From a virus: a stretch of 56,185 nt of DNA. Below the pieces are notes generated by a model, which had not been told where the DNA came from, searched no databases, and saw only the letters and a program-made list of their open reading frames with translations. Below are positions 1 to 56,185 of the stretch, one piece after another. Where the stretch lies: positions 1 to 56,185 of IMG/VR virus record IMGVR_UViG_3300048080_000167; one strand, written 5' to 3'. How positions within the stretch are numbered: the stretch's first letter is position 1; each line of letters begins with the position of its first letter. A program made the translations under genes and the position numbers.

Positions 1-127
1 AGTCCGTCGCCGGGGGCGCCACCGTCAACCTCGACAACGACACCGTGCTCTATTCGACGCGCCTCGAGCTCACCGGGCTCCTGACCGCCAACATCGCCGT
101 CGACCTGCCCGACCGGAAGCGCAAGCT
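1..127. repeat. Direct terminal repeat, copy 1 (identical to 56059..56185); assembly overlap of a circular or terminally redundant phage genome
   Basis: Read by eye: bases 1..127 (agtccgtcgccggggg...ggaagcgcaagct) recur exactly as the last 127 bases of the window. A CDS reads in frame through it. Unique length is 56,058 bp. Confidence 0.95.
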
Positions 128-716
128 CTGGATCAAGAACAGCACCACGGGCGACTTCACGCTCACGGCTCGGCCGACCGGCGGCGCCGGGCTCGTCATC
201 CCCCGAGGGCTCGACTTCGGGCTCTATCACTTCGAGAGCGCCGACGCCATGCGCGTGCTCCTGCACCCGCGCTTCGGCGTCCATCTCTTCCACTCCACCA
301 CGCAGTCGATCGCGAACGCTACGCCGACGGTGCTCACCTGGGATTCCGAGACGCACGATGACGCGCAGAATCCCGGCTTCCATAACCCGGGCTCCAATCC
401 GAGTCGCATCACGATCCCGGCGAGCATGGGTATCACGGCCGTGAAGCTCGTCGCGCAGGTAGTCTTCGCCGCCGACGCCGACGGTGACCGGGAGATCCGG
501 CTCCTGAAGAACGGCGCGGCGACGTTCGCCGGCCGGGGCCGGAACCGCCTGCGCGCGACGGCGACTCTGGAGCACGCCTCGCACGTCGAGACGCCTCGCA
601 TCGCCGCGACGGCTGCCGACTTCTTCGAGGTGGAGGTACTCCACGACGCCGGCGCGGCTCTCGACGTCGCAGGCGGCAACAATCAGAGCTGGTTCGCGCT
701 CGAGGTACTCGCGTGA
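1..716 (+). CDS. Tail fibre-like protein with DUF2793-type N-terminus, 3' part (gene starts at 55941 and continues through the terminal overlap)
   Basis: Same frame as ATG 55941 once the 127-bp overlap is collapsed (277 aa in total). High third-position GC. Sits directly after the GTA-type host-specificity gene, where DUF2793 proteins usually sit. Confidence 0.8.
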   Translation, partial: SVAGGATVNLDNDTVLYSTRLELTGLLTANIAVDLPDRKRKLWIKNSTTGDFTLTARPTGGAGLVIPRGLDFGLYHFESADAMRVLLHPRFGVHLFHSTTQSIANATPTVLTWDSETHDDAQNPGFHNPGSNPSRITIPASMGITAVKLVAQVVFAADADGDREIRLLKNGAATFAGRGRNRLRATATLEHASHVETPRIAATAADFFEVEVLHDAGAALDVAGGNNQSWFALEVLA

Positions 717-1138
717 GACTCGAGCTTACCCGCATCCTGAGCCAGGAGGACGGGACCTTCGGCGTGCTGCGCGGGCCGGGGCTACTGCTGTTCACGGCCG
801 AGCTGCCCTGGGCCGATAACGCGCCCGAGCGCTCGCGCATCCCGCCGGGCAGCTACACGCTCGAGCCTCACCATACCGAACGCTTCCCGGCCTGCTGGGC
901 GCTCGTCGGCGTCGGCGTCGCGCATTTCCCGGCGCCCGGTGTGACGCGCTCGGCCGTGCTGATCCACGCGGCGAACCTACCTACTGAGCTCCGGGGCTGC
1001 ATCGCCCCCGGGCGCTATCTCGGCCAGCTCGACGGTCGGCTCGCGGTCCTGCGGAGCCGCGACGCGATGGCCGATCTCCGCGTCGCGCTGCCGCGCGCGC
1101 AGGCGCACGCGCTCGAGATCGCCGAGGCAATCAGATGA
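713..1138 (+). CDS. DUF5675-like protein (L,D-transpeptidase/YkuD-like fold family); possible cell-wall-acting enzyme
   Basis: GTGA start/stop overlap. The string ILSQEDGTFGVL...ELPWADN..RIPPGSYTL...AVLIHAANLPTELRGCIAPG matches the DUF5675 pattern as I remember it (DGTFG, IP.G.Y, ILIH.GN..T.GCI..G). Confidence 0.65.
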   Translation: MRLELTRILSQEDGTFGVLRGPGLLLFTAELPWADNAPERSRIPPGSYTLEPHHTERFPACWALVGVGVAHFPAPGVTRSAVLIHAANLPTELRGCIAPGRYLGQLDGRLAVLRSRDAMADLRVALPRAQAHALEIAEAIR

Positions 1139-1638
1139 AGACGCTCACCGACGCGCTCAACGGCTTGCTTCTCTACTGGCAAACGCACCCGAGTGGCGGC
1201 AACCGCGCTCAGCTTCTCTCGCTCGCGCTCGCGCAGGGCTTCGTCGAGCCGGTGCTCAGCCAGTGGCTCGACGTCTTTCTCGCGGGCCTGGTCGATCTCG
1301 GCTGGATCGCTACCGCCGACTACGACGTCTCCCTAGCGCCGAAGGTCGCCGCGATCGGGCCGGCGCGAGCGGGCGACGCGGCGCGCGCCGTATTCGACCA
1401 CCTGCTCGAGAGCACGCTGGCCCCGATCGACGCGGAGAATCAGGCTCAGGCCCTCGCGGCGACGCTCGCGCTTCTCGTCACCAAGCTCGCGAACGTGGAC
1501 GCAGGGATCTCCCAGGCGCTCAGCTTTCCCCCGTCGGCGCCCCGAGACGCGCTAGTGGAAGCGGCTCAGCTCGGCCGAGCGTCGATCGACGCGCAGCGCG
1601 CCGGCGTCCAGCTCGCGCTGGATCAGGTCGCCGTCTAG
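1135..1638 (+). CDS. Hypothetical protein in the fibre cluster
   Basis: ATGA overlap with the upstream stop. 167 aa, Ala/Leu-rich and helical. High GC3. Confidence 0.6.
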   Translation: MKTLTDALNGLLLYWQTHPSGGNRAQLLSLALAQGFVEPVLSQWLDVFLAGLVDLGWIATADYDVSLAPKVAAIGPARAGDAARAVFDHLLESTLAPIDAENQAQALAATLALLVTKLANVDAGISQALSFPPSAPRDALVEAAQLGRASIDAQRAGVQLALDQVAV

Positions 1639-1641
1639 GCC

Positions 1642-3408
1642 GTGGCGATCACCTTCCGGCAGGGCGAGGGGTCGCGGACGGCTTCGCAGCCCGCGATCGT
1701 CAGCATCGTCGCCGGGGTCCTTACTGTCACCGCCGATCTCACGACGGCCCTGGTCGGCGACATAATTGAGCTCTTCGGCACGGGAGGGAACGACGGCTTC
1801 TATTCCGCCTCGGCGATCGACACCGTGCCGACGCCGGACACGTATCTGCTCCGACCGGCGCCTGCCGATCAGGGCGCAGTCGGCAACGCGGCGCGCCTGA
1901 ACCGGGCCGCGGCCTACACCTTTACGGCGAGCGCGATCACGTCCGTCACCGCCATCCCGGGCACCGCTCTCGCAGTTATCGAAGTCGCGGGCGCCACCTT
2001 CATGAGCCAGGCCGTCGGCGGCGTCATCATGGATCTCAGCGACCGTCTCGTCGTGACGGGCTCCACCACTCTCGCCAATAACGGCGCCTGGTACGTGCAG
2101 GAGATCCTGTCGAATACCCGGGTGATAGCTCGCCCGCCCGACGGCGGGGTCGGCATGGCGACGCAGGCTGCCTCGGGCACGCTCACGGCGCGACGCGGAG
2201 TCCACGTAGCCTTTCAGATCGACGAGGCCACCCTCACGTGGCAGCGATATCTCGATGTGGCGACCCCGATCGCGGCTCCCACGCCCGGCACCTTCTTCGG
2301 CTCGGGCGCGATCAGCGACTACATCCGGAAGAGACGAGCAGACGTCGCTGGCGTCACCCGCACCCTCTACACGATCCACGGTCTCACGAACATCTACGTG
2401 GAGCAGGCCGGGCTCGTCGGCGACGCCGCTTGGACCTCGGGCAACGAGACGGTGTTCGTCGCGCGTCGAGCCGCGACGGCGGGGACCGGGGGCGATCTTG
2501 GGAGCGGGCCCGTGAACATCCGGCCGCTCACCGGGGCCGGGTGGACGGGCTCGCTCAACTTCCGGCTCGGGCTGCGTCTCGGCAATCGCTTCTCGGCGCA
2601 GAATTGCTCGGCGTGGGTAGGCGTAGACCCGGGCCAGCTCAACTCGACGCCGTTCAACCTGGCCCGGCTCCGGGCCTACGGCTCGCTTTGGGACACGAGA
2701 AACCCTGCGGGCTTGCTCGGCGGGCCGTTCGCCGACGAGTTTATCGCCTCGATCATTCGCGAGGGGCTGACCTTGAAGGGGGCTGGGGGGCTCGTCGAGT
2801 CCACCGCGGTAGTCGGCGGGATCGGCTACCTGATCCTGACCGGCTCCGCCGACATGGCGAACCTCCTGCTCTGCCAGAACACGACCGCCGCCGCCGCCGT
2901 CGTGTCCGTCGGGACTCTCGCCGGGCTCCGGAAGAGCGATCTGGTGGTCTCTCCGCTCCTGACGATCATCTCCGGGCTCTTCATCTTTCTCAACCCAGGC
3001 GAGGACTATGATATCACGACGCTAGGGATAAACTCTGGCGGGGCCGCAACGTGTGAAAAGCAGTACACGTTCAACCCCCGCTTCGTCTCTCTCGACGCGC
3101 CCGATGCGACTCCTATAGAGATCAGCGGATTCACGGTGACGATCTACGAGAACAATGGTGTGGCCTGGACGCAGGTATTTACCGGGGTGACGGACGTGAA
3201 CGGTTTCCTAAACGCTGGGGTGGGCGTTAACCTACGCCGTCAGCATCGAGCCTCGAGCAACGCGGTCACCAACTTCACGCATCGCTTCGTGGGCGAGGGC
3301 GGCGGCTTCCGGCTCCACAACGACCCCTTCGTCATGTCCGAGCCGGTCGGCTCGGATCTTCCTGTCGATCGGATCTCGCCGCCCTATGAGGGAGAGTTCG
3401 GAGAATGA
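1642..3408 (+). CDS. Tail fibre / receptor-binding protein candidate (588 aa)
   Basis: Long ORF in the fibre cluster, rich in Gly/Thr/Ala. The 3' ~400 bp is visibly lower in GC than the rest. Confidence 0.6.
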   Translation: MAITFRQGEGSRTASQPAIVSIVAGVLTVTADLTTALVGDIIELFGTGGNDGFYSASAIDTVPTPDTYLLRPAPADQGAVGNAARLNRAAAYTFTASAITSVTAIPGTALAVIEVAGATFMSQAVGGVIMDLSDRLVVTGSTTLANNGAWYVQEILSNTRVIARPPDGGVGMATQAASGTLTARRGVHVAFQIDEATLTWQRYLDVATPIAAPTPGTFFGSGAISDYIRKRRADVAGVTRTLYTIHGLTNIYVEQAGLVGDAAWTSGNETVFVARRAATAGTGGDLGSGPVNIRPLTGAGWTGSLNFRLGLRLGNRFSAQNCSAWVGVDPGQLNSTPFNLARLRAYGSLWDTRNPAGLLGGPFADEFIASIIREGLTLKGAGGLVESTAVVGGIGYLILTGSADMANLLLCQNTTAAAAVVSVGTLAGLRKSDLVVSPLLTIISGLFIFLNPGEDYDITTLGINSGGAATCEKQYTFNPRFVSLDAPDATPIEISGFTVTIYENNGVAWTQVFTGVTDVNGFLNAGVGVNLRRQHRASSNAVTNFTHRFVGEGGGFRLHNDPFVMSEPVGSDLPVDRISPPYEGEFGE

Positions 3409-4679
3409 GATACGCCACCCCGCAATTCGGCGAGACGATGCACGCGGTCGGGAAGTTCCTGTCGGCGCTCCCGGCCGGGCAGATCCAGGCCGTGCTCGTG
3501 CGCAACCTGACGACCGGGGCCTCGCTATCCATCGCGTCGGCGAACGCTACGGAGATCCCCGGCACCGCCTTCGGCGGGTTCGCCACCTACGAGTGGTCCA
3601 CCGCGAATCTCACCACGCCGCTCACGGTGTTCGCCGAGCTCATCGTCATTCTCCGGGACACGGTGACCGGCCGTATCCAGGAGTCGAAAGTCGTGGTCGG
3701 CGGCTACCCCGACGAGTCGGCGCTCCAGCGCTTCGGCGGACGCGTCCACGTGGATACGGTGCTCGGCGTGCCCGGGACGGCGTACCCGCGCGGGACGCCC
3801 GAGCTGCCCGTGAATAACCTGGCAAACGCCTTTACGATCCGGGCGGCGTTCAACCTCCCCAAAGCCTTCCTGATCCGGTCGAACGGCTCGACGCTCCTGC
3901 TCGACGCGACCGTCAACGGCGGCGTGTTCACCGACTTCACCTTCGAGGGCGTCGACCCGCAGAACGATATCATCCGATTCTCGACCGGAGCCGGCGCGAT
4001 CAGCACGGCGGGGGTCCGGCTCGGGCGCATCACCGCCTGGGGCAACTTCTCGGGGCGCGTCATCGGGACGGAGTGCCAGATCGGGCTCTCCACCGGGAAC
4101 ACCACCGGGCTCGACGGGACCTTCGACAACTGCACCTTTGAGGCCGATGGCGCTAGTGGGTTTTCGATCGCCCTCTCCATCGGTTCAGCGTTCAATCTCG
4201 TCGGCCCGGCTCGTGCGGGCGATGTAGGCCTGGTGGGCTTCGGCGGCGGCACCCGGATCGACATGGGCGCGGGCGCTGCCACGATGCTCGCGGAGGGGCT
4301 GGTCGGCTTCTGGCAGTTCGTGAACATCGCCGGTGGGGACCTACTCGCGGCGGTACTCAAGGGGGCGCAGGTCCACTTCTCGACCGGCAGCGGAAGCCCG
4401 ATCATCGTACTCGCTGGCATCGGGGAGATCGTCAATACCGTAGGGTTCCCTCTCGCTTCCGAGCGCGTGGTCCGGGGCTCCGACACGATCGCGACCCGCA
4501 AGCATCTCACGAACAACCGGATGGTCGATTGGGTCCCGAACCCGGCGCAGGAAGTGGTGTATAACGACGACGAAGTGACCGAGCTTCAGCGCGCGGATCT
4601 CTTCGATCAGTTCGGCGCGAACATCAACACGGGCAATCGACCGCAGGGCCCGCTGATCTCGAAGCGTGACGTGGTGTAG
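3405..4679 (+). CDS. Tail fibre / tailspike-like protein (424 aa)
   Basis: ATGA overlap with the upstream gene. Repetitive G-x-x-G/T/N-rich central region suggests a beta-helix-like fold. No motif-level assignment. Confidence 0.55.
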   Translation: MRYATPQFGETMHAVGKFLSALPAGQIQAVLVRNLTTGASLSIASANATEIPGTAFGGFATYEWSTANLTTPLTVFAELIVILRDTVTGRIQESKVVVGGYPDESALQRFGGRVHVDTVLGVPGTAYPRGTPELPVNNLANAFTIRAAFNLPKAFLIRSNGSTLLLDATVNGGVFTDFTFEGVDPQNDIIRFSTGAGAISTAGVRLGRITAWGNFSGRVIGTECQIGLSTGNTTGLDGTFDNCTFEADGASGFSIALSIGSAFNLVGPARAGDVGLVGFGGGTRIDMGAGAATMLAEGLVGFWQFVNIAGGDLLAAVLKGAQVHFSTGSGSPIIVLAGIGEIVNTVGFPLASERVVRGSDTIATRKHLTNNRMVDWVPNPAQEVVYNDDEVTELQRADLFDQFGANINTGNRPQGPLISKRDVV

Positions 4680-4854
4680 TTTATGGTCGGTCTAGGGCGC
4701 GCCGTCGGGGCTGGAGCCGATCTCGTCATCTTCGGGATCGTCGTCACGGCCGGCACTGAGCTGCCGCTCGAGAAAGAGCGCACCTACTGCTTGGAGCAGT
4801 CGAGAAGCGTAACGCTAGCGAGCCCCGCTCGCCGGATGGAGCTGAGACAGAATC

Positions 4855-5088
4855 GTGTCGCCGAGGTGTGTTGAGCGCGAGCACGCGCTGGTGCAGACGC
4901 GAAGCGTCGCGATCGGGGCCGGGCTCCGAGCCTACGCGCTCGGGCCCCAGGCTCGGCTCCGGGCCCTGGCCGGGCTCTCCCGGAGCTTCGCCGTCTCGGG
5001 TCTCCGGAGCGTTCCCATCACCGGCCCCCGGGTGTACCGTGTAGTGGACTCCCGGCGCTATGCGATCCCGGAAGGCGAGAGGTGCTAG
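4855..5088 (+). CDS. Hypothetical small protein (uncertain)
   Basis: High GC3 in this frame. The stop TAG abuts ATG 5089. No convincing RBS at 4855, so the true start may lie downstream. Confidence 0.3.
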   Translation: MSPRCVEREHALVQTRSVAIGAGLRAYALGPQARLRALAGLSRSFAVSGLRSVPITGPRVYRVVDSRRYAIPEGERC

Positions 5089-5388
5089 ATGGCCGTCCAC
5101 ACGTTCCCCTGGAAGGACCCGAGCGACCGGCTCGACTACTCCGTCGACTTCACGGCCGTGCTCGATGCTACCGAGCAGCTCGTCTCGGGCGTCTGGACCG
5201 TCTCGCCTGCCGGGCCGACGCTCGTGACCCAGGAGATCCTGGCCGGCGGCAAGATCGCCCGGGTGTGGATCACCGGCGGCACGGACGGAATCGACTACAC
5301 CCTGGAGCTGACCGCGACGTCGAACCTCGGCGTGCCCGGCCCCCGGATCTGGCAACGCCAGTTCCTGCTGCCCGTCCGGACCCTCTAG
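5089..5388 (+). CDS. Small phage structural protein, fibre-tail adaptor-like
   Basis: 99 aa. WKDPSDRLDYSVDFTAVL resembles the KDP.(D/E).LDY..DWS signature of small fibre-tail adaptor proteins. RBS gagagg precedes the ATG. Confidence 0.5.
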   Translation: MAVHTFPWKDPSDRLDYSVDFTAVLDATEQLVSGVWTVSPAGPTLVTQEILAGGKIARVWITGGTDGIDYTLELTATSNLGVPGPRIWQRQFLLPVRTL

Positions 5389-5437
5389 CCCCTGGAGCCC
5401 GGGCCGAGGTAGACTCCCCGGCCGGGAGGATTCCACC

Positions 5438-5995
5438 ATGTCCATCCTGCTCCGCTTCCTGCTCGCTCGGGCGCGCGAGCGCTCGTCTTGGCTCGGCGTC
5501 ATCACCTTCCTGACCGGCTTCGGGATCTATCTCGAGCCGGAGCAGGTCGAAGCGCTCGCGGCGCTCGGCATCTCGCTGGCCGGCGCCGTCGCCGTGCTCT
5601 GGAAGGATCCAGGCTCGCCGACCGTGGCGCCCGTGCTCCTGCTCGTCGCGCTGCTCGGACTCGGCTGCGTCCACTACGACGGAGCCGCCTACCGGGACGC
5701 AGCGGCCTATGGGCAGAGCGCGACCCGGTTGACCGTCGACGTCTGCGATGCCCATCGGCGCTCGGCCGTGGCGCTCACGGACAGCGCCGGCTCGGCCGTG
5801 GCCTACCGGGTCCCCTTCGGCGCCGGCGACGCCGTGCCCCGGCTCGCGCGCGCCCATGCGTTCCAGTCGCGCGTCTGCGATGAAGCGTGGGTGCGCGAGG
5901 CGACCGGCCGGCTCGACCCGAGCGCCCGGCTGCGCATGCTTCAGGCGTGGTCGGAGATGTGGCGCGACGGCTCGGCCGTGCTCGGGGGCGAGTAG
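5438..5995 (+). CDS. Membrane protein, holin-like N-terminus (about three hydrophobic helices) plus a soluble C-terminal domain
   Basis: RBS gggagga followed by ATG. Hydrophobic stretches WLGVITFLTGFGIYL, LGISLAGAVAVLW and VAPVLLLVALLGLGCV. Confidence 0.6.
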   Translation: MSILLRFLLARARERSSWLGVITFLTGFGIYLEPEQVEALAALGISLAGAVAVLWKDPGSPTVAPVLLLVALLGLGCVHYDGAAYRDAAAYGQSATRLTVDVCDAHRRSAVALTDSAGSAVAYRVPFGAGDAVPRLARAHAFQSRVCDEAWVREATGRLDPSARLRMLQAWSEMWRDGSAVLGGE

Positions 5996-5997
5996 CC

Positions 5998-6471
5998 ATG
6001 CGGTTCTTGATCTCTCCCGACGGGCTCGCCGAACGCGCGCGGACGCTGCTCGACGGCGTGCTCGAGGGCTTCCGGCAGCTCGCGCTACGCGAGGCGACCG
6101 AGGAGCTAGGGCTCGAGGCCGACCCTCGGGCCGGCGAAGTCTCCAGGCTCGAGGCGCACGTCGAGCTGCGCGACGAGCTCACCGAGCTGATCGTCAAGCA
6201 TGCCCCGACGATCGCGACCGGGGGCGCGGACTTCGCCTTCTCGATCGTCCGGGGGCTCGCGCTCGAGGACGGCTCGCTCGACCATCTCGACCTCGCCGCG
6301 CTCTCCGACGGCGATCTCATGCGCTTCTCGCTCCAGGGCGCGCAGATCGCCGCCGAGCTGCGGGCTCAGATCGTCGCAGGGCGCGCCGCGCTCGTCGCCG
6401 ATCTGAAGCAGGTTGGGGGCAAGGTGGCTCGGGGAGCGCTCTCGGCCGTGCTCGTCGCCTTGATGGCCTAA
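5998..6471 (+). CDS. Hypothetical protein with a hydrophobic C-terminal tail
   Basis: ATG at 5998, in frame within track ORF 5887..6471. Acidic helical protein ending GALSAVLVALMA. Confidence 0.5.
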   Translation: MRFLISPDGLAERARTLLDGVLEGFRQLALREATEELGLEADPRAGEVSRLEAHVELRDELTELIVKHAPTIATGGADFAFSIVRGLALEDGSLDHLDLAALSDGDLMRFSLQGAQIAAELRAQIVAGRAALVADLKQVGGKVARGALSAVLVALMA

Positions 6472-6544
6472 AGCGCGTTCCACGTGGCACGCCCCCGGGG
6501 AGTCCGGAGATGGGCTGCGCAGGATGCCCTAGGAGGCCAGGAAG

Positions 6545-7054
6545 ATGCCCAACGGCTCTATTCCTACCGGGTCCCCGGCGAACGGCTCGGGAAGCGCCCG
6601 GCTCGTGCGCCTGCTGACGGCCCTAGCCGCCGTGGCCGGCGCGCTCGGGACCGGCGGGAGCGTCTACCAGTGGCGGGGGGCCGAAGGGGAGCGCGCGTCG
6701 GTCGCGCGCGAGAACGCCGCGAGCGTCCAGCTCCTCCAGGGGCTCTCGGCGATCTACACCGCCGAGCTGGCCCGGGCGCAGGAGCGCGACGAGCGCTGCT
6801 GGCGCGTGCTCCACGGCGGGGGGATGGGGCCGGAGCCGGCCATCGAGCCCGCGCCGATGCCCGAGATCACGACGCCACCGGGCCCCGACGTCGTGCTCCA
6901 CGTCGCGGCCGAGCCCGGGCTCGAGCCGGCGCCGGCGCCGAAACTCCCGAAGCTCAAGCGGCTCCAGCGCTACGACTGGTGGGAAGGCTTGCCCCCGCAG
7001 GTCCAGTCGCTCGTGCCGGGCTACGTCCCGCCGGAGCCGGAGCTAGCCCCGTGA
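6545..7054 (+). CDS. N-terminally anchored, Pro-rich protein (i-spanin-like architecture)
   Basis: RBS ggagg followed by ATG. N-terminal hydrophobic helix LVRLLTALAAVAGALG, then a coiled region, then a PE/PA-rich tail. Confidence 0.5.
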   Translation: MPNGSIPTGSPANGSGSARLVRLLTALAAVAGALGTGGSVYQWRGAEGERASVARENAASVQLLQGLSAIYTAELARAQERDERCWRVLHGGGMGPEPAIEPAPMPEITTPPGPDVVLHVAAEPGLEPAPAPKLPKLKRLQRYDWWEGLPPQVQSLVPGYVPPEPELAP

Positions 7055-7296
7055 AGGTACTCGGCAACGGTGCTCTCACGCGCGTCGTCGTCGGCGTTAC
7101 GACCGCCGGCGTCTTGGGCGGTGTCGCGCTGTACGGCGAAGTCCGCGCGAACAGCGCCCGCACTACCGCTCTTGAGCACGCGACGGTCAGCACGCTCCAG
7201 AGCATCGAAGCGCTCCGCAGCAGCATGGACGAGCTACGCGAGCAGGTCGCCGAGAACAACGGCTACCTGCGCCGACTCGAAGAGCGCCGGCGCTAA
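7051..7296 (+). CDS. Small membrane-anchored coiled-coil protein
   Basis: GTGA overlap with the upstream stop. TRVVVGVTTAGVLGGVALY hydrophobic helix, followed by a heptad-like helical region. Confidence 0.5.
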   Translation: MKVLGNGALTRVVVGVTTAGVLGGVALYGEVRANSARTTALEHATVSTLQSIEALRSSMDELREQVAENNGYLRRLEERRR

Positions 7297-7523
7297 GGCT
7301 TCGCCTTGGCGCGCACCGCGACGAGACGGTGAACGCACTCGGCTAGCTGCCCGTCCTCGTGGAAGCGCTTGGCGAGATAGTCCTCGAGCGCGCGCTCGAC
7401 AACGCGTCGGAAGGGGATGCGTCTCGCGATCGCGTAACCGAGCGTCAGCCGGTGGAGCTGACGATCCAGGCGCACCGTGGTCGCCTGCGTCGGTTCGCGT
7501 CGGGGGCTCTCGACGTCGCTCAT
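7293..7523 (-). CDS. Ribbon-helix-helix (CopG/Arc-like) DNA-binding protein
   Basis: Start ATG has RBS ggagatcc. TTVRLDRQLHRLTLGYAIARRIPFRRVVERALEDYL fits a beta-strand plus two helices. The longer track ORF (to 7586) lacks an RBS. Confidence 0.6.
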   Translation of the reverse strand: MSDVESPRREPTQATTVRLDRQLHRLTLGYAIARRIPFRRVVERALEDYLAKRFHEDGQLAECVHRLVAVRAKAKP

Positions 7524-7530
7524 GGATCTC

Positions 7531-7809
7531 CTAGTCGAAAATGGTGCGGCCGAGCGCTTCGAGCGTCCGGGTATAGAGCACCTCAACTGCGGCCGAGACG
7601 CCCCGGCGCGCGACTCGAGAGCCGAGCGCCGCGGCGAGCGCTCTCAGATCGCTCTCACATTCGAGCGTGCCCGGCGCGTTCAGATCGACGGCGTGCTGAA
7701 TGCGCCGCGCGGCGAGAACGCGAGCGGAGCCGTCCGGGTACTCGCGCCCCATCGCCTCGAGCCGCTGCTCGACCCAGGATCCGATCTCGGCGCGCTCTGC
7801 GGGCGTCAC
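7531..7809 (-). CDS. Hypothetical protein
   Basis: 92-aa ORF packed tightly in the leftward operon. High GC3. Confidence 0.55.
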   Translation of the reverse strand: MTPAERAEIGSWVEQRLEAMGREYPDGSARVLAARRIQHAVDLNAPGTLECESDLRALAAALGSRVARRGVSAAVEVLYTRTLEALGRTIFD

Positions 7810-8375
7810 GACGGCTCACCGACGAGTGCGAGCAGGGTTTCCGCGAAGGCGCGAATGGGGGCAGCGAGCGCCGGCGGGACCTTCCCTCCGGCGCCCTGGG
7901 GTGTGCTGCGATCGGATCTCACCATCTCCAGAGATCCTACGGTGGGGGCCCTATTGCCCCCGTCTTCCCGCGGCTCGGCGGCCTGCGGTGAAGGCGAATG
8001 GGGCTCGAGCTGGGAGACGATGGCCGGCTCGAGCGACTGGTGCTGTAGGATCTCGCCGACAGCTTCGCCGGTAGGCCCGAAGCGCGCGCTCCAGACTTGA
8101 CGCTCCGGATAGCCCGTAGGCGAAACGTAGCCGAGCCCGGCTAGGCGACTGTGCTTGTGCGCTCGCGCCTGCTCGCGATAGCCCCAGAGCCCTCGCTCCC
8201 GAATGCGCTTCGTGACGTGGCTCCGGTCGAGCCCGCTCTGCTTCGCCAGCCGGGAAAGGTTGCCGCCGTGGTGCTGGAGCAGCATCATCCAGGCCATGCG
8301 CTCGAGAGCGAGACGCCAGGCTCGGAACGTCGGCGGCGTGCCGGCGCCGTCGGACTCGAGCGTCACCTTGATCAT
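7806..8375 (-). CDS. Transcription regulator with Fis-type HTH
   Basis: HHGGNLSRLAKQSGLDRSHVTKRIRERGL matches the Fis/NtrC C-terminal HTH_8 pattern. There is no AAA+ domain. Confidence 0.55.
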   Translation of the reverse strand: MIKVTLESDGAGTPPTFRAWRLALERMAWMMLLQHHGGNLSRLAKQSGLDRSHVTKRIRERGLWGYREQARAHKHSRLAGLGYVSPTGYPERQVWSARFGPTGEAVGEILQHQSLEPAIVSQLEPHSPSPQAAEPREDGGNRAPTVGSLEMVRSDRSTPQGAGGKVPPALAAPIRAFAETLLALVGEPS

Positions 8376-8376
8376 C

Positions 8377-8886
8377 TCACTTGACCTTCAGCGTGTGGCT
8401 CTTCTGGAGCCGGGCCCCGGGGATCGCCTGCCCGGTACGGAGCACGGCGAGCAGGGTGCGCTTGTCCAGCTCGGGTGGCGGCGGCGGTGGGATGCGCCAG
8501 TAGGCTTCGGGGATCAGCTTGGCGTCGTCGATCGCCGTGAAGCTCGACGGGCTCCACGAGATCGTGACGCGTTCATCCTTGAGCTTGTCTCCGGCGGGGA
8601 CGATCCGGCCGACGTACTCGAGCAAGCGCTCGGCCCGGTCGCGGTGCCCCTTGGCGCGGGCGCTGAGCTCATCGGCGACTCGCTGAATCTTCTCGGCCTC
8701 GCAGCGCTCCCCCTTCAGGTAGGCCGCGACGTCGAGCGCGATCCGGTCACGGTGCCCCTCGAGCGCGTCTAGCTGTTCCAGCGTGCGCTCCGTAATCTCG
8801 CCCGTCTCCGGGTCGCACTCCTGAGCCAAGATGCGCTCGATAGCGTCGGCGACGTCGAAGAGCGCGTTGACGTGCAGCCGGCTCAT
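8377..8886 (-). CDS. Siphovirus Gp157-like protein (host-nuclease-inhibitor family)
   Basis: Internal ATG at 8886 gives MSRLHVNALF... The layout is a coiled-coil N-terminal half followed by ...ISWSPSSFTAIDDAKLIPEAYWR, as in Gp157 proteins. The start overlaps the upstream stop by 4 nt. Confidence 0.55.
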   Translation of the reverse strand: MSRLHVNALFDVADAIERILAQECDPETGEITERTLEQLDALEGHRDRIALDVAAYLKGERCEAEKIQRVADELSARAKGHRDRAERLLEYVGRIVPAGDKLKDERVTISWSPSSFTAIDDAKLIPEAYWRIPPPPPPELDKRTLLAVLRTGQAIPGARLQKSHTLKVK

Positions 8887-10037
8887 TCGCCATATCCCCC
8901 GCGCAGGTCGCCGTCCTCGAGCGGCGGGGGCTCGTCGTCGTCGTCCGCACGAGTCGGGACGGGGCCCGGAGCGTGCTCGAAGGCGGCGTCGTGCTCGCTC
9001 GGCGCTGCTTGCTCCGGCGGCGCAGCCGGCTCTTCCGGGGGCTCCCACGTCTCGAGGAACAGCTCGACCCAGTTGGGGTAACGCTCGGGCTGCTTCTGAT
9101 TCCCGAAGTTGCGCCAGTGGATCTGGCCGACTTCCGTGACGGATAGCGCGCGGCAGAGCCGGAGCAGGAGTGCGTCAACCGTCCAGTCGCCCCCCAGCTC
9201 GCCGGCGCGCTTGTTCGCGAGCGCCCACGCCATGCGCTGTTTCCCTTCCGAGATCGCGTCAGCCGTGCGCGCCGGGCCGGGAGTCGGGGGCGGGCCGGCC
9301 GTGCTGTTCTCCCACTCGGCCCCGGTCGCCGTGGGCGCGGGCGTCGGCTGTCCCTGAGCCGCGGCTTCCTGCTTCGCGCGCGCCTGCGCGGCGCCGCGCT
9401 CGAAGCTCGCCGGCTTCGGCTTCTCGGCTCCCTCTTCCTTGAAGGTCATCTCTTCGGCCGGCGTGCCCGAGTAGCCCGCCAAGACCACGATCCACCGGAG
9501 CGCCTGCCCGAGCGCCTTCGACGTCGCGCGCGTCTGAGCCATCGACCGGAGCGCATGGCGCGTCGGCGCGTACTCGCAGGGCGTCTTGGGATGCGTGTCG
9601 TGCACCGGGCAACCCGGGACCCAGTTGTGCCGGAAGCCCCCGTCGCGCAGGCTCTTGTACTCGTCGGACCAGCAATCGGCCTCCGCGGCACAGATCACTT
9701 GCCCCGTAGCGATCCGGACGGCCGTGACACGCGCTTCGTAGGCGGGCACGTCGGCGCCTTGGCAGGGGCGCGTCCACTCCGTCATCGGCGAGACGCCGAC
9801 CATCGCGCCGAGCGCGCACCACGCTTCCACCTTCAAGTGCTCGCTCTGGCCGATCGGCACGGCTAGGTGCTTCTCGTCGACGAGATGACGGAGCCGGTTC
9901 GCGATGTTCCGGGCGCGCTCCATCCCTAGGTCGAGGGACTGGAAGCTCTGGATGGCGTCGCCGGGCGCGCCGGCCGTCGCGACCGCTCGCGACTCGGGCT
10001 CGCGCACCACCTCGGGGACCTGCACGGGATCGGGCAC
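8883..10037 (-). CDS. Putative recombination protein (single-strand-annealing, RecT/Red-beta-like C-terminal signature), 384 aa
   Basis: GTG start with RBS gaggagag. RSMAQTRATSKALGQALRWIVVLAGYSGTPAEEM recalls the A..RA.......GlYt.EEM motif of Bet/RecT-type proteins. Adjacent to the Gp157-like gene. Assignment is tentative. Confidence 0.35.
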   Translation of the reverse strand: MPDPVQVPEVVREPESRAVATAGAPGDAIQSFQSLDLGMERARNIANRLRHLVDEKHLAVPIGQSEHLKVEAWCALGAMVGVSPMTEWTRPCQGADVPAYEARVTAVRIATGQVICAAEADCWSDEYKSLRDGGFRHNWVPGCPVHDTHPKTPCEYAPTRHALRSMAQTRATSKALGQALRWIVVLAGYSGTPAEEMTFKEEGAEKPKPASFERGAAQARAKQEAAAQGQPTPAPTATGAEWENSTAGPPPTPGPARTADAISEGKQRMAWALANKRAGELGGDWTVDALLLRLCRALSVTEVGQIHWRNFGNQKQPERYPNWVELFLETWEPPEEPAAPPEQAAPSEHDAAFEHAPGPVPTRADDDDEPPPLEDGDLRGGYGE

Positions 10038-10118
10038 GTGGGCTCTCCTCTACGTCGGGCCCGGGATCGTAGACGATCGCCCCCGGAAAAGGGAAGCAGA
10101 ATCGCTCACCGGAGGGCC

Positions 10119-10148
10119 TAGACACCGGCCGTCGCTCGGGCGTAGACT
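10119..10148 (+). promoter_or_regulatory. Candidate sigma-70-type promoter (-35 TAGACA, 18-nt spacer, -10 TAGACT) for the replication/modification operon
   Basis: Lies in the 142-bp divergent intergenic region. The -10 fits TAnnnT. An RBS gggaggga and TTG 10180 follow about 30 nt downstream. Confidence 0.35.
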
Positions 10149-10179
10149 CTGCCCCGGCCGTCAGGGTGGGAGGGAAGCC

Positions 10180-11661
10180 TTGCCGCGACCGATCGCGCCG
10201 GAGCAGGCGCAGCGATGGATGCTGCGGCTCGCCGACTCCGTGCTGCTTTACCCCGGGCTCGAGGACGTCGCGCTACGCGCGGCCGTGCTCTTCCTCCGCA
10301 AGCGAGCCGAGATCGACGCCGAAGGGGGGTTGATGTTGACCGTCTCCGACGTGCTCTCCCTGCTCCGCAGAGACGGAGACGAGAGCGCGCGCGAGACTCA
10401 GGAGCGCTGGCAGGCTGCGCTCGGGTCGGGCCTACTCGTGCCGCTCCCGAGCCCCGAGCGAGCCACGACGGAGCCACGATCGAGCCACGACGGAGCCACG
10501 ACGGAGCTAGAACGAAGCCACGACCTGACCACGTTCAAGCCACGAGCGAGCATGCCCGGAGCACGCTCCTGGCATCGAGCAGGCCGGGCTCGGCTAGCTA
10601 TCCTATCGGAATTGCTCGAAACCGTCGGCCCTACGCGTACCGTCAAGCCGGAACACGTCGTCACCACTGTAGCTCTCTCCTCTTCTAGCCTTAGCAGGAG
10701 ACGGAGAGCGCAGAGGGTAAAGCCTTTGCAGGAGACTCCGGCTCCCTCTGCCTCTTCGTCTTCCTCTTCTAAGACGTCCGAAGAGCAGAGCAGAGCAGGA
10801 GAAGAGGGACCTACTACGACGAGAGCAGCCGAGCCGTCGGCGCCCGGGGCACGCGTAGGGGCACACGTAGGGACCGAAACGACGCCGCCGGCTCGAGAGC
10901 TCACCGACGAAGAGCGCGCGACCCTGGTGCCCCCCGAGTACGTCACGTCCGCGCTACCGGCTCGGGTCAACAAGCTCGTCAACTTCCTCGGCCAAGAGCC
11001 GGGCACTCGAGAAGTCAAAGCGGCGTGGCTCACCCGGGAGCTACCCAGGATCGAGGTGGCGGCGTTCCGGAAGCCGGGGGCCGAAGCGTCGCGCGCCAAG
11101 TTCAACGCGGCGGTCGCCGCCGAAACGCTCCAGTGGTGGCGGACCCACGTCAAGCGCCGGGGGCCGACCGTTTCGGCGGACGACGAAGGCGCGCGCCACG
11201 AGCGAGCCCGGGTCACGATGGACGAGGAGCTGGCCGACCTGAAGCGGACCGCTACCGCAGAGCAGGCCTCGGGAGAGCAGGCTCGAGCCTTCGCCAACTA
11301 CCGCCGGACGCACCCCAGGGTTACTCCGGCAGGAGAGGACCCGGACGTGCACAAGCGTCGGGCCGAGCAGCGCGGCGCCCCGGCGCGCCCTACGTCGCCG
11401 CCTGCGGCCCCAGCGTCGCAGCAGGAGCCACGAACGGCCCCGGCCCGAAGCTCGAGCCGGGGGCCCGTGCCGATCGGCGCCGTGGCGCCGGGCGTCGTCT
11501 CGGGCTTCCGGCGCCCCGAGTCTCCTGACGAGCCAGAGAGCCGGCCCCGGCAAGCGCCCCCGGCTCGGCCCATGCGCCCGGTGCCGAAGCCCGGGGCGCG
11601 CCCGACTCCCGAGCCCGAGCCCGAGCCCGAGGCTCCCTACGGCGACGAGGATGAACAGTGA
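10180..11661 (+). CDS. Putative replication initiator (lambda O-like organisation: N-terminal DNA-binding domain, iteron-containing low-complexity linker, C-terminal domain, Pro-rich tail)
   Basis: TTG 10180 is preceded by gggaggga (alternative start ATG 10219). Six AGCCACGA repeats and a lower-GC linker lie inside the CDS. The function is inferred from this architecture only. Confidence 0.4.
   Translation: MPRPIAPEQAQRWMLRLADSVLLYPGLEDVALRAAVLFLRKRAEIDAEGGLMLTVSDVLSLLRRDGDESARETQERWQAALGSGLLVPLPSPERATTEPRSSHDGATTELERSHDLTTFKPRASMPGARSWHRAGRARLAILSELLETVGPTRTVKPEHVVTTVALSSSSLSRRRRAQRVKPLQETPAPSASSSSSSKTSEEQSRAGEEGPTTTRAAEPSAPGARVGAHVGTETTPPARELTDEERATLVPPEYVTSALPARVNKLVNFLGQEPGTREVKAAWLTRELPRIEVAAFRKPGAEASRAKFNAAVAAETLQWWRTHVKRRGPTVSADDEGARHERARVTMDEELADLKRTATAEQASGEQARAFANYRRTHPRVTPAGEDPDVHKRRAEQRGAPARPTSPPAAPASQQEPRTAPARSSSRGPVPIGAVAPGVVSGFRRPESPDEPESRPRQAPPARPMRPVPKPGARPTPEPEPEPEAPYGDEDEQ
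10461..10545. repeat. Iteron-like array: six copies of AGCCACGA, the first four in 11-bp phase
   Basis: Copies start at 10461, 10472, 10483, 10494, 10516 and 10538. A degenerate ACCACG lies at 10528. Confidence 0.8.
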
Positions 11662-12044
11662 GCCCCCGGCGCCGGCGCTGGCGCGTGCGCGCGCGGGGTC
11701 AGGTCCGGCAGGCGAAACGCTACGGCGAGATGAATCTCGCCGAGCAGCGCTATTCGCAGCAGCTCGAGCGTCGCCGGCTCGCTGGGGAGATCCTGCTCTG
11801 GCGCTTCGAGGCCGTGAAGCTCCGGCTCGCTCAAGGCGCGTGGTACACCTGCGACTTCTGGTGTCTCGACGTCGACGGCTACGTCGAGATGCACGAGTTC
11901 AAGGGGCACTGGCGCGAGGCTGCGCGCCTGAGGATCAAGGTCGCCGCGCAGGAGTTCCCCGAGCTACGGTTCCTCGCCGTCGTCGAGCAATACGAAGGGC
12001 GGACACCGCTCGGCGTCTACACCTTCGAGGAGATCAGTCCGTGA
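11658..12044 (+). CDS. DUF1064-like protein (PD-(D/E)XK-type nuclease / resolvase-like)
   Basis: GTGA overlap. AEQRYSQQLERRRLAGEILLWRFEAVKLRL...YTCDFWCLDVDGYVEMHEFKG parallels the DUF1064 pattern (E..RY..L..L...GEI..L..Q..F.L...Y.ADF......E.KG). Confidence 0.5.
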   Translation: MSPRRRRWRVRARGQVRQAKRYGEMNLAEQRYSQQLERRRLAGEILLWRFEAVKLRLAQGAWYTCDFWCLDVDGYVEMHEFKGHWREAARLRIKVAAQEFPELRFLAVVEQYEGRTPLGVYTFEEISP

Positions 12045-12517
12045 ACGTGCCTGAGCCCGTCATCCTGCCCGCCGACTTCGCGCGAGCGGATCTGTCGCTC
12101 TTCGATCCCTGGTGGCTCCTGCGCGACGCGCTCGCGTTCTACGCTCGCAGCGAGACGTACCTGCCGACGCTCGAGGACGGGCGTTCGCAGACGACGGGCT
12201 ACCGTCGCTGGAAGAAGCCCGGCCGGCCGTGCCTGCGGGATCGGGGCGAGCGCGCGCGAGAAGCGCTCGCCATGCTCGAGGAGCTCGGGCGCGCGCCTGT
12301 ACAGGTCGCGATCCCCCTGGCTGCGCTGCTATCTCGCGTCGCCTATGAACGGCGCCGCGACAGAGGAAAGCACGATGGGAAAGACGAGAGTGGAAAAGCG
12401 CAAGCCCTCGGAGGAGCTGCTGGAGATCATCCTGGCCGATCTCCGAAAGCTCGTCGAAGATCACCTCGGCTTCGTCGAGACGAAGCTCCACAAGATGATG
12501 GGCACGGTCAAGGCTGA
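12041..12517 (+). CDS. Hypothetical protein; the last ~145 nt overlap the next gene out of frame
   Basis: GTGA overlap start. GC3 is high up to about 12370 and then collapses, but the first stop in this frame is at 12517. Confidence 0.5.
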   Translation: MNVPEPVILPADFARADLSLFDPWWLLRDALAFYARSETYLPTLEDGRSQTTGYRRWKKPGRPCLRDRGERAREALAMLEELGRAPVQVAIPLAALLSRVAYERRRDRGKHDGKDESGKAQALGGAAGDHPGRSPKARRRSPRLRRDEAPQDDGHGQG

Positions 12518-12728
12518 GATCGCGCTCGGCGTCTGCTTCGAGCAGGACGACGACTCGCCCCCGAGCGTGCGATGCTCGGCGCGCGTGAAGCTCCCGGGCG
12601 AGGAGAGCCCGGGGCATACGCTCGCGTGGCGCGCCGGCGGTCAGCTTCAGCTCGACTTGGGCAGCGACGCTTACGGCCCGGGTGACGGCGACGATCGGCA
12701 GGACCACGACCAGCCGAGCGCGGCTTAG
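12375..12728 (+). CDS. Hypothetical acidic protein
   Basis: RBS gaggaaag followed by ATG 12375. GC3 is high from this ATG onward. 117 aa. Confidence 0.6.
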   Translation: MGKTRVEKRKPSEELLEIILADLRKLVEDHLGFVETKLHKMMGTVKAEIALGVCFEQDDDSPPSVRCSARVKLPGEESPGHTLAWRAGGQLQLDLGSDAYGPGDGDDRQDHDQPSAA

Positions 12729-13358
12729 ATGGCGACGTGGCGCTGTGGCTCCTGCGCCCGTCTCGAGAGCACCGAGAGCCCGACGGCCCCGACGATCCGG
12801 TGCCCGGGTTGCGGGCGCACTCGAGCGTGGCAGCCCGTGGTGGTAGCGACGCTCGCGAACCTGACGGCGTGGATGCACCCGGAGAATCCTCGCCGGATCA
12901 GCGAGCACGACTTCGGCGTGCTATCGCGCTCGCTCGAGACGTTCGGGTGGGTGGGGCACATCGTCCTGAACCTGCGCAGCAGGAAGCAGGGCTGGCCGAA
13001 AGGATCGGCGCCGGGCGTCGTCTCGGGCCATCAGCGCATCCGGGCCGAGTCGGCACGTCACCCCGACACGAGCACCCACGAGGTGCCCGTTCTCTACGTC
13101 GACGTCAACGCGAAGCGCGAGCGCGAGCTGATGCTGGTGCTCAACCGGAACAGCGGCACCTGGGAGCCCGACGATCTGGAGCGCTTCCTGCGAGCGCTCG
13201 AAGCTGAAGGCGGCGACCTGACGCTCACCGGCTTTACGGAGCACGAGATCAAGGGCTGGCTCGGCCGGCTCGAGGAGACGGCGCCCGGGAGCTTCCCGAC
13301 GCCGGCCGAGGACACGAGCCACGAGTGTCCCAAGTGCGGCTATCGCTGGAAGCAATGA
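12729..13358 (+). CDS. ParB/sulfiredoxin-like nuclease-domain protein flanked by zinc-ribbon motifs
   Basis: HPENPRRISEHDFGVLSRSLETFGWVGHIVLN matches the ParB N-terminal (NPR) motif. CGSC..CPGC lies at the N-terminus and CPKC at the C-terminus. The stop overlaps the methyltransferase start (ATGA). Confidence 0.65.
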   Translation: MATWRCGSCARLESTESPTAPTIRCPGCGRTRAWQPVVVATLANLTAWMHPENPRRISEHDFGVLSRSLETFGWVGHIVLNLRSRKQGWPKGSAPGVVSGHQRIRAESARHPDTSTHEVPVLYVDVNAKRERELMLVLNRNSGTWEPDDLERFLRALEAEGGDLTLTGFTEHEIKGWLGRLEETAPGSFPTPAEDTSHECPKCGYRWKQ

Positions 13359-14569
13359 CGAAGCCCCCCTATCTGCGCCCGTCGATGGCCGAGACGCGCG
13401 CGGTGCCGAGCAACGGCTATCGCGTCGTCTCGACCTTCACGGGCTGCGGTGGCTCCTGCCTGGGCTTCCGGCTCGCCGGCTACTCGACGATCTGGGCATC
13501 TGAATTCGTGGATGTGGCGCGCGACTGCTATCGGCTCAACTTCCCAGACGTGCCGATCGACCCGCGCGACATTCGAACGGTCCAGCCGTCGGAGATCCTG
13601 AAGGCCATCGGGCTCGAGGCCGGCGCCATCGACGTGCTCGAAGGCTCCCCTCCCTGCGCCAGCTTCTCGACGGCGGGCAAGCGCCAGAAGCATTGGGGAA
13701 AGACGAAGCGCTACAGCGAGACGGAGCAGCGCTCGGATGATCTCTTTTTCGAATACGTGCGAGTGCTCGAGGGGCTTCAGCCCCGAGTCTTCGTCGCCGA
13801 GAACGTGCGCGGGCTCGCGATCGGTCGCGCCAAGGGCTACTACCTCGAGATCAAGGAACGGCTCGCCGGCGCCGGCTACCGGGTCGCGGCGCGCGTGGTC
13901 GACGCACAGTGGCTCGGCGTGCCCCAGCGCCGGGCGCGCGTCGTCTTTCTCGGCGTGAGAAACGATCTCGAGCGAGAGCCCGCGTTCCCCACGCCTCGCC
14001 CGTACCGATACAGCGTGCGCGACGCGCTCCCGGAAGTCGCCGCGACGTCGAGACGCCGGGGCAAGCTCCGGCCGTCTCACCAACCGGCTCCTACGATCGT
14101 CACGCACTGGCGAGGCTTCTATCAGATGCGGGCGATCGACGAGCACAAGCGCCCGGGCTCCGGAGCGAGCCTGCCCGGCGACGCCGGCCCGGAAGCGCTG
14201 AGCATCGAGCGCTTCGCGATCGCCGACGAAGCCCGGCGGCTGAAGCCCGGGGGCGTCTCCCGGAAGTACCTGAACCTCATCCGGGCCGACTCGCACGCCC
14301 CCTGCCCCACGATCACCCAGGCGGGCGGGAACCTGGGGGCCGCGGGCGTCGTGCATCCGAGCGCGGCGAGGAAATTCACCATCGACGAGCTCCGCGCGCT
14401 CTTCGGCTTCCCTGCCGACTTCGCGCTCGTCGGGAGCTACGCGCAACAGTGGGAACGGCTCGGCCGGAGCGTGCCCCCGCCGATGATGCAGGCGATCGCC
14501 GAGACGATCCGAGACGAGATCCTGGCGCCCGCCGACGCGCAGGCGCCGAGACGACGGAGGAGACGGTGA
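13355..14569 (+). CDS. dcm: DNA (cytosine-5) methyltransferase family enzyme with an atypical motif X (Gly-Arg instead of Gly-Asn)
   Basis: Motif I VSTFTGCGGSCLGF, motif IV EGSPPCASFS, motif VI VAENVRGL, motif VIII GVPQRRARVVF, motif IX FTIDELRALFGFPADF, motif X ERLGRSVPPP (Arg codon at 14465..14467). Confidence 0.9.
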   Translation: MTKPPYLRPSMAETRAVPSNGYRVVSTFTGCGGSCLGFRLAGYSTIWASEFVDVARDCYRLNFPDVPIDPRDIRTVQPSEILKAIGLEAGAIDVLEGSPPCASFSTAGKRQKHWGKTKRYSETEQRSDDLFFEYVRVLEGLQPRVFVAENVRGLAIGRAKGYYLEIKERLAGAGYRVAARVVDAQWLGVPQRRARVVFLGVRNDLEREPAFPTPRPYRYSVRDALPEVAATSRRRGKLRPSHQPAPTIVTHWRGFYQMRAIDEHKRPGSGASLPGDAGPEALSIERFAIADEARRLKPGGVSRKYLNLIRADSHAPCPTITQAGGNLGAAGVVHPSAARKFTIDELRALFGFPADFALVGSYAQQWERLGRSVPPPMMQAIAETIRDEILAPADAQAPRRRRRR

Positions 14570-15267
14570 GCCAAGCCGGGACGTGGAGCTTCAGCGCGAT
14601 CGGCGAGGACTTCGACCTGCACGTCAGGCGCCACCTGCCCGGATACGAAACGCTCCAGGAGCTGGTCACGTCGGTGGTGGCGTGGCGCCTGACGGACGGT
14701 TCACGCTTGCTCGACGTCGGCTGCTCGACCGGGTACACGCTCGGCCAAGTGCTCGCACGCTCCCCTCATCACGTGTGCGCCTACGGCGTCGACCCGGATG
14801 AGGGCATGATCGACAAGGCGCGCGAGCGCTTCGCGCCCCTGCCGGAGCTGCGCAGGCCGACGCTGGTGCCGTCGTCGATTCTCGAGTGGCAGCCCGCGGG
14901 CGCAGGGTTCGACGTGCTCCTGGCGCTCTTCTCTCTCCAGTTCATCGACCCGCCGGCCCGGCTCGTGGCGCTCGACCGGCTCGCCTCGTGGCTCCGGCCG
15001 GGCGCTCTCGTCGTCGTCGCCGAGAAATGCGAAGCGGCGAACGCGCAGGCGGCCGACCTGTGGTCGGGCCTCTACTCCGACTGGAAGCTGCTGCGCGACG
15101 TGCCGGCGCCGGAGATCCTGACGAAGTGGGCCCGGCTCCGGGGCCAGCTTATCCCGTGGCCGGCGAGCGCTTACGAAGCGTGGGCTGCTCGCGCCGGGCT
15201 CCGGGGCGACGTCATCTGGGCGTGGGGCCCGTTCCGGGCGTGGGCGTGGTGGAGAATCGCTGGCTAG
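14566..15267 (+). CDS. cmoA: CmoA-like SAM-dependent enzyme (carboxy-S-adenosylmethionine synthase family)
   Basis: RBS ggaggag followed by GTG, which overlaps the methyltransferase stop. Collinear with E. coli CmoA from memory: WSF..FD.HV.RHLPGY, LLDVGCSTG, VDPDEGMIDKARERF, LFSLQFIDPPAR, LRPGALVVVAEK, ...RLRGQL..., WAWGPF. Confidence 0.75.
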   Translation: MSQAGTWSFSAIGEDFDLHVRRHLPGYETLQELVTSVVAWRLTDGSRLLDVGCSTGYTLGQVLARSPHHVCAYGVDPDEGMIDKARERFAPLPELRRPTLVPSSILEWQPAGAGFDVLLALFSLQFIDPPARLVALDRLASWLRPGALVVVAEKCEAANAQAADLWSGLYSDWKLLRDVPAPEILTKWARLRGQLIPWPASAYEAWAARAGLRGDVIWAWGPFRAWAWWRIAG

Positions 15268-15476
15268 GCGAACGGGCCGGCGCCGGCTCGAGTACGCTCG
15301 ACGTCGATGGCAACCTGAAGCGAGTCGGCGCCGAAGAGATCGGCCACGAGCAGGACCGAAAGATAGCCACCAAGCTCTTCCGTCGAGACAGCGTCGCCGG
15401 GCGCATCATTCGAGGCGATCCAGCGCACGGCGTCGCCGTAGCTCGGGCGCTTCGTAACCGTTCTCTTCCGGCTCAT
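15264..15476 (-). CDS. Hypothetical small protein
   Basis: An internal ATG gives MSRKRTVTKRPSYGD... The start overlaps the upstream stop by 4 nt. Last gene of the leftward early operon. Confidence 0.5.
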   Translation of the reverse strand: MSRKRTVTKRPSYGDAVRWIASNDAPGDAVSTEELGGYLSVLLVADLFGADSLQVAIDVERTRAGAGPFA

Positions 15477-15694
15477 CGCGTCGAGACTCGACGGGGGGGC
15501 CACGACTTCCAGTGTATCTCGTCGACCGTGCCGGCTTCGACGTCGAGCACGGCGCCCCGGCCGTCTTCGTAGAAGCGCACGGCCCACACGTGGCGCAGCA
15601 CCGGGTCCGGGATCAGGTCGGGGCCCGAGCGCTCCGGGTAGCCTTCGGCGTGGAGCAGGGCGCGCGCGCCGTCTCGCGTGTCGGGATAGGTCAT
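15473..15694 (-). CDS. Hypothetical small protein
   Basis: ATG preceded by ggaggacaca. 73 aa (MTYPDTRDGARALL...). Confidence 0.55.
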   Translation of the reverse strand: MTYPDTRDGARALLHAEGYPERSGPDLIPDPVLRHVWAVRFYEDGRGAVLDVEAGTVDEIHWKSWPPRRVSTR

Positions 15695-16032
15695 TGTGTC
15701 CTCCGGGCGCGCTCGCCCCAGACGCGGAGGCCGTAGGCGATCGCGTCGCGCTCTCGACGGAAAGGATCGGACGTCGCGAGCCCGAGCGCCGGCGTGCGGT
15801 ACGGCGAGCCCTCGACCTGCCAGAAGAGCCGGTAGCCGCGTTCCTCGGCTATGCCCGTCACGTTCACCACGACCAGATCGGCCGGGCAGGTCGCCGAACA
15901 GTAGCAGCCGCACGTCTCGAGCCACGAGACTTCGCCTTCCTCGTGGGGCCCCCGGCAGCCCTCGGGGCCGTGGAGCCGGGGCTCGTGGCAGCAGGCGACG
16001 CAGAGCACGGGCCGGGCGACTTCGGCGCTCAC
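15691..16032 (-). CDS. Cys-rich hypothetical protein
   Basis: 113 aa with CVACCH...C...CGCYCSATC. 4-nt overlaps at both ends. Confidence 0.55.
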   Translation of the reverse strand: MSAEVARPVLCVACCHEPRLHGPEGCRGPHEEGEVSWLETCGCYCSATCPADLVVVNVTGIAEERGYRLFWQVEGSPYRTPALGLATSDPFRRERDAIAYGLRVWGERARRTQ

Positions 16033-16271
16033 GCGTCCCTCCGGCGGTGCTCGGCCGGGCCATGCAGGTCGGGCGCTTCACAGTGCGCGCAGGCGCTCTC
16101 GGAGTCGCCGTGCGCGAAGACCAGCGAGCCGTACTCATTGAGCGCGGCGTCGAGCGCTTCGGCGACGTCGCCCTCCGTCGGTAGCTCCGTCAGGGGCCCG
16201 CCGACGAGCAGAGCGAGCAGGCGCGCCGAGATCCGGGCTCGAGCGTGCGAGAGCGTCGTGGGGAACGGCAT
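16029..16271 (-). CDS. Hypothetical small protein
   Basis: 80-aa ORF, tightly packed. High GC3. Confidence 0.5.
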   Translation of the reverse strand: MPFPTTLSHARARISARLLALLVGGPLTELPTEGDVAEALDAALNEYGSLVFAHGDSESACAHCEAPDLHGPAEHRRRDA

Positions 16272-16274
16272 CGG

Positions 16275-16658
16275 TTAGCTCCGAAAAGGTCGGCCGTCCG
16301 ACCGGGTGCGTTGAGAATCGGGCAGGCGCTCCTCGGGGCGTGCGGCCCCGGCGCAGGCTCGCTCGCAGGCTTCGCCCTCGACGTCCGGCGCCCGGCGCCA
16401 GAGCGGGGTCGATGCGCTCGCGCCCGAGTAGTGGGTGGCCGGCTCGCCGGGCGCGCCCGACGTCGACACCTGGAGCCGACCGCTCGAGAGCCGGGTAACG
16501 GTCGCGAGCGCGACCATCCGGTAGTCCCCGCGCTGCGTGGGCCCCGGACCCTGCCCGCGGCGCTCGATCCAGAGGCCGTGGAGCTTCGCGCCCGTCACCG
16601 TGCCCCGAGCCGGGGGGGCGACTTCGCCAAGCGTGCCTGCGGGGTTGAACGTCGCCAT
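16275..16658 (-). CDS. Hypothetical protein
   Basis: 127-aa ORF, the only long ORF across this stretch in operon orientation. Confidence 0.5.
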   Translation of the reverse strand: MATFNPAGTLGEVAPPARGTVTGAKLHGLWIERRGQGPGPTQRGDYRMVALATVTRLSSGRLQVSTSGAPGEPATHYSGASASTPLWRRAPDVEGEACERACAGAARPEERLPDSQRTRSDGRPFRS

Positions 16659-16661
16659 CGG

Positions 16662-16880
16662 CTACTCCTGCTCGCGCCGGGGGCCCACGGCGTGCTCGAG
16701 GCACCGGGCGCCCATCTCGCGCGTGACCACTCGGGGGAAAATCGGCTCCCCGCACGTTTCGCAGAGCCGGGCGCGTCGGCGCTCGAGGCGCGCGGCGTGC
16801 TCTGCCAGCGCGGTCTCCCGGGCGCGTCGGCGCTCTGCCTGCTCCACCAGCCTGTCGTTCATCGCCTTCGTCGTGCTCAT
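16662..16880 (-). CDS. Small protein starting MSTTK, degenerate TraR/DksA-like zinc-finger C-terminus
   Basis: The ATG lies inside the conserved leader element. CETCGEPI.P........RCLEH partly matches the C4 DksA/TraR finger. Confidence 0.55.
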   Translation of the reverse strand: MSTTKAMNDRLVEQAERRRARETALAEHAARLERRRARLCETCGEPIFPRVVTREMGARCLEHAVGPRREQE

Positions 16881-16947
16881 GCTCTTCTCTTCGGCAGCAT
16901 GCGCCCCGGAGTGAAGCTCCTCCACTCCGAGGCTCAGCTCCCGGCTA
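16881..16947 (-). promoter_or_regulatory. Conserved leader element, copy A (stop codon TAG through ATG)
   Basis: Minus-strand sense: GCTAGCCGGGAGCTGAGCCTCGGAGTGGAGGAGCTTCACTCCGGGGCGCATGCTGCCGAAGAGAAGAGCATG. Near-identical to copy E (38345..38416). Confidence 0.8.
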
Positions 16948-17190
16948 GCGCTCCTGCCGGGCCCGGGCGTCGGCCTCGACCGAGCCCTCGAAGTCCTCCG
17001 CGATCGCGGCGAGCTTCGCGTCGAGCCGGGCAAGGCTCGCGCCGAGCCAGGGGCGATCGGTCGGCGTCGCGCGCAGGTACTCCCGGAGCGTGCTCTGCGC
17101 GGCGACCAGGAAGCTGACGTCGAAAGCGTTGACGGCGTGCGAGACGGCGCGAGCTTCGTTCAGGTTCATCGCGTTCCCCTTCGTGCTCAT
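16945..17190 (-). CDS. Small protein starting MSTKGN
   Basis: The ATG is embedded in leader copy B. 81 aa. Confidence 0.55.
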   Translation of the reverse strand: MSTKGNAMNLNEARAVSHAVNAFDVSFLVAAQSTLREYLRATPTDRPWLGASLARLDAKLAAIAEDFEGSVEADARARQER

Positions 17191-17284
17191 GCTTTCTTCT
17201 CGGCAGCTTCCTGCCGGAAGTGAAGCCCCGCCACGCCGATGCGCAACTCCGGGCTCGAGCTCCGCGCCCCTATTAGCCCCACGT
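17191..17284 (-). promoter_or_regulatory. Conserved leader element, copy B
   Basis: Minus-strand sense: ...GAGCCCGGAGTTGCGCATCGGCGTGGCGGGGCTTCACTTCCGGCAGGAAGCTGCCGAGAAGAAAGCATG. Confidence 0.75.
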
Positions 17285-17665
17285 CTAGTCAATCTCTCTC
17301 CGGCTGAGATGGGGGGAACGCTCCCGGCCGCTCCTGCTCACGCAGCGATCGCCGGGGAAAGCCCGGCAGGTCGGGCACTGGCGCCAGCGCGCGCGCTTCG
17401 CCTCGGCGAGCCCGGCGCGCCTGCGCGCGAAGGCTTCCCGACGGGCCCGGGCGCGCGCGTCGCGTTCCGAGCGATCCTCGGCCGCGGGCACCGAGAAGAC
17501 GTGCGCGAGCAGATCGGGATAGAGCCGGCCCCGGCTCTCGGCCGAGCAGGTGAGGCAACGCTTGCACGTCTCCTGCCAGCGGTTCCCCTGCTCGTCGATC
17601 CCTTGCTCGGGGCGCTCGAGCGCGACGCGCGCCCAACGGTGGCGATGCGGGACGGCGACCGGCAT
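17285..17665 (-). CDS. Zinc-finger-containing hypothetical protein
   Basis: An internal ATG gives MPVAVPHRHRW... Motifs CKRCLTC and CPTC...C. The stop abuts leader copy B. Confidence 0.5.
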   Translation of the reverse strand: MPVAVPHRHRWARVALERPEQGIDEQGNRWQETCKRCLTCSAESRGRLYPDLLAHVFSVPAAEDRSERDARARARREAFARRRAGLAEAKRARWRQCPTCRAFPGDRCVSRSGRERSPHLSRREID

Positions 17666-17667
17666 GG

Positions 17668-17913
17668 CTACTCGGCCCGGGCGCCGGTCGGCACCGTGTT
17701 GTCGTCCTGCTCGTCGAAGCAGCAGCCTTCCGCGATCGACTCGAGCACGTCGCGCAGGAGCCCGCGTCCTCGCTTCATCCGACTCCAGCCGACCGGATAG
17801 CGCTCGGCGTAGGCCCGGAGCGCCTGCGCCAGCTTGCTTCGGAAGTCCTCGGGGGCCTCGTCGATGCACTCGAAGAGCGCCCACGCCAGCTCCTCTCGGG
17901 GGGTCATCGCCAT
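17668..17913 (-). CDS. Hypothetical acidic small protein
   Basis: 81-aa ORF; its stop (17668..17670) lies 2 nt upstream of the start codon of the next gene in the operon (ATG at 17665). Confidence 0.5.
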   Translation of the reverse strand: MAMTPREELAWALFECIDEAPEDFRSKLAQALRAYAERYPVGWSRMKRGRGLLRDVLESIAEGCCFDEQDDNTVPTGARAE

Positions 17914-17922
17914 CTTCGTCTC

Positions 17923-18147
17923 CTACCTGAGATCGCGCGCGACTCGGCGCGCCGTCTCGACCAGGGGGGTGTTGTCCAGCCCGAGCACGTCGGCCAGCGC
18001 CGCCTTGCCCACGAGCCAGAGCACCTTCGCTTCCGTCGGCGTCACCGGGTGGCCGGCGTCCGCGAGCGCGTCATGCAGCTCCCGGACTTCGCCGGCGACC
18101 TGCGCGTTGAAGGCATCCATCTTCATCTTCGTCGTCTTCGTGCTCAT
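17923..18147 (-). CDS. Small protein starting MSTKTTK
   Basis: The ATG is embedded in leader copy C. 74 aa. Confidence 0.55.
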   Translation of the reverse strand: MSTKTTKMKMDAFNAQVAGEVRELHDALADAGHPVTPTEAKVLWLVGKAALADVLGLDNTPLVETARRVARDLR

Positions 18148-18212
18148 GCTCTCTTCTCGGCAGCTCCGGGCAGGAAGTGAAGTGGCCCCACTCCGAGGCG
18201 CAACTCCGGGGG
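18148..18212 (-). promoter_or_regulatory. Conserved leader element, copy C
   Basis: Minus-strand sense: (TAG)CCCCCGGAGTTGCGCCTCGGAGTGGGGCCACTTCACTTCCTGCCCGGAGCTGCCGAGAAGAGAGCATG. Confidence 0.75.
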
Positions 18213-18485
18213 CTACGGCCCGGCCGGGCCGTTCCGGTAGCCGATCGCCCGGACCTGCACGTTGCGGCCGCCGGCCGTCTCGTGAAAGCTCGGGACCGTC
18301 GCCGTGTAGAAGATGACGGCGGCGCGCACGACGTCGCGCAGGTAGCACGGGACCACGGCGCAGATCGGCGCTCGCCAGTCCTCGGGGGTCGCGACCCGAT
18401 CGAAGGCATCCCTGAGACAGCTCTCGCAGTAGCGCTCCGTCGAGCACACGGGGGGATTCTCGCACTTGGGGACGGCGCAGGGCAC
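18213..18485 (-). CDS. Hypothetical protein with Cys-rich N-terminus
   Basis: 90 aa with CAVPKC...C....C..C. The stop TAG forms the 5' edge of leader copy C. Confidence 0.5.
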   Translation of the reverse strand: MPCAVPKCENPPVCSTERYCESCLRDAFDRVATPEDWRAPICAVVPCYLRDVVRAAVIFYTATVPSFHETAGGRNVQVRAIGYRNGPAGP

Positions 18486-18518
18486 GGTAGTCTCCGGGCG
18501 GCTCGAGGCCGCGTAGGG

Positions 18519-18713
18519 TTAGGCTTCCAGGGTCGCGTCGGCGATCATCTCGCGGAGCACCGTCTCGAGCGTCGCGCGCTCGCGACCCGAGATCCGGCTC
18601 AGCAGTCGCGCGAAGCGCTCCTGCGCCTCGTCGGGCCGAGCGCGCAGGTTATCGGCTACCCAGCGCAGCTCGTCGTAGTCGCCGTCGGTCATCGTCTTCG
18701 TCTTCGTGCTCAT
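18519..18713 (-). CDS. Small protein starting MSTKTKT (first gene of the leftward early operon)
   Basis: Shares the CCGA(T)AAGAGAGCATGAGCACGAAGACG core with leader copies A-C and E. 64 aa. Confidence 0.55.
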   Translation of the reverse strand: MSTKTKTMTDGDYDELRWVADNLRARPDEAQERFARLLSRISGRERATLETVLREMIADATLEA

Positions 18714-18875
18714 GCTCTCTTATCGGAACGCTCGGCCGGAAACTTTAGCCCCCCCGCTCGCGGTAACGGTTTCCGCTTGTCCGACCGCAAAATGTGTCAC
18801 TTGCGTCTCGCCGAGCCCCTGCCGGCCCGCGCCGTCAGCTCCGGGCTGGCACGGCGCTTGCTTCTACTACGTGGC
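18714..18875. promoter_or_regulatory. Divergent early control region between the leftward (18713) and rightward (18876) operons
   Basis: 162 bp with no ORF. Contains a minus-strand TAAAGT -10-like hexamer (18742..18747), a 7-bp inverted repeat cggaaac/gtttccg (18737..18743 and 18769..18775), and a sigma-54-like site. Confidence 0.6.
18847..18862 (+). promoter_or_regulatory. Sigma-54-type -24/-12 promoter consensus (TGGCACGgcgcTTGCT)
   Basis: Full match to TGGCACG-N4-TTGCW. The GC of the -12 element lies about 15 nt upstream of ATG 18876. I found no second full match on either strand. Confidence 0.45.
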
Positions 18876-19127
18876 ATGAGCGAAAGCAAGCGACTGCCGA
18901 AGGGCTCCCGAGTTGCGATCCGCACCACGAATGGCGGCTTCGTCGTCGGCACGCTCTCGGCAGACTACGTGCCGACCTATCGCGTCGAGATCGACGAGGC
19001 GGCGCTGCCGATCCCGGCGGAGCGCTTGCTCGCCGTCGACCCGCTGCCCGACGCGCAGGCGCGCGCTCTCGTCGATCCCTGCTGGGCCGCCCTGCTCTCG
19101 GGCTACGCGCTCGCGACCGGGGCCTAA
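18876..19127 (+). CDS. Hypothetical small protein (first gene of the rightward operon)
   Basis: The ATG gives MSESKRLPKGSRVAIRTTNGGFVVG... High GC3. No clear SD, so the mRNA may be near-leaderless. Confidence 0.5.
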   Translation: MSESKRLPKGSRVAIRTTNGGFVVGTLSADYVPTYRVEIDEAALPIPAERLLAVDPLPDAQARALVDPCWAALLSGYALATGA

Positions 19128-19180
19128 AGCTTCGCGCCGATCCTGCCGAAGAGCAGGTTAGGCAAAGAGAGGAGACGAAA

Positions 19181-19273
19181 ATGGGACGCGCACTCGTGAT
19201 GCTGGGTTTCGGGCTCGGCTTCTACTTCGTGCTACTGCGCCCGATGCTGGCGCTCATCCCGGACGTCCAGTGA
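19181..19273 (+). CDS. 30-aa hydrophobic micro-protein (MGRALVMLGFGLGFYFVLLRPMLALIPDVQ)
   Basis: Strong RBS gagaggag, 7 nt, then ATG. One predicted membrane helix. The stop overlaps the next start (GTGA). Confidence 0.5.
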   Translation: MGRALVMLGFGLGFYFVLLRPMLALIPDVQ

Positions 19274-19482
19274 GCCCCGTGCTCGATCTGGATGTGGCTC
19301 TCGATCTCGGGCAGACGGTCGCCGACGCGATCTCGGCGGTGATCGGGCCCGAGGCCGACGAGGTGCAGGCGACCGTGCTGGAGCGCTCCGGCCCTGGAGG
19401 CGGCTGGCCGCTCGTGCGGTTCGAGGGCCCGGCCGACGCGCTCGCCCGGCTCGAGGCGCGCTACGACGGAGAGACGCCGTGA
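19270..19482 (+). CDS. Hypothetical acidic small protein
   Basis: 70 aa, with GTGA overlaps at both ends. Confidence 0.5.
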   Translation: MSPVLDLDVALDLGQTVADAISAVIGPEADEVQATVLERSGPGGGWPLVRFEGPADALARLEARYDGETP

Positions 19483-19877
19483 GCGCCCTACCCCTGCCCT
19501 GCGAAGCCTGCCAGCAGTCGCTGGCCGAGTACGGCGAAGGCTTCGTGCGGAACGCTATCGCGCGAGTGAGCGTGACCGATCCGGATGGCGTGGTGCTACT
19601 CACCTTCGCAACCTGCGCCGAATGCGCGCCGGGCCAGATGGTCGACGTCGAGTCGGAGATCGACAAGGCCGAGCGACGCCGAGTCGCCGAGGCCGGCGGG
19701 CTCCGGCTCGCCTGCCCCGAGTGCCAGAGCCCACTCTCTCTCGAGTGCCCCTGCGACGGCTCACGGTTCGAGGACCGAAGCGCTCGCCCGTTCGGGCACG
19801 GAATCGAGTGTGACTACGGGCACACGCGCATCTGCGGTGGGTGCTCCTGGGGCGAAGGGTCGGCGTCTCGCCGATGA
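19479..19877 (+). CDS. Cys-rich (multi zinc-ribbon-like) hypothetical protein
   Basis: 132 aa with CEAC, CAEC, CPEC, C.C and CGGC pairs. Confidence 0.55.
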   Translation: MSALPLPCEACQQSLAEYGEGFVRNAIARVSVTDPDGVVLLTFATCAECAPGQMVDVESEIDKAERRRVAEAGGLRLACPECQSPLSLECPCDGSRFEDRSARPFGHGIECDYGHTRICGGCSWGEGSASRR

Positions 19878-19951
19878 CGATCTAGGGGCCGAGGCCGACG
19901 GGCCCGGGCGCAGGCTCGGGCTCGTCGCCGGCCCGGTGAAAGGGAGAGCCA

Positions 19952-20020
19952 GTGAGCGTCGAGCGCATCTTTCGCGCCGTGCTCTGCGCGCTCCTGCGCG
20001 TGCTCGGGGCCGAGCAATGA
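19952..20020 (+). CDS. 22-aa micro-ORF (VSVERIFRAVLCALLRVLGAEQ), tentative
   Basis: RBS agggagag followed by GTG. The stop overlaps ATG 20017 (ATGA). Confidence 0.3.
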   Translation: MSVERIFRAVLCALLRVLGAEQ

Positions 20021-20226
20021 GAACGCGTGGGCTCATCGGTCGGCGGCTCGTCGGTGTGCGCCAGCAGCGCGCTCGCACGACGTCGGGCCGGCACAGCTGC
20101 GACGTCTCGGCTCTCCTGCTCGAAGGCGGCGTGACGCTCGTGCCTAGCGTCCGAGAGACGGAAGACTCGGGCTATGTAGTCGACTTTCTTGTGGTGCGCG
20201 ACAAGCGCAGGGAGAAACGCTCGTGA
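20017..20226 (+). CDS. Hypothetical small basic protein
   Basis: ATG 20017 within track ORF 19585..20226. Its stop overlaps the next start (GTGA). Confidence 0.4.
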   Translation: MRTRGLIGRRLVGVRQQRARTTSGRHSCDVSALLLEGGVTLVPSVRETEDSGYVVDFLVVRDKRREKRS

Positions 20227-20480
20227 GCTGGCTTGCTCCGTTCCTGGCGATGCCGTGGCTCCGTCTCGACAACGCCGTGCTGCGCGGCGAGTCGGGCTCG
20301 GCCGAGCTGCGCTGCCCCGAGACGGGCGCCGTCGTGCTCGTCACCTATCGTTCTGGCGCCTTCGCTCTCGAGCGCGTCGAGCGCTTGCTCTCCGATCGCC
20401 GGCCCCTGCCCGGCTCGGGAGCGCTCGACGATCCCGAGGAGGCGGTGCAGGCGCTCGTCGACTGGCTGGCGCACGCGTGA
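20223..20480 (+). CDS. Hypothetical small protein
   Basis: 85-aa ORF with GTGA coupling on both sides. Confidence 0.5.
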   Translation: MSWLAPFLAMPWLRLDNAVLRGESGSAELRCPETGAVVLVTYRSGAFALERVERLLSDRRPLPGSGALDDPEEAVQALVDWLAHA

Positions 20481-20656
20481 GCGCTCCGGCCGAGCACGAC
20501 TGGCCCTCGCACGTCGCCCGCGCGCTCGACGCGTGCGACGCCGGGCGCCCCGGCGCGCTCGGCCATCTCGAGCGCGTGCTGCTCGCCTGCTCCCGGCTGA
20601 CCGACCTGCCGGAGGTAGACGTGCTCGAGGAGGGGGCCCGTGCCCGCACGCTCTAG
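20477..20656 (+). CDS. Hypothetical small protein
   Basis: GTG at 20477 overlaps the upstream stop. 59 aa. Confidence 0.4.
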   Translation: MSAPAEHDWPSHVARALDACDAGRPGALGHLERVLLACSRLTDLPEVDVLEEGARARTL

Positions 20657-21002
20657 CGCTCATCGGCTCCGGCGAGCCGTCGTCGTCGTCGTGCTCATCC
20701 GTGACCACGCAGGGCCCGATCCTAGGCTCTTTCGGGCGGACTACGGGCTCGAGTGCGGGCATCGCTGCTCGGCCCGGGTCGGCCCGTCCGCCGCGCTTCC
20801 GGATAGTCTGCTCTGCCCCGACTGCCGGCCGATACGCAGCTCCACTCGGAAGCCGCCCCGGCCCGGCCGAGCTTCGCGCGCTCCTGTTCTCGAGAGCTTC
20901 ACTTCCGCAGCGTCAGCGCCGATAAGTGAAGCACGCGCTGGCTCCGGGGCCCGGAGGTCCCGAACCCCCGGAGCCGGCAGAGGAGAACACAATGGCTCAT
21001 GA
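20640..21002 (+). CDS. Hypothetical protein with zinc-ribbon-like C..H..C...C..C (uncertain 3' part)
   Basis: GC3 is high for the first ~75 codons. The tail runs through the hairpin/leader upstream of the DUF932 gene. Confidence 0.35.
   Translation: MPARSSAHRLRRAVVVVVLIRDHAGPDPRLFRADYGLECGHRCSARVGPSAALPDSLLCPDCRPIRSSTRKPPRPGRASRAPVLESFTSAASAPISEARAGSGARRSRTPGAGRGEHNGS
20897..20931 (+). promoter_or_regulatory. Hairpin CTTCACTT-N19-AAGTGAAG upstream of the DUF932 gene; shares the CTTCACTTCC core of the minus-strand leader elements
   Basis: 8-bp perfect inverted repeat, 60 nt upstream of ATG 20992. GAGAGCTTCACTTCCGCAG resembles GGAGCTTCACTCCGGGG of copies A and E. Confidence 0.4.
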
Positions 21003-22008
21003 AGTCGAAACTCTCGCCTACGTCGGGCAGGTGCCGTGGCACGGGCTCGGCGTGTACCTGGGGGACGAGGACGTCACCGGGGAGACGATGCTCGAGCGCG
21101 CCGGGCTCAACTGGACCGTGTCGAAGCGTCCGGTGTTCGCCGAGCTGGCGGACGGCTCGGGGACGTTCCAGGTGCCGGGCTTCTACTCGATCGTCCGCGA
21201 CGATCGGGAGGAAGGCCTCGGCGTGGTCGGCGCCGGCTACGTGCCGGCGCAGAACGCGCACGCGTTCGCCGTGCCGAACGTGCTTCAGGAGGAGCACGCG
21301 ATCCGGTACCACACGGCCGGCTCGCTCCGGGGCGGGCGGATCGTCTTCGCGCTGGCGCAGCTCTCCGACGTCGCGATCAAGCGACTCGGCGAGAAGCGCC
21401 CGGGCGACGTCATCCAGCGCTTCCTGCTCTTCTCGAACACCCACACGGGCAAGCGGGCGATGCTCGTGGGGCTGACCCCCGTGCGCGTCGTCTGCGCGAA
21501 CACGCACGCCGCTGCGCTCTCGGGCGTCGCGAGCTTCCACAAGATCCGCCACGTCGGCGACGTCGCCGGCCGGATCGAAGAGGCCCACCGGGTCCTGCTC
21601 GGCGTCGAGCAGAGCTACGCCGGCTGGCAGGAGCAGATGCAGACGCTCGCCGACGCTCCCATGACCGTTAGCCAGATGCGAAGCTTCTCGGAGAGCCTGC
21701 TGGTGGAGCTGAAGGGTGTGCAGGGCCCGAGCGCCGAGGGCGAGCGCGAGGCTCGCGACTCGGCCGAGAGCCGGGCCAAGACGGTCGACGAGCTGTGCCG
21801 GCTCTTCGAGTCGGGCACGGGCAACTCCGGCGAGAGTCGCTGGGATGCCTTCAACGCCGTCACCGAGTACCTCGATCACGCGCGCAAGCGCCTGGCGACG
21901 TACAAGGCGACGACGGCGAAGCTCGAGCGCCACGCCGAGTCCACCCTCTTCGGCCGGAACCGCCGAGCCAAGACGCGGGCGCTGCGCCTGCTCAAGCGAG
22001 GTGCCTAG
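20992..22008 (+). CDS. DUF932 (phage/plasmid-like TIGR03299-type) protein
   Basis: RBS gaggagaa followed by ATG. VPWHGLG...AGLNWTV.K.P......G.....F.S.VR.D...LG.VG..Y...QN..AF...........T.AGSL.GG.....LA.L matches the DUF932 pattern as I remember it. Confidence 0.7.
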   Translation: MAHEVETLAYVGQVPWHGLGVYLGDEDVTGETMLERAGLNWTVSKRPVFAELADGSGTFQVPGFYSIVRDDREEGLGVVGAGYVPAQNAHAFAVPNVLQEEHAIRYHTAGSLRGGRIVFALAQLSDVAIKRLGEKRPGDVIQRFLLFSNTHTGKRAMLVGLTPVRVVCANTHAAALSGVASFHKIRHVGDVAGRIEEAHRVLLGVEQSYAGWQEQMQTLADAPMTVSQMRSFSESLLVELKGVQGPSAEGEREARDSAESRAKTVDELCRLFESGTGNSGESRWDAFNAVTEYLDHARKRLATYKATTAKLERHAESTLFGRNRRAKTRALRLLKRGA

Positions 22009-22023
22009 ACGACGGAGCCGCCC

Positions 22024-22058
22024 GGGGCTCGCCGGCCGTACCGCCGGCCGGCGGCCCC
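22024..22058 (+). terminator. GC-rich 14-bp stem-loop after the DUF932 gene (possible terminator; no U-tract)
   Basis: GGGGCTCGCCGGCCG-taccgc-CGGCCGGCGGCCCC with one bulged T. It lies in a 102-bp gap. Confidence 0.35.
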
Positions 22059-22110
22059 TCTCGCCCCGAATGCGCTTCACCTCGAGCGCGCTCCGGCCGA
22101 TAGGGGACCC

Positions 22111-22440
22111 ATGCACGATCTCGAGCGAGCGCGTAGCGATGAGTGGCTCCGGTACGCCCGGCTGACGTGCGACGCCGAGGGCGTCTACTCCGTGCGGGCG
22201 CTTAGCTCCCACCCGCTCGGGCTCCTGCGCGAGGGTGGCGGGCTGCATGCGCTCCTACAGCAAGCGGTGGGGCAGGCGCCCCCGGGCTCTCTCGTCGAGT
22301 TGGCCCACGCGCTCGCGCTGGGGCAGCCGATCTCCTGGGGCTGCTGCGTGCGGCGAGACGATCGCGACCCGAGTTTCCGGGCCGAGCTAGCGCAGGCGCT
22401 CCTGAAGCTCTGCGAGGACGACGATGACGACCACGGTTGA
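22111..22440 (+). CDS. Hypothetical protein with acidic C-terminus
   Basis: 109 aa, ending CEDDDDDHG. ATG follows the gap. Confidence 0.5.
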   Translation: MHDLERARSDEWLRYARLTCDAEGVYSVRALSSHPLGLLREGGGLHALLQQAVGQAPPGSLVELAHALALGQPISWGCCVRRDDRDPSFRAELAQALLKLCEDDDDDHG

Positions 22441-22474
22441 CCACGCGCGCGACTCGAGCGCGCAGGAGAACAGC

Positions 22475-23293
22475 ATGACCAAGAGCAAGAGCAAGGCGAC
22501 GAAGGTGGCGGTTCGCAAGGGGGCCACCCTGACGAAGAGCCGGAAGGCGAAGGCCGCCCCGGCGAAGCAGTCGAAGGCGCAGGCGGCGCCGCTCCCGGCC
22601 GGCCGGCCTACGGCGACGCTTCCGAAGGGGGAGCACGTGAAGCTGGTCGCGACCTGCCAGAAGGGCGAGGAGTGGATCACGGGCAAGCGCTGGGTGTGCG
22701 GGATCGAAGGCACGAGCCCGAAGCGCACCGGGATCGTCTTCTGGAAGTATCGCAACCGGACGGCGCAGGAGATCGTCGGGCACCCGAGCGGCTACACCTG
22801 GCGGCTCGACGCTCCCGACGTCGAGAGCCCGGCGCACAAGCGCGCGACCGACCGGGCGGCGCGAGCATTCGTCGCCGGTCGGAAGGAACGCGCGAGCGCC
22901 GGCGGGGCCGGAGGCGAGCCTGCGCCCCGGAAGCCCCGGCAGGCCAAGATGACGAAGAGCCGGCCGGCGCCGAAGAGCAGTCGCAGGAGCCAGCAGGAGA
23001 GCCTGAGCCCCGAAGAGCTCACCGAGCTGACCGAGGCTCTGCCGCCGATGCCCGAGCCGGCCGGGGCGAAACCCCCGACCGATCCGAGCGCCCTGAGCCC
23101 GGGCGATCGGGTCCGGGTGCCCGAGCGCTTCCTGAACGGCGTGAAGCTCGCGCCCTACTCGGGCGAAGTGGTCACCGTCACGAGCGACGAGCACGGGCCG
23201 GTCATCCACGTCCGGAATCGCTCCGGGCAGGTCCGCCTCGCCCGCACGGTGACGCGGACCCGGAAGGCCAAGGCGACGGCCGCGGCCGCCTAA
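22475..23293 (+). CDS. Lys/Ala-rich basic protein (histone H1-like tails, probable DNA binding)
   Basis: RBS ggagaa followed by ATG 22475, giving MTKSKSKATKVAVRKGATLTKSRKAKAAPAKQSKA... The C-terminus is also KAKA-rich. Confidence 0.55.
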   Translation: MTKSKSKATKVAVRKGATLTKSRKAKAAPAKQSKAQAAPLPAGRPTATLPKGEHVKLVATCQKGEEWITGKRWVCGIEGTSPKRTGIVFWKYRNRTAQEIVGHPSGYTWRLDAPDVESPAHKRATDRAARAFVAGRKERASAGGAGGEPAPRKPRQAKMTKSRPAPKSSRRSQQESLSPEELTELTEALPPMPEPAGAKPPTDPSALSPGDRVRVPERFLNGVKLAPYSGEVVTVTSDEHGPVIHVRNRSGQVRLARTVTRTRKAKATAAAA

Positions 23294-23485
23294 CGCTCGA
23301 GCCCCCGGCGCAGGCTGGGAAAATCCCCTAGCCGCGCCGGGCGTCTCGGGCGTAGGATACCGGCAAGGAAGACGAGCCCATGCACGACTATACCCCCCAC
23401 GGACGTGAGAGGAGCCCCGACCCGGGCGCACCGGAGCCGGTGCCTCGGGACCACCCGGGCCGGGGCCACTCCGTCGGAGAGCCTG

Positions 23486-23770
23486 ATGCGGACGATCGAA
23501 CGGCGACTGGCCGAAGCGAAGCTGGAGCTTCGCAAGGCGCAGGCGCACGCGGAAGCCGGAGTGAAGTATCTGCGCGACCTGATGGAAGCGCTCGAGATGC
23601 AGGGCGCGAGCGTGCCCGTGTCCTGGCAGACGCTGGACGAGCTGCTGATGGACGCGGCCGAAGGGGCGCGCCTGACCTGGGATCTCTTCGAGACGGCGCG
23701 GAGCCGTTCCGAGATCGAAGGCAACCTCGAGACGAGCCGGATCAGGGTTGGAAAGTCGCAGGCTGGCTGA
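23486..23770 (+). CDS. Hypothetical coiled-coil protein
   Basis: RBS ggagag followed by ATG 23486. GC3 is high in this frame between 23486 and 23770. Confidence 0.55.
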   Translation: MRTIERRLAEAKLELRKAQAHAEAGVKYLRDLMEALEMQGASVPVSWQTLDELLMDAAEGARLTWDLFETARSRSEIEGNLETSRIRVGKSQAG

Positions 23771-23844
23771 TGATCGGGCTCGGCGCCGAGCTGCTGGTCG
23801 GGCTCGGCTGCCTGCTCTGGTGGCTCTCGTGGTTGACGTTGTAG
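23770..23844 (+). CDS. 24-aa hydrophobic micro-protein (MIGLGAELLVGLGCLLWWLSWLTL), tentative
   Basis: ATG overlaps the upstream TGA (TGATG). High GC3. It is also the C-terminus of the spanning ORF 23380..23844. Confidence 0.4.
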   Translation: MIGLGAELLVGLGCLLWWLSWLTL

Positions 23845-24461
23845 CCGAGAGCGATCCGCGACTGGCGCGGCTCGACTCGCTCCCGGTACGGTTGCGAGCC
23901 TTCGACCTGCGCGCCGGCTCGGCCCGGCAGGTAACGATCTGCACCCGGGCGAGCGGCGAAGAGCCGGAGCGCGCTACCTATGCCGCGCGCGCGATCGCCT
24001 ACGCGCTCGGCGCTCCGGCACCCCCGACCCCGGGCGTCTCGACGTTTCGCCTGCACTCGGGCGCGACCTGCACCGTGGTCTCTCTCTTCGATGCTACGAG
24101 CGGGATCTCGTGGCGGCCGGGCTCGGCTCCGGCCGGCGACTTCGTCGTGGGCGTGCAGGCGATCGCCGGGCTGGCCTATCTCGTGCTGGGCTATCTCGGG
24201 CACCACGCACTACTCGAGGCTGCCCGGCTCGTGCGACCCCGGAGCCGGGGCAAGGTCGCGACCCCGGACGTCGACACGGGCCCGGCCACCCACCTGCTCG
24301 ACCGGGGCCGGCTCGAGCGCTTCCCTGCGCTCATGCGCGCGGAGCTCCTCTCGGAAGCTCCGGTGCAGGGGCTCGGCGCCTGCCGGGGCTGTGGCTGCCT
24401 GATCCTGCCCTGGACGGCGCATAACTGCTTGGCTCCGGCGTGCCAGAGAGCCGAACCGTGA
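23829..24461 (+). CDS. Hypothetical protein with a central hydrophobic segment and C-terminal Cys cluster
   Basis: GTG 23829 within track ORF 23748..24461. AIAGLAYLVLGYLG hydrophobic stretch. CRGCGC...C..C near the end. Confidence 0.5.
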   Translation: MVDVVAESDPRLARLDSLPVRLRAFDLRAGSARQVTICTRASGEEPERATYAARAIAYALGAPAPPTPGVSTFRLHSGATCTVVSLFDATSGISWRPGSAPAGDFVVGVQAIAGLAYLVLGYLGHHALLEAARLVRPRSRGKVATPDVDTGPATHLLDRGRLERFPALMRAELLSEAPVQGLGACRGCGCLILPWTAHNCLAPACQRAEP

Positions 24462-24724
24462 GGACGCGACTGCAAGCGCGACGGGAACAGCTCTGGCTCT
24501 CCCAGGCCGATCTCGCCAAGGGGGCCGGCGTCGCCGTGCGCACGGTGCACAGCCTGGAGCACGGGACCGCCTGCCGGCGCGAGACGGTGCGATGCCTGCT
24601 CGTCGCTCTCGGCATCCCCTGGGGCGAGCGCGAGGACTACTTCCGGCCCGTCTCGCGCACCGGGCGGCGTCGCCACGTACTCGTCTTCGAGCCGACGTGT
24701 CTGAGCACCCGGGAGGACAAGTGA
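24458..24724 (+). CDS. XRE/Cro-C1-type helix-turn-helix regulator
   Basis: GTGA overlap start. LQARREQLWLSQADLAKGAGVAVRTVHSLEHG is a classic HTH_3 pattern. Confidence 0.7.
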   Translation: MRTRLQARREQLWLSQADLAKGAGVAVRTVHSLEHGTACRRETVRCLLVALGIPWGEREDYFRPVSRTGRRRHVLVFEPTCLSTREDK

Positions 24725-25329
24725 GTCCCGAGATCGACTTCACCTCGCTTCAGGGCTGGCTCTTCGGCGAGCGGGATCGCGCCCTGGCCCCCGTGCTCGA
24801 GCCCGAGACGGAGCGCGCAAAGACGCTCGTGACGCTCTTCGACGCGCTCGGCCCGGAAATCTCCATAAGCTTGCGGAGCGTCTTCGGCTTGATGCTGGTC
24901 GCCGAGGACGAGATCGCGCTATCGCAGGCGAAGCTCCCGAAGGAAGCGCGCGACCTGCGCGAAGCGCTGCACCAGTGCTTCCTGCCCCTAGCGCCTTCCG
25001 ACCCGGTACAGATGTCAGAAAAGCTCTATCGCGCCCATTGTCGTGAGCTGCTGGCTCGCATCGTCTCGGGCTCGCGACTCGAGCCGGCGACCGATGCGGA
25101 AGTGGTCGGCGTGCTCTCGGGGGTCAGCCTGCGCGTGATGCTCCGGAGCGAAGCGATGCTGCTCTACCGGGTGCTATTTCGCCGGCTCTTCCCCGAGCAG
25201 GCCGACTCCGCGCTCGGCGAGCCGAACGCAGACGAACGGGATGCGTGGTGCCTGGAGCAGGCTAACCGCGTCCGCGAGGAGATCGCCGGCGCTATCGAGC
25301 GCGGCTGGCCCCGGCAGGGCTGCCCGTGA
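24721..25329 (+). CDS. Hypothetical protein coupled to the XRE regulator
   Basis: GTGA overlap start. 202 aa. No motif recognised. Confidence 0.5.
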   Translation: MSPEIDFTSLQGWLFGERDRALAPVLEPETERAKTLVTLFDALGPEISISLRSVFGLMLVAEDEIALSQAKLPKEARDLREALHQCFLPLAPSDPVQMSEKLYRAHCRELLARIVSGSRLEPATDAEVVGVLSGVSLRVMLRSEAMLLYRVLFRRLFPEQADSALGEPNADERDAWCLEQANRVREEIAGAIERGWPRQGCP

Positions 25330-25547
25330 GCCACCCGGTCGGCACCCCCTCGCTGAGCCGAGAAGCTCGGCAGCTCGCGCTCAAGCTCAGGAGGGGCCCG
25401 AGTCTGCTCACTAGGCTCTCGAAACTCGAGCTGGAAGCCGCGGCGGACCTGATCGTCCGGGGCTGGGCTACCTGGGAGGATCGTCTCGGCGTCGTGCATC
25501 TTGAGCTGAGCGAGTACGGGCGCGCGATCGCGCCGGGAGCGCCGTGA
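25326..25547 (+). CDS. Hypothetical small protein
   Basis: GTGA overlap. 73 aa. Confidence 0.5.
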   Translation: MSHPVGTPSLSREARQLALKLRRGPSLLTRLSKLELEAAADLIVRGWATWEDRLGVVHLELSEYGRAIAPGAP

Positions 25548-25864
25548 GCGAGAGCGCCGAGACGAAGCTCTGCGACGTGTGGGCGCAGCTCGCGCCCGGC
25601 TCCTACGTCTGCGTGGGCTCGCTGAGCGTCCGGATCATCGACGAAGCGATCGACTTCACGACCATCACCTACCACGTCGCGCTCGACTACGGGCAGAAAG
25701 CCATCACCCTGCCCGTGCTCCCCCGAGCGCTCACGTCGACCGATCGGCCCGTCGTGCTCGCCGAGCTGACCGATGTGGCCGCGATCATGCGGCTACCGGG
25801 CTTCACCCTCTACGTCGCCGGCTCGCCGTCGTCACCGTCGTCTCCGATCCGGAGGCTCAACTGA
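25544..25864 (+). CDS. Hypothetical protein
   Basis: GTGA overlap. 106 aa. Confidence 0.5.
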   Translation: MSESAETKLCDVWAQLAPGSYVCVGSLSVRIIDEAIDFTTITYHVALDYGQKAITLPVLPRALTSTDRPVVLAELTDVAAIMRLPGFTLYVAGSPSSPSSPIRRLN

Positions 25865-25937
25865 AGGAAAGAGCTTCTCGCGCTCGGGCGTAGGGTTTAC
25901 GCTGCGGGCTCTTCCCTAGAACGAAAGGAACCTCACC

Positions 25938-26498
25938 ATGCATCGTCTCGCGCTCTTCGCTCTCCTGCTCTCCCTGCCCTGCGGGCTCGTCGGCGGTAAT
26001 TGCCGCGAACATCAGAACAATCAGCGGAAGCCCGCCGACGTCGGCGTCGCCGTGCTTCAGCTCGGGCACGACGTCGAAGACGTCGAGCTGTCCGATCCCA
26101 CCGAGCGGATCAACCTGCGCTATTACGAGGAGCTCGACTACATCTACCAGGGGCGCACCTGCTCCGTCTCAGGCACGTTCAGCTACGATCCGATCGCCTT
26201 CGAGCTGGTCGACTGCCGGAACACCACCAACGCCGGCTACGAGCCGAACGTCGACTTCGCCTGTACCGTGCTCGAGCCCGGACTGCTTCAGATCGACGTC
26301 TGGAAGACGGACGGCGGCGCCTTCGCGAGCGACGATCATGAGCTGATGAAGACGGAGTTTGCCATCCTGACCGAGACTCCTGGCGACTACCTTGCGGTGG
26401 GCGTCTCCGGCAACGGGCGCTTCATCAACTCGCAAGGCGGCTGTGGCAACCTGACGAATCGGCTGGGCTTCGAGACGTCGATCTGGCGGGCGCAGTAG
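25938..26498 (+). CDS. Secreted protein / lipoprotein candidate (moron)
   Basis: N-terminal signal-like MHRLALFALLLSLPCGLVGGNC. Preceded by a 73-bp gap with its own RBS aaaggaa. GC is visibly lower than in the neighbours. Confidence 0.6.
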   Translation: MHRLALFALLLSLPCGLVGGNCREHQNNQRKPADVGVAVLQLGHDVEDVELSDPTERINLRYYEELDYIYQGRTCSVSGTFSYDPIAFELVDCRNTTNAGYEPNVDFACTVLEPGLLQIDVWKTDGGAFASDDHELMKTEFAILTETPGDYLAVGVSGNGRFINSQGGCGNLTNRLGFETSIWRAQ

Positions 26499-26791
26499 TG
26501 CCGAAGCTCGCGACAGGCGATCACGTCGAGCTGTACCTGGGGGCCGATGGCTGGCGATGGCGAGCCTACGCCAAGAACGGTCGCATCCTCGCCGACTCGG
26601 GGCAGGGCTACTCGCGCCGGATCGACGCGCTCAATGGGGCGCGCCGGGCCCTGCGGATCGGCTTCGCTTACGCCCGGATCGGCAACGTCATCCGTGGCTA
26701 CCGCCTCCATGCTACCACGCCGATCTCGCCTCCGCAGAGCCCCGGGCACGCACGCTCGCCGAGCTTCGCTCGCCGGCGCCTGCGGACATGA
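26498..26791 (+). CDS. DUF1508 (YegP-like) domain protein
   Basis: HVELYLGADGWRWRAYAKNGRILADSGQGYSRRIDALNGARRAL matches the YegP/DUF1508 repeat pattern. Confidence 0.6.
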   Translation: MPKLATGDHVELYLGADGWRWRAYAKNGRILADSGQGYSRRIDALNGARRALRIGFAYARIGNVIRGYRLHATTPISPPQSPGHARSPSFARRRLRT

Positions 26792-27057
26792 AGCGCTACG
26801 CGCTCGGCGCCGTAGGCTTCGGACTCGTGCGCGAGGACGGGCGCCTCGAGCGCTGCGTCGAGCGCTTCGACGTGCTGGGGCATGAGCGCGTCTACCTGCT
26901 CCGGCTCGCTCGCCACGAGCAACCCCTGCCCGATGGGCTCTCGCTGATCGGGCAGGAATCCGGTGGCGGCTACCGGGCGATCACCCACTCAGAAGTACGG
27001 TGGGAGGACTTCGACTACTACGAAGCACGGCGCCAGGGCCGAGGAGACTCATCATGA
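26788..27057 (+). CDS. Hypothetical small protein
   Basis: ATGA overlap start. 89 aa. Confidence 0.5.
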   Translation: MKRYALGAVGFGLVREDGRLERCVERFDVLGHERVYLLRLARHEQPLPDGLSLIGQESGGGYRAITHSEVRWEDFDYYEARRQGRGDSS

Positions 27058-27590
27058 TCGTGCTAGAAACGGCCGGCTGGCGCTTCGAGGTGGAGCCGAT
27101 CCTCGGCTGGGCCCGCATCCGGCTCCCGAACGGGCAGACACTTCACGTCGACTCCGGAGATCCCGACGCGCCCCGAACGAGCCACCAACAGCTCGTCAAG
27201 GATCTCTCGCGCGGGCTTGTGCTCGTCGAGTCGCCGGGTCAGCCGTCCGGGAGCCAGCTCTATTTCTCCGAGAATCGAGGCTACTACCGGCTGGCCGCCG
27301 AAGGCGGAGAGTGGCTCAGCATCCGGGCCTATCGCGAGATCACCGACCTGCCCGGCTGCTTCGCGCTCGTCTCGCGCCCCGACCAGCCGCTGCGGTGGCG
27401 GCGTGTGGAGCCGGCCGATCTGCTCCAACCGAGCGGCGAGAGCTTCGCGGTAGGCGCCGAGCACCCGCTCGTGAAGCAGTATTACCACTCGCAGGAGACG
27501 GGCTCTCGCACCTTCCCGTCGTCGTCGTCATCATCGCCGTCGCAGCCAGAGCCGGCTCCCCTGGCTGAACCCGGCGAGATCCCGTTCTGA
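27054..27590 (+). CDS. Hypothetical protein with Ser/Pro-rich tail
   Basis: ATGA overlap start. 178 aa. Confidence 0.5.
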   Translation: MIVLETAGWRFEVEPILGWARIRLPNGQTLHVDSGDPDAPRTSHQQLVKDLSRGLVLVESPGQPSGSQLYFSENRGYYRLAAEGGEWLSIRAYREITDLPGCFALVSRPDQPLRWRRVEPADLLQPSGESFAVGAEHPLVKQYYHSQETGSRTFPSSSSSSPSQPEPAPLAEPGEIPF

Positions 27591-28003
27591 TGACGCCCCC
27601 GGAGCCCGGGAGCTTCCTGGCCGGCCGGCTCGAGGGCGTGCTCGAGGGCCTGTCCGCCTGCGTTGAGCTCGCTCGCGTCGCCGAGCTACTAAAACTCCCG
27701 GCTCAGGACGTGCGCGAAGCGATCGAAGCGCTCCGGGACCGCACGAAGCCGGTTGAGATCGCGGAGGCGATCGCAGCTCCCAGTGAGATCCCCGAGACGT
27801 TCGGGCGCGTCGGCGACGTCATGACCTACTGCCGCTCATGGATCCGCGTGGCGCGCTACCTGCCTGACGGGCTCACGCTGCTCCGGGTCTACTGCCACCT
27901 GGAGCCGAAACACGACGCGGGGCACGAAGGCTCGCACCAGGGGAAACGCGTGCGCTGGGATCGTCAGCTAGACGAGCACGAGCGGCTGAGAGCCGAGCCG
28001 TGA
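27590..28003 (+). CDS. Hypothetical protein
   Basis: TGATG coupling. 137 aa. Confidence 0.5.
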   Translation: MTPPEPGSFLAGRLEGVLEGLSACVELARVAELLKLPAQDVREAIEALRDRTKPVEIAEAIAAPSEIPETFGRVGDVMTYCRSWIRVARYLPDGLTLLRVYCHLEPKHDAGHEGSHQGKRVRWDRQLDEHERLRAEP

Positions 28004-28176
28004 GACTGCGCGAGGCTGTCGACGTCGCTCTCGAGCCCGCCAAGTACCCGCGCAGGCGCCGGAGCGAGCCGAGCCGGAGCCTGCGCGCGCGCTACCGGAA
28101 AGCGGAAGGAGCCGCCCTGCGAGACGCGATCCGAGCCTTGATCGACGGGCTACTCGACTGCCGGGAGCTGCCGTAA
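28000..28176 (+). CDS. Hypothetical small basic protein (58 aa; below the ORF-track cut-off)
   Basis: GTGA overlap at the start and TAATG at the end. High GC3. Fills an otherwise empty 170-bp slot. Confidence 0.4.
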   Translation: MRLREAVDVALEPAKYPRRRRSEPSRSLRARYRKAEGAALRDAIRALIDGLLDCRELP

Positions 28177-28421
28177 TGGAGCGCGCGTGGTGCCATGGCT
28201 GCTGGCGCCCGGCGCTGTACGGCGACGCTCGCGCTCGAGCGCACGAGGAAGCCCGGGACCTAGGCCATCCCGAGCAGGGGCACGGCTCCTGGTGGAGCTA
28301 TCGAGACGGGCTCTACCTGAGCTGCGACGGGCGCCGACCGACCTTCGAGGAGTCCTCGGGCGAAGCCATCGGGCTCGCCGCGCTCGCGCGCGAGCAGGCG
28401 CGCCGGAGCACGACACCGTGA
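28176..28421 (+). CDS. Hypothetical small protein
   Basis: 81 aa, coupled at both ends. Confidence 0.5.
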   Translation: MERAWCHGCWRPALYGDARARAHEEARDLGHPEQGHGSWWSYRDGLYLSCDGRRPTFEESSGEAIGLAALAREQARRSTTP

Positions 28422-28678
28422 CGAAGTGTCGGCGTGGTGGGCGGTCTTGGAGCCTGCGCTGGCTAGTCGCGCCGCGGGATCTTTGGCTCGGGCTCTACTG
28501 GAAGCGAACGGCGCAAGCTGGGTTCTCGCCGCCGCGCCTCGACTTCTGGCTCTGTCTGATGCCGTGCTTCCCGCTGCATCTACGCGTGAAGCTGTCTCGC
28601 GACGAGGCGAAGGTCGAGGAAATGCGGGCAGAACATAGCCACGCTCGATATCGCGCAGAGCATGGCGCGGCACCGTGA
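28418..28678 (+). CDS. Hypothetical small hydrophobic/basic protein
   Basis: GTGA overlap start. Contains RDLWLGLYWKR...FWLCLMPCFPLHL. Confidence 0.45.
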   Translation: MTKCRRGGRSWSLRWLVAPRDLWLGLYWKRTAQAGFSPPRLDFWLCLMPCFPLHLRVKLSRDEAKVEEMRAEHSHARYRAEHGAAP

Positions 28679-29094
28679 CGAGCCAGGGCGACCTATTCGG
28701 TACGAAGCCCCCCAAGCCGACTCGCGCCGATCAGATCCTGGCGCGCTTCGTCGCGTGGTGCCGGGAGCATACATGCGCCTATCGCGAGATCGAAGCCGAT
28801 GCGCTCTCGCTCCTGGCCGGGCACGCCGGCCGGATCTCCTCGCGCGATCTCGCCTATCGGGCCCGGGCTCGCCGAGCCCTCGAGATCAATGACAACTTCA
28901 CGCCGTATCTCGCGCGTCTGCTCGTGCTCCGGCACCCACAGCTCGAGGAGCTCATCGAGCGGCGCAAGCGCCCGAGCGCCGAGAGCCCGGCATACCGGGT
29001 GGACCTAGACCGGGTCGGCACGACGGCCCCCGAGCCCGACGCCGAGCAGAGAATCGTGAACGCGCTCGCCGAGCTAGCGCGCGTGCTCGGCTAG
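28675..29094 (+). CDS. Hypothetical protein
   Basis: GTGA overlap. 139 aa. Confidence 0.5.
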   Translation: MTSQGDLFGTKPPKPTRADQILARFVAWCREHTCAYREIEADALSLLAGHAGRISSRDLAYRARARRALEINDNFTPYLARLLVLRHPQLEELIERRKRPSAESPAYRVDLDRVGTTAPEPDAEQRIVNALAELARVLG

Positions 29095-29099
29095 CCTAC

Positions 29100-29267
29100 G
29101 TGCTGAAGCGCTCCCGACCGAGCCCGGCCGAGCAGGACAAGCTGCGCCGGGTCCTCGCGAAGCTCCGGAAGGCGCTCGGCCGAGCCCCGGAGCGATCCCG
29201 GACGGCTCGCCGGCGGCGCAGGCTGACCGGGGGCACCCCGAACGCCCCGGCCCCGCCCCCGAGATAG
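29100..29267 (+). CDS. Small Arg-rich protein (55 aa; below the ORF-track cut-off)
   Basis: GTG at 29100. Very high GC3. The competing minus-strand ORF 29091..29402 looks like a shadow ORF. Confidence 0.4.
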   Translation: MLKRSRPSPAEQDKLRRVLAKLRKALGRAPERSRTARRRRRLTGGTPNAPAPPPR

Positions 29268-29504
29268 CGTCTCGTCGCTCGCCGGGGCTCCTGCGGTCAT
29301 GGGCTCCCTCGTCAGAGCAGGGGCTCTCGAGCGCGCAAGTCTGGGAAGCTGCACATGGAGATCAAGTAGCAGGGTCCGGGAGCCGGCAAAAATGGCGCCC
29401 ATGAAGCGGACTTAGCCCTCACTGGCCCTGCTCTCCGGGCGAGCTAGCGTCCTGCCCGGGGGGGCATACTGCGACGGGCCCCAGAGATCGAAAGGGGGAA
29501 CCCC

Positions 29505-30047
29505 GTGGCGAAAGCTCGGAAGAGCAGGCGACTGGCCGGCGAGCCCCCGAAGCCGCCCCACGAGATCGCCCGCCGAGCCCCGGGCATGCGCCGCGTCCGC
29601 AGCGGGAAGGTCGGCCGGCCCCGCGTCGAGATCGACTGGCCGACCGTCGCGCGCTACGTCGAGACGGGCAACAACCTGCACCAGATCGCGCACTACCTCG
29701 GGATCAACCGGGCGACGCTCTGCCGCAGGATCGCCGAAGAGCGCGAAGGGCAGGCTGCCGTCCGGCAGGCGCGCTTCACCTTCGTCGACCGTTGCCGCCG
29801 GGGGATCGTCGCGCAGGCGATCCGAGGCAACAGCATGGCGATCAAGCTAGTCGGGGCGAACGTGCTCCACTGGCGCTCGCGCGACGTCATCGGGCTCGAG
29901 CACGCCGGCGGGGGCCCCGTGCAGGCCGAGGTGACGGTCAAGACGCTCGCCGATCTCGCGACGCTCGCGCTCGGCTACGAGCCCGAGACGGAAGCGAAGC
30001 CCGCGGACGTCGCCGAAGACGACGAGCTCACGGGCCTTGACTTCTGA
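29505..30047 (+). CDS. terS: Terminase small subunit candidate (HTH-containing)
   Basis: RBS aaggggga followed by GTG. NLHQIAHYLGINRATLCRRIAEE is an HTH. Lies directly upstream of, and overlapping, the large terminase gene. Confidence 0.6.
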   Translation: MAKARKSRRLAGEPPKPPHEIARRAPGMRRVRSGKVGRPRVEIDWPTVARYVETGNNLHQIAHYLGINRATLCRRIAEEREGQAAVRQARFTFVDRCRRGIVAQAIRGNSMAIKLVGANVLHWRSRDVIGLEHAGGGPVQAEVTVKTLADLATLALGYEPETEAKPADVAEDDELTGLDF

Positions 30048-31530
30048 GCCCGAGATCCTGGCTCGTCTCCGGGGACGCTTCGGGCCCGGCGTCCCGCGCT
30101 CTCCGGCGGGGCGCTCGGCTGCCGTCGTCGAGCGCTGCCAGCTCGATCCCGCGTGGTTCTTCTCGACGATCCTCGGGGCTCATCCGTGGCCGGCGCAGGT
30201 CGCGATCGCCGAAAGCGTGCGCGACCACCGGCACACGGTGGTGCGATCCTGCAACGCCGCAGGCAAGAGCTACACCGCGGCTCGGATCGTCTGCTGGTGG
30301 CTCTTCAGCTTCGCCCCGGCGATCGCCGTCACCACAGCGACCACAGCTCGGCAGGTTCGGGGCATTCTCTGGAAAGAGATCAGGCTGGCCGCCGGTCGCT
30401 CGAAGCTCCCGCTGGGTGGTCGCGTGCTCACCCAACAGTGGCAGATCGCCGACGATCGTTTCGCGATCGGCTTCACGGCCCCCGAGTACGATCCCGAGCG
30501 CTTCTCGGGCTGGCACTCCGACCATGTGCTCGTCGTCATCGACGAAGCGTCGGGCGTCTCGCGCGAGATCCAGGAAGCATGCGACGCGCTCCTGTCGGGT
30601 GGGCATGCGCGAAAGCTCCAGATCGGCAACCCCGTCGATCCCACGAGCGCCTTCAGCGACGCGTTTAAGCAGCCGGAAGTCTCGAAGCTCCGGGTGAGCG
30701 CCTTCGAGACTCCTAACTTCACCACCTTCGGCATCACCGAAGGTCACATCCTCGACGGCTCCTGGTCGCGTCGGATCGCGGAGCCCCTGCCCTATCCGAC
30801 GCTGGTGACGCCGGAGTGGGTCGCCGACGTCTACGGGCGCTATGGCCGAGACAACCCCTACTGCGCCGCACGCGTGCGCGCCGAGTTTCCCACCTATGCC
30901 ACGAATCAGCTCATCCCGCTCGAGTGGATCGAAGCGGCGATGACTCGCACGCTCGAGCCGGGCTCGCCGATCGACGTGGCATGCGACCCGGCCCGGCTCG
31001 GCCCCGACGAAGCGATCATCTACACGCGCCGGGGCCCCGTGCTTCGCGAGAGCTGGTCGGCCCGGAGCTGCACGCTCACCCAGGTAGTCGGCGAGTGCAT
31101 CCGGGCCCTGCGCGTCACCGGAGCGCGGACGCTCAAGATCGACGAGGACGGGCTCGGCTCGGGTGTCGTCGATCGCTGCCGGGAGATTCTGGAGCACAGC
31201 GCCGTGACCGTGCTCGGGCTCCGTGGCGGCCTGCCCCCTCGAGAGCCGGAGCGCTATTTCAACTCGCGCGCCGAGTGGTACTGGGGCCTCCGCGACCGGC
31301 TCGAGGCCGGCACCATCGACCTGCCCCCGGACGATCACCGGCTCGCCGCTCAGCTCGCGGCCATCCGGATCGACCCGAAGGACAGCAGGGGTCGCCTCAA
31401 GCTAGAGTCGAAAGACGAGATGACCAGGGTGCGGAGACTCGAGAGCCCCGACCGGGCCGACGCGGCGGCGATGGCGTTCGCCGCAGAGCAGCAAGTCGGG
31501 GGCACGCTTGGGCCCGTCCGGCTCTGGTAG
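30037..31530 (+). CDS. terL: Terminase large subunit
   Basis: Walker A-like CNAAGKSYT. Walker B HVLVVIDEASGV. C-terminal nuclease-like region with acidic residues (IDEDGLGSGVVD). 497 aa. Confidence 0.85.
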   Translation: MTSEPEILARLRGRFGPGVPRSPAGRSAAVVERCQLDPAWFFSTILGAHPWPAQVAIAESVRDHRHTVVRSCNAAGKSYTAARIVCWWLFSFAPAIAVTTATTARQVRGILWKEIRLAAGRSKLPLGGRVLTQQWQIADDRFAIGFTAPEYDPERFSGWHSDHVLVVIDEASGVSREIQEACDALLSGGHARKLQIGNPVDPTSAFSDAFKQPEVSKLRVSAFETPNFTTFGITEGHILDGSWSRRIAEPLPYPTLVTPEWVADVYGRYGRDNPYCAARVRAEFPTYATNQLIPLEWIEAAMTRTLEPGSPIDVACDPARLGPDEAIIYTRRGPVLRESWSARSCTLTQVVGECIRALRVTGARTLKIDEDGLGSGVVDRCREILEHSAVTVLGLRGGLPPREPERYFNSRAEWYWGLRDRLEAGTIDLPPDDHRLAAQLAAIRIDPKDSRGRLKLESKDEMTRVRRLESPDRADAAAMAFAAEQQVGGTLGPVRLW

Positions 31531-31537
31531 GAGATCC

Positions 31538-32080
31538 ATGAGCGACGTCGACCACTCTCAGGAGATCACGCTCTGTCTCTACTATCGCGACGCCGAGCTG
31601 CACGGCGCGCGCCTGCTCTTTCACCTGCTCCGTCGCTTCGACGATCCCGAAGCTCAGGAGCTACTGACCGAGCACGTCGCCGACGAGACGCGCCACGCGT
31701 GGCTCTGGACCGAGCGCGCGCTCGAGCTGGGCGGTCAGGTCGCTCCTGTGTTCGACGGCTACCAGATTCGCATCGGGAAGCGCGTGGGTGTCGTGCGCGA
31801 TCTCGTCGACCTGCTCGCGCTCACCACGATCGTCGAGCAGCGCTCGCTTCGGCGCTATGCCGACCACCTAGGGCGCCGGGGCGTGCCCGAGCGCACGAGG
31901 GCCATTCTCCGCGAAGTCGTCCACGACGAAGGCTGGCACATCGAATGGGTGCGACGGAAGGGGCGCGCGCTCGACGTCGAGCGCTTCGATCTGGCGCTGG
32001 CTCGTTTCGCCGTCGTCGACGCGACCGTCACGGCCGAGCTAGCCGAGCGCGAGCAGGCGCTCATGAAACCGCTGGCGTGA
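31538..32080 (+). CDS. Ferritin-like di-iron-carboxylate protein (E...ExxH...E...ExxH)
   Basis: RBS aggag followed by ATG 31538. Ligand pattern: DAELHG, ADETRHAW, IVEQRSL, HDEGWHIEW. The family within the ferritin-like superfamily is not resolved. Confidence 0.6.
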   Translation: MSDVDHSQEITLCLYYRDAELHGARLLFHLLRRFDDPEAQELLTEHVADETRHAWLWTERALELGGQVAPVFDGYQIRIGKRVGVVRDLVDLLALTTIVEQRSLRRYADHLGRRGVPERTRAILREVVHDEGWHIEWVRRKGRALDVERFDLALARFAVVDATVTAELAEREQALMKPLA

Positions 32081-32252
32081 AGCCCCTGCGCTTCCAAGCT
32101 CTCGGCAGACGCCGAGCCCGGTCGCCGTGGGCAGGCTCGCGCCGTCACCCGCATACGCCGACCTGCGGCCCGTCTCGCCAGCGCCCCGACCGTTGCGGTT
32201 GCGGGGCCCGGCTCCGTGGAAAGTAGCTCGACCGGATAGGCTCCCGGCCGCG

Positions 32253-32258
32253 TAGACT
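32253..32258 (+). promoter_or_regulatory. -10-like hexamer TAGACT (GCGTAGACT) in the 277-bp gap upstream of 32358
   Basis: Same GCGTAGACT string as at 10140..10148. The -35 is weak. Confidence 0.25.
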
Positions 32259-32357
32259 CGGGGACGACGCGAGCGCCGGGGCTCGCTCTCCCGGGGGAGG
32301 TTCTGGGGGAGAGAGGGTCTATGGGACTGCCGGCGCTCGCGTCGACACGGAGAGGAC

Positions 32358-32642
32358 GTGGACGCGAGCGGGCTGAAGAGGAAGACGCGACGCTGGACAG
32401 AGCAGGAACGCGCGGAGATCCGGCAAGCGCTCGCCGACGCGCTCGAGGGCGTGCTCTGCTATGACGTCGCGCTCTCGGCTCATCTCGCGATCGCGTCGGC
32501 TTCGGACTCGCACGACGCCGACGTAGCGCTGGCCTATTCCCAGATGCTCTCGCCAACGTCGCTCATCGCGGCCGTCTCCTGCTCGCTCGTGGCTTCGAGA
32601 GAAGCGCTCGAGCGCGCGATCCGAAACGAAGAGCAGACATGA
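32358..32642 (+). CDS. Hypothetical small protein
   Basis: RBS ggagagga followed by GTG. 94 aa. Confidence 0.5.
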   Translation: MDASGLKRKTRRWTEQERAEIRQALADALEGVLCYDVALSAHLAIASASDSHDADVALAYSQMLSPTSLIAAVSCSLVASREALERAIRNEEQT

Positions 32643-32827
32643 GCGAGTCGATCGCGTCGAAGCCCAAGCCCCCGGCCCGAGTCATCGTCACGCTCGAGTG
32701 CGAAGGCTGCCGCTATCTCTGGAACCTGTCGCTGGAGCCGGGCAAGGTCGCCGGCGTGCATCGCTGCGCGCGCTGTCTCGAGACGAAGGCGCGCCCGGTC
32801 GAACGCATGGGCAAGAGGAAGTCGTGA
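32639..32827 (+). CDS. Small zinc-ribbon protein
   Basis: ATGA overlap. CEGC...17 aa...CARC. Confidence 0.5.
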   Translation: MSESIASKPKPPARVIVTLECEGCRYLWNLSLEPGKVAGVHRCARCLETKARPVERMGKRKS

Positions 32828-33378
32828 ACGGGCGCACGCCCCCGGGTGTCGGTAGTGCTCGCTTCGGCCCGGACGCGACCCGGCGCTACTGGCTCCGGCG
32901 CGTGTGGGAGCCATCCTGCCATCTCGCCGTCTGGGTCATGCTCAATCCGAGCGTCGGCTCGGCCGAGCGCATGGACCCGACGCTCTGGCGCGTCGCCGAC
33001 TTCTCGAAGCGCGAAGGCTTCGGGGGCTTCCACGTGGTCAATCTCTATGCCCGGGTCGCGACCGATCCACGCGCGCTCTTCGCGCTTCCGAGTCCGGATC
33101 GCGCCGGACCCCTAAGCGATCCCTGGCAAGCTCAGGCTCTTACGGAAGCTGTCGTCTCCGGTTGCTGGCACTCAGGTTGGCGCGAGCAGGCGCCGAGGAG
33201 ATCGCTCATCGTCGCCTGGGGGAATCACGGGCACGAGTCGCCCTCTGCTCAGTGGCTCGTCTCGCTGGCTCGCGTGCGCGGGGTAGACTTCGTCTCGCTC
33301 GGGCAGACGAGCACGGGCGCTCCGCGCCACCCTCTCCGTATCCCGAGCGCGACGGAGTTTCGGAAGTGGCCGTGCTGA
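32824..33378 (+). CDS. DUF1643 domain protein
   Basis: RBS aggaag followed by GTG, overlapping the upstream TGA. RYWLRRVWE....AVWVMLNPS.....DPT..R...F....GFGG..VVNLYA......P..L.......IVAWG.......G.PRHPL matches DUF1643 as I remember it. Confidence 0.65.
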   Translation: MNGRTPPGVGSARFGPDATRRYWLRRVWEPSCHLAVWVMLNPSVGSAERMDPTLWRVADFSKREGFGGFHVVNLYARVATDPRALFALPSPDRAGPLSDPWQAQALTEAVVSGCWHSGWREQAPRRSLIVAWGNHGHESPSAQWLVSLARVRGVDFVSLGQTSTGAPRHPLRIPSATEFRKWPC

Positions 33379-33512
33379 ACGATCCCGAAGGCATCTGTCT
33401 CTGCGGGCACGTCTTCGACGAGCACGAAGCGACGTCTCCTCACGGATACTTCGCCTGCTCCGTCGCCGGCTGCGAATGCCGGGGCTTTGAGGAGCCCGAC
33501 ATTTCGTGGTGA
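33372..33512 (+). CDS. Small Cys/His-rich protein (46 aa)
   Basis: The GTG overlaps the DUF1643 stop. C.C.H...H...C....C.C pattern. Confidence 0.4.
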   Translation: MLNDPEGICLCGHVFDEHEATSPHGYFACSVAGCECRGFEEPDISW

Positions 33513-33841
33513 GCCGACGTGCGCTGCTCGTGATGCTCGAGCCGAACGGCGTCGAGATCGCTGCCATCTACGTCGACGGCGACCCTCCCCCTCTCCAGGT
33601 GTACGTGCCGGTGCTCTTGAGAAGTCGCGAGACGCTGGCCGACGAAATACCCGACGATGGGCCGACGGTTCGCGCTCGGCTCTTCGAGCTGGTGAAGGTC
33701 AAGCGAGGGCAGGATCTCGTGTCGACCGACGAGCTGCTGATCTACGTCGAAGCAGGAGGCTACCCATGCACATCTCCGAAGCTACGGTCATCGCGTTCGA
33801 GCCGCAGCGCTACACTTCGGCTCGTCGTCTCGAAGCCTTGA
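33506..33841 (+). CDS. Hypothetical protein; the last ~75 nt overlap the next gene out of frame
   Basis: GC3 is high to about 33760. The GTG at 33509 overlaps the upstream TGA. Confidence 0.45.
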   Translation: MVSRRALLVMLEPNGVEIAAIYVDGDPPPLQVYVPVLLRSRETLADEIPDDGPTVRARLFELVKVKRGQDLVSTDELLIYVEAGGYPCTSPKLRSSRSSRSATLRLVVSKP

Positions 33842-33954
33842 AAGAGCTGAAGGCGCTCTATCAGAATGAGAAGCTGAAGCCGCCCCGGGGCTTGCAGAGT
33901 CTCATCGCCTCGCTCGAGAAGCGACTCACGCTGCCCGAGCCCGATGCCCACTGA
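33766..33954 (+). CDS. Hypothetical small helical protein
   Basis: Strong RBS aggagg, 7 nt, then ATG 33766. Confidence 0.55.
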   Translation: MHISEATVIAFEPQRYTSARRLEALKELKALYQNEKLKPPRGLQSLIASLEKRLTLPEPDAH

Positions 33955-34045
33955 CAGGTCGAGCTTCCCTTCCCGGCTCGCCTTCGCGTAGAGTGCTGGG
34001 GCCCGAGCGATTCTCGCCCGGCGCAAAACCCCTAATGGAGATCCC

Positions 34046-34699
34046 ATGCGACTGCTGATGACCCTGTTCTGCGCCGGCGCCTTCGTGCTCGCCGGCCCGG
34101 CAATGGCCGATCCTTGCGAGCACAACGGGAACGGCTCGCCGCCGTTCTGTGACGACGAGCCCGGTCCTCCCGGCCATCCCGGGCACGGTGGGCACGGGCA
34201 CGTAGACGTGGACGTCGACAACACCAACACCAACACCAACAGCGCGACGGCGTCGGCCGGAGCCGAAGCCTTTGCCGACGCGAACGCCAACGCCACAGCG
34301 TTCGGCGGCTTCGCCGCTGCCGAAGGTGGAAGCGCCGAGCAGTCCCAGGGGCAGAGCCAGAGCCAGGGACAGGAAACGGCCGTGGACGCGTCGAGTGAGG
34401 TGATCGTCGAGGGGGACCACGTCGAAGCGCTCGAGGCCGACGACCTGCCGGGCATCCCGGCGTCGATCTACGTGGACGCGTGCGGGAACGGGCTCGCGGC
34501 CGGCTTCCCTGGCGGCTCGGCGAGCTTCGGTGCTGGGAACCCCGTGTGTCTCTGGCTCGCGATCGGGCGCGCCGCGAATGAGCTGGGCGACCGCGAGCGA
34601 GCCGACCGGGCACTCGGCGAGGCCGAGGCAAGCCTGCGACGCCAGCGCTCCGTCTCGCGCTATCTCGAGGGCGTGCCGCTGATCGGGAGACTGTTCTAG
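34046..34699 (+). CDS. Secreted low-complexity protein (signal peptide, His/Gly/Pro block, NT/NA/SQG repeats, Cys-containing C-terminal domain)
   Basis: RBS ggagat followed by ATG. Signal-like MRLLMTLFCAGAFVLAGPAMA|DP. Contains HGGHGHVDVDVDNTNTNTNSATASAGAEAFADANANATAF...QSQGQSQSQGQ. Confidence 0.65.
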   Translation: MRLLMTLFCAGAFVLAGPAMADPCEHNGNGSPPFCDDEPGPPGHPGHGGHGHVDVDVDNTNTNTNSATASAGAEAFADANANATAFGGFAAAEGGSAEQSQGQSQSQGQETAVDASSEVIVEGDHVEALEADDLPGIPASIYVDACGNGLAAGFPGGSASFGAGNPVCLWLAIGRAANELGDRERADRALGEAEASLRRQRSVSRYLEGVPLIGRLF

Positions 34700-34824
34700 G
34701 CTCCCGGTGCTAGGGGGGTGGGCAGGGCACTAACCTAGGGGTGATGCCCGGCTCGCCTACGGTCCCCCGGCTTCGGAGCGTCATGAGACCCGCTCCGGGG
34801 CCGGGGGCCCAACCTGGAGGCGCC

Positions 34825-34998
34825 ATGCTCGACGTGCTCGCCGACGCTCGCCAGCTCTTCGCCGACTCGCTCTCGTGGATCGACTCAGCCCGAGACGTGC
34901 TCGTGCTGATCCTGCTCGGCTTCGCCGCGATGTTCGCGCTCACCTTCCTTGACGGCGCCGGGCGCCTGCTCGCGCGCTGGCTCTGGAGACGCCGATGA
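34825..34998 (+). CDS. Small membrane protein
   Basis: RBS tggagg followed by ATG 34825. One hydrophobic helix VLVLILLGFAAMFALTFL. Confidence 0.5.
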   Translation: MLDVLADARQLFADSLSWIDSARDVLVLILLGFAAMFALTFLDGAGRLLARWLWRRR

Positions 34999-35195
34999 CC
35001 GCGCTCCTGCTCTCCGCATTCCACTGGCTCGGGGGCGCGCTCGCCGTCTTCCTGCTCTTCGTGCTCGCACTCCTGATCGTGGTGCTGATCGGCTGGATGC
35101 AGGAGACGTGGCAAGCCCGAATCTCTCGACGTGCGCGTGAATGGCGAGTCGAGGACGTGCTCGAGAATCGGCGCCGGCGCGACGACGACTCCTGA
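34995..35195 (+). CDS. Small membrane protein with charged C-terminal tail
   Basis: ATGA overlap. LGGALAVFLLFVLALLIVVLIGW, then an RR/DD-rich tail. Confidence 0.55.
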   Translation: MTALLLSAFHWLGGALAVFLLFVLALLIVVLIGWMQETWQARISRRAREWRVEDVLENRRRRDDDS

Positions 35196-35248
35196 GCGCT
35201 CCCCTGCGACTCGTCATCGGGCTCGGCTACTCCCGAGGTGATTCGGCC

Positions 35249-35395
35249 GTGCGCGTGCGGCTCGAGTGCGGGCACGAGACGGTGCGACCCAGGGCAGGGT
35301 GGATCGACGGGCCCGACGAGCTACCGTGCTCGGCATGCGAACCCACGGGCTCTCCGGCTCCGTCAATCCCGGGCGCATCCAGCAGCGCGCGCTAG
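35249..35395 (+). CDS. Small zinc-ribbon-like protein (48 aa), tentative
   Basis: RBS gaggtga followed by GTG 35249. C.H...C..C pattern. High GC3. Overlaps the next gene by 61 nt. Confidence 0.35.
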   Translation: MRVRLECGHETVRPRAGWIDGPDELPCSACEPTGSPAPSIPGASSSAR

Positions 35396-35670
35396 CTCTC
35401 GCGCTCGCGCGCCAGGCCGAGCCTCGGATGTGGCTCCTCGGCTTCGAGGCTCGGGCCGTTCACCTGCACCGCTGGGCCGGGCTCTCGAAGCGAGACGCCG
35501 GCCGGCTCTGCCACCTGACCCGGACGAAGCGCCGGCAGGAGCAAAGCGTGGCCCGTCGAGAAGCGCGCAGCGATCGGCGCGCCGCGCGCCGTCACCGGCT
35601 CGAGGACTACCGGGAGAGCTGGCGCGCCCGGCTCGCGGCCCGGCTCGGCCGAGACGCGCTCGGCGTCTAG
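35335..35670 (+). CDS. Small basic protein
   Basis: ATG 35335. Very high GC3. Arg-rich and helical. Confidence 0.5.
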   Translation: MRTHGLSGSVNPGRIQQRALALALARQAEPRMWLLGFEARAVHLHRWAGLSKRDAGRLCHLTRTKRRQEQSVARREARSDRRAARRHRLEDYRESWRARLAARLGRDALGV

Positions 35671-35822
35671 GTCCGGCCGATCTCGCCGTCGCCGTCCGGC
35701 TCTTCCCAGGCCGGGCATGCTATGGTGGGCGCTGGCGACGCCGGGAGATCCGGGCGACTCTCCCACCCAGGAGCATCCCGCCTAGGGGGCCCGGCGTCGC
35801 CGTCGGGCTAGGGGAGCAGGGC

Positions 35823-38123
35823 GTGACGTTCGGCGAGCGAGTCCGTAGCCTCGTGCCCGTAAAGGTGGAGCGCCCGGACGCGGCGGTGCTCGCCTTGCTC
35901 TCTGAGCTCACCCAGGCTGGGGGGCTCCCGGCCGGCATGAAGCAGCTCACCCTGCCCGGCCGGGGCGGCACGTTCCTGCTGTCCTTCAACCGGACGGGCA
36001 CTACCGTCAACCGAGGCACCGAACAGCTCCTCCGGGCCTATGCGAGCCAGCCGTGGCTCCGGGGGATCGAAAGCAAGGTGGCCCGGGGCGTCGCGTCGAC
36101 GCCGTGGCAGGTGTTCGCCGTGAAGGGGGAGCCGGCGACCGATCCGCGCCGGCTGCGGTCGCTCAAGCAGCGGTTCCTGCTCTCGGGGCCGGCGACGCGC
36201 GCCGGGCTCGTGCGGGGGCTCGCGAAGCAGGGCGTCCTCGAGCCCCTGGACACTTCACCTCTGCTCGACTTTCTCGGGCGCGGGAATCCCTACCACCCCG
36301 GGCTCCTGACGATGCAGCTCACCCAGACGCATCTGGATCTCGTCGGCGAAGCCTTCTGGCTGATCGAACGCGATCAGCGCGGCCAGCCGCTCTTCTACTG
36401 GAACCTGCCCCCGTCGTGGGTGCGATCGACGCCGCTACCGGGCGATCCCGTGCCGACCTTCCGCGTGCGCTTCGACGGGCCCGAGGTGCCGATCCCGGCG
36501 AGCGAGATCATCTGGTATCAGGACCCCGATCCGCTCCAGCCCTACGGCCGGGGCACGGGCTTGGCGAAGGCTCTCGGCGACGAGTTGGACACCGACGAGT
36601 TCGCCGCCAAGTACCTGCGCCAGTGGTTCCTGAACGATGCCATCCCGCCGGTGATCGTCTCCGGAGACGGGCTCCAGCCGCAGGAAACGGCCCGGCTCGA
36701 GAGCGACTGGACGTCGAGGAATCAGGGATTCTGGCAGCGCTTCAAGCCGTACTTCATGAGCCGTAAGGTCGAAGTCACGAAGCTGGCCGCGAGCTTCGCC
36801 GAGATGCAGGTGGTCGACCTGCGAAAGAATCAGCGGGACACCGTCATGCAGGTGTACGGCGTGCCCCCGGAAGTCTTCGGCATTCTCGAGAACAGCAACC
36901 GAGCGACGATCGAAAGCGCCGACTTCCTGATGGCGCGCTGGGTTCTCGTGCCCCGGCTGGAGCTACTGCGCGCGACGGCGCAGCACCGGCTCGTGCCGAT
37001 GTTCGGCGACAACCTGCTGCTCGACTACGTCTCGCCGGTCGCCGAGGACAAGGAGTTCACGCTCAAGGTCATGCAGGCGGCGAGCTGGGCCTTCACCGCC
37101 GACGAGTGGCGCGCGCTCGCCGGGCGCGACGAGCTACCGGGAGACGGAGCGATCCATCTGGTGCCCTTCAACCTGCTCGGCGTCAAGCGGCTATCCGACC
37201 TGATCGCCGACCCGGCCGACGAGCGCGAGCCGGAGCCCGAGCCGGAGCCGACGCCCGAGCCGGACGACGAGGACGAGCCGGAGGACGAGCCCGAGGACGA
37301 AGAGGACGACGAGAAGAGCCGGCGGCTGGCGCTCCCGGCCCCGGACCGGAAGCAGGATGACCTGACCGGGGAGCAGGCCGAGCTGGTGCGGAGGACGCTC
37401 GCTGCGATCAAGTCGCGGCTGCTCGAAGAGCAGGTCGAGCCGGTCGCCGCGGGCACGCTCGAGGATTTCGGCAACCGGGCCGTGCGCGACGCGCTCGGGC
37501 AGGCCGCGGACTTCGACCTGAGCGATCCCCGGGTGGTCGACTACCTCAAGAATCGCACCAGCGACAAGATCCGGGGGGCGACTCGGACCACGCAGCGGCA
37601 GGTAGCGCGCGCTCTCGCGGCCGGCTTCGCCGAAGGCGAGAGCATCGACCGGCTCTCGCAGCGCGTGCGAGCCGTCTTCCGGGTCGCCAGCGCCGTGCGC
37701 GCGCACACCATCGCCAGGACCGAGACGGTGCGCGCCGCCAACTTCGGCACGCTCGAGGGCTCCCGGCAGGCGGGCGCGACGGGCAAGGAATGGGTAGCCG
37801 TGCGCGACGAGCGCACGCGGGACGCGCACCAGTCGCTCGACGGCACCGTGGTCGGGATCGACGAGGACTTCGTGAGCGAGAACGGGGGCTCTGGCCCCCA
37901 CCCGGGCGAGATGGACGAAGCGAGCGACGACATTCAGTGCCGGTGCACGACCACCTCCGTGTTCGGCGAAGCGAGCGCGAGCGCCCGGACGGCCGACGTC
38001 CGGGCGGCGATCTGGGCGGCCTTCGAGCAGGAGCGCGCGCCCTGGGAGCGCCTGCATCTGGCGGCGACGCGCCGGGGGCTCTCGGCGCAGAGCGCCGCGG
38101 CCGTGTCGGCTCTCCGGGGCTAG
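35823..38123 (+). CDS. Portal protein fused through an acidic Pro/Glu linker to a MuF / SPP1 gp7-like head-morphogenesis domain
   Basis: RBS ggggag followed by GTG 35823. Portal-like AYASQPWLRGIESKVARGVASTPWQVF... Linker EREPEPEPEPTPEPDDEDEPEDEPEDEEDDEK at about 37215..37320. MuF-like ...RAHTIARTETVRAANFG...WVAVRDERTRDAHQSLDG....F......PGE....C.RC. Confidence 0.8.
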   Translation: MTFGERVRSLVPVKVERPDAAVLALLSELTQAGGLPAGMKQLTLPGRGGTFLLSFNRTGTTVNRGTEQLLRAYASQPWLRGIESKVARGVASTPWQVFAVKGEPATDPRRLRSLKQRFLLSGPATRAGLVRGLAKQGVLEPLDTSPLLDFLGRGNPYHPGLLTMQLTQTHLDLVGEAFWLIERDQRGQPLFYWNLPPSWVRSTPLPGDPVPTFRVRFDGPEVPIPASEIIWYQDPDPLQPYGRGTGLAKALGDELDTDEFAAKYLRQWFLNDAIPPVIVSGDGLQPQETARLESDWTSRNQGFWQRFKPYFMSRKVEVTKLAASFAEMQVVDLRKNQRDTVMQVYGVPPEVFGILENSNRATIESADFLMARWVLVPRLELLRATAQHRLVPMFGDNLLLDYVSPVAEDKEFTLKVMQAASWAFTADEWRALAGRDELPGDGAIHLVPFNLLGVKRLSDLIADPADEREPEPEPEPTPEPDDEDEPEDEPEDEEDDEKSRRLALPAPDRKQDDLTGEQAELVRRTLAAIKSRLLEEQVEPVAAGTLEDFGNRAVRDALGQAADFDLSDPRVVDYLKNRTSDKIRGATRTTQRQVARALAAGFAEGESIDRLSQRVRAVFRVASAVRAHTIARTETVRAANFGTLEGSRQAGATGKEWVAVRDERTRDAHQSLDGTVVGIDEDFVSENGGSGPHPGEMDEASDDIQCRCTTTSVFGEASASARTADVRAAIWAAFEQERAPWERLHLAATRRGLSAQSAAAVSALRG

Positions 38124-38344
38124 ACCTTGAAGCGCGCCGACCGATTCTCGACTTCGAGCCGGATCGCTTCTCGGCATCGCGTCTCGCAGGTATCGAAGCC
38201 TAGATAGCTCCCGAACCCCGGCCGGTAGTTTCCGCCTGCGAAGCGCCAGGGGACGTAGATCACCCAGCCGCCGTTCGCCTGCTCCTCGAGAATCGCGAGG
38301 CCGTAGGGCGTTTCGATGCGCTTCGTCGCCTTCGTCGTGCTCAT
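38120..38344 (-). CDS. Opposite-strand small gene (moron) starting MSTTKATK
   Basis: The only minus-strand gene in the late region. Its start and 5' leader are near-identical to early-operon leader copy A. Confidence 0.6.
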   Translation of the reverse strand: MSTTKATKRIETPYGLAILEEQANGGWVIYVPWRFAGGNYRPGFGSYLGFDTCETRCREAIRLEVENRSARFKV

Positions 38345-38416
38345 GCTCTTCTCTTCGGCAGCATGCGCCCCCGGAGTGAAGCTCCTCCACCCCGGTGCGC
38401 AGCTCCGGGGCTAGCC
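38345..38416 (-). promoter_or_regulatory. Conserved leader element, copy E
   Basis: Minus-strand sense: GCTAGCCCCGGAGCTGCGCACCGGGGTGGAGGAGCTTCACTCCGGGGGCGCATGCTGCCGAAGAGAAGAGCATG. Confidence 0.8.
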
Positions 38417-38603
38417 GGGGCGAACGGGCCCGGCCCCTGCTCCGGGGAGTGCCACCTGGCCGAGCTTCGCGCCTAGGGCAGCCTGCGCGTCCAGAAGGGC
38501 GGGCCGGGCCCCCCGAGAGGGGGAACCTAGGCTCCCCCGGAGACGGGGCTCGAGGAGGGCGCGGAGCTGCGCATCGCCGGACCCCTCAACGTGATACCGC
38601 GAC

Positions 38604-38638
38604 GACTTGCCGGCTCCCGGACCTGCCCACTGAGAGGG
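38604..38638 (+). repeat. Direct repeat r2 (GACTTGCcggctcCCGGACCTGCCCACTGAGAGGG) upstream of the head genes
   Basis: Pairs with r3, 83 bp downstream. Lies in a ~430-bp stretch (38417..38849) with no convincing CDS. Confidence 0.7.
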
Positions 38639-38686
38639 GGCACGAGGGGAGCTATGTGGGCAGGGTCCTTTCCACGCAACTCCGAG

Positions 38687-38721
38687 GACTTGCGCGTCGC
38701 CGGACCCTGCCACTGAGAGGG
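38687..38721 (+). repeat. Direct repeat r3 (GACTTGCgcgtcgCCGGACCCTGCCACTGAGAGGG)
   Basis: Second copy of r2. Each copy is followed by GCTATG. Confidence 0.7.
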
Positions 38722-38849
38722 CTATGGGAGGACGCCATGTCGGGGGGCTCGAGAGCCGGCAAGATGCCCGACCCTCACGAGGAGCCTTGACCCGCGCCAG
38801 CTTCGGCGTCTATGCTGGCCCCCGAGCGCTCCGGCTCCCGGGAGAGCAG

Positions 38850-40460
38850 ATGCCCCGTCGCCGCATCCGACGCTTCGTAGGCCCCGGCGTTTTCCGGTCG
38901 ATCGTCGAAGCGAGCAAGGCGACCGGGGCCGACGTTCCCGCCGTGCTCTATCCGGCCGAGGCCGACGCGAAGCGAGCCGAAGACGCCGAGGCGAACGCGC
39001 GCATCCTCCAGCTCACGATCAGCACGGCGAAGAGCGACCGGGACCGGGACTCCGTCTCGGCCGATGGCTGGGACTTCAAGAGCTACCGGAAGAACCCCGT
39101 GGTGCTCTTCTCGCACACCTACTGGAGCGAGCAGGCCCCGGTGGTCGGCACGTCGCTGGCCGAATGGGTCGAGCGCGACAAGGTCAAGAGCCGGATGGAG
39201 TTCACGCCCGAGGGGATGGTGCCCTTGGCCGATACGCTCTGGCGGCTCTACACCACGCGCTCGAGTAGCGGCAAGCCTTTCATGCGCGCCGTCTCCGTCG
39301 GCTTCATCCCCACGAAGTACGAGTTCGTGGACACGCCCGGTCGCGAGGGCGGTGTCGACTTCCAGAAGCAGGAGCTGCTGGAGTATTCCCTGGTGCCCGT
39401 GCCGGCGAACGCGGACGCGCTCTCCGACGTGAAGGGCTACGGCGCGGAGCTCGAGGAAGCGCGCGCCGCGGGGATCGACTGCGCGCCGCTCAAGACGTGG
39501 GCGGAAACCCTGCTCGACGGCTGGGTGAAGCACGAGGACGCGCTCTGGATGAAACGCGAGTGGGTCGAAGCTCTGCGCGAGTACGTCGACGAGAAGCACG
39601 CCGTTAGCGTCGTGCTCCCGAAGAGCCCGGCCGCGATCGCGAAGCAGGGGACCGAGATTCAGAGCATGCTGTTCGCCAAGGAAGAGAGCCCCGACGACGT
39701 CAACGGCGGCGACGGCTGGACGGCCGAGACGGCGAAGAGCTGGCTGGACGACCACGACTTCCGATCGGACAAGCTCGACGAGGGGAGCGAGGACGCTGCC
39801 TTCCTGCGCTTCCGCCAGTTCGACCCCGAAGCCTGCGCCCCCGACTCGATGATCACGCTCTCGGATGGCTTCCCGCCTGGCGTGCAGGCGACCGCCTGCG
39901 AGGTGGAGGACTCCGACTCGGCCGACGCCACGGCGCCGGCCGGCCCCACGAAGCTCCCGGCCGGGCTCAAGGCGCTCGTTTCGCTCGGCGGGCTCGTGCT
40001 CGTTGAGACGGCTCCGGCCGCGGGGCACACCCATGTCCTCGCCGTCAAGGTCCGGGAGAACGGCGAGCTGCTGACCGGGCTCTACACGACCCTGGTGGCG
40101 GAAGGTGGGGGCTTCGGGCCCCATGCGCACGCGTTCTCTCTCGAGGCGCAGGTGCCGGGCGATCAGCCTTGGGCCGGCGTGAGCGGGCTCGGCAGCGACG
40201 GCTCGCCGGCCCATGCAGCCGCGATCGAAGCCCGGGCCCCCGTGACCGTGCCGACGTCTGGGGTGCCGGCGACCAGGAGCCCGGCGCCGGCTGAGTCCGA
40301 GGCCGAGAGCTTCACCCTTGACCAGCTCGCCGCCATGCTCCAAAGTGAGGCCGAGCCGGACAGCTTCGAGCTAGGAGACGACGTGGACCTGAAGGCTCTG
40401 CTCCGGGAGACGGTCGCCGAGGAAATCGGTGAACGGCTCTCGGCGACGAGCGGGAGGTAA
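38850..40460 (+). CDS. HK97-family prohead protease (S78) with a ~300-aa C-terminal extension (scaffold-like)
   Basis: RBS gggagag followed by ATG 38850. S78-like DRDRDSV..DGWD...Y..NPVVLFSH...VG......VSVGF.P........ELLE.SLVPVPAN. The acidic extension is of unknown family. Confidence 0.75.
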   Translation: MPRRRIRRFVGPGVFRSIVEASKATGADVPAVLYPAEADAKRAEDAEANARILQLTISTAKSDRDRDSVSADGWDFKSYRKNPVVLFSHTYWSEQAPVVGTSLAEWVERDKVKSRMEFTPEGMVPLADTLWRLYTTRSSSGKPFMRAVSVGFIPTKYEFVDTPGREGGVDFQKQELLEYSLVPVPANADALSDVKGYGAELEEARAAGIDCAPLKTWAETLLDGWVKHEDALWMKREWVEALREYVDEKHAVSVVLPKSPAAIAKQGTEIQSMLFAKEESPDDVNGGDGWTAETAKSWLDDHDFRSDKLDEGSEDAAFLRFRQFDPEACAPDSMITLSDGFPPGVQATACEVEDSDSADATAPAGPTKLPAGLKALVSLGGLVLVETAPAAGHTHVLAVKVRENGELLTGLYTTLVAEGGGFGPHAHAFSLEAQVPGDQPWAGVSGLGSDGSPAHAAAIEARAPVTVPTSGVPATRSPAPAESEAESFTLDQLAAMLQSEAEPDSFELGDDVDLKALLRETVAEEIGERLSATSGR

Positions 40461-40464
40461 GACG

Positions 40465-41712
40465 ATGCCGGGGACCGCGACGATGACGCGAGACGGGATC
40501 AAGGCCCTCTTCCGGGAGATCGTGAAGGAGGGCGGCTTCGACGTCGACGCGATCGTCAAGCGCGCCGTCGACGAAGCGCGCAAGGCCGCCGCCGAAGAGC
40601 AGGCGAAGCAGAGCACCGAGTGGATGGCGAAGCTGGTGCAGGCGCGCGGGAAGTCCTCGGAGGAGCTCGAGCGCGACAAGCACGAGAAGGGGCTCGGAGC
40701 CGCACGCATCATCCGGGCTCTCGCGTCGGCGAAGGGTTCGCAGGCCGACGCCATCACCTTCGCCGAGAAGACGTGGGGCAAGGATCACGACGTCACCAAG
40801 GCGCTCGCGGCCGGCGACTCGACGGCCGGAGGTTTCCTGCTCTCGCCCCAGTTCTCGAGCGATCTGATCGAGCTGCTGCGGCCGGCGGCCGTGGTCCGGC
40901 GCATGCGGCCCACGATGCTCCCGATGCCCCAGGGCCAGCTCTCCATTCCGAAGCTGACGGCCGGCGCGACGGCGACCTACACGGGCGAGAATCAGAACAT
41001 CGTCTCCAGCCAGCAGACGACGGGGATGCTCAACCTCGTCTGGAAGAAGCTCGCTGCGCTCGTGCCGATCTCGAACGATCTCCTGCGCTTCGCGTCGGTC
41101 AACGCGGACATGATGGTGCGCGACGACGTCGTGGCCGGGATCGCGACGCGAGAAGACGCCGGCTTCATCCGAGACGACGGGACGGTCAACACGCCGAAGG
41201 GGCTCCGGTTCCAGGTCCCCGCGGCCAATACCTTCGCCGCCAACGGCACCGTGAACCTCGCGAACGTCACGACCGATCTCGGGCAGGCGGTGCTCCGGCT
41301 CCTGAACGGGAACAGCCGGATGCTCCGGCCCGGGTGGCTCTTCGCCCCCCGGACGCTCACCTTCCTCATGTCCATCCGGGACGGGAACGGCAACTATGCC
41401 TTCCGGCCGGAGCTGCTGGCCGGGAACCTGCACGGCTTCCCCTTCGCCACCACCACCCAGATCCCGGTGAACCTCGGCGCCGGCACGGAGAGCGAGGTCT
41501 ACCTCGTGGACTTCGCGGACGCGGTGATCGCCGAGAGCGATCAGGTGATGGTCGACGCGAGCCCGAACGCGGCCTATTTCGACTCGGCGTCGGGCGCGGT
41601 GCAGTCGGCGTTCTCCCGGGACCAGTCGGTCATCCGGGCGATCGCGCGACACGACTTCGGCATGCGACACGACGAGAGCGTGGCCGTCATCACGGCCGTG
41701 CTCTGGATCTAG
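40465..41712 (+). CDS. Major capsid protein, HK97 family
   Basis: RBS gggagg followed by ATG. Coiled N-terminal region, then ...GDSTAGGFLLSPQFSSDLIELLRPAAVVRRM....MP.G.L.IPK.....A.Y.GEN......Q...G...L..KKLAALVPISNDLLR. Confidence 0.85.
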   Translation: MPGTATMTRDGIKALFREIVKEGGFDVDAIVKRAVDEARKAAAEEQAKQSTEWMAKLVQARGKSSEELERDKHEKGLGAARIIRALASAKGSQADAITFAEKTWGKDHDVTKALAAGDSTAGGFLLSPQFSSDLIELLRPAAVVRRMRPTMLPMPQGQLSIPKLTAGATATYTGENQNIVSSQQTTGMLNLVWKKLAALVPISNDLLRFASVNADMMVRDDVVAGIATREDAGFIRDDGTVNTPKGLRFQVPAANTFAANGTVNLANVTTDLGQAVLRLLNGNSRMLRPGWLFAPRTLTFLMSIRDGNGNYAFRPELLAGNLHGFPFATTTQIPVNLGAGTESEVYLVDFADAVIAESDQVMVDASPNAAYFDSASGAVQSAFSRDQSVIRAIARHDFGMRHDESVAVITAVLWI

Positions 41713-41746
41713 GAGCAGGCGCTTAGGCGCCGAGCAGGAGGACACC

Positions 41747-42238
41747 ATGATCGAAAAGGACGTCGGCGCCTACTTCGTCGCTGGTGGGCTGGCGCTCGAG
41801 AACGCCGTGGTGACGGCCGGTGGTGGCGCCGACAACGTCGCCGTCAACGGCCCGACCGTGGACCGGCGGAACCTCTCCGATCCGGGGCTCTCGCTCTCGC
41901 TGCTGATCCCCTTCCGGGCGGTCCAGGCGACGACGCAGAGCACGACCTGCACCGTCCAGTTCCAGGACTCGGCCGACGGCTCCGCGTGGGCCAACTACGG
42001 GGCGGCCCAGGTCTTCCTCGTCGGCGGGGCCACGGGCGCGCAGGATCTCCGGAGCGCGATCAAGGCCGACATGGGCGTGAACGGTGAATTCGGGCTCGAC
42101 GGCGCCCGACGCTTCGTGCGCGTGGTGTTCACGCCGAACATGAGCGCCGGCGCCACCGACACCTTCACCTACGCCGGCGTCTTCGCGATCGGCGGGCTCC
42201 AGGAGAAGCCCGGGACCGGCCGGAGCCTGGTGAGCTAG
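41747..42238 (+). CDS. Hypothetical structural protein (decoration/cement candidate)
   Basis: RBS aggagg followed by ATG, immediately after the capsid gene. 163 aa. Confidence 0.5.
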   Translation: MIEKDVGAYFVAGGLALENAVVTAGGGADNVAVNGPTVDRRNLSDPGLSLSLLIPFRAVQATTQSTTCTVQFQDSADGSAWANYGAAQVFLVGGATGAQDLRSAIKADMGVNGEFGLDGARRFVRVVFTPNMSAGATDTFTYAGVFAIGGLQEKPGTGRSLVS

Positions 42239-42258
42239 GCGCGCTGCTTCGAGCAGGG

Positions 42259-42287
42259 ATGACGGCCCGGCGTCGGCGATGTAGAGT
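42259..42287 (+). promoter_or_regulatory. Candidate promoter (-35 ATGACG, 17-nt spacer, -10 TAGAGT) upstream of 42332
   Basis: Lies in the 93-bp gap. It overlaps an 8-bp inverted repeat GCCCGGCG/CGCCGGGC, so a terminator/attenuator role is equally possible. Confidence 0.25.
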
Positions 42288-42331
42288 CGGCGCCGGGCTC
42301 GCCGTTTCCAGGGCCCTGGGAGAGTCGAAGG

Positions 42332-42700
42332 ATGCAGGTCAAGCTCGTGACGTTCCTGTCGAAGTACACGCCCTATAACGCCGGCGAAACGGCTGGCTTC
42401 CTGCCCCACGTCGCCGACAAGCTCGTCGAGGCCGGCATCGCCGTCGCCGGCCGGCGCAAGGTGGAGGGCGCCGTACCGATCCCGATGGACTCGCACGGCT
42501 CGGGAGCCGAATCGCGGCTGACGCAGATCGGCGACCGGGTGGCCTTCTTCCTCGAAGGCGAAGGCGATCAACTCGGCGACGTCGTCAAGGTCGACAAGAA
42601 GGCGGGCACGGCGACCGTGAGAGTCGGGCCCGAGTCGGAACATGAAGTGCCGCTCGGCGAGCTCATGTTCCGGGCTCCGAAGGTCGAGGTGATCGCGTGA
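42332..42700 (+). CDS. Hypothetical protein in the head module
   Basis: 122-aa ORF with RBS gaagg followed by ATG. Confidence 0.5.
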   Translation: MQVKLVTFLSKYTPYNAGETAGFLPHVADKLVEAGIAVAGRRKVEGAVPIPMDSHGSGAESRLTQIGDRVAFFLEGEGDQLGDVVKVDKKAGTATVRVGPESEHEVPLGELMFRAPKVEVIA

Positions 42701-42819
42701 AGCCTGCCCCGCCGAAGGGCGGCCCGGTATCGCAAGGGCCCCCGGCCGACAAGGCGCTCGAACGCCCGGGCCGGCCGGGGGCGCCGCCGAAGGGGCGGCT
42801 GCCCGTCGTCAAGAAGTAG
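42697..42819 (+). CDS. 40-aa Pro/Lys-rich micro-protein, tentative
   Basis: GTGA overlap with the upstream stop. High GC3. Confidence 0.3.
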   Translation: MKPAPPKGGPVSQGPPADKALERPGRPGAPPKGRLPVVKK

Positions 42820-42848
42820 GCGCGCTCCCGGGCGCGCGGGAGGACACC

Positions 42849-43733
42849 ATGCTCCAGTCGCTCCGTCGATGCGCGCTCGGCGTGCTCGCGCTCTTGGCAA
42901 TCCTGCTCCCGGCGCCGGCGCTCTCGCAGGTCACGAAGCACGAGCTTTTCCCGCACCCCGCGGCGTGGTTCACGCTCGTCCAACTCGGCCAGGTATCGGG
43001 CGTCACCTACTACCGCTGGAACCCGCAGAATACGATTAGCGCCGCCGGCACGACCGAGGACGTTTGGTCGGGCTCGCAGGACGCGCTCAGTACCGGCACG
43101 GTTTTTCTGCCGACGTCGGCGGCGGTGAACACCCGGATCTCGAGCTCCTCCGCGGGCGACACACAGGCCATGAGCATCTCCGGCCTCGACGCGAACGGCA
43201 ACCCGGTCACCTTTACCGCGACGCTCGCGGGCCTGACCTTCGTCGATACCGGCGTGCCACTCCTGCGATTGACTGCGGCGCGCCTGACGAGCGGCACGAC
43301 GAACGCCGGCCGGGTGTTCATCCACATCGACACGACCGACGGCGTCGTCGATGGTATCCCGGACGCGCCGACGACGGAGCTACTCGGCGTCATCCACGTC
43401 GGCGAGCAGGGTTTTACGCCAGGCGCGTTCACCTGCCCGAGCGCCCACACCTGTTTTCTCTACGACGTCGGGTGGACTCCGATCTCGACGGCCGCTGCGG
43501 CGACCTGCGAGGGCCGGTTGATGCTCCGGGAGAGCACGAGCACCGGCCCCTTCACCAAGGTACTCGGCTGGTTCATGCCCCCGGCGAGCACGACCTCGGC
43601 CGCAGTCATCAACAGTGCCACGCCCCAGGCCATCCGGGTGCCCGCGCTACAGGACGCCAAGTTCCAGGGCATCTCGACGGCGGTTGCGTGTGCTTACTTC
43701 GCGCACGCGAACGTGCTGATGTTCCGAAACTAG
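42849..43733 (+). CDS. Signal-peptide-bearing protein inside the head-tail joining module
   Basis: RBS gggagga followed by ATG. MLQSLRRCALGVLALLAILLPAPALS|QV looks like a cleavable Sec signal. 294 aa, Thr/Ser/Gly-rich, beta-type sequence. Confidence 0.6.
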   Translation: MLQSLRRCALGVLALLAILLPAPALSQVTKHELFPHPAAWFTLVQLGQVSGVTYYRWNPQNTISAAGTTEDVWSGSQDALSTGTVFLPTSAAVNTRISSSSAGDTQAMSISGLDANGNPVTFTATLAGLTFVDTGVPLLRLTAARLTSGTTNAGRVFIHIDTTDGVVDGIPDAPTTELLGVIHVGEQGFTPGAFTCPSAHTCFLYDVGWTPISTAAAATCEGRLMLRESTSTGPFTKVLGWFMPPASTTSAAVINSATPQAIRVPALQDAKFQGISTAVACAYFAHANVLMFRN

Positions 43734-43743
43734 GAGCGCGCGC

Positions 43744-44424
43744 TTGATCTCCGAGATTGTCACCCCCGCGCCGGCGACCGGGCTCACGACGCTCGAGCGC
43801 GTCAAGGAAGAGCTGAACATCACCGACGAGGCTCAGCACCCCCGGCTCGAGCGCCTGATCCGAGAAGCGAGCGCCGAGGTGGTCGCGGCGTCGGGGCGCT
43901 GGTGGGCGCAGGAGCGCGTCAAAGAGATCGTCCGGGGGTACGGCCGGCCGACCATGCTGCTCGAGCGCACGCCGCTGGTGCAGGTGCACAGCGTCGCCTT
44001 CGATGGGGGGCCCGTCACCGACTTCACCGTCCACGATCGTCAGGCCAGCGTGCTCTACCGGCGCCAGGGCTGGCTCTGGACGGTGGTACTCGGCGACGCT
44101 TGGATCGAGGAAACGATCGTCCCGGGTGGCGAAGAGAAGCGCTACACGGTCGACTACACCGCGGGCTACCAGCTCCCGAGCTTTCCCGGGAGCTTCACGG
44201 CCCCCATCGTACCGCCGGCGTTCCCGACGGAGCGCCTGCCCGGAGACGTCGAGGCCTACGCGCTCCTGCTCATCCGGGCGGCTCACGCGGCGATCGACGT
44301 GGACCCGAACGTCACCCAGGAGCACATCGGAGACTGGTCGGCCACCTACGGGGGCGCGGATTCCGGGAGCTTGCTGGCGTCGGCCACGGCGAAGTTCCTG
44401 GCGCGGTGGGGGCGCGTGGCATGA
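43744..44424 (+). CDS. Head-tail connector (gp6-like / DNA-packaging QLRG-type family)
   Basis: LTTLERVKEELNITDEAQHPRLERLIREASAEV is the typical N-terminal helix pair of gp6-like connectors. Position supports the call. Confidence 0.6.
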   Translation: MISEIVTPAPATGLTTLERVKEELNITDEAQHPRLERLIREASAEVVAASGRWWAQERVKEIVRGYGRPTMLLERTPLVQVHSVAFDGGPVTDFTVHDRQASVLYRRQGWLWTVVLGDAWIEETIVPGGEEKRYTVDYTAGYQLPSFPGSFTAPIVPPAFPTERLPGDVEAYALLLIRAAHAAIDVDPNVTQEHIGDWSATYGGADSGSLLASATAKFLARWGRVA

Positions 44425-44762
44425 GCCGACCGATCCGACTCGGGCTCCTGCCCCTGCGCGTCACGATCCAGCGCAAGAGCCGGACGGCCGACGGGCAGGG
44501 CGGGCACATCGAAGCCTTCGCGAACCTGGCCACGAGCGTCCCCGCCCGCATCCGGCCGGCTGGCTACAAGGAACGCGCGACGGCGCAGCGCGAGGAAGCT
44601 GTACCCACCCACGTCGTCTACGTGCTCCCCACCCAGGACGTCCGGCGCTCCGATCTCGTGCTGAACGGCTCCCTGCGCTATGAGGTGCTGGACGTCGAGG
44701 ACCCGAGCGAAGCGGGGCACCACCGGCATGTGAACGCCCGGAGGTTCGAGAGTGGCGTCTAA
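44421..44762 (+). CDS. Head-closure / head-tail adaptor (SPP1 gp16-like)
   Basis: LRVTIQRKSRTADGQGGHIEAFANLATSVPARIRP..........E......H.V....QDVR..D....NG..YEV... fits the Phage_H_T_join pattern. Confidence 0.65.
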   Translation: MSRPIRLGLLPLRVTIQRKSRTADGQGGHIEAFANLATSVPARIRPAGYKERATAQREEAVPTHVVYVLPTQDVRRSDLVLNGSLRYEVLDVEDPSEAGHHRHVNARRFESGV

Positions 44763-45177
44763 GCTCTCGTGGGAGCAGGGCCCGGTGGAGCGAGCCGTCG
44801 CCGCGGCGCTCGAGCGCGGGATGCTCCGGGCGATGACCGTGGTGCGAGACGCCGCCGTGAGGCTGATCTCGACGGGCCAGCCGATCCGGCGCTCGGCATC
44901 GGGCCGGCTCGTCGGTCTCGATCCTTCGCGCGAAGGGGACCCCCCTCACGTGCTCTCGGGCCGGCTCCGGCTCTCGCTCCGGGCCCGGGCCGGCAGGGTC
45001 GGCAACCGGATCGAGGGCCGGATGGGCACCGACGTCGTCTATGCCCGCCGGCTCGAGTACGGCTTTACGGGCACGGACTCGCTGGGCCGGAACGTGCGCC
45101 AGGGGCCCCGCCCGTTCCTCCGGCGGGCCCTGCTCGAGAACGAGCGCGAGATCATCGAGGCCCTGACCCGTGGGTGA
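44752..45177 (+). CDS. HK97 gp10-like tail-attachment protein
   Basis: Contains G.L..S........G.....G.DVVYARRLEYGF.G.D..GR......RPFLRRAL, which is HK97-gp10-family-like. Confidence 0.6.
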   Translation: MASKLSWEQGPVERAVAAALERGMLRAMTVVRDAAVRLISTGQPIRRSASGRLVGLDPSREGDPPHVLSGRLRLSLRARAGRVGNRIEGRMGTDVVYARRLEYGFTGTDSLGRNVRQGPRPFLRRALLENEREIIEALTRG

Positions 45178-45592
45178 GCTCACCGCCGCCTTCGTCGCCC
45201 GGCTCAAGGCCGACGCCACCTTGACGGCCCTGATCGCCAAGTACCCCGTGGGGTCGGGCGATCCGGCCGTGTTCTCCGTGGACCCGGTGCCGGAGGACGC
45301 CGTGCTCCCCTACGTCGTCACCGTGGGGGAAGTCACCCAGGTCCCCGAGGATACCAAGACGACCCGGCGCCGGCGTGTGGTGCGAGACGTTCGGGTGTAT
45401 GCTGACGCCAACGGGGGAGCCGACCTGATCGAAGACGCGCAGGAACGCATCCATGATCTCTTCCACCGCTTCCTGCTCGTCGTGACCGGCTACGCCACCG
45501 TGATTGCCGAGGTCGCCGGGATGGGAGTGATCGACGAAAAGGACGTCTACGGGCGCGTGGTCACGGTGCGCCTGACGCTCGAGGAGGTCTAG
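45170..45592 (+). CDS. Tail completion protein (DUF3168-like)
   Basis: ARLKADATLTALI...V....P.....PYVV.G.......D........V.VRVYA matches the DUF3168 pattern. Position lies before the major tail gene. Confidence 0.55.
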   Translation: MGELTAAFVARLKADATLTALIAKYPVGSGDPAVFSVDPVPEDAVLPYVVTVGEVTQVPEDTKTTRRRRVVRDVRVYADANGGADLIEDAQERIHDLFHRFLLVVTGYATVIAEVAGMGVIDEKDVYGRVVTVRLTLEEV

Positions 45593-45593
45593 C

Positions 45594-45956
45594 ATGGCTC
45601 TGCTTGCGGTCACCGAAGTCTCCGAGGCCGCTGCGGGCGTCGATCTCGACGCCGTCGACGTCGCCGCGAATGCAGGCGGGGACTCCTACCCGAACGACGA
45701 CGACACCTTCCTCTACATCAACAATCAGGACGCGTCGCCGAAGACGGTCACGATCACCGCTCAGCGCACGGCCGTCCGCAAGGAAGGGTTCGGGGAGCTG
45801 ACCATCGCGTCGATCGCCGTGGTGGTGCCGGCGACGTCGCGTCGGCTCATCAAGGTGCCCATCGGCTCCTACTCCGACGCCAGCGGACGCGTCCAGCTCA
45901 CCTACTCGGCCGTCACGTCGGTCACGGTCGCCGCCCTGCGCGCCAAGCGGCAGTAG
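45594..45956 (+). CDS. Paralogue 1 of a tandemly duplicated 118-120-aa protein
   Basis: MALLAVTEV...AGGDSYPNDDDTFLYINN....KTVTITAQRTAVRKEGFGELT...SGRVQLTYSAVTSVTVAALRAKRQ. Confidence 0.65.
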   Translation: MALLAVTEVSEAAAGVDLDAVDVAANAGGDSYPNDDDTFLYINNQDASPKTVTITAQRTAVRKEGFGELTIASIAVVVPATSRRLIKVPIGSYSDASGRVQLTYSAVTSVTVAALRAKRQ

Positions 45957-45975
45957 GGCAGGAAGGGGAAAGCTC

Positions 45976-46332
45976 ATGGCCCTGCTCGCCGTCACCGAGA
46001 TCCGAGCGCTGGAGATCGACCCCGACGCCGTCGCCGTCGCGGCCGCGGCCGGGGGCGACTCCTACCCGAACGACGATGACACGATGTTCTACATCCGGAA
46101 CGCCGGCGGCGGCTCGCAGACGGTGACGATCGCCGTCCAGCGGACGGCCGTGCGGAAGGAAGGGTTCGGCGAGCTCACCCTGGCGGCGATCGCGATGGTG
46201 GTGGGAGCCGGCCTCCGGAAGCTGATCAAGGTCCCGAGCGGGGGCTACGCCGACGCCAGCGGCCGAGTGCAGGTCACGTACACCGGCGTGACGTCGGTGA
46301 CGGTCGCGGCGCTGCGCACGCAGCGGCAGTAG
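45976..46332 (+). CDS. Paralogue 2 of the tandem pair
   Basis: MALLAVTEI...AGGDSYPNDDDTMFYIRN....QTVTIAVQRTAVRKEGFGELT...SGRVQVTYTGVTSVTVAALRTQRQ. Confidence 0.65.
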   Translation: MALLAVTEIRALEIDPDAVAVAAAAGGDSYPNDDDTMFYIRNAGGGSQTVTIAVQRTAVRKEGFGELTLAAIAMVVGAGLRKLIKVPSGGYADASGRVQVTYTGVTSVTVAALRTQRQ

Positions 46333-46358
46333 CGCCGACGGGCGCGTAGGAGGACTCC

Positions 46359-46763
46359 ATGTCGCAGAACGGCGCCGACACCCTGCTGATCGTGAATACC
46401 GGGACCGAGGCGGTGCCCGTCTACACCGTCATCGGCTCGCAGCGCGACGTCACCTTCACCGAGACGACGGAGACGATCGACGGCTCCAACAAGCAGGACG
46501 GCCGGGCTCGTCGAGTGCAGGCCGGTCGGTACACCAGCACGGTCGACATGGACGCGCTCTTCGTCCCGAACGATGCCGCGCACGGGCTCCTGAAGGTCGC
46601 CATGCGCCTCGGGCTCCCGATCAAGTGCCGGCGGCGCTTCGCGGGTGTCGACATTGAGCAGGCCGACGTCATCGTGGCGAACATCGCCGACACCCACCCG
46701 GACCAGGACAGCGCCACGATCGCCGTCACGCTCGAGGTGGACGGCCCCTGGAGCGCCGTCTAG
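46359..46763 (+). CDS. Major tail protein (TP901-1 / RcGTA g9-like)
   Basis: RBS aggagg followed by ATG. L.V.TG......Y..IG.QRD.TF.ET.ETID.SNK.D.......AG.......DAL.V......GLL matches the family pattern. Confidence 0.7.
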   Translation: MSQNGADTLLIVNTGTEAVPVYTVIGSQRDVTFTETTETIDGSNKQDGRARRVQAGRYTSTVDMDALFVPNDAAHGLLKVAMRLGLPIKCRRRFAGVDIEQADVIVANIADTHPDQDSATIAVTLEVDGPWSAV

Positions 46764-46813
46764 CGCGGAGCTCGGCCCTGACGTAGCGTCCGGCCCCGGG
46801 AGGGAGAGTCACC

Positions 46814-47191
46814 GTGGCCGAGAATGCTCACCGTGGCGAGGTCGAGCTGGAGATCGGGGGCAAGCTCCGGAAGCTCCGATTCACGCTTAACTCGCTCGCC
46901 GTCGTCACACAGCTCTTCGGGCTCGAACGCATGAGCCAGCTGTTCGCGATCACCCGGGAGCCGTCGCCGTACCACCTACGCCACCTGCTCCATGCGGCCC
47001 TGCTCCCGAGCGAGCCGGAGCTGACGCCCGAGGAAGTCGGGGAGTGGGATGTGGACTTCGAGGCGGCCCAGATCCGGCTCGCCGTCGCCTTCATCCGGGC
47101 CTACCGCGGGGGCCGGTCGGGCCCCGAGGAGGAGGCCCTGCTGGACCCTACGAAGGCGACGCCGTCCGGGGCGATCCCGACCCCGACCTGA
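46814..47191 (+). CDS. Tail assembly chaperone (GTA g10-like)
   Basis: GEVELEIGGKLRKLRFTLNSLAVV is the typical N-terminus of GTA-type tail chaperones. Position lies before the tape measure gene. Confidence 0.6.
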   Translation: MAENAHRGEVELEIGGKLRKLRFTLNSLAVVTQLFGLERMSQLFAITREPSPYHLRHLLHAALLPSEPELTPEEVGEWDVDFEAAQIRLAVAFIRAYRGGRSGPEEEALLDPTKATPSGAIPTPT

Positions 47192-47520
47192 CGGGATACT
47201 TCGTCGCGGCCGAACGCTTCGCCTGCGGCCACCTAGGCCTACTAGAAGCCGACTTCTGGAGCCTCACCCCCTGGGAGCTACGGCTCCGCAGGGAGGCCTA
47301 CGACGAGCAGACGAAGTGGCAGCGCTCGCTGGCCCGGGCGACCGGGTGGCACGCCGGGCACGTCGGCCGGCTCCGGCGGATTCCCCCGCTGGGGCGCTAC
47401 CTCAAAGAGCTGCGCTCGCGTAAGCTCACCCAGGCCGGGCTGAAGCAGCGCCGGCAGGAGCACGAGGCGATGGTGGCCTCGCTCCTGAAGCCAGGGGAGC
47501 AGGGGCAGGGGGAGCCGTAG
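47044..47520 (+). CDS. Second tail-chaperone ORF (rcc01693-like, FWSLTPWEL motif); expressed by a -1 frameshift or by coupling at CTGA 47188
   Basis: This frame has no ATG/GTG/TTG between 47044 and about 47470. The coding signal starts near 47190. LLEADFWSLTPWELRLRREAY resembles the GTA g11-type motif. Confidence 0.5.
   Translation: MGCGLRGGPDPARRRLHPGLPRGPVGPRGGGPAGPYEGDAVRGDPDPDLTGYFVAAERFACGHLGLLEADFWSLTPWELRLRREAYDEQTKWQRSLARATGWHAGHVGRLRRIPPLGRYLKELRSRKLTQAGLKQRRQEHEAMVASLLKPGEQGQGEP
47119..47125 (+). promoter_or_regulatory. Candidate -1 slippery heptamer G_GGC_CCC in the chaperone gene
   Basis: In phase with the 46814 frame. The -1 frame is open from 47044 to 47520. However, GC3 favours the zero frame up to 47191. 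Confidence 0.25.
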
Positions 47521-47521
47521 G

Positions 47522-49414
47522 GTGTCTTTCGGCGAGATCGGCAAGGCCGAAGTTGTCCTGACCGTCGAGTTGGACAAGCTCTCGCGGGGCTTCGCGCAGG
47601 GCAAGAAACAGGTCCAGGGGCACCTCGACGATCTCGACCGGCGCGGCAAGCGCTTCGGCGCCAACTTCGGCGCGTCGCTCGGCGCCGCGGCGCGCGCGCT
47701 CGGGCCCGTGCTCGGCGCTCTCGGCGTCGCCGGGGGCGCGGCCGGCTTCGCTCTGCTCTTCCGGAACGCGCTGAACGCCGGGGAGGCCCTGCTCGGGCTC
47801 AGCCAGAAGCTCGGCGTGACCGTCGAAGGCATCCAGCGACTCAACTTCGCCGCGCAGCAGAACAACGTGACGACGGGCGCTCTCGAGTCGGGGCTCCTGG
47901 CGCTCTCCCGGAACATGGGGCTGCTCTCCCAGGGGGAGGGCAAGCTCTTCAACATGCTGAAGGACACGAACCCCGAGCTGGCTCGGCAGCTCGCGGTGAC
48001 GACCGATTCTGAGCAGGGCTTCCTCTTGCTCTCCGATGCCATCGCCAAGATCGAAAGCCCGACCGAGCGAGCCGCGCTCGCGGCCGCGGCCTTCGGCCGG
48101 GGGCTCGGCTCCCAACTGCTCCCGCTCCTGATCCAGGGCTCGGCCGAGATCACGGCCCTGGGGCGACGCGCCGAGGAGCTCGGGCTCGTCATGTCCACCC
48201 AGCTCGCTCGCGACGCCGACGCCGCTGGCGACGCGCTCGAGACGGTCGCGAACATCGTGAAGGTGAACCTGACGCAGGGGCTGCTGGGCGCGAGCGGCGA
48301 GGCCAAGAGCTTCGCCGAGCAGTTCACCACGCCGGAGTTCGCTGGGAACGTGCGCGCCGTCGGGGAAGCGCTCGGCACCATCGCCGGCGCGCTCTTCTCG
48401 ATCGGTGCTGCGGCGGCGGGCGCCGTGAACAAGGTCCAGTCGCTCTGGGACAAGGTCAAGGGCTTCGCCGGCTCGCAGTCCTCGAGCTTCCTCGATCGCT
48501 TCGGCCGGCCGGGGAAGACGGTCATCACCCCCGAGGGCGAGGTGCCGGCGCCCGCAGGCGCGCCGACGCCGGCGCCGGCCGGGGCCGGTGGCACGCCGTC
48601 ACCCACCCAGGCATTCACGGATGCGCTCGCGGGCAAGGCGAGTCAGACGGCCGAGCAACGCGCGAAAGAAGCGCAGGACTTTTTCGACACCATCACCGAG
48701 GGGCGCCTGCAAGCGGAGGGCCGGATCATCGAGCTGATCGAACGCGAACGGGACATTCGGCTCGCCGACGCCGACCGGCTGATCACCGACGAGCAGAAAC
48801 ACCTGGAGGCGCGCATCGGCATCCACCAGATCGCTAACGCCGAGATTGCGAAGTTCGAAGAGGAGCGCCGGCTCGCGCTCGAGAAAGGGCAGGAAGAGCT
48901 GGGGCAGAAACTCGCCGACACCCTGTCGCCGTTCATCGAAGCGCTCGTCGAAGGCGAGTTTACGTGGAAGGGCTTTCTGGACAACCTGATCCAGGAGTTC
49001 GCCAAGTCTGGCATCCAGAACCTGCTCGGCACGGTCGGCGGACTGATCGGCGGCAAGAGCCTGCCCGAAGCGACGGGCGCCACCAGCGCGCTTGGCGGAG
49101 TCGCCGGTGGTGCACAGCAGGGTGGAGCCGGGGGCTGGATCCAAGCCGGGCTCTCGATCGCCTCGCTCTTCCTTCAGCATGGGGGCCCTTTCGAGTCCGG
49201 TGAAGCCTTCGTCGTCGGCGAGCGCGGGCCCGAGATGCTAGCCGTCGGCCAACCGGGTCGCGTGACGCCGATGCGAGACTCGGCCGGGGCCCCGGCGAAC
49301 GTCACCATGAACATCCACGGCGTCAAAGACGCCGACTCGTTCCGACGGAGCGAGAAGCAGATCATGGCGCGCACGGCTCGAGGCCTGCGCGACGCAGAGG
49401 GGCGTCACCGTTGA
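47522..49414 (+). CDS. Tape measure protein
   Basis: 630 aa, Ala/Gly/Leu-rich and helical. Position lies after the chaperones. Confidence 0.8.
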   Translation: MSFGEIGKAEVVLTVELDKLSRGFAQGKKQVQGHLDDLDRRGKRFGANFGASLGAAARALGPVLGALGVAGGAAGFALLFRNALNAGEALLGLSQKLGVTVEGIQRLNFAAQQNNVTTGALESGLLALSRNMGLLSQGEGKLFNMLKDTNPELARQLAVTTDSEQGFLLLSDAIAKIESPTERAALAAAAFGRGLGSQLLPLLIQGSAEITALGRRAEELGLVMSTQLARDADAAGDALETVANIVKVNLTQGLLGASGEAKSFAEQFTTPEFAGNVRAVGEALGTIAGALFSIGAAAAGAVNKVQSLWDKVKGFAGSQSSSFLDRFGRPGKTVITPEGEVPAPAGAPTPAPAGAGGTPSPTQAFTDALAGKASQTAEQRAKEAQDFFDTITEGRLQAEGRIIELIERERDIRLADADRLITDEQKHLEARIGIHQIANAEIAKFEEERRLALEKGQEELGQKLADTLSPFIEALVEGEFTWKGFLDNLIQEFAKSGIQNLLGTVGGLIGGKSLPEATGATSALGGVAGGAQQGGAGGWIQAGLSIASLFLQHGGPFESGEAFVVGERGPEMLAVGQPGRVTPMRDSAGAPANVTMNIHGVKDADSFRRSEKQIMARTARGLRDAEGRHR

Positions 49415-50031
49415 GCATCACCTTCGAGGAAGTGCGCTTCCCGATCGACATTTCCCACGGCGCGCAAGGGGGCCCGCGCTGGGCCACGACCGTCTCGCAG
49501 TCGGGTGGGGGGCAGGAGCAGCGAAACATCAACTGGGCCGACGCTCGCCACCAGTGGTCAGTCGAGCACGGCGTCAAGACAGCAGAGCAGATGGATCGGC
49601 TCGTGGCGTTTTTCAACGCTATGAGGGGACGCGCGACGGGCTTTCGCTTTCAGGACCCGGTCGACCATCAAGCGATCTCCCGCGAGCGCTTCGGCACGGG
49701 AGACGGCGCCGATACCACCTTCCAGCTCACGAAGACGTACACGGCCGGCGCGCGCACCTGGGTCCGGAACATCACGAAGCCTTCGCCGGATCTCGGCGCG
49801 CTCTCCATCTTCGTCGCCGGAGTGCTCCAGCCGACGAGCGCGTACACGATCGACACCACGACGGGCATCGTGACGTTCTCGGCCCCGCCGGCAGGCGCCG
49901 CCGCGCTCGAGTGGACGGGCTACTTCGACACGCCGGTACGCTTCGACTCCGACGAGATGCAGATCACCGATCGCTTCGACGACGTCAAAGACTGGACGCT
50001 GAATGTCGTCGAGGTGCGGGAGATCGTCTAG
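49411..50031 (+). CDS. DUF2460 / TIGR02217-type distal tail protein (RcGTA g12-like)
   Basis: FEEVRFPIDISHGAQGGPRWATTVSQSGGGQEQRNINW...RHQW.V.HG......M..L.AFF.AMRGRA.GFRF.D is the family signature. Confidence 0.8.
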   Translation: MSITFEEVRFPIDISHGAQGGPRWATTVSQSGGGQEQRNINWADARHQWSVEHGVKTAEQMDRLVAFFNAMRGRATGFRFQDPVDHQAISRERFGTGDGADTTFQLTKTYTAGARTWVRNITKPSPDLGALSIFVAGVLQPTSAYTIDTTTGIVTFSAPPAGAAALEWTGYFDTPVRFDSDEMQITDRFDDVKDWTLNVVEVREIV

Positions 50032-51482
50032 TGAAGGCCGCGAGCGCCGGGCTCATCACGCACATCGCGCAGGGGGTCACGACGCTCGCGACGCTCTTTC
50101 GCGTCGTCCGGCGAGACGGGGCGATTCTCGGCTTCACTGACCACGACCGGGATCTCACCTTCGAGTCGCTGGTCTACGAAGCGTCGACCGGCTACATGCG
50201 GAGCGCGATCTCGAATCAGTCCGACCTTTCCGTCGACAATCTCGAGCTGACCGCCCTGCTCGACTCGCCCCGGATCACGAAGGCCGATCTCCGCGCCGGG
50301 CTCTACGACGACGCCAGCTTCGAGATGCGAATGGTCAACTGGCAGAATCTCGCCGACGGGGCGATCAAGCTCAGGGCAGGGAATCTCGGGCGCTCCGTCG
50401 TGCGAGACGGCACCTTCACCCTAGAGCTGCGGGGGCTCGGCGGGCGCTTCGAGCGAGTCATCGGCGACGTCTATTCCCCGCGTTGCCGGGCCGACGTCTT
50501 CGATACCGCGAACGCCGTCATCATGAAGCGCTGCGGGCTCTCTGATCTCGCGATCGACCCGAACACCACGCTGACGTACCGGCGCGACAACCGGGTGCAT
50601 AGCGTCGTCACGAGCCGTCGGCAGTTTCAGATCAAGGGGGCTGTCGCCCCCGGCGCTACCGTCACCTTCACGCTCACGAACCCCGGCGCCGAGTCGGGGA
50701 GCACGGCCGGCTGGACCGTCGCGTCGGGCGAGTGGGCCGCCGTCGGAACGGTCCTCGGGATCGCGCCGCACGGGGGCGTCTTCCAGTTTCGCGCCGACGC
50801 CACGCTCCCGGTCGCCGTGCTCTCCGTGCTCGAGCAGTCGGTCGATCTCGTCGCCGGAGGGCTCGCCGCGGCGACGATCGACACGGGGCTCCAGGATCTC
50901 TCGCTCCGGGTCTGGGTGGCGAACGGCGCCGGGGCAGGGGCTCAGACGGCCGAGATCGGGCTCCGGGTGCTCGACGCGAACAACGTCGTGCTCCAAGACG
51001 AGCGCACCCTGGTCACGCCGAACCCCGGGGCGACCTACACGGAGTTTCTCCACCAGCGCCCGCTCCCGGTCGGGGCCCGCTTCGCCGTCATCCGGCTCCT
51101 GCACAACAACCCCACGCTCGTCGCCGGCGAGTTCCTCTACGACGACGTGACGCTCGAGGCGCAGGACGAGGGCCACGTCGCGCTCCCGAGCATCGCGGCC
51201 TACTTCACCGGCGGACTGCTCCAGTGGGTGTCCGGCGCGAACAAGGGGCGCGCGATGGAGGTCAAGCTCTTCTCGAGCGGCGTCGGACCCGGTGGTGAGC
51301 TCAAGCTCTTCCTGCCGATGCCGTTTCTCCCGGTCGAGAACGACCGCTTCCTGATCTGGCCGGGCTGCGACAAGACGCTCGCCGTCTGCACCGCGAAGTT
51401 CGCCAACGCCGTCAACTTCCGGGGCGAGCCCCACCTGCCCGGGCGCGATCGGCTCCTGAAGTACCCGGATGCGCAAGCGTGA
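50031..51482 (+). CDS. DUF2163 plus phage BR0599-type C-terminus, tail hub protein (RcGTA g13-like)
   Basis: TLATLFRVVRRDGAILGFTDHDRDLTF....Y.......S.......LSVDNLEL. C-terminus: PGCDKTLAVCTAKFANAVNFRGEPHLPGRD. Confidence 0.8.
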   Translation: MKAASAGLITHIAQGVTTLATLFRVVRRDGAILGFTDHDRDLTFESLVYEASTGYMRSAISNQSDLSVDNLELTALLDSPRITKADLRAGLYDDASFEMRMVNWQNLADGAIKLRAGNLGRSVVRDGTFTLELRGLGGRFERVIGDVYSPRCRADVFDTANAVIMKRCGLSDLAIDPNTTLTYRRDNRVHSVVTSRRQFQIKGAVAPGATVTFTLTNPGAESGSTAGWTVASGEWAAVGTVLGIAPHGGVFQFRADATLPVAVLSVLEQSVDLVAGGLAAATIDTGLQDLSLRVWVANGAGAGAQTAEIGLRVLDANNVVLQDERTLVTPNPGATYTEFLHQRPLPVGARFAVIRLLHNNPTLVAGEFLYDDVTLEAQDEGHVALPSIAAYFTGGLLQWVSGANKGRAMEVKLFSSGVGPGGELKLFLPMPFLPVENDRFLIWPGCDKTLAVCTAKFANAVNFRGEPHLPGRDRLLKYPDAQA

Positions 51483-52008
51483 GGCTGCGGGAGATGCCGG
51501 CATGGCGACGGTAGCCCCGACCCGGCGAGCGCTCGTCGACAACGCCCGAACCTTCGTGGGCTCGCGCTTCGTCCACCAGGGACGCATGAGGACCGTGCTC
51601 CGGGGCCGGCGCGCCTTCGGGGGGATCGACTGCGCCGGGATGACGATTGTGCCCGCGCAGGAGATCGGGCTACGACCGGGCGTCGGCGTGCACATCTACC
51701 GGCGCGAGCCGAACGGCTCGCTGATGCAGGCGGAGCTCGCGCGCTGGCTGACGCCGAAGGCTCTCACGGCCGGGCTCCCGGGCGACGTCGTCTACCTGAA
51801 GCACCCGATGGCGAAGTATGCGCACCATCTCGGACTGCTCTCCGATCTCTACTTCGACGGGCGCCCCCTGCTCGGCATCATCCACGCTTGTCTGCGCCAC
51901 CGGCGCGTCGTCGAGTGCTGCTTCGACGAAGAGCTGCGGGCCTGGACCACCGCCTGCTACAGCTACCCCGAGCTGGTAGGGGAGACGACGTGGCCCGAGC
52001 GAAGCTGA
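51469..52008 (+). CDS. NlpC/P60-family cell-wall peptidase of the tail (RcGTA g14-like)
   Basis: Catalytic Cys context GGIDCAGM, His context AHHLGLL. The start may be ATG 51502 rather than 51469. Confidence 0.7.
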   Translation: MRKREAAGDAGMATVAPTRRALVDNARTFVGSRFVHQGRMRTVLRGRRAFGGIDCAGMTIVPAQEIGLRPGVGVHIYRREPNGSLMQAELARWLTPKALTAGLPGDVVYLKHPMAKYAHHLGLLSDLYFDGRPLLGIIHACLRHRRVVECCFDEELRAWTTACYSYPELVGETTWPERS

Positions 52009-55000
52009 GCCGGAGAGAGCACGTCGCCCGGGCCGGACTGCTCGGCGCGCTCGTCGTGCTCTCCCCGGTCGCCCTCCAGGGCATCGAGACGGCGATCATC
52101 ATCGCCATCGCGCAGGTCGCGATCCAGGCGGCCGCGATCGCGGCGAGCATCCTGCTCCGGCCGAAACCGCAAGGCCAGCACACCGAAGGGCCCCGGCTCG
52201 AGGACCGGGTGGTCACGATCTCGAGCTACGGGCAGCCGATCCCGATTCAGCTCGGGGGCGTGGTGCGAGTCTCCGGCGGGATCATCTGGTCGCGCGACAT
52301 TCGCGAAGTCAAGACCCACCACAGCACGTCGGCAGGGAAGGGGGGCGGTGGGGGCAGCATCTCGTCGAACACCTATAGCTACTTCGGCGACTTCGCCGCG
52401 AGCTTCGGCGAAGGGGTCGCGGCCGTCGACGGGCTCCTGAAGGTCTGGTGCAATGGGAAACTGATCATCGACAACACGAAGCTCGGCGACGCCGTCAAGA
52501 AGTATCCGGACCTGCAAGTGAGATTCTACGTCGGAGACGCTACCCAGCTCGCCGACACGCTGATCTCGAGCGTCGAAGGGCTCGCGAACACGCCCGCGTA
52601 CCGAGGCCAGTGCTATGCCGTCTTCGAGAACCTGCCCCTGGCCGACTTCGGCAATCACCTGCCGAACCTGGAAGCGCTCGTCGCCTACGCTGCGGACGCG
52701 AACAAGACGAGCACGATCATCGACGCGCCCGGCGGTGGGGGGCTCATCAACGCCGCCTTCCTGCTCGACCGAAACCGAAACACCATCTACTGGATTCAGA
52801 ATCCCGGGCAGCCCACCACCGTCGGGATCGACGCTCAGGCGGTGGTCCGGTACAACCCGGTGCTCAATGACGTCGAATATAAGCGCTTCGAGCTAGACGT
52901 CTCGTCAAACGACATAGTGTCGGAGCTAGAGCTAGACGACCTAGGCTTCCTCTACGCGCTCACTCGGGTCGGCTCGACGGGCTACCGGGTCCACCGGCTC
53001 GACGCGCTCACGGGCTCGACCCTGCTCGTCTCCGGAGACTCGACGGTCACGACGGGCACCTATCGGCCCGACCAGTCCGTCTACATCAGCAAGGCCGCGG
53101 CCGGTGGCATCGGCAGCTACATCGTCACCAGCACGCTCGCTAGCTCGGGGCAGACGGGGCACGGCCGGCTCTCGCTCATCAACCTGAACGCCAACGGCGA
53201 CGTGTCGGGAGCCGGCGATATTTCGATTCAGGGCGTGCGCGACCTGCCGGAGATGCAGCCCGGGCTCGGAATGGTCCGCTCGATCTGCGCCGACAAGAAC
53301 GGCGACGTGTGGGTTATCGCGCGCACCGACGCCGGCATCGTCTTCCTCTACCAGCTCGAGATCGTCGCGAGCACGCCGACGACGGCTTCGCTTCAGATCA
53401 AGGCGACGCACAACCTGACGACGCTGACCACGATGACCGACGCTCACCACATCGGCTACGACGTCGCGAGCCACGCGCTACTCATCGGGAAGATCAACAA
53501 CTCCGGAACCCCGGCTCTCCGGCAGGTCCGAAAGTTCGATCTCGCCACGCTCACGACGCTCTGGACGCTCTCGGAGGACCACGCGAGCGTGACCGTCGGC
53601 GACCTGATCCGAGAAGCGACGGGCGGGCTCGTGCTCTCCAACCGCTTCCTGTTCAAGTACGCGGCGCAGGCCGGGCTGCTCTTTACGACCGACGTGTCGA
53701 GTCAGACGGACGGGATCGTCTATCGCATCCGAGTCTCCGACGGCGTGCTCGAGCGCATCTACGATCTCGGCGACTACTGGACGTCGCCGGGGCTCTGCGA
53801 TCAAGTGCTGTACGACTCGCTCACGAATCTCTGCTACGCCGTCCGGAACACGACGCCGTTCGACCTGCGACGCATCGCCTTCGATCGGGTCACGCAGCTC
53901 ACCACGACGCTCCAGTCGGGCGTCGAGGCCCTATGCGCTCGAGCCGGGCTCGACGTCGCCACCCAGGTCGACGCGTCGGGGCTCGCGAGTGCACAGCTCC
54001 GGGGCTACCCCATCGCGAATCTGCCGAGCACGGTGCGAGCGCTCATCGAGCCGCTAGCGCTCGCGTACTTCTTCGACGGTGTCGAGAGCGACTTCAAGAT
54101 CAAGTTCATCCTGCGCGGTGGCGCCGTCGCAGCGACGATCGCGGAGGACGATCTCGGCGCATTCTCGGAGACGTCGCCCCCCGAGTCGCTGCAACGGCTC
54201 CAGGAAGAGATCGGGCAGGACGTCGAGCTACCGGAGCAGGTCGACGTCCGCTTCATCGACGTCAACAAGGATCTCCAGGTAGGCGATCAGTACGAGAAGC
54301 GCATCGGCGCGCCGGCCCCCACGACGCTCTCCCGAAAGAAAGTCACCCTGGACGTGCCGATCGTCTTCAACGCCACCGAAGCCCGGTCGATCGTCGAGCG
54401 CTTCATCTACCAGGAATGGGTCAAGAAATATGGCTTCAAGTATCAGACACTCCCGAAGCACCTACGACTCGACCCGAGCGACGTGGTGAACATCTCGAAG
54501 GACGGGCTCACGTTCGGCGCTCGACTCGCCGAAGTGGTGCTAGGTGGCGGGCTCGTCGTCGAGCACATCGCCGAGAGCGAAGATTCCGAGACGTACTCTT
54601 TCACGAATCAGACGGGTGACGACAATCTCTTCGTCGGGGACACCTTCGGCTCCGTCGGCGCTAGCGAGCTGTTCCTGTTCGACTATCTGCTCCGCGACGC
54701 GGACGACCCGACGGCCGGGCTCGCGCTGCCGCTCTACATGGGCTCGGCTCCCCAGCAGGAGACGGCGTTCTGGCGGGGCGCGTCGATGCAGAAAAGCGTG
54801 GACGGGGGCCTGACCTTCGCGCAGATCGAAGTGGCGCGCGACGATTCGACCTGGGGGCGCACCGTCGTCACGGGCGCGCTCGGGCTGACGCCCGCCTTCG
54901 CGCTCGCGCCCTACTTCGACTGGATGGTCTGGGATCGTATCACGACATTCCGGGTCCGGATCGCGTCGGGCTCAGCTCGGCTCGCTTCCGTCGCCGAGGC

Positions 55001-55928
55001 CGCCCTGCTGGCCGATGCCAACCTGAACGTGCTGATGGTCGGTCAGGAGCTGATTCGCTTCGCGACCGTCGTGGACAACGGTGACGGCAGCTTCGACTTC
55101 TCGACGCTCATCCGGGGACGCAGGGGCACGGGCTGGGCCGCGGAGAACGGGCACCGGGGCGGAACGCTCGTGGTCCTGCTCGACCAGGATGCGCTCTCCT
55201 ACTCGGGGCAGCCCCCGGCCGAGCGAGACGTCGTGCGGCACTGGCGCGCCGTGACGCTCGCCGGGCTGCTCGACAACTCGGCTCAACGGGGGCAGGCGAT
55301 CAGCGGGCTCGGGCTGAAACCCTACCGGGTCCGGCACATCGAGAGCACGCGAGACGGGGCGAACCTGATCGTGGTGTCGTGGCAGCGGCAGGCGCGCGTC
55401 GGCGGCGAGCTGGACTGGAATGACGGCGTGACCGATCCCCCGATCGGGGAGACGGCTGAAAACTACCGGATTGACTTCATCAACCCTAGCTTCCGGGGCG
55501 TCTCGACCGGGATCACGGCGACGACGCTCACCCAGACGGGCGCCGGCTGGACGGTCGACGAGCACGCCGGGCGCTACGTACTCCATCGCCACAACCCGCA
55601 CCACGGCTCGAGCGCGACGCCGACGGACTTCACCAGGGGTCGCGTCCACCTGCGCCGCGTGCTCTCGAATACCGCGACCGTGCTGACGCTCGCCGATGCG
55701 AGCTGGGCGTTCACGCCGACCGTCGGAGATAGCTACTTCATCCAGGATCTCGTCGCGCCCGTCGTCTTGCGGACGTCGACGCAGACGCTCAAGACCTTCG
55801 TGTACTCGTCGGCTCAGCAGGTCACGGACGGCTTCACGGCCGGGCAGGGGATTCTCGCGATGGTGGCGCAGCTCTCGAGCGCCGTAGGGCTGGGAGTAGT
55901 AAGCTGGGAGCCTGTCTTCGGGACCTAG
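51990..55928 (+). CDS. Host-specificity / central tail fibre protein (RcGTA g15-like), ~1310 aa
   Basis: RBS ggggag followed by GTG 51990. Hydrophobic N-terminus, then EGPRLEDRVVTISSYGQPIPIQLGGVVRVSGGIIWSRDI...SYFGDFA, as in GTA-type host-specificity proteins. Confidence 0.8.
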   Translation: MARAKLSRREHVARAGLLGALVVLSPVALQGIETAIIIAIAQVAIQAAAIAASILLRPKPQGQHTEGPRLEDRVVTISSYGQPIPIQLGGVVRVSGGIIWSRDIREVKTHHSTSAGKGGGGGSISSNTYSYFGDFAASFGEGVAAVDGLLKVWCNGKLIIDNTKLGDAVKKYPDLQVRFYVGDATQLADTLISSVEGLANTPAYRGQCYAVFENLPLADFGNHLPNLEALVAYAADANKTSTIIDAPGGGGLINAAFLLDRNRNTIYWIQNPGQPTTVGIDAQAVVRYNPVLNDVEYKRFELDVSSNDIVSELELDDLGFLYALTRVGSTGYRVHRLDALTGSTLLVSGDSTVTTGTYRPDQSVYISKAAAGGIGSYIVTSTLASSGQTGHGRLSLINLNANGDVSGAGDISIQGVRDLPEMQPGLGMVRSICADKNGDVWVIARTDAGIVFLYQLEIVASTPTTASLQIKATHNLTTLTTMTDAHHIGYDVASHALLIGKINNSGTPALRQVRKFDLATLTTLWTLSEDHASVTVGDLIREATGGLVLSNRFLFKYAAQAGLLFTTDVSSQTDGIVYRIRVSDGVLERIYDLGDYWTSPGLCDQVLYDSLTNLCYAVRNTTPFDLRRIAFDRVTQLTTTLQSGVEALCARAGLDVATQVDASGLASAQLRGYPIANLPSTVRALIEPLALAYFFDGVESDFKIKFILRGGAVAATIAEDDLGAFSETSPPESLQRLQEEIGQDVELPEQVDVRFIDVNKDLQVGDQYEKRIGAPAPTTLSRKKVTLDVPIVFNATEARSIVERFIYQEWVKKYGFKYQTLPKHLRLDPSDVVNISKDGLTFGARLAEVVLGGGLVVEHIAESEDSETYSFTNQTGDDNLFVGDTFGSVGASELFLFDYLLRDADDPTAGLALPLYMGSAPQQETAFWRGASMQKSVDGGLTFAQIEVARDDSTWGRTVVTGALGLTPAFALAPYFDWMVWDRITTFRVRIASGSARLASVAEAALLADANLNVLMVGQELIRFATVVDNGDGSFDFSTLIRGRRGTGWAAENGHRGGTLVVLLDQDALSYSGQPPAERDVVRHWRAVTLAGLLDNSAQRGQAISGLGLKPYRVRHIESTRDGANLIVVSWQRQARVGGELDWNDGVTDPPIGETAENYRIDFINPSFRGVSTGITATTLTQTGAGWTVDEHAGRYVLHRHNPHHGSSATPTDFTRGRVHLRRVLSNTATVLTLADASWAFTPTVGDSYFIQDLVAPVVLRTSTQTLKTFVYSSAQQVTDGFTAGQGILAMVAQLSSAVGLGVVSWEPVFGT

Positions 55929-55940
55929 CCGGGGGAGAGC

Positions 55941-56185
55941 ATGCCGAGTGGCAATCACCTGAATCTCGACGCGATGACCGCGGCGCAGGCCGACAAAGAA
56001 GTCACCCACAATGAGAACGTGAACGAGGTGCAGGGCGCGCTCTGCGACTTCACCAGCCAGTCCGTCGCCGGGGGCGCCACCGTCAACCTCGACAACGACA
56101 CCGTGCTCTATTCGACGCGCCTCGAGCTCACCGGGCTCCTGACCGCCAACATCGCCGTCGACCTGCCCGACCGGAAGCGCAAGCT
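55941..56185 (+). CDS. Tail fibre-like protein with DUF2793-type N-terminus, 5' part (continues at 128 after collapsing the overlap; stop at 716)
   Basis: RBS gggggagag followed by ATG. MPSGNHLNLDAMTAAQADKEVTHNENVNEV resembles the DUF2793 signature ..AQAQKEVTHNEAL.. Confidence 0.8.
   Translation, partial: MPSGNHLNLDAMTAAQADKEVTHNENVNEVQGALCDFTSQSVAGGATVNLDNDTVLYSTRLELTGLLTANIAVDLPDRKRK
56059..56185. repeat. Direct terminal repeat, copy 2 (identical to 1..127)
   Basis: Exact match to 1..127, base by base. Confidence 0.95.

Follow-up and report, generated by a model that had tools for sequence, protein, structure and literature searches.

The complete 56-kb genome of a tailed phage very probably carries a CmoA–CmoX DNA modification module without a ligase. 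The module consists of a ParB-like gene, a homologue of the DNA cytosine C5-carboxymethyltransferase CmoX, and a CmoA-like gene, arranged in this order on the + strand with overlaps at each junction. The window, i.e., the entire stretch of 56,185 nt that was analyzed, is complete as a genome because its ends share an exact 127-nt overlap (1-127 = 56059-56185), leaving a genome of 56,058 bp. Its G+C content is 69%, and a Pfam scan recovered phage genes for the tail tube, tail completion, and tail assembly chaperone.

The phage belongs to an already characterized kind, and the pathway itself is not new. Biochemistry, structure, and virion DNA have established the CmoA–CmoX(–CmoY) pathway for Synechococcus phage S-B43 (Yang et al., Nat Commun, Dec 2025, PMC12783734), and the same study catalogued 5,615 CmoX candidates. 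An initial annotation had proposed that this phage brings its own supply of carboxy-S-adenosylmethionine (Cx-SAM) together with a pre-adapted methyltransferase (MTase) making 5-carboxymethylcytosine (5cxmC). All sequence details of that annotation are correct, including the ORF coordinates. The proposed mechanism is supported by strong homology to CmoA and CmoX of S-B43 (8YF3); its novelty is not, as the December 2025 report with its thousands of homologous loci (PMC12783734) has overtaken the claim that such a natural pair had yet to be characterized. The conserved third gene, the ParB-like 12729..13358, was missing from that annotation. Nor did it consider amidation of 5cxmC by a ligase, found in many such systems; the present genome has no such ligase. 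The features of the module are as follows.

12729..13358, + strand: ParB-like (ParBc) protein of 209 aa, matched by phrog_620
13355..14569, + strand: CmoX homologue of 404 aa, a candidate DNA cytosine C5-carboxymethyltransferase (PF00145, 8YF3)
13655..13657, + strand: encodes Cys101, the catalytic residue within motif IV (GSPPC), read from the sequence and aligned with SpCmoX Cys98
14465..14467, + strand: cgg codon of Arg371, at the motif-X Asn position of ordinary C5-MTases, aligned with SpCmoX R350
14556..14562, + strand: Shine-Dalgarno-like GGAGGAG within the 3' end of the MTase gene, 3 nt 5' of the CmoA-like GTG, read from the sequence
14566..15267, + strand: CmoA-like protein of 233 aa, a candidate carboxy-SAM synthase (top family TIGR00740; 4GEK)
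15139..15141, + strand: cgg codon of Arg192 in the LRG motif of the CmoA-like protein, a candidate stand-in for E. coli CmoA Arg199

Gene anatomy, homology, conservation of catalytic and cofactor residues, and synteny are established for this phage. The TGA stop of the ParB-like gene overlaps the ATG of the MTase gene (ATGA; ORF 12729..13358 / ORF 13355), and the TGA stop of the MTase gene (14567-14569) overlaps the CmoA-like GTG start at 14566 (GTGA). The latter overlap and the ribosome-binding site GGAGGAG (14556-14562) had been annotated initially, and both are read directly from the sequence. GTG 14566 is the only in-frame start between GGAGGAG and the conserved GTWSF N-terminus, and the JGI gene call agrees on it (P0001, 233 aa).

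The MTase features the full C5-MTase motif set that had been reported for it; STFTGCGGS, GSPPCASFS, AENVRGL, QRRAR, FGFPADF, and ERLGRSVPPP are all present in the translation, where motifs I, IV, VI, VIII, IX, and X were read, and PF00145 is matched over profile positions 1-322 of 324 (E=1.3e-53). Its best solved relative by sequence is 8YF3 (E=6.2e-65; next PDB match at 5e-22, ordinary C5-MTases at about 1e-22), the crystal structure of SpCmoX, the DNA cytosine C5-carboxymethyltransferase of S-B43 (PMC12783734). Likewise, 8YF3 is the top fold match of the AF2 model (pLDDT 86), with E=8.4e-30 and a TM of 0.84 normalized to the target (next match 4.6e-21). Sequence identity is 48.8% to gp123 of Streptomyces phage TurkishDelight and 34.7% to SpCmoX. 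Residues 97-101 (GSPPC) align with S95-P96-P97-C98 of SpCmoX; this SPPC motif, which served the CmoX authors as a search criterion (PMC12783734), is present in all 120 of the best MTase homologues. The Cx-SAM contacts F25, E47, F48, and D69 are kept in both the 8YF3 alignment and the multiple alignment, and STF, SEF, RDI, AENV (active-site Glu), and QRRAR (active-site Arg) match SpCmoX column for column. The target-recognition region (residues ~205-330) does not align with SpCmoX by HMMER, so the GC specificity of SpCmoX is not transferable to this enzyme; within that region, residues 232-272 have pLDDT <50 in the AF2 model.

The residue that links the MTase to Cx-SAM is Arg371. The initial annotation had noted the motif-X Asn-to-Arg change at codon cgg 14465..14467. 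R371 falls opposite R350 of SpCmoX (ERLGRSVPP vs ERVGRMVPP; HMMER alignment to 8YF3 and multiple alignment), where DNMT1 and M.HhaI (Asn304) have their motif-X Asn. In 8YF3, R350 contacts the carboxymethyl group of Cx-SAM, and the R350N mutant is inactive (PMC12783734). By alignment, Arg371 is predicted to bind the Cx-SAM carboxylate. Engineered carboxymethyltransferases with a motif-X change are also known; M.MpeI N374K and M.CviPI Y205K/R, both from the Kohli laboratory, use Cx-SAM and make 5cxmC (PMC13288465). The window MTase resembles them in its cationic side chain at motif X. They are, however, laboratory mutants of CpG or GpC specificity that have kept SAM activity, whereas the window MTase is natural, the Arg is ancestral in its clade, and its wild-type relative SpCmoX rejects SAM.

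Of the 120 best MTase homologues, 119 have Gly-Arg; the one exception (P0036) has GN and comes from a 7-kb contig without a CmoA-like ORF. All ten aligned CmoA-linked MTases read ER.GR.VPP, while M.HhaI reads GN. The initial annotation had suggested surveying the co-occurrence of cmoA-like genes and GR MTases: 78 of 80 IMG/VR viral loci pair the CmoX relative with a CmoA-like ORF on the same strand (at least 100 bits), and 52 of the 80 have CmoA without a ligase. Two patterns served to gather these loci; because GR was part of one of them, the set is biased with respect to Arg counts but not with respect to CmoA co-occurrence. The near-universal GR among the best homologues and the CmoA-like neighbor in 78 of 80 viral relatives together argue that the arrangement of MTase and CmoA is not due to chance.

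Partners were sought by scanning 97 candidate ORFs across the whole window against Pfam (E<=1e-3), which recovered one DNA_methylase and one class I methyltransferase, the CmoA-like protein itself. Among these 97 ORFs of the complete genome there was no match to Methyltransf_9/CmoB, bearing out the earlier remark that a CmoB-like partner is missing, and there was no second class I methyltransferase, no Asn_synthase or GATase, and no ATP-grasp, adenylating, or amidotransferase domain. Searches of the window for a CmoY-type ligase were also negative, both by tblastn with SpCmoY and TurkishDelight gp124 (best E 0.39) and by phmmer. Because the genome lacks a CmoY amide ligase, 5cxmC is the likely end product and glycine amidation is not expected.

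The lack of a ligase also separates this phage from S-B43 and TurkishDelight. Like S-B43, it pairs a CmoA homologue with an adjacent, co-oriented C5-MTase that has SPPC and a motif-X Arg, and it has no CmoB. Unlike S-B43, in which the order is CmoA-CmoY-CmoX, the window has ParB-CmoX-CmoA and no CmoY; identity to S-B43 is 35% for CmoX and 27% for CmoA, the target-recognition region is unalignable, and the genome is 56 kb with 69% G+C rather than that of a 214-kb cyanomyovirus. Among cultured phages, TurkishDelight has the MTase most closely related to that of the window, and its gp121-gp125 are annotated as ParB, ParB, methyltransferase, glutamine amidotransferase, and methyltransferase. It shares the ParB-like gene directly 5', the GR motif, the CmoA-like gene 3', and a high-GC host, but a 466-aa ligase of the glutamine-amidotransferase/Asn-synthetase type lies between its CmoX and CmoA.

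The first gene of the module, ORF 12729..13358, matches phrog_620 ('ParB-like partition protein'; E=5.6e-21) and no Pfam family, including PF02195, at E<=1e-3. Its sequence includes the box GHQRIRA and, at the C-terminus, a conserved CxxC (ECPKCGYRW), together with an N-terminal CxxC...CxxC that is specific to the window. ParB_N homologues lie directly 5' of the MTase in the loci L008, L010, L012, L013, and L014 and in TurkishDelight, and the ParB_N-annotated neighbors in L008-L014 match the window protein with 132-150 bits by phmmer. Overall, 74 of the 80 viral loci have a ParB-like ORF upstream of the MTase, always with the C-terminal CxxC. ParBc neighbors are likewise reported for 1,660 CmoX contigs, and ParB domains are often fused to ordinary DNA MTases (PMC12783734; also phrog_498).

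This conservation bears on whether 5cxmC is the final mark or only an intermediate that an unrecognized enzyme—the ParB/Srx-like zinc-ribbon protein, another phage ORF, or a host enzyme—converts further, e.g., to an amide or ester. S-B43 virions contained the glycine amide only, with 5cxmC undetected (PMC12783734), most ORFs of the window are assigned by neither Pfam nor PHROG, and the ParB-like gene is coupled to CmoX and kept with its CxxC across relatives, all of which would suit such a conversion. We nonetheless consider it unlikely. ParB-like genes are equally present in ligase-bearing loci (TurkishDelight has two ParB genes and a ligase), which favors a DNA-binding or targeting role over that of a substitute ligase; the common fusion of ParB domains to ordinary DNA MTases also argues against it, as does the lack of ATP-grasp, adenylating, and amidotransferase domains in the scanned genome. 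A related proposal, conceivable though doubtful, is that the ParB/Srx-like zinc-ribbon protein acts as a working third component in ligase-less loci, either loading CmoX onto phage DNA or activating or derivatizing the 5cxmC carboxylate. If true, hypermodification in ligase-less systems would follow a route of its own, leaving 5cxmC or another derivative as the virion mark.

The candidate source of Cx-SAM is the CmoA-like protein. TIGR00740 (CmoA) is its top NCBIfam family at 51.5 bits, below the curated cutoff of 193.3. The same cutoff is missed by the validated SpCmoA (115.6 bits), TurkishDelight (89.5), Mcat8 (63.5), and tested members of the clade (71-77), and CmoA is still the top family for every control protein scored against NCBIfam. 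The protein is matched over its full length by phrog_4752 (E=2e-33). Its best PDB sequence match is E. coli CmoA, 4GEK (E=1.9e-16; ~25% identity), and the whole-length collinearity noted initially is upheld, with residues 3-218 corresponding to 28-243 of 4GEK and all quoted strings present. Against the biochemically validated SpCmoA of S-B43, which makes Cx-SAM (PMC12783734), identity is 27% (E=8e-24). The AF2 model (pLDDT 88.8) has 4GEK, with the CmoA fold of a Rossmann core and lid helices, as its top fold match (TM 0.84-0.86), but the C-methyltransferases CysG and BelI fit equally (TM 0.83/0.90), so fold alone is no proof of Cx-SAM synthesis.

Of the SAM/Cx-SAM contacts described for E. coli CmoA (Y39, D62, G64, S66, D89, D117, N132, and E164; PMC3663124), all are kept except D117 and N132, which are Ser and Leu here and Asn and Leu in SpCmoA. 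Arg199 of E. coli CmoA forms a salt bridge to the Cx-SAM carboxylate (PMC3663124); it aligns with Trp188 of the window protein and with a Glu in SpCmoA. Four positions further on, every member of the clade has an Arg (Arg192 in the window protein), as do SpCmoA, S-CRM01, and TurkishDelight; Arg192 is a candidate functional replacement for Arg199. The clade is divergent, and its carboxylate-binding Arg appears to have moved by one helical turn. Relative to the E. coli CmoA/CmoB pathway for tRNA cmo5U34 (4GEK, 4IWN; PMC3663124), the phage retains the CmoA fold and most SAM-binding residues but differs in its 25% identity, the replaced R199 with Arg at +4, the lack of CmoB in the genome, and a proposed acceptor that is DNA rather than tRNA. 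Cellular cousins of the CmoA-like clade adjoin other methyltransferases and amide ligases, a neighborhood suggestive of carboxymethylation followed by amidation on substrates other than DNA.

The subthreshold CmoA score, the missing R199 at the aligned position, and the equal fold matches to the true methyltransferases CysG and BelI could also indicate an ordinary SAM-dependent 5mC enzyme beside an unrelated methyltransferase that has the CmoA/CysG/BelI fold and acts on RNA or a small molecule, and engineered Arg/Lys variants do still accept SAM (PMC13288465). This is very unlikely: wild-type SpCmoX produces 5cxmC only with Cx-SAM and rejects SAM (PMC12783734), the Arg is near-universal in the clade and 78 of 80 loci also carry a CmoA-like gene, the lone Asn member sits on its short 7-kb contig without a CmoA-like ORF, and validated SpCmoA has the same R199-to-+4 shift and also misses the cutoff. 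Finally, it is very improbable that the CmoA homologue is mainly metabolic, draining host SAM against SAM-dependent defenses or feeding host CmoB to alter tRNA wobble modification. The S-B43 authors, who found the phage CmoA to work at roughly ten times the rate of the E. coli enzyme, raise SAM depletion as a possibility (PMC12783734). A metabolic role would not account for why nearly every relative couples the CmoA-like gene so tightly to a C5-MTase with the Arg; it fits as a side effect of DNA modification, not a replacement for it.

On the CmoA–CmoX reading, the enzyme activities, end product, and biological role inferred for this phage are as follows. The translationally coupled ParB-like, CmoX, and CmoA genes would be co-expressed, and the CmoA homologue would convert host SAM and prephenate to carboxy-SAM. 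The CmoX homologue would flip target cytosines out of double-stranded phage DNA, and Cys101 (SPPC) would attack C6; the carboxymethyl group would then pass from carboxy-SAM, its carboxylate gripped by Arg371, to the C5 carbanion, and beta-elimination would release 5-carboxymethylcytosine. Most likely, 5cxmC would be the final mark, shielding the DNA from host restriction enzymes. In the S-B43 system, for which the chemistry has been demonstrated, 5cxmC blocks HhaI (PMC12783734). Since engineered Lys/Arg MTases still methylate with SAM, and SAM exceeds Cx-SAM ~400-fold in E. coli (PMC13288465), the phage DNA may contain 5mC alongside 5cxmC.

In summary, experiments on a homologous phage in 2025 confirmed a pathway that had been predicted here from raw sequence alone (PMC12783734). 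The phage is a clean candidate for a natural case in which 5cxmC itself, rather than the glycine amide, is the final mark in the virion. With a target-recognition region unrelated to that of SpCmoX, its MTase could also give carboxymethylation-based tools for sequencing and labeling a new sequence specificity.

Synechococcus phage S-B43 provides the reference for the module described here. Yang et al. (Nat Commun, December 2025; PMC12783734) report that S-B43 CmoA (SpCmoA) makes carboxy-SAM (Cx-SAM) from SAM and prephenate and that S-B43 CmoX (SpCmoX), a C5-cytosine methyltransferase (MTase) homologue, carboxymethylates C5 of cytosine at GC sites in dsDNA; the wild-type enzyme uses Cx-SAM as its sole cofactor. 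In its 1.9 Å structure (PDB 8YF3), Arg350, the counterpart of M.HhaI Asn304, contacts the carboxymethyl group of Cx-SAM, and the R350N variant is dead. The product, 5-carboxymethylcytosine (5cxmC), blocks HhaI and is converted by CmoY, an Asn-synthetase-like ligase, to a glycine amide, the form present in S-B43 virion DNA. The same study catalogues 5,615 candidate CmoX proteins (SPPC plus R350), 4,257 CmoA, 2,251 ligases, and 1,660 neighbouring ParBc proteins. Because the S-B43 pair is thus characterised, the initial annotation's statement that no dedicated natural pair had been is outdated. Its statement that changing the motif-X Asn of M.MpeI to Lys or Arg permits Cx-SAM use holds: such use is best supported when a cationic side chain replaces N374 (PMC13288465; PMC12783734).

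We propose that the window encodes a CmoA-CmoX system with a ParB-like partner, arranged as follows:

12729-13358, plus strand: ParB-like ORF
13355-14569, plus strand: CmoX homologue (C5-cytosine DNA MTase), 404 aa; PF00145, E=1.3e-53
13655-13657, plus strand: codon of catalytic Cys C101
14465-14467, plus strand: motif-X R371 codon, cgg
14556-14562, plus strand: GGAGGAG ahead of the CmoA-like GTG start
14566-15267, plus strand: CmoA-like ORF, 233 aa
15139-15141, plus strand: Arg192 of the CmoA-like protein, four residues past the position of E. coli CmoA R199

The TGA of the ParB-like ORF overlaps the MTase ATG (ATGA), the MTase TGA overlaps the GTG of the CmoA-like ORF (GTGA), and the ParB-like ORF itself begins one base past the stop of ORF 12345-12728; together these junctions indicate a translationally coupled gene block. 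The two ORFs and all MTase motifs quoted in the initial annotation are present in the translation, and the cgg codon, the GTGA at 14566, and the ribosome-binding site at 14556-14562 read as it claimed. The public JGI gene call starts the MTase at Met11 (394 aa) and drops a KPPY.VP.M motif common to all relatives (window 13355-13384). Since the conserved KPPY.VP needs a start at or before 13361, the JGI start is too short, and ATG 13355, overlapping the ParB-like stop, is the better choice. A longer N-terminus for the CmoA-like gene was rejected, as the sequence upstream of GTG 14566 offers no in-frame start before a distant Arg-rich stretch that is out of frame.

In the proposed route, the coupled ParB-like, CmoX, and CmoA genes would be expressed together; the CmoA homologue would carboxylate host SAM using prephenate, and the CmoX homologue, using Cys101, Glu149, and Arg371, would introduce 5cxmC into the replicated phage DNA. 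Because the phage has no ligase, 5cxmC would probably be the terminal mark, protecting against restriction. We consider this route, with that end product, very likely.

The absence of a ligase was assessed over a complete genome. An exact 127-nt direct terminal repeat (1-127 = 56059-56185), the signature of a circular assembly, shows that the 56,058-bp genome is circular or complete. Searching the whole window by tblastn with SpCmoY and the ligase of Streptomyces phage TurkishDelight gave a best E of 0.39. Among 97 candidate ORFs scanned with Pfam, a single DNA_methylase and a single class I methyltransferase turned up; domains of the Asn_synthase, GATase, and CmoB (Methyltransf_9) types were absent. 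The phage is therefore without CmoY and without CmoB, the latter as the initial annotation had noted. This layout is also the commonest among relatives. Single-sequence locus searches found no viral relatives of the MTase, which appeared only with an alignment as query; among the 80 IMG/VR loci gathered with this profile and scanned as six-frame ORFs, 52 encode CmoA without a ligase. The other 28 do carry one, either of the glutamine-amidotransferase/Asn-synthetase type seen in TurkishDelight (19) or of the SpCmoY type (9). We regard further conversion of 5cxmC by an unrecognised enzyme as improbable, though the most credible of the alternatives.

Identification of the MTase as a CmoX homologue follows from sequence and structure alike. 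Its best solved relative by sequence is 8YF3 (E=6.2e-65), followed in the PDB by DNMT1 (5e-22) and M.HaeIII (~1e-19), and an AlphaFold2 model (pLDDT 86.0) again has 8YF3 as top fold match (E=8.4e-30; TM 0.84, target-normalised). Window ERLGRSVPP aligns on SpCmoX ERVGRMVPP, so that R371 corresponds to SpCmoX R350; DNMT1 has GN at the same place. The Cx-SAM contacts F25, E47, F48, and D69 are kept, together with the SPPC, ENV, and RxR residues. In a multiple alignment of ten MTases adjoining a CmoA-like gene (the window, five metagenomic relatives, TurkishDelight, Moraxella phage Mcat8, S-CRM01, and S-B43), GSPPC and ER.GR.VPP occur in all ten; M.HhaI has GN. The target-recognition region finds no aligned counterpart in SpCmoX and is in part modelled at low confidence, so the GC target of SpCmoX is not transferable to the window MTase.

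That this is an ordinary 5mC MTase adjoining an unrelated methyltransferase is very unlikely. Among the best 120 of 4,936 database homologues (E<=1e-20), SPPC is found in all 120 and Arg at motif X in 119. The single Gly-Asn homologue (ARLGNAVPP; P0036, L016:3914-5665) comes from a 7-kb contig on which a ParB-like gene is present upstream and no CmoA-like ORF was found. Although a single example from a short contig, it is in line with a link between Arg and CmoA, and it may represent a natural reversion to SAM use.

For the CmoA-like protein, the strongest support for Cx-SAM synthase function is context rather than sequence. Its top NCBIfam family is CmoA, at 51.5 bits against a curated cutoff of 193.3. 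This shortfall does not disqualify it, because validated SpCmoA also fails (115.6 bits), as do the proteins of TurkishDelight, S-CRM01, Mcat8, and the closest window relatives; the cutoff is non-discriminating here. The protein matches phrog_4752 over its full length (E=2e-33), and its best PDB match by sequence is E. coli CmoA (E=1.9e-16, 24.6% identity), upholding the earlier reading of collinearity over essentially the whole length. E. coli CmoA is also the best match by fold to an AlphaFold model (pLDDT 88.8; TM 0.84-0.86), but the true C-methyltransferases CysG and BelI match equally well (TM 0.83/0.90); since fold does not separate the two classes, we left it out as evidence of activity. 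Aligned on the Cx-SAM contacts of E. coli CmoA (Byrne et al. 2013; PMC3663124), the window protein keeps Y39, D62, G64, S66, D89, and E164. The N132 position is Leu, as in SpCmoA, and the D117 position is Ser. Carboxylate-binding R199 aligns with window Trp188 (Glu in SpCmoA), and an Arg lies four residues further on in SpCmoA, S-CRM01, TurkishDelight, and every member of the window's clade. From this alignment, Arg192, one helical turn along, could plausibly take the role of R199.

The gene neighbourhood supplies the context. Close relatives of the CmoA-like protein number only 23, and a C5-MTase lies directly upstream on the long phage-like contigs L008/L009, L010, L012, L013, and L014 and on the 4-kb contig L097. 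In all of these layouts except L097, whose sequence starts with the MTase gene, the MTase is preceded by a ParB_N gene. In most, a small opposite-strand gene follows the CmoA-like gene directly, with HTH_3 in four of six (L012, L014, and L097 among them); beyond it lies a TROVE/Ro60-vWA gene in L097 and an AAA/nSTAND3 ATPase in L010, L012, and L014. Across the 80 IMG/VR loci, a same-strand CmoA-like ORF (at least 100 bits) occurs in 78 and a ParB-like ORF in 74; one of the two search patterns included the GR motif, which biases Arg frequency and leaves CmoA co-occurrence unbiased. The closest cultured phage, TurkishDelight (48.8% MTase identity), has the order ParB, ParB, MTase, GATase-ligase, CmoA-like. 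Beside such arrangements, a mainly metabolic role for the CmoA homologue is the least probable reading, and as a side effect it would be compatible with the proposed route.

The closest cellular CmoA-like relatives (50-54% identity; cellular contigs L005:2576-5801 and L015:5001-8568) adjoin, respectively, a TIGR04325-family MTase, a PaaK-like AMP-forming ligase, and a GT4 glycosyltransferase, and a 628-aa AsnB-type amidotransferase and a class I MTase. These neighbours hint at carboxymethylation then amidation, a logic that parallels CmoA-CmoX-CmoY but probably acts on non-DNA substrates, and they suggest that the phage genes have a cellular origin.

The genome is that of a tailed phage:

30037-31530: large terminase
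35238-38123: portal plus Mu-F domain
38724-40460: protease/scaffold-like gene
40429-41712: HK97-type capsid
up to 51888-55928: tail proteins

No tRNA genes were found in the window, and Rfam returned zero matches across it. Host hints are weak, namely 69.4% G+C and the related module of L097, binned as Polyangiales (GCA_049670545.1). The tail module contains an adjacent paralogous pair of ~120 aa each (45594-45956 and 45976-46332), which appear at the DNA level as repeats of 80-83% identity spaced 376 nt apart. Five small minus-strand genes each start MST(T/K)K (ATG at plus coordinates 16880, 17190, 18147, 18713, and 38344), one isolated in the portal-protease interval. A conserved ~60-nt leader (repeat families D1, D3, and D4) stands ahead of all five; it has no Rfam match and may serve as a recurring promoter or as a translational operator. 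Two of the leaders fold strongly into a hairpin (z = -4.0 and -2.8), and the others show no such fold.

Finally, the ParB-like ORF is matched by PHROGs and by no Pfam family. Its C-terminal CxxC (ECPKCGY.W), just before the MTase start, recurs in the partners of all compared loci, and an N-terminal CxxC...CxxC (WRCGSC...RCPGCG) is found in the window protein alone among them. In summary, the module adds no new principle to the known CmoA-CmoX system, although its MTase may lie outside the 5,615 published candidates, since an exact 42-mer from the MTase gene does not occur in the IMG/VR collection searched. Its residual interest lies in (i) a ligase-less state in a high-GC phage, (ii) a divergent CmoA clade with a shifted Arg, (iii) the cellular cousins of that clade beside a further methyltransferase and a ligase or amidotransferase, and (iv) a conserved ParB-like partner with a C-terminal CxxC.

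Follow-up and report, generated by a model that had tools for sequence, protein, structure and literature searches.

Five small genes of one phage genome begin with the same stretch of DNA, and the question raised by this locus is what that stretch does. The window (the whole stretch of DNA analysed, 56,185 nucleotides) represents a 56-kb genome of 70% G+C with an HK97-family capsid and a portal-MuF fusion, for which no DNA-level similarity to cultured phages was found. A repeat of ~85 bases precedes the five genes as four full copies (A, B, C and E) and one core-only copy (D), all on the minus strand, and every copy terminates in an ATG and MST(T)K codons. This start-associated repeat is real and far beyond chance. 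The 13-mer AGCATGAGCACGA had five exact matches, on the minus strand only, and the ATG of each was a start codon (16880, 17190, 18147, 18713 and 38344); with up to two mismatches it had 14 matches vs 1.3 expected. The 35-nt upstream consensus gave 4 matches vs 0.00 in shuffles. These counts, far above shuffles, confirm the repeated leader element fused to MST(T)K starts that a first-pass annotation had described. A profile HMM and a covariance model run over the whole window found no additional full copy.

The conserved core consists of Box1 (TTCACTYC; TAAAGTTT in D), 12 nt, Box2 (GCCGAnrA), 6-7 nt and the ATG. The copies and the genes that they head were as follows.

16862..16947, minus strand: copy A, full, holding the TAG stop of the upstream 81-aa gene, CTGAGC and the left hairpin arm CGGAGTGGAG
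16908-16915, minus strand: Box1 of copy A (TTCACTCC), then N12, Box2 (GCCGAAGA, 16888-16895), 7 nt and ATG 16880 (codons MSTTKA)
16662-16880, minus strand: gene of copy A, 72 aa, weakly DksA-like
17172..17256, minus strand: copy B, full, with TTGCGC, Box1 (TTCACTTC, 17217-17224), N12, Box2 (GCCGAGAA, 17197-17204), 6 nt and ATG 17190 (MSTKGNAM...)
16945-17190, minus strand: gene of copy B, an 81-aa ORFan
18129..18215, minus strand: copy C, full, holding the TAG stop of a 90-aa gene, then TTGCGC
18174-18181, minus strand: Box1 of copy C (TTCACTTC), then N12, Box2 (GCCGAGAA, 18154-18161), 6 nt and ATG 18147 (MSTKTTKMKM...)
17923-18147, minus strand: gene of copy C, a 74-aa ORFan
18711..18747, minus strand: copy D, core only, with TAAAGTTT (18740-18747), N12, TCCGATAA (18720-18727), 6 nt and ATG 18713 (MSTKTKTM...)
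18519-18713, minus strand: gene of copy D, the first leftward gene, 64 aa
38326..38413, minus strand: copy E, full, with Box1 (TTCACTCC, 38373-38380), N13, Box2 (GCCGAAGA, 38352-38359), 7 nt and ATG 38344 (MSTTKATK...)
38120-38344, minus strand: gene of copy E, a lone antisense 74-aa ORFan with the portal-MuF gene and the next head gene on either side
38124..38414, minus strand: element and gene block of copy E, 291 nt, absent from the close relative described below

The full copies aligned colinearly with D, and the GCCGA of Box2 was invariant, 12 nt past Box1 (13 in E). In A, C and E the conserved stretch ran from the TAG stop of the upstream gene to codon 6-7, in agreement with the earlier proposal that it reaches from a stop codon into about six codons of the next gene. 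The encoded starts of copies A to E were MSTTKA, MSTKGN, MSTKTT, MSTKTK and MSTTKA. Also as proposed, the first gene of the operon keeps only the core: copy D lies in the divergent intergenic region ahead of it. The first-pass coordinates were about right, with the ATGs one base higher than a literal reading would place them and the conserved part of B starting at ~17256, not 17284; copy E, on which that annotation had also drawn, is real but lies outside the range that it had given. The five copies, in one orientation and with ATG starts, head unrelated proteins. Pfam gave no match for these proteins and PHROG almost none, and the protein of the E gene had zero homologues among 5.8 billion proteins. 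A second, unrelated 24-nt repeat (stop, Shine-Dalgarno, ATG, first codons) was found at two other genes.

All of the evidence derives from a single phage lineage, represented by this window together with one relative whose nucleotide identity to it is roughly 85-93%. The element is kept in this relative, the only close one found, whose copies are marked here with a prime. Orthologues of B and C were located (B', L313:680-775; C', L302:207-293, 95% identical to C), and the relative holds an extra copy, N; the TAG stop is part of A, C, E, C' and N. The 291-nt E block is flanked by a 12-nt direct repeat, CTCCGGGGCTAG (38112-38123 and 38403-38414), in which the CTAG is the stop codon shared by the portal gene and the E gene. 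Three replacement breakpoints relative to the other phage coincided with the element: one at 18742, between the boxes of D, one where N ends on its 3' side and one at the 5' edge of B. Copy D' is chimeric, with the Box1 of D and a Box2 half resembling A or B'. One of the five gain, loss or replacement events, the g9 insertion, was not at a copy. Together the element and its ORFan behave as a cassette. The E gene stands alone and antisense to the head operon, and would therefore need its own promoter. Short-read assemblies break at copy A because of the repeat.

The boxes also occur without the repeat. A relaxed two-box pattern had 10 matches in the window vs 0.20 ± 0.45 in 200 dinucleotide shuffles, and 8 of the 10 were intergenic and aimed at the next gene. 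Sites G, F and H have the boxes alone.

19125..19152, plus strand: site G, with TAAAGCTT, N12, GCCGAAGA and a 28-nt leader with a strong Shine-Dalgarno (GAGAGGAGACGAAA-ATG)
19181-19273, plus strand: gene of site G, a 30-aa hydrophobic peptide
20896..20933, plus strand: site F, with GCTTCACTTC, N12 and GCCGATAA (20918-20925); the ATG of a DUF932 gene (20992) lies 66 nt downstream, with the Shine-Dalgarno GAGGAG
22076..22113, plus strand: site H, with GCTTCACCTC, N12, GCCGATAG (22096-22103), 7 nt and ATG 22111 of a 109-aa gene

Site H has the geometry of A to E and different first codons (MHDL...). Site F lies inside a perfect 9-nt inverted repeat, GCTTCACTT-N19-AAGTGAAGC. The relative keeps the boxes at all three sites: its G has a different spacer (TAAAGTCG-N12-GCCGAAGA), its F has the boxes (TTCACTCC ... 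GCCGATAG) with the inverted repeat lost, and its H is almost identical.

The two boxes resemble a sigma-28 (FliA/WhiG/SigD-type) promoter, whose consensus is TAAAGTTT-n11-GCCGATAA (PMC2859248, PMC4183435). Copy D (TAAAGTTT-N12-TCCGATAA) carries 15/16 bases of that consensus, with 1 match vs 0 in shuffles. The -10 octamers were TCCGATAA at D, GCCGAAGA at A, E and G, GCCGAGAA at B and C, GCCGATAA at F and GCCGATAG at H, and the CGA core was kept in all. The -35 octamer TAAAGTTT was matched 8/8 at D and 7/8 at G (6/8 in the -10 at G), whereas A, B, C, E, F and H carry TTCACYYC, a 3-5/8 fit: six of the eight sites have TTCAC in place of TAAAG. The octamer spacer was 12 nt at seven sites and 13 at E, compared with the canonical 11; a 12-nt spacer has been reported functional in some sigma-28 promoters. 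At E. coli aer the transcript starts 6 bp past the -10 octamer, which matches the distance from octamer to ATG here (6-7 nt after Box2 in D, A, B, C, E and H). The aer promoter is crippled by mutation of the -30 A and the -28 G (PMC2859248), and the TTCAC of the full copies lacks both of these essential bases; the full copies would therefore depend on an activator or on a sigma factor of other specificity. A search of 46 non-structural phage proteins turned up no sigma-factor domain. The genes served here are those of a phage and not flagellar ones.

A different promoter had been suggested, with TTGCGC and TCACT as hexamers. Their spacing is indeed fixed (16 nt), but the first hexamer varies, becoming CTGAGC or CTGCGC in A, E and B', and is absent above the TTCAC box at F and H. 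TTCACT as a sigma-70 -10 hexamer is missing the A at position 2, and a sigma-70 scan of 14-21 kb found nothing. The core reads better as a two-box promoter than as an RNA leader or as these hexamers. The two-box unit, TTCAC/TAAAG-N12-GCCGA, is better conserved than the hexamers and would put most of the so-called leader upstream of the predicted transcript start.

Signals for translation differed between the two kinds of site. The anti-Shine-Dalgarno duplex of the five element genes was -3.1 to -6.2 kcal/mol vs a genome median of -7.3, whereas G (28-nt leader) and F (66-nt leader) have Shine-Dalgarno sequences of the GGAG type. This split, together with an ATG 6-7 nt past Box2, leads us to predict leaderless mRNAs at the element genes. 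Site H departs from this in having AGGGG 7 nt ahead of its ATG, and the purine run GAGAAGAG could still serve as a weak Shine-Dalgarno. The strict geometry is lost in A', where 9 nt (GCTGCCGAA) are duplicated in tandem and leave two Box2 sequences, one 12 nt from Box1 and 15 nt from the ATG, the other 6 nt from the ATG and 21 nt from Box1; such a duplication would be less at odds with a 5' leader that tolerates change than with a leaderless start. The cI mRNA of phage lambda transcribed from PRM is reportedly leaderless. The genes described here share with it a predicted start at the A of the AUG, strict use of AUG and no Shine-Dalgarno, but here the arrangement is a copied module, repeated at six genes and predicted only.

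We lean towards reading the repeat as a portable cassette for expression, composite in build, whose main action would be on DNA and not on RNA. Box1 would be GCTTCACYC (TAAAGTTT at the first gene of the operon), and Box2, 12 nt on, would be the sigma-28-type -10 octamer. Transcription would start at or next to the ATG and give each downstream small gene a leaderless mRNA or a leader of at most 2 nt. A leaderless launch would explain the strict ATG start and the missing usable Shine-Dalgarno; it would also explain why the start codon and the MST(T)K codons have to be part of the repeat, with captured genes being in-frame fusions behind that head. The upstream half (TTGCGC ... GGAGTGG) would be the left arm of an imperfect stem-loop that lies directly after the upstream stop and overlaps Box1; this stem-loop may attenuate or stabilise incoming upstream transcripts, or a regulator may bind there. 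With ~85 nt in common, the copies may double as recombination points at which ORFan genes are gained, lost and exchanged. We infer the promoter activity, the sigma factor, the transcript start and the role of the stem-loop from sequence.

Other explanations place the function in RNA or in a bound protein. One is a structured 5' leader or translational operator, in which the hairpin and a purine-rich initiation region would be bound by a phage or host factor or would sequester the AUG, co-regulating the translation of several early genes as proposed for SAS/ESAS. The element does lie directly 5' of the starts in one orientation, and conservation passes through the AUG. A hairpin around CTTCACTCC had been proposed for each copy: A and E gave strong folds (-40.2 kcal/mol, z -3.9, and -39.5 kcal/mol, z -2.4, respectively) and B a marginal one (z -2.0), but C, D, C' and N folded no better than shuffles. 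The sense strand folded better than the antisense strand in A (-40.2 vs -30.2 kcal/mol) and E (-39.5 vs -35.1), changes in E and B' turn A-U or G-U pairs into G-U or G-C, and the A' duplication would be easily tolerated. However, no statistical covariation was seen across 8 copies, four of them from the relative: one pair was changed on both sides in a compensatory manner, and 80.0% of cells paired vs 79.1% in shuffles, a value reached by 119/500 shuffles. The suggested pairing of the AUG with an upstream CAUGCU fared poorly, since the CAUGCU of A is buried in the long hairpin of the minimum-energy fold and A' has CACGCU, so that the pairing is lost. A leader also has to contend with Box1-N12-Box2 at G and F, 28-66 nt above starts with a strong Shine-Dalgarno of their own. 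Rfam 15 gave no match at the gathering threshold in the window, and 16.5-19 kb gave only chance-level matches elsewhere. The structured leader appears partly supported, and we consider it quite unlikely as the explanation of the repeat.

The stem-loop could instead mark an intercistronic site of RNA processing or stability, at which a double-strand-specific or other host RNase would cut, or 3' exonucleases or RNA polymerase would be blocked, splitting the early polycistronic RNA into stable units; such a site could coexist with a promoter, and the stem-loop half of the PeSLs described below offers a parallel. In the T7 early region, RNase III sites are imperfect hairpins in intergenic spaces, and imperfect hairpins likewise stand between genes of an early polycistronic operon here. 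The element begins at the upstream stop in A, C and E, and the upstream half is missing from D, at the first gene, which fits a processing model. An imperfect helix of ~22 bp, a length sufficient for RNase III, forms in A, A' and E. Only these three have it, however; half of the copies have disrupted middle pairs, and what is conserved, unlike in T7, is blocks of sequence and not structure. The stem is not followed by a U-tract, and a terminator scan at the stem-loops found nothing. Processing would leave the conservation of Box2 and of the coding region unexplained, and we give it little credence.

We regard as similarly improbable a repeated operator, in which a phage repressor or activator would recognise the inverted repeat GGAGTGG-N5-CTTCACTCC at several intergenic sites. 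The L5 stoperators and the conserved intergenic inverted repeats of Streptomyces phage phiC31 are analogues. GTG-N9-CAC was invariant in 8/8 copies (the four full copies of the window and the relative's four), CTTCACT was over-represented (9 matches vs 3.0 expected) and also forms the perfect inverted repeat at F, and HTH_3/HTH_31 and HTH_8 proteins are among the products of the phage. For the cluster K ESAS repeats, a role as protein sites was judged likelier than one as RNA hairpins (PMC3203893). Against an operator, the half-sites are 3-5 nt apart in the element vs 19 nt at F, the second arm at F is lost in the relative with the boxes kept, and B, B' and N preserve the left arm poorly. The genome yielded neither an integrase nor a clear repressor. 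The 13-bp L5 stoperator consensus GGTGGMTGTCAAG was not enriched in the window (3 matches vs 1.5 expected with 2 mismatches; none at the element), and Box2 and its fixed distance to the ATG would remain unexplained.

That the copies have no dedicated function, as recent duplications of one gene's 5' end spread by recombination and still undecayed, is very improbable: A and E are ~90% identical, E is a recent insertion and the 24-nt repeat indicates that start modules get copied in this genome, but B, C and N are only 70-80% identical to A and keep its blocks and spacing with the sequence between blocks diverged, orthologous copies are retained in the relative, and the boxes also occur without the repeat.

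For the portable promoter and start cassette that we favour, the closest analogues are the PeSL cassettes of T4-type phages and the SAS/ESAS of mycobacteriophages. PeSLs (promoter-early stem-loops) are mobile regulatory cassettes (Arbiol et al. 2010, PMC2839356; Comeau et al. 2014, PMC4122927), and recombination between their copies yields encapsidated mini-circles (PMC2839356, PMC4122927). They too are repeats of ~100 bp that begin at an upstream stop, take in a promoter whose boxes are overlapped by a stem-loop containing G-T pairs, and reach a downstream start; the PeSL stem-loop acts as terminator or attenuator. They lie mostly upstream of ORFans, with a few copies within virion modules, and ~95%-identical phages differ at them by indels or replacements of an ORFan and repeat as one cassette. 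The PeSL promoter, however, follows the sigma-70 consensus, whereas the boxes here are sigma-28-like. PeSLs have an AT-rich upstream region, absent here, and a Shine-Dalgarno before the start, whereas here the start codon stands at the predicted transcript start and conservation continues into the first 4-6 codons. PeSLs number ~50 copies in a T4-like myovirus genome; here 4-5 copies occur in an unrelated 56-kb, 70% G+C genome with an HK97-type capsid, and promoter function is predicted from sequence.

In the SAS and extended SAS of Cluster K mycobacteriophages, a 13-bp consensus, GGGATAGGAGCCC, precedes the start by 3-7 bp (Pope et al. 2011, PMC3203893). The first-pass annotation had noted a likeness to such elements with a different sequence, and as an analogy of layout this is fair. 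Each is a short, asymmetric repeat that keeps one orientation and stands a few nt from starts with a strong ATG preference, mostly at non-structural genes, the gene families behind it being unrelated. An imperfect inverted repeat, with no RNA-type covariation, lies just upstream of about half of the SAS sites, and in both systems the upstream stop codon is sometimes inside the repeat. SAS contains a canonical AGGAG and stops before the ATG, whereas the element is without a good Shine-Dalgarno and includes the ATG and first codons. The SAS consensus was not enriched in the window (4 matches vs 2.3 expected with 2 mismatches; none at the element).

A bolder extension of the cassette, which we put forward tentatively and think rather unlikely, is that the phage has two classes of early promoter sharing the sigma-28-type -10 octamer. 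The FliA-type class (TAAAG), at D and G, would tie infection to a motility or developmental sigma factor of the host. The phage-specific class, with a GCTTCAC -35, would possibly be read via a phage factor, in a sigma appropriation like that of T4 MotA/AsiA, and would drive ORFan cassettes as leaderless transcripts, each cassette bringing its own start codon and head peptide and being mobile by recombination at the repeat.

If the portable-cassette reading is true, the idea of the mobile regulatory cassette, so far sigma-70 and T4-like, would extend to an unrelated high-G+C phage, to another promoter class and to a cassette with a built-in start codon. It would add a case of phage early genes expressed from sigma-28-type promoters as leaderless mRNAs, and the repeat would mark sites of ORFan swapping. 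It would also give a testable reason for phage repeats that span a stop codon and the first codons of the next gene, and may help in interpreting SAS/ESAS.

The repeat noted in the first-pass annotation was confirmed: AGCATGAGCACGA occurs exactly five times, always on the minus strand, and every ATG opens an ORF. For the upstream half, a 35-nt consensus gave four matches in the window and none in shuffled sequence. Four copies are full and one retains the downstream half only:

16862-16947, minus strand: copy A, full
17172-17256, minus strand: copy B, full
18129-18215, minus strand: copy C, full
38326-38413, minus strand: copy E, full
18711-18747, minus strand: copy D, downstream half only, ahead of the first leftward gene

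Genes of the phage lie almost entirely on the plus strand, apart mainly from a leftward block, 18713 to ~15470, which diverges from rightward genes starting at 18876. Proteins encoded behind the copies are short (64-81 aa), mutually unrelated, and orphans except for a weak DksA-like zinc-finger match behind A. Neither a profile HMM nor a covariance model found further copies in the window.

Comparison with a close relative was possible at ~85-93% nucleotide identity. A 95%-identical homologue of the DUF932 protein lies on contigs L302 and L303 of this relative; L313 was reached via a 90% protein cluster, and L056 is an IMG/VR contig whose portal is 93% identical. Together the four cover the early region of the relative and its portal end; all comparisons are within one phage lineage. 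The relative carries orthologues of A to D (A', B', C' and D'). Its extra full copy, N, precedes the homologue of a 90-aa window gene (18213-18485) that has no copy in the window.

Copy D reads TAAAGTTT-N12-TCCGATAA-GAGAGC-ATG; the sigma-28 consensus is TAAAGTTT-n11-GCCGATAA (PMC2859248). The combined sigma-28 pattern was found once in the window and never in shuffled sequence. Each box of D has its counterpart in the aligned full copies, which read TTCACT[CT]C (Box1), N12 (13 in E), GCCGA[AG][GA]A (Box2), 6-7 nt and ATG. A relaxed box-pair pattern matched 10 sites against 0.20 expected, and eight of these are intergenic and directed at the next gene: D, A, B, C and E, together with three sites from which the rest of the repeat is absent:

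19125-19152, plus strand: site G, TAAAGCTT ... GCCGAAGA
20898-20925, plus strand: site F, TTCACTTC ... GCCGATAA
22076-22103, plus strand: site H, TTCACCTC ... GCCGATAG

The boxes at G, F and H are kept in the relative, while the spacer of G differs and the inverted repeat flanking F is lost. Kept boxes in changing surroundings are the usual mode of promoter evolution. At F, upstream of the DUF932 gene, this perfect 9-nt inverted repeat, GCTTCACTT-N19-AAGTGAAGC, brackets Box2 (20896-20933, plus strand); its second arm is the part not kept (L302:3160-3200).

Other promoter and site types fitted poorly. An integron attC core (GTTRRRY) has neither an inverse core nor an integrase, the GG-N10-GC spacing is wrong for sigma-54, and a CRP-like TGTGA-N6-TCACA is off by one in spacing, all as judged by eye. 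A scan for sigma-70 promoters returned no site. The -35 candidate TTGCGC proposed earlier was not supported: A, E and B' have CTG... in its place, and F, G, H and D lack it. Remaining CTTCACT sites (23560, 50030 and 50132) fall within coding sequence and seem to be chance occurrences, a start-region look-alike at 32639 is weak and has neither box, and weak covariance-model matches at 22442 and 20679 are not copies. The TTCAC box of the full copies differs from the sigma-28 -35 octamer at positions important in E. coli. Judging from sequence, we lean slightly towards reading the element as a promoter cassette.

Transcription from the E. coli aer promoter begins 6 bp downstream of the -10 octamer. 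Box2 lies 6 nt from the ATG in D, B and C and 7 nt in A, E, N and H, which places the predicted start on the A of the ATG or 1-2 nt upstream. Anti-Shine-Dalgarno duplexes are weak in the five element genes, at -3.1 to -6.2 kcal/mol; the median of 69 other genes is -7.3. Sites G and F, where a 28- or 66-nt leader follows Box2, have strong GGAG-type sites. In A', the leaderless geometry is upset by a duplication of 9 nt. Leaderless initiation, as suggested by these distances, is somewhat less certain than the promoter-cassette reading. We propose that the start codon and first codons lie inside the repeat because the promoter must start on its own ATG. A second in-frame Met is present 7-10 residues into the products of B, C and D and is kept in B' and C'; A' has Thr in place of the second Met of A, and E lacks a second Met. 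The second Met in B, C and D could be explained by a promoter starting on its own ATG, as would be seen if the start of an already existing gene had been taken up behind the head. Elsewhere, the gene called at 22424 more likely starts at ATG 22475 (plus strand), behind the Shine-Dalgarno sequence GGAGAA; its product would begin MTKSKSKATK, a Lys/Ser/Thr-rich N-terminus resembling the MSTK heads.

Several of the differences between the two phages lie at the copies. In L056 the portal stop codon runs directly into sequence that lies beyond element E in the window; 38124-38414, comprising element E and a 74-aa ORFan, is thus a 291-nt indel. This block is flanked by a 12-nt direct repeat, CTCCGGGGCTAG, the reverse complement of which is the 5' end of the element. 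Because the E gene runs antisense to the head operon, it requires a promoter of its own. Within the leftward block, where the window has its first gene, the relative instead carries a different 180-aa gene together with copy N. This replacement has its left breakpoint at 18742, between the boxes of D, and its right one just past the ATG of N; D' joins Box1 of D to a Box2 half resembling A or B'. The 126-aa gene has its 3' half replaced, and this replacement stops precisely at the 5' edge of B. One indel lies away from any copy, a 494-nt insertion (L313:1635-2128 vs window ~16258-16270) at the 5' end of an 80-aa gene (16029-16271) whose homologue in the relative has 249 aa. A Logan contig of the same phage ends at copy A, presumably because A and E are near-identical.

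The hairpin proposed for each copy in the first-pass annotation was strong in A and E: both form an imperfect ~22-bp hairpin of -40 kcal/mol (z -3.9 and -2.4) that is more stable in the sense than in the antisense strand. For C, C', N and D, the folds do not surpass those of shuffled sequence. Covariation gave no support to conserved pairing, with 80.0% of cells paired in an eight-copy alignment vs 79.1% in column shuffles and compensatory change in one pair only. The suggested pairing of CAUGCU with the AUG is broken in A', which reads CACGCU, and Rfam gave no match supporting an RNA family. Conserved RNA structure was set aside, its support being weak apart from the A and E folds and covariation giving none. 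The invariant features are blocks of sequence set at constant distances, in the order G[TC]TG[CA]GC, C.G.GTGG, CTTCACT, GCTGCCGA, a purine run and GCATGA. The stem-loop may well play an additional part at the level of RNA.

Beyond the close relative, searches for the element were negative. The covariance model found no copies in ~0.5 Mb of distantly related phage loci, the profile HMM gave chance-level matches only across all 2.8 Mb of fetched loci, and exact patterns in IMG/VR, GTDB genomes and JGI metagenomes recovered only chance matches inside unrelated coding sequence. Neither the DUF932 neighbours (25-44% identity) nor a portal match at 43% showed a copy or an equivalent repeat. Exact look-ups of the DUF932 and E-gene proteins gave no match, and the E-gene protein has no homologue. 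Different repeats were seen at two loci: in an unrelated IMG/VR phage (L004:2124-14113), a 30-nt motif with the palindrome GCGTGACAGCTGTCACGG is present in 4 copies over 12 kb and looks like repeated operators. At L304:1-12436 (JGI 3300023214; DUF932 44% identical), many copies of a 9-nt-periodic, CTTCCGGGG-like repeat and ~10 copies of a 75-nt sequence starting near ATGAGAGCCGTTAGAGCAGCC together suggest a family of repetitive small genes. The window itself contains a second, unrelated start module, an exact 24-nt TAGGAGATCCATGAGCGACGTCGA at 7500-7523 (minus strand) and 31528-31551 (plus strand). It comprises a stop codon, a Shine-Dalgarno sequence and ATG plus four codons (MSDV), and stands at the start of two genes that lie on opposite strands and are otherwise dissimilar, 7293-7523 (minus) and 31538-32080 (plus), coordinates being approximate, from alignment.

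The window is a complete phage genome of 70% G+C. An exact 127-nt terminal direct repeat (1-127 = 56059-56185) was observed, and the genome is complete as a circular or terminally redundant molecule of ~56,058 bp. Encoded proteins include an HK97-family capsid, a portal-MuF fusion, terminase, a C5 methylase, a DUF932 protein and a Mu Gam-like protein. No GenBank phage showed DNA similarity to the window. Similarities at the protein level, those of capsid, terminase and portal included, are distant, span mixed taxa and point to no particular host. A gene-poor stretch of ~1.6 kb (10038-11657) has no convincing ORF. Within it, about eight tandem 11-nt units (CGAGCCACGAC-like) at 10437-10524 adjoin the leftward 384-aa and Gam-like genes and may be an origin/iteron or attachment region. 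Tail-region genes 45594-45956 and 45976-46332 (plus strand) are adjacent tandem paralogues with ~80% nucleotide identity over ~330 nt.

A close likeness is to the PeSL cassettes of T4-type phages, which extend from a stop codon to a start codon and include a promoter and a stem-loop containing G-T pairs, lie upstream of ORFans and mark indels between ~96%-identical phages (PMC2839356, PMC4122927). The element agrees with PeSL closely in anatomy and behaviour. It differs in a predicted promoter unlike that of sigma-70, in belonging to an unrelated phage and in having the start codon inside the cassette. The likeness noted earlier to the SAS/ESAS of cluster K mycobacteriophages extends to layout but not to sequence or Shine-Dalgarno content. 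L5 stoperators are not present in the window. A literature search found no paper on sigma-28-type phage early promoters, a result that argues only weakly for their absence. Among 46 non-structural proteins of the phage, none had a sigma-factor domain. The gene behind A (16662-16880, minus strand) weakly matches DksA-like zinc-finger proteins (PHROG 54, E 2e-4). DksA/TraR-type proteins target RNA polymerase, and this gene may bear on promoter usage by the phage.
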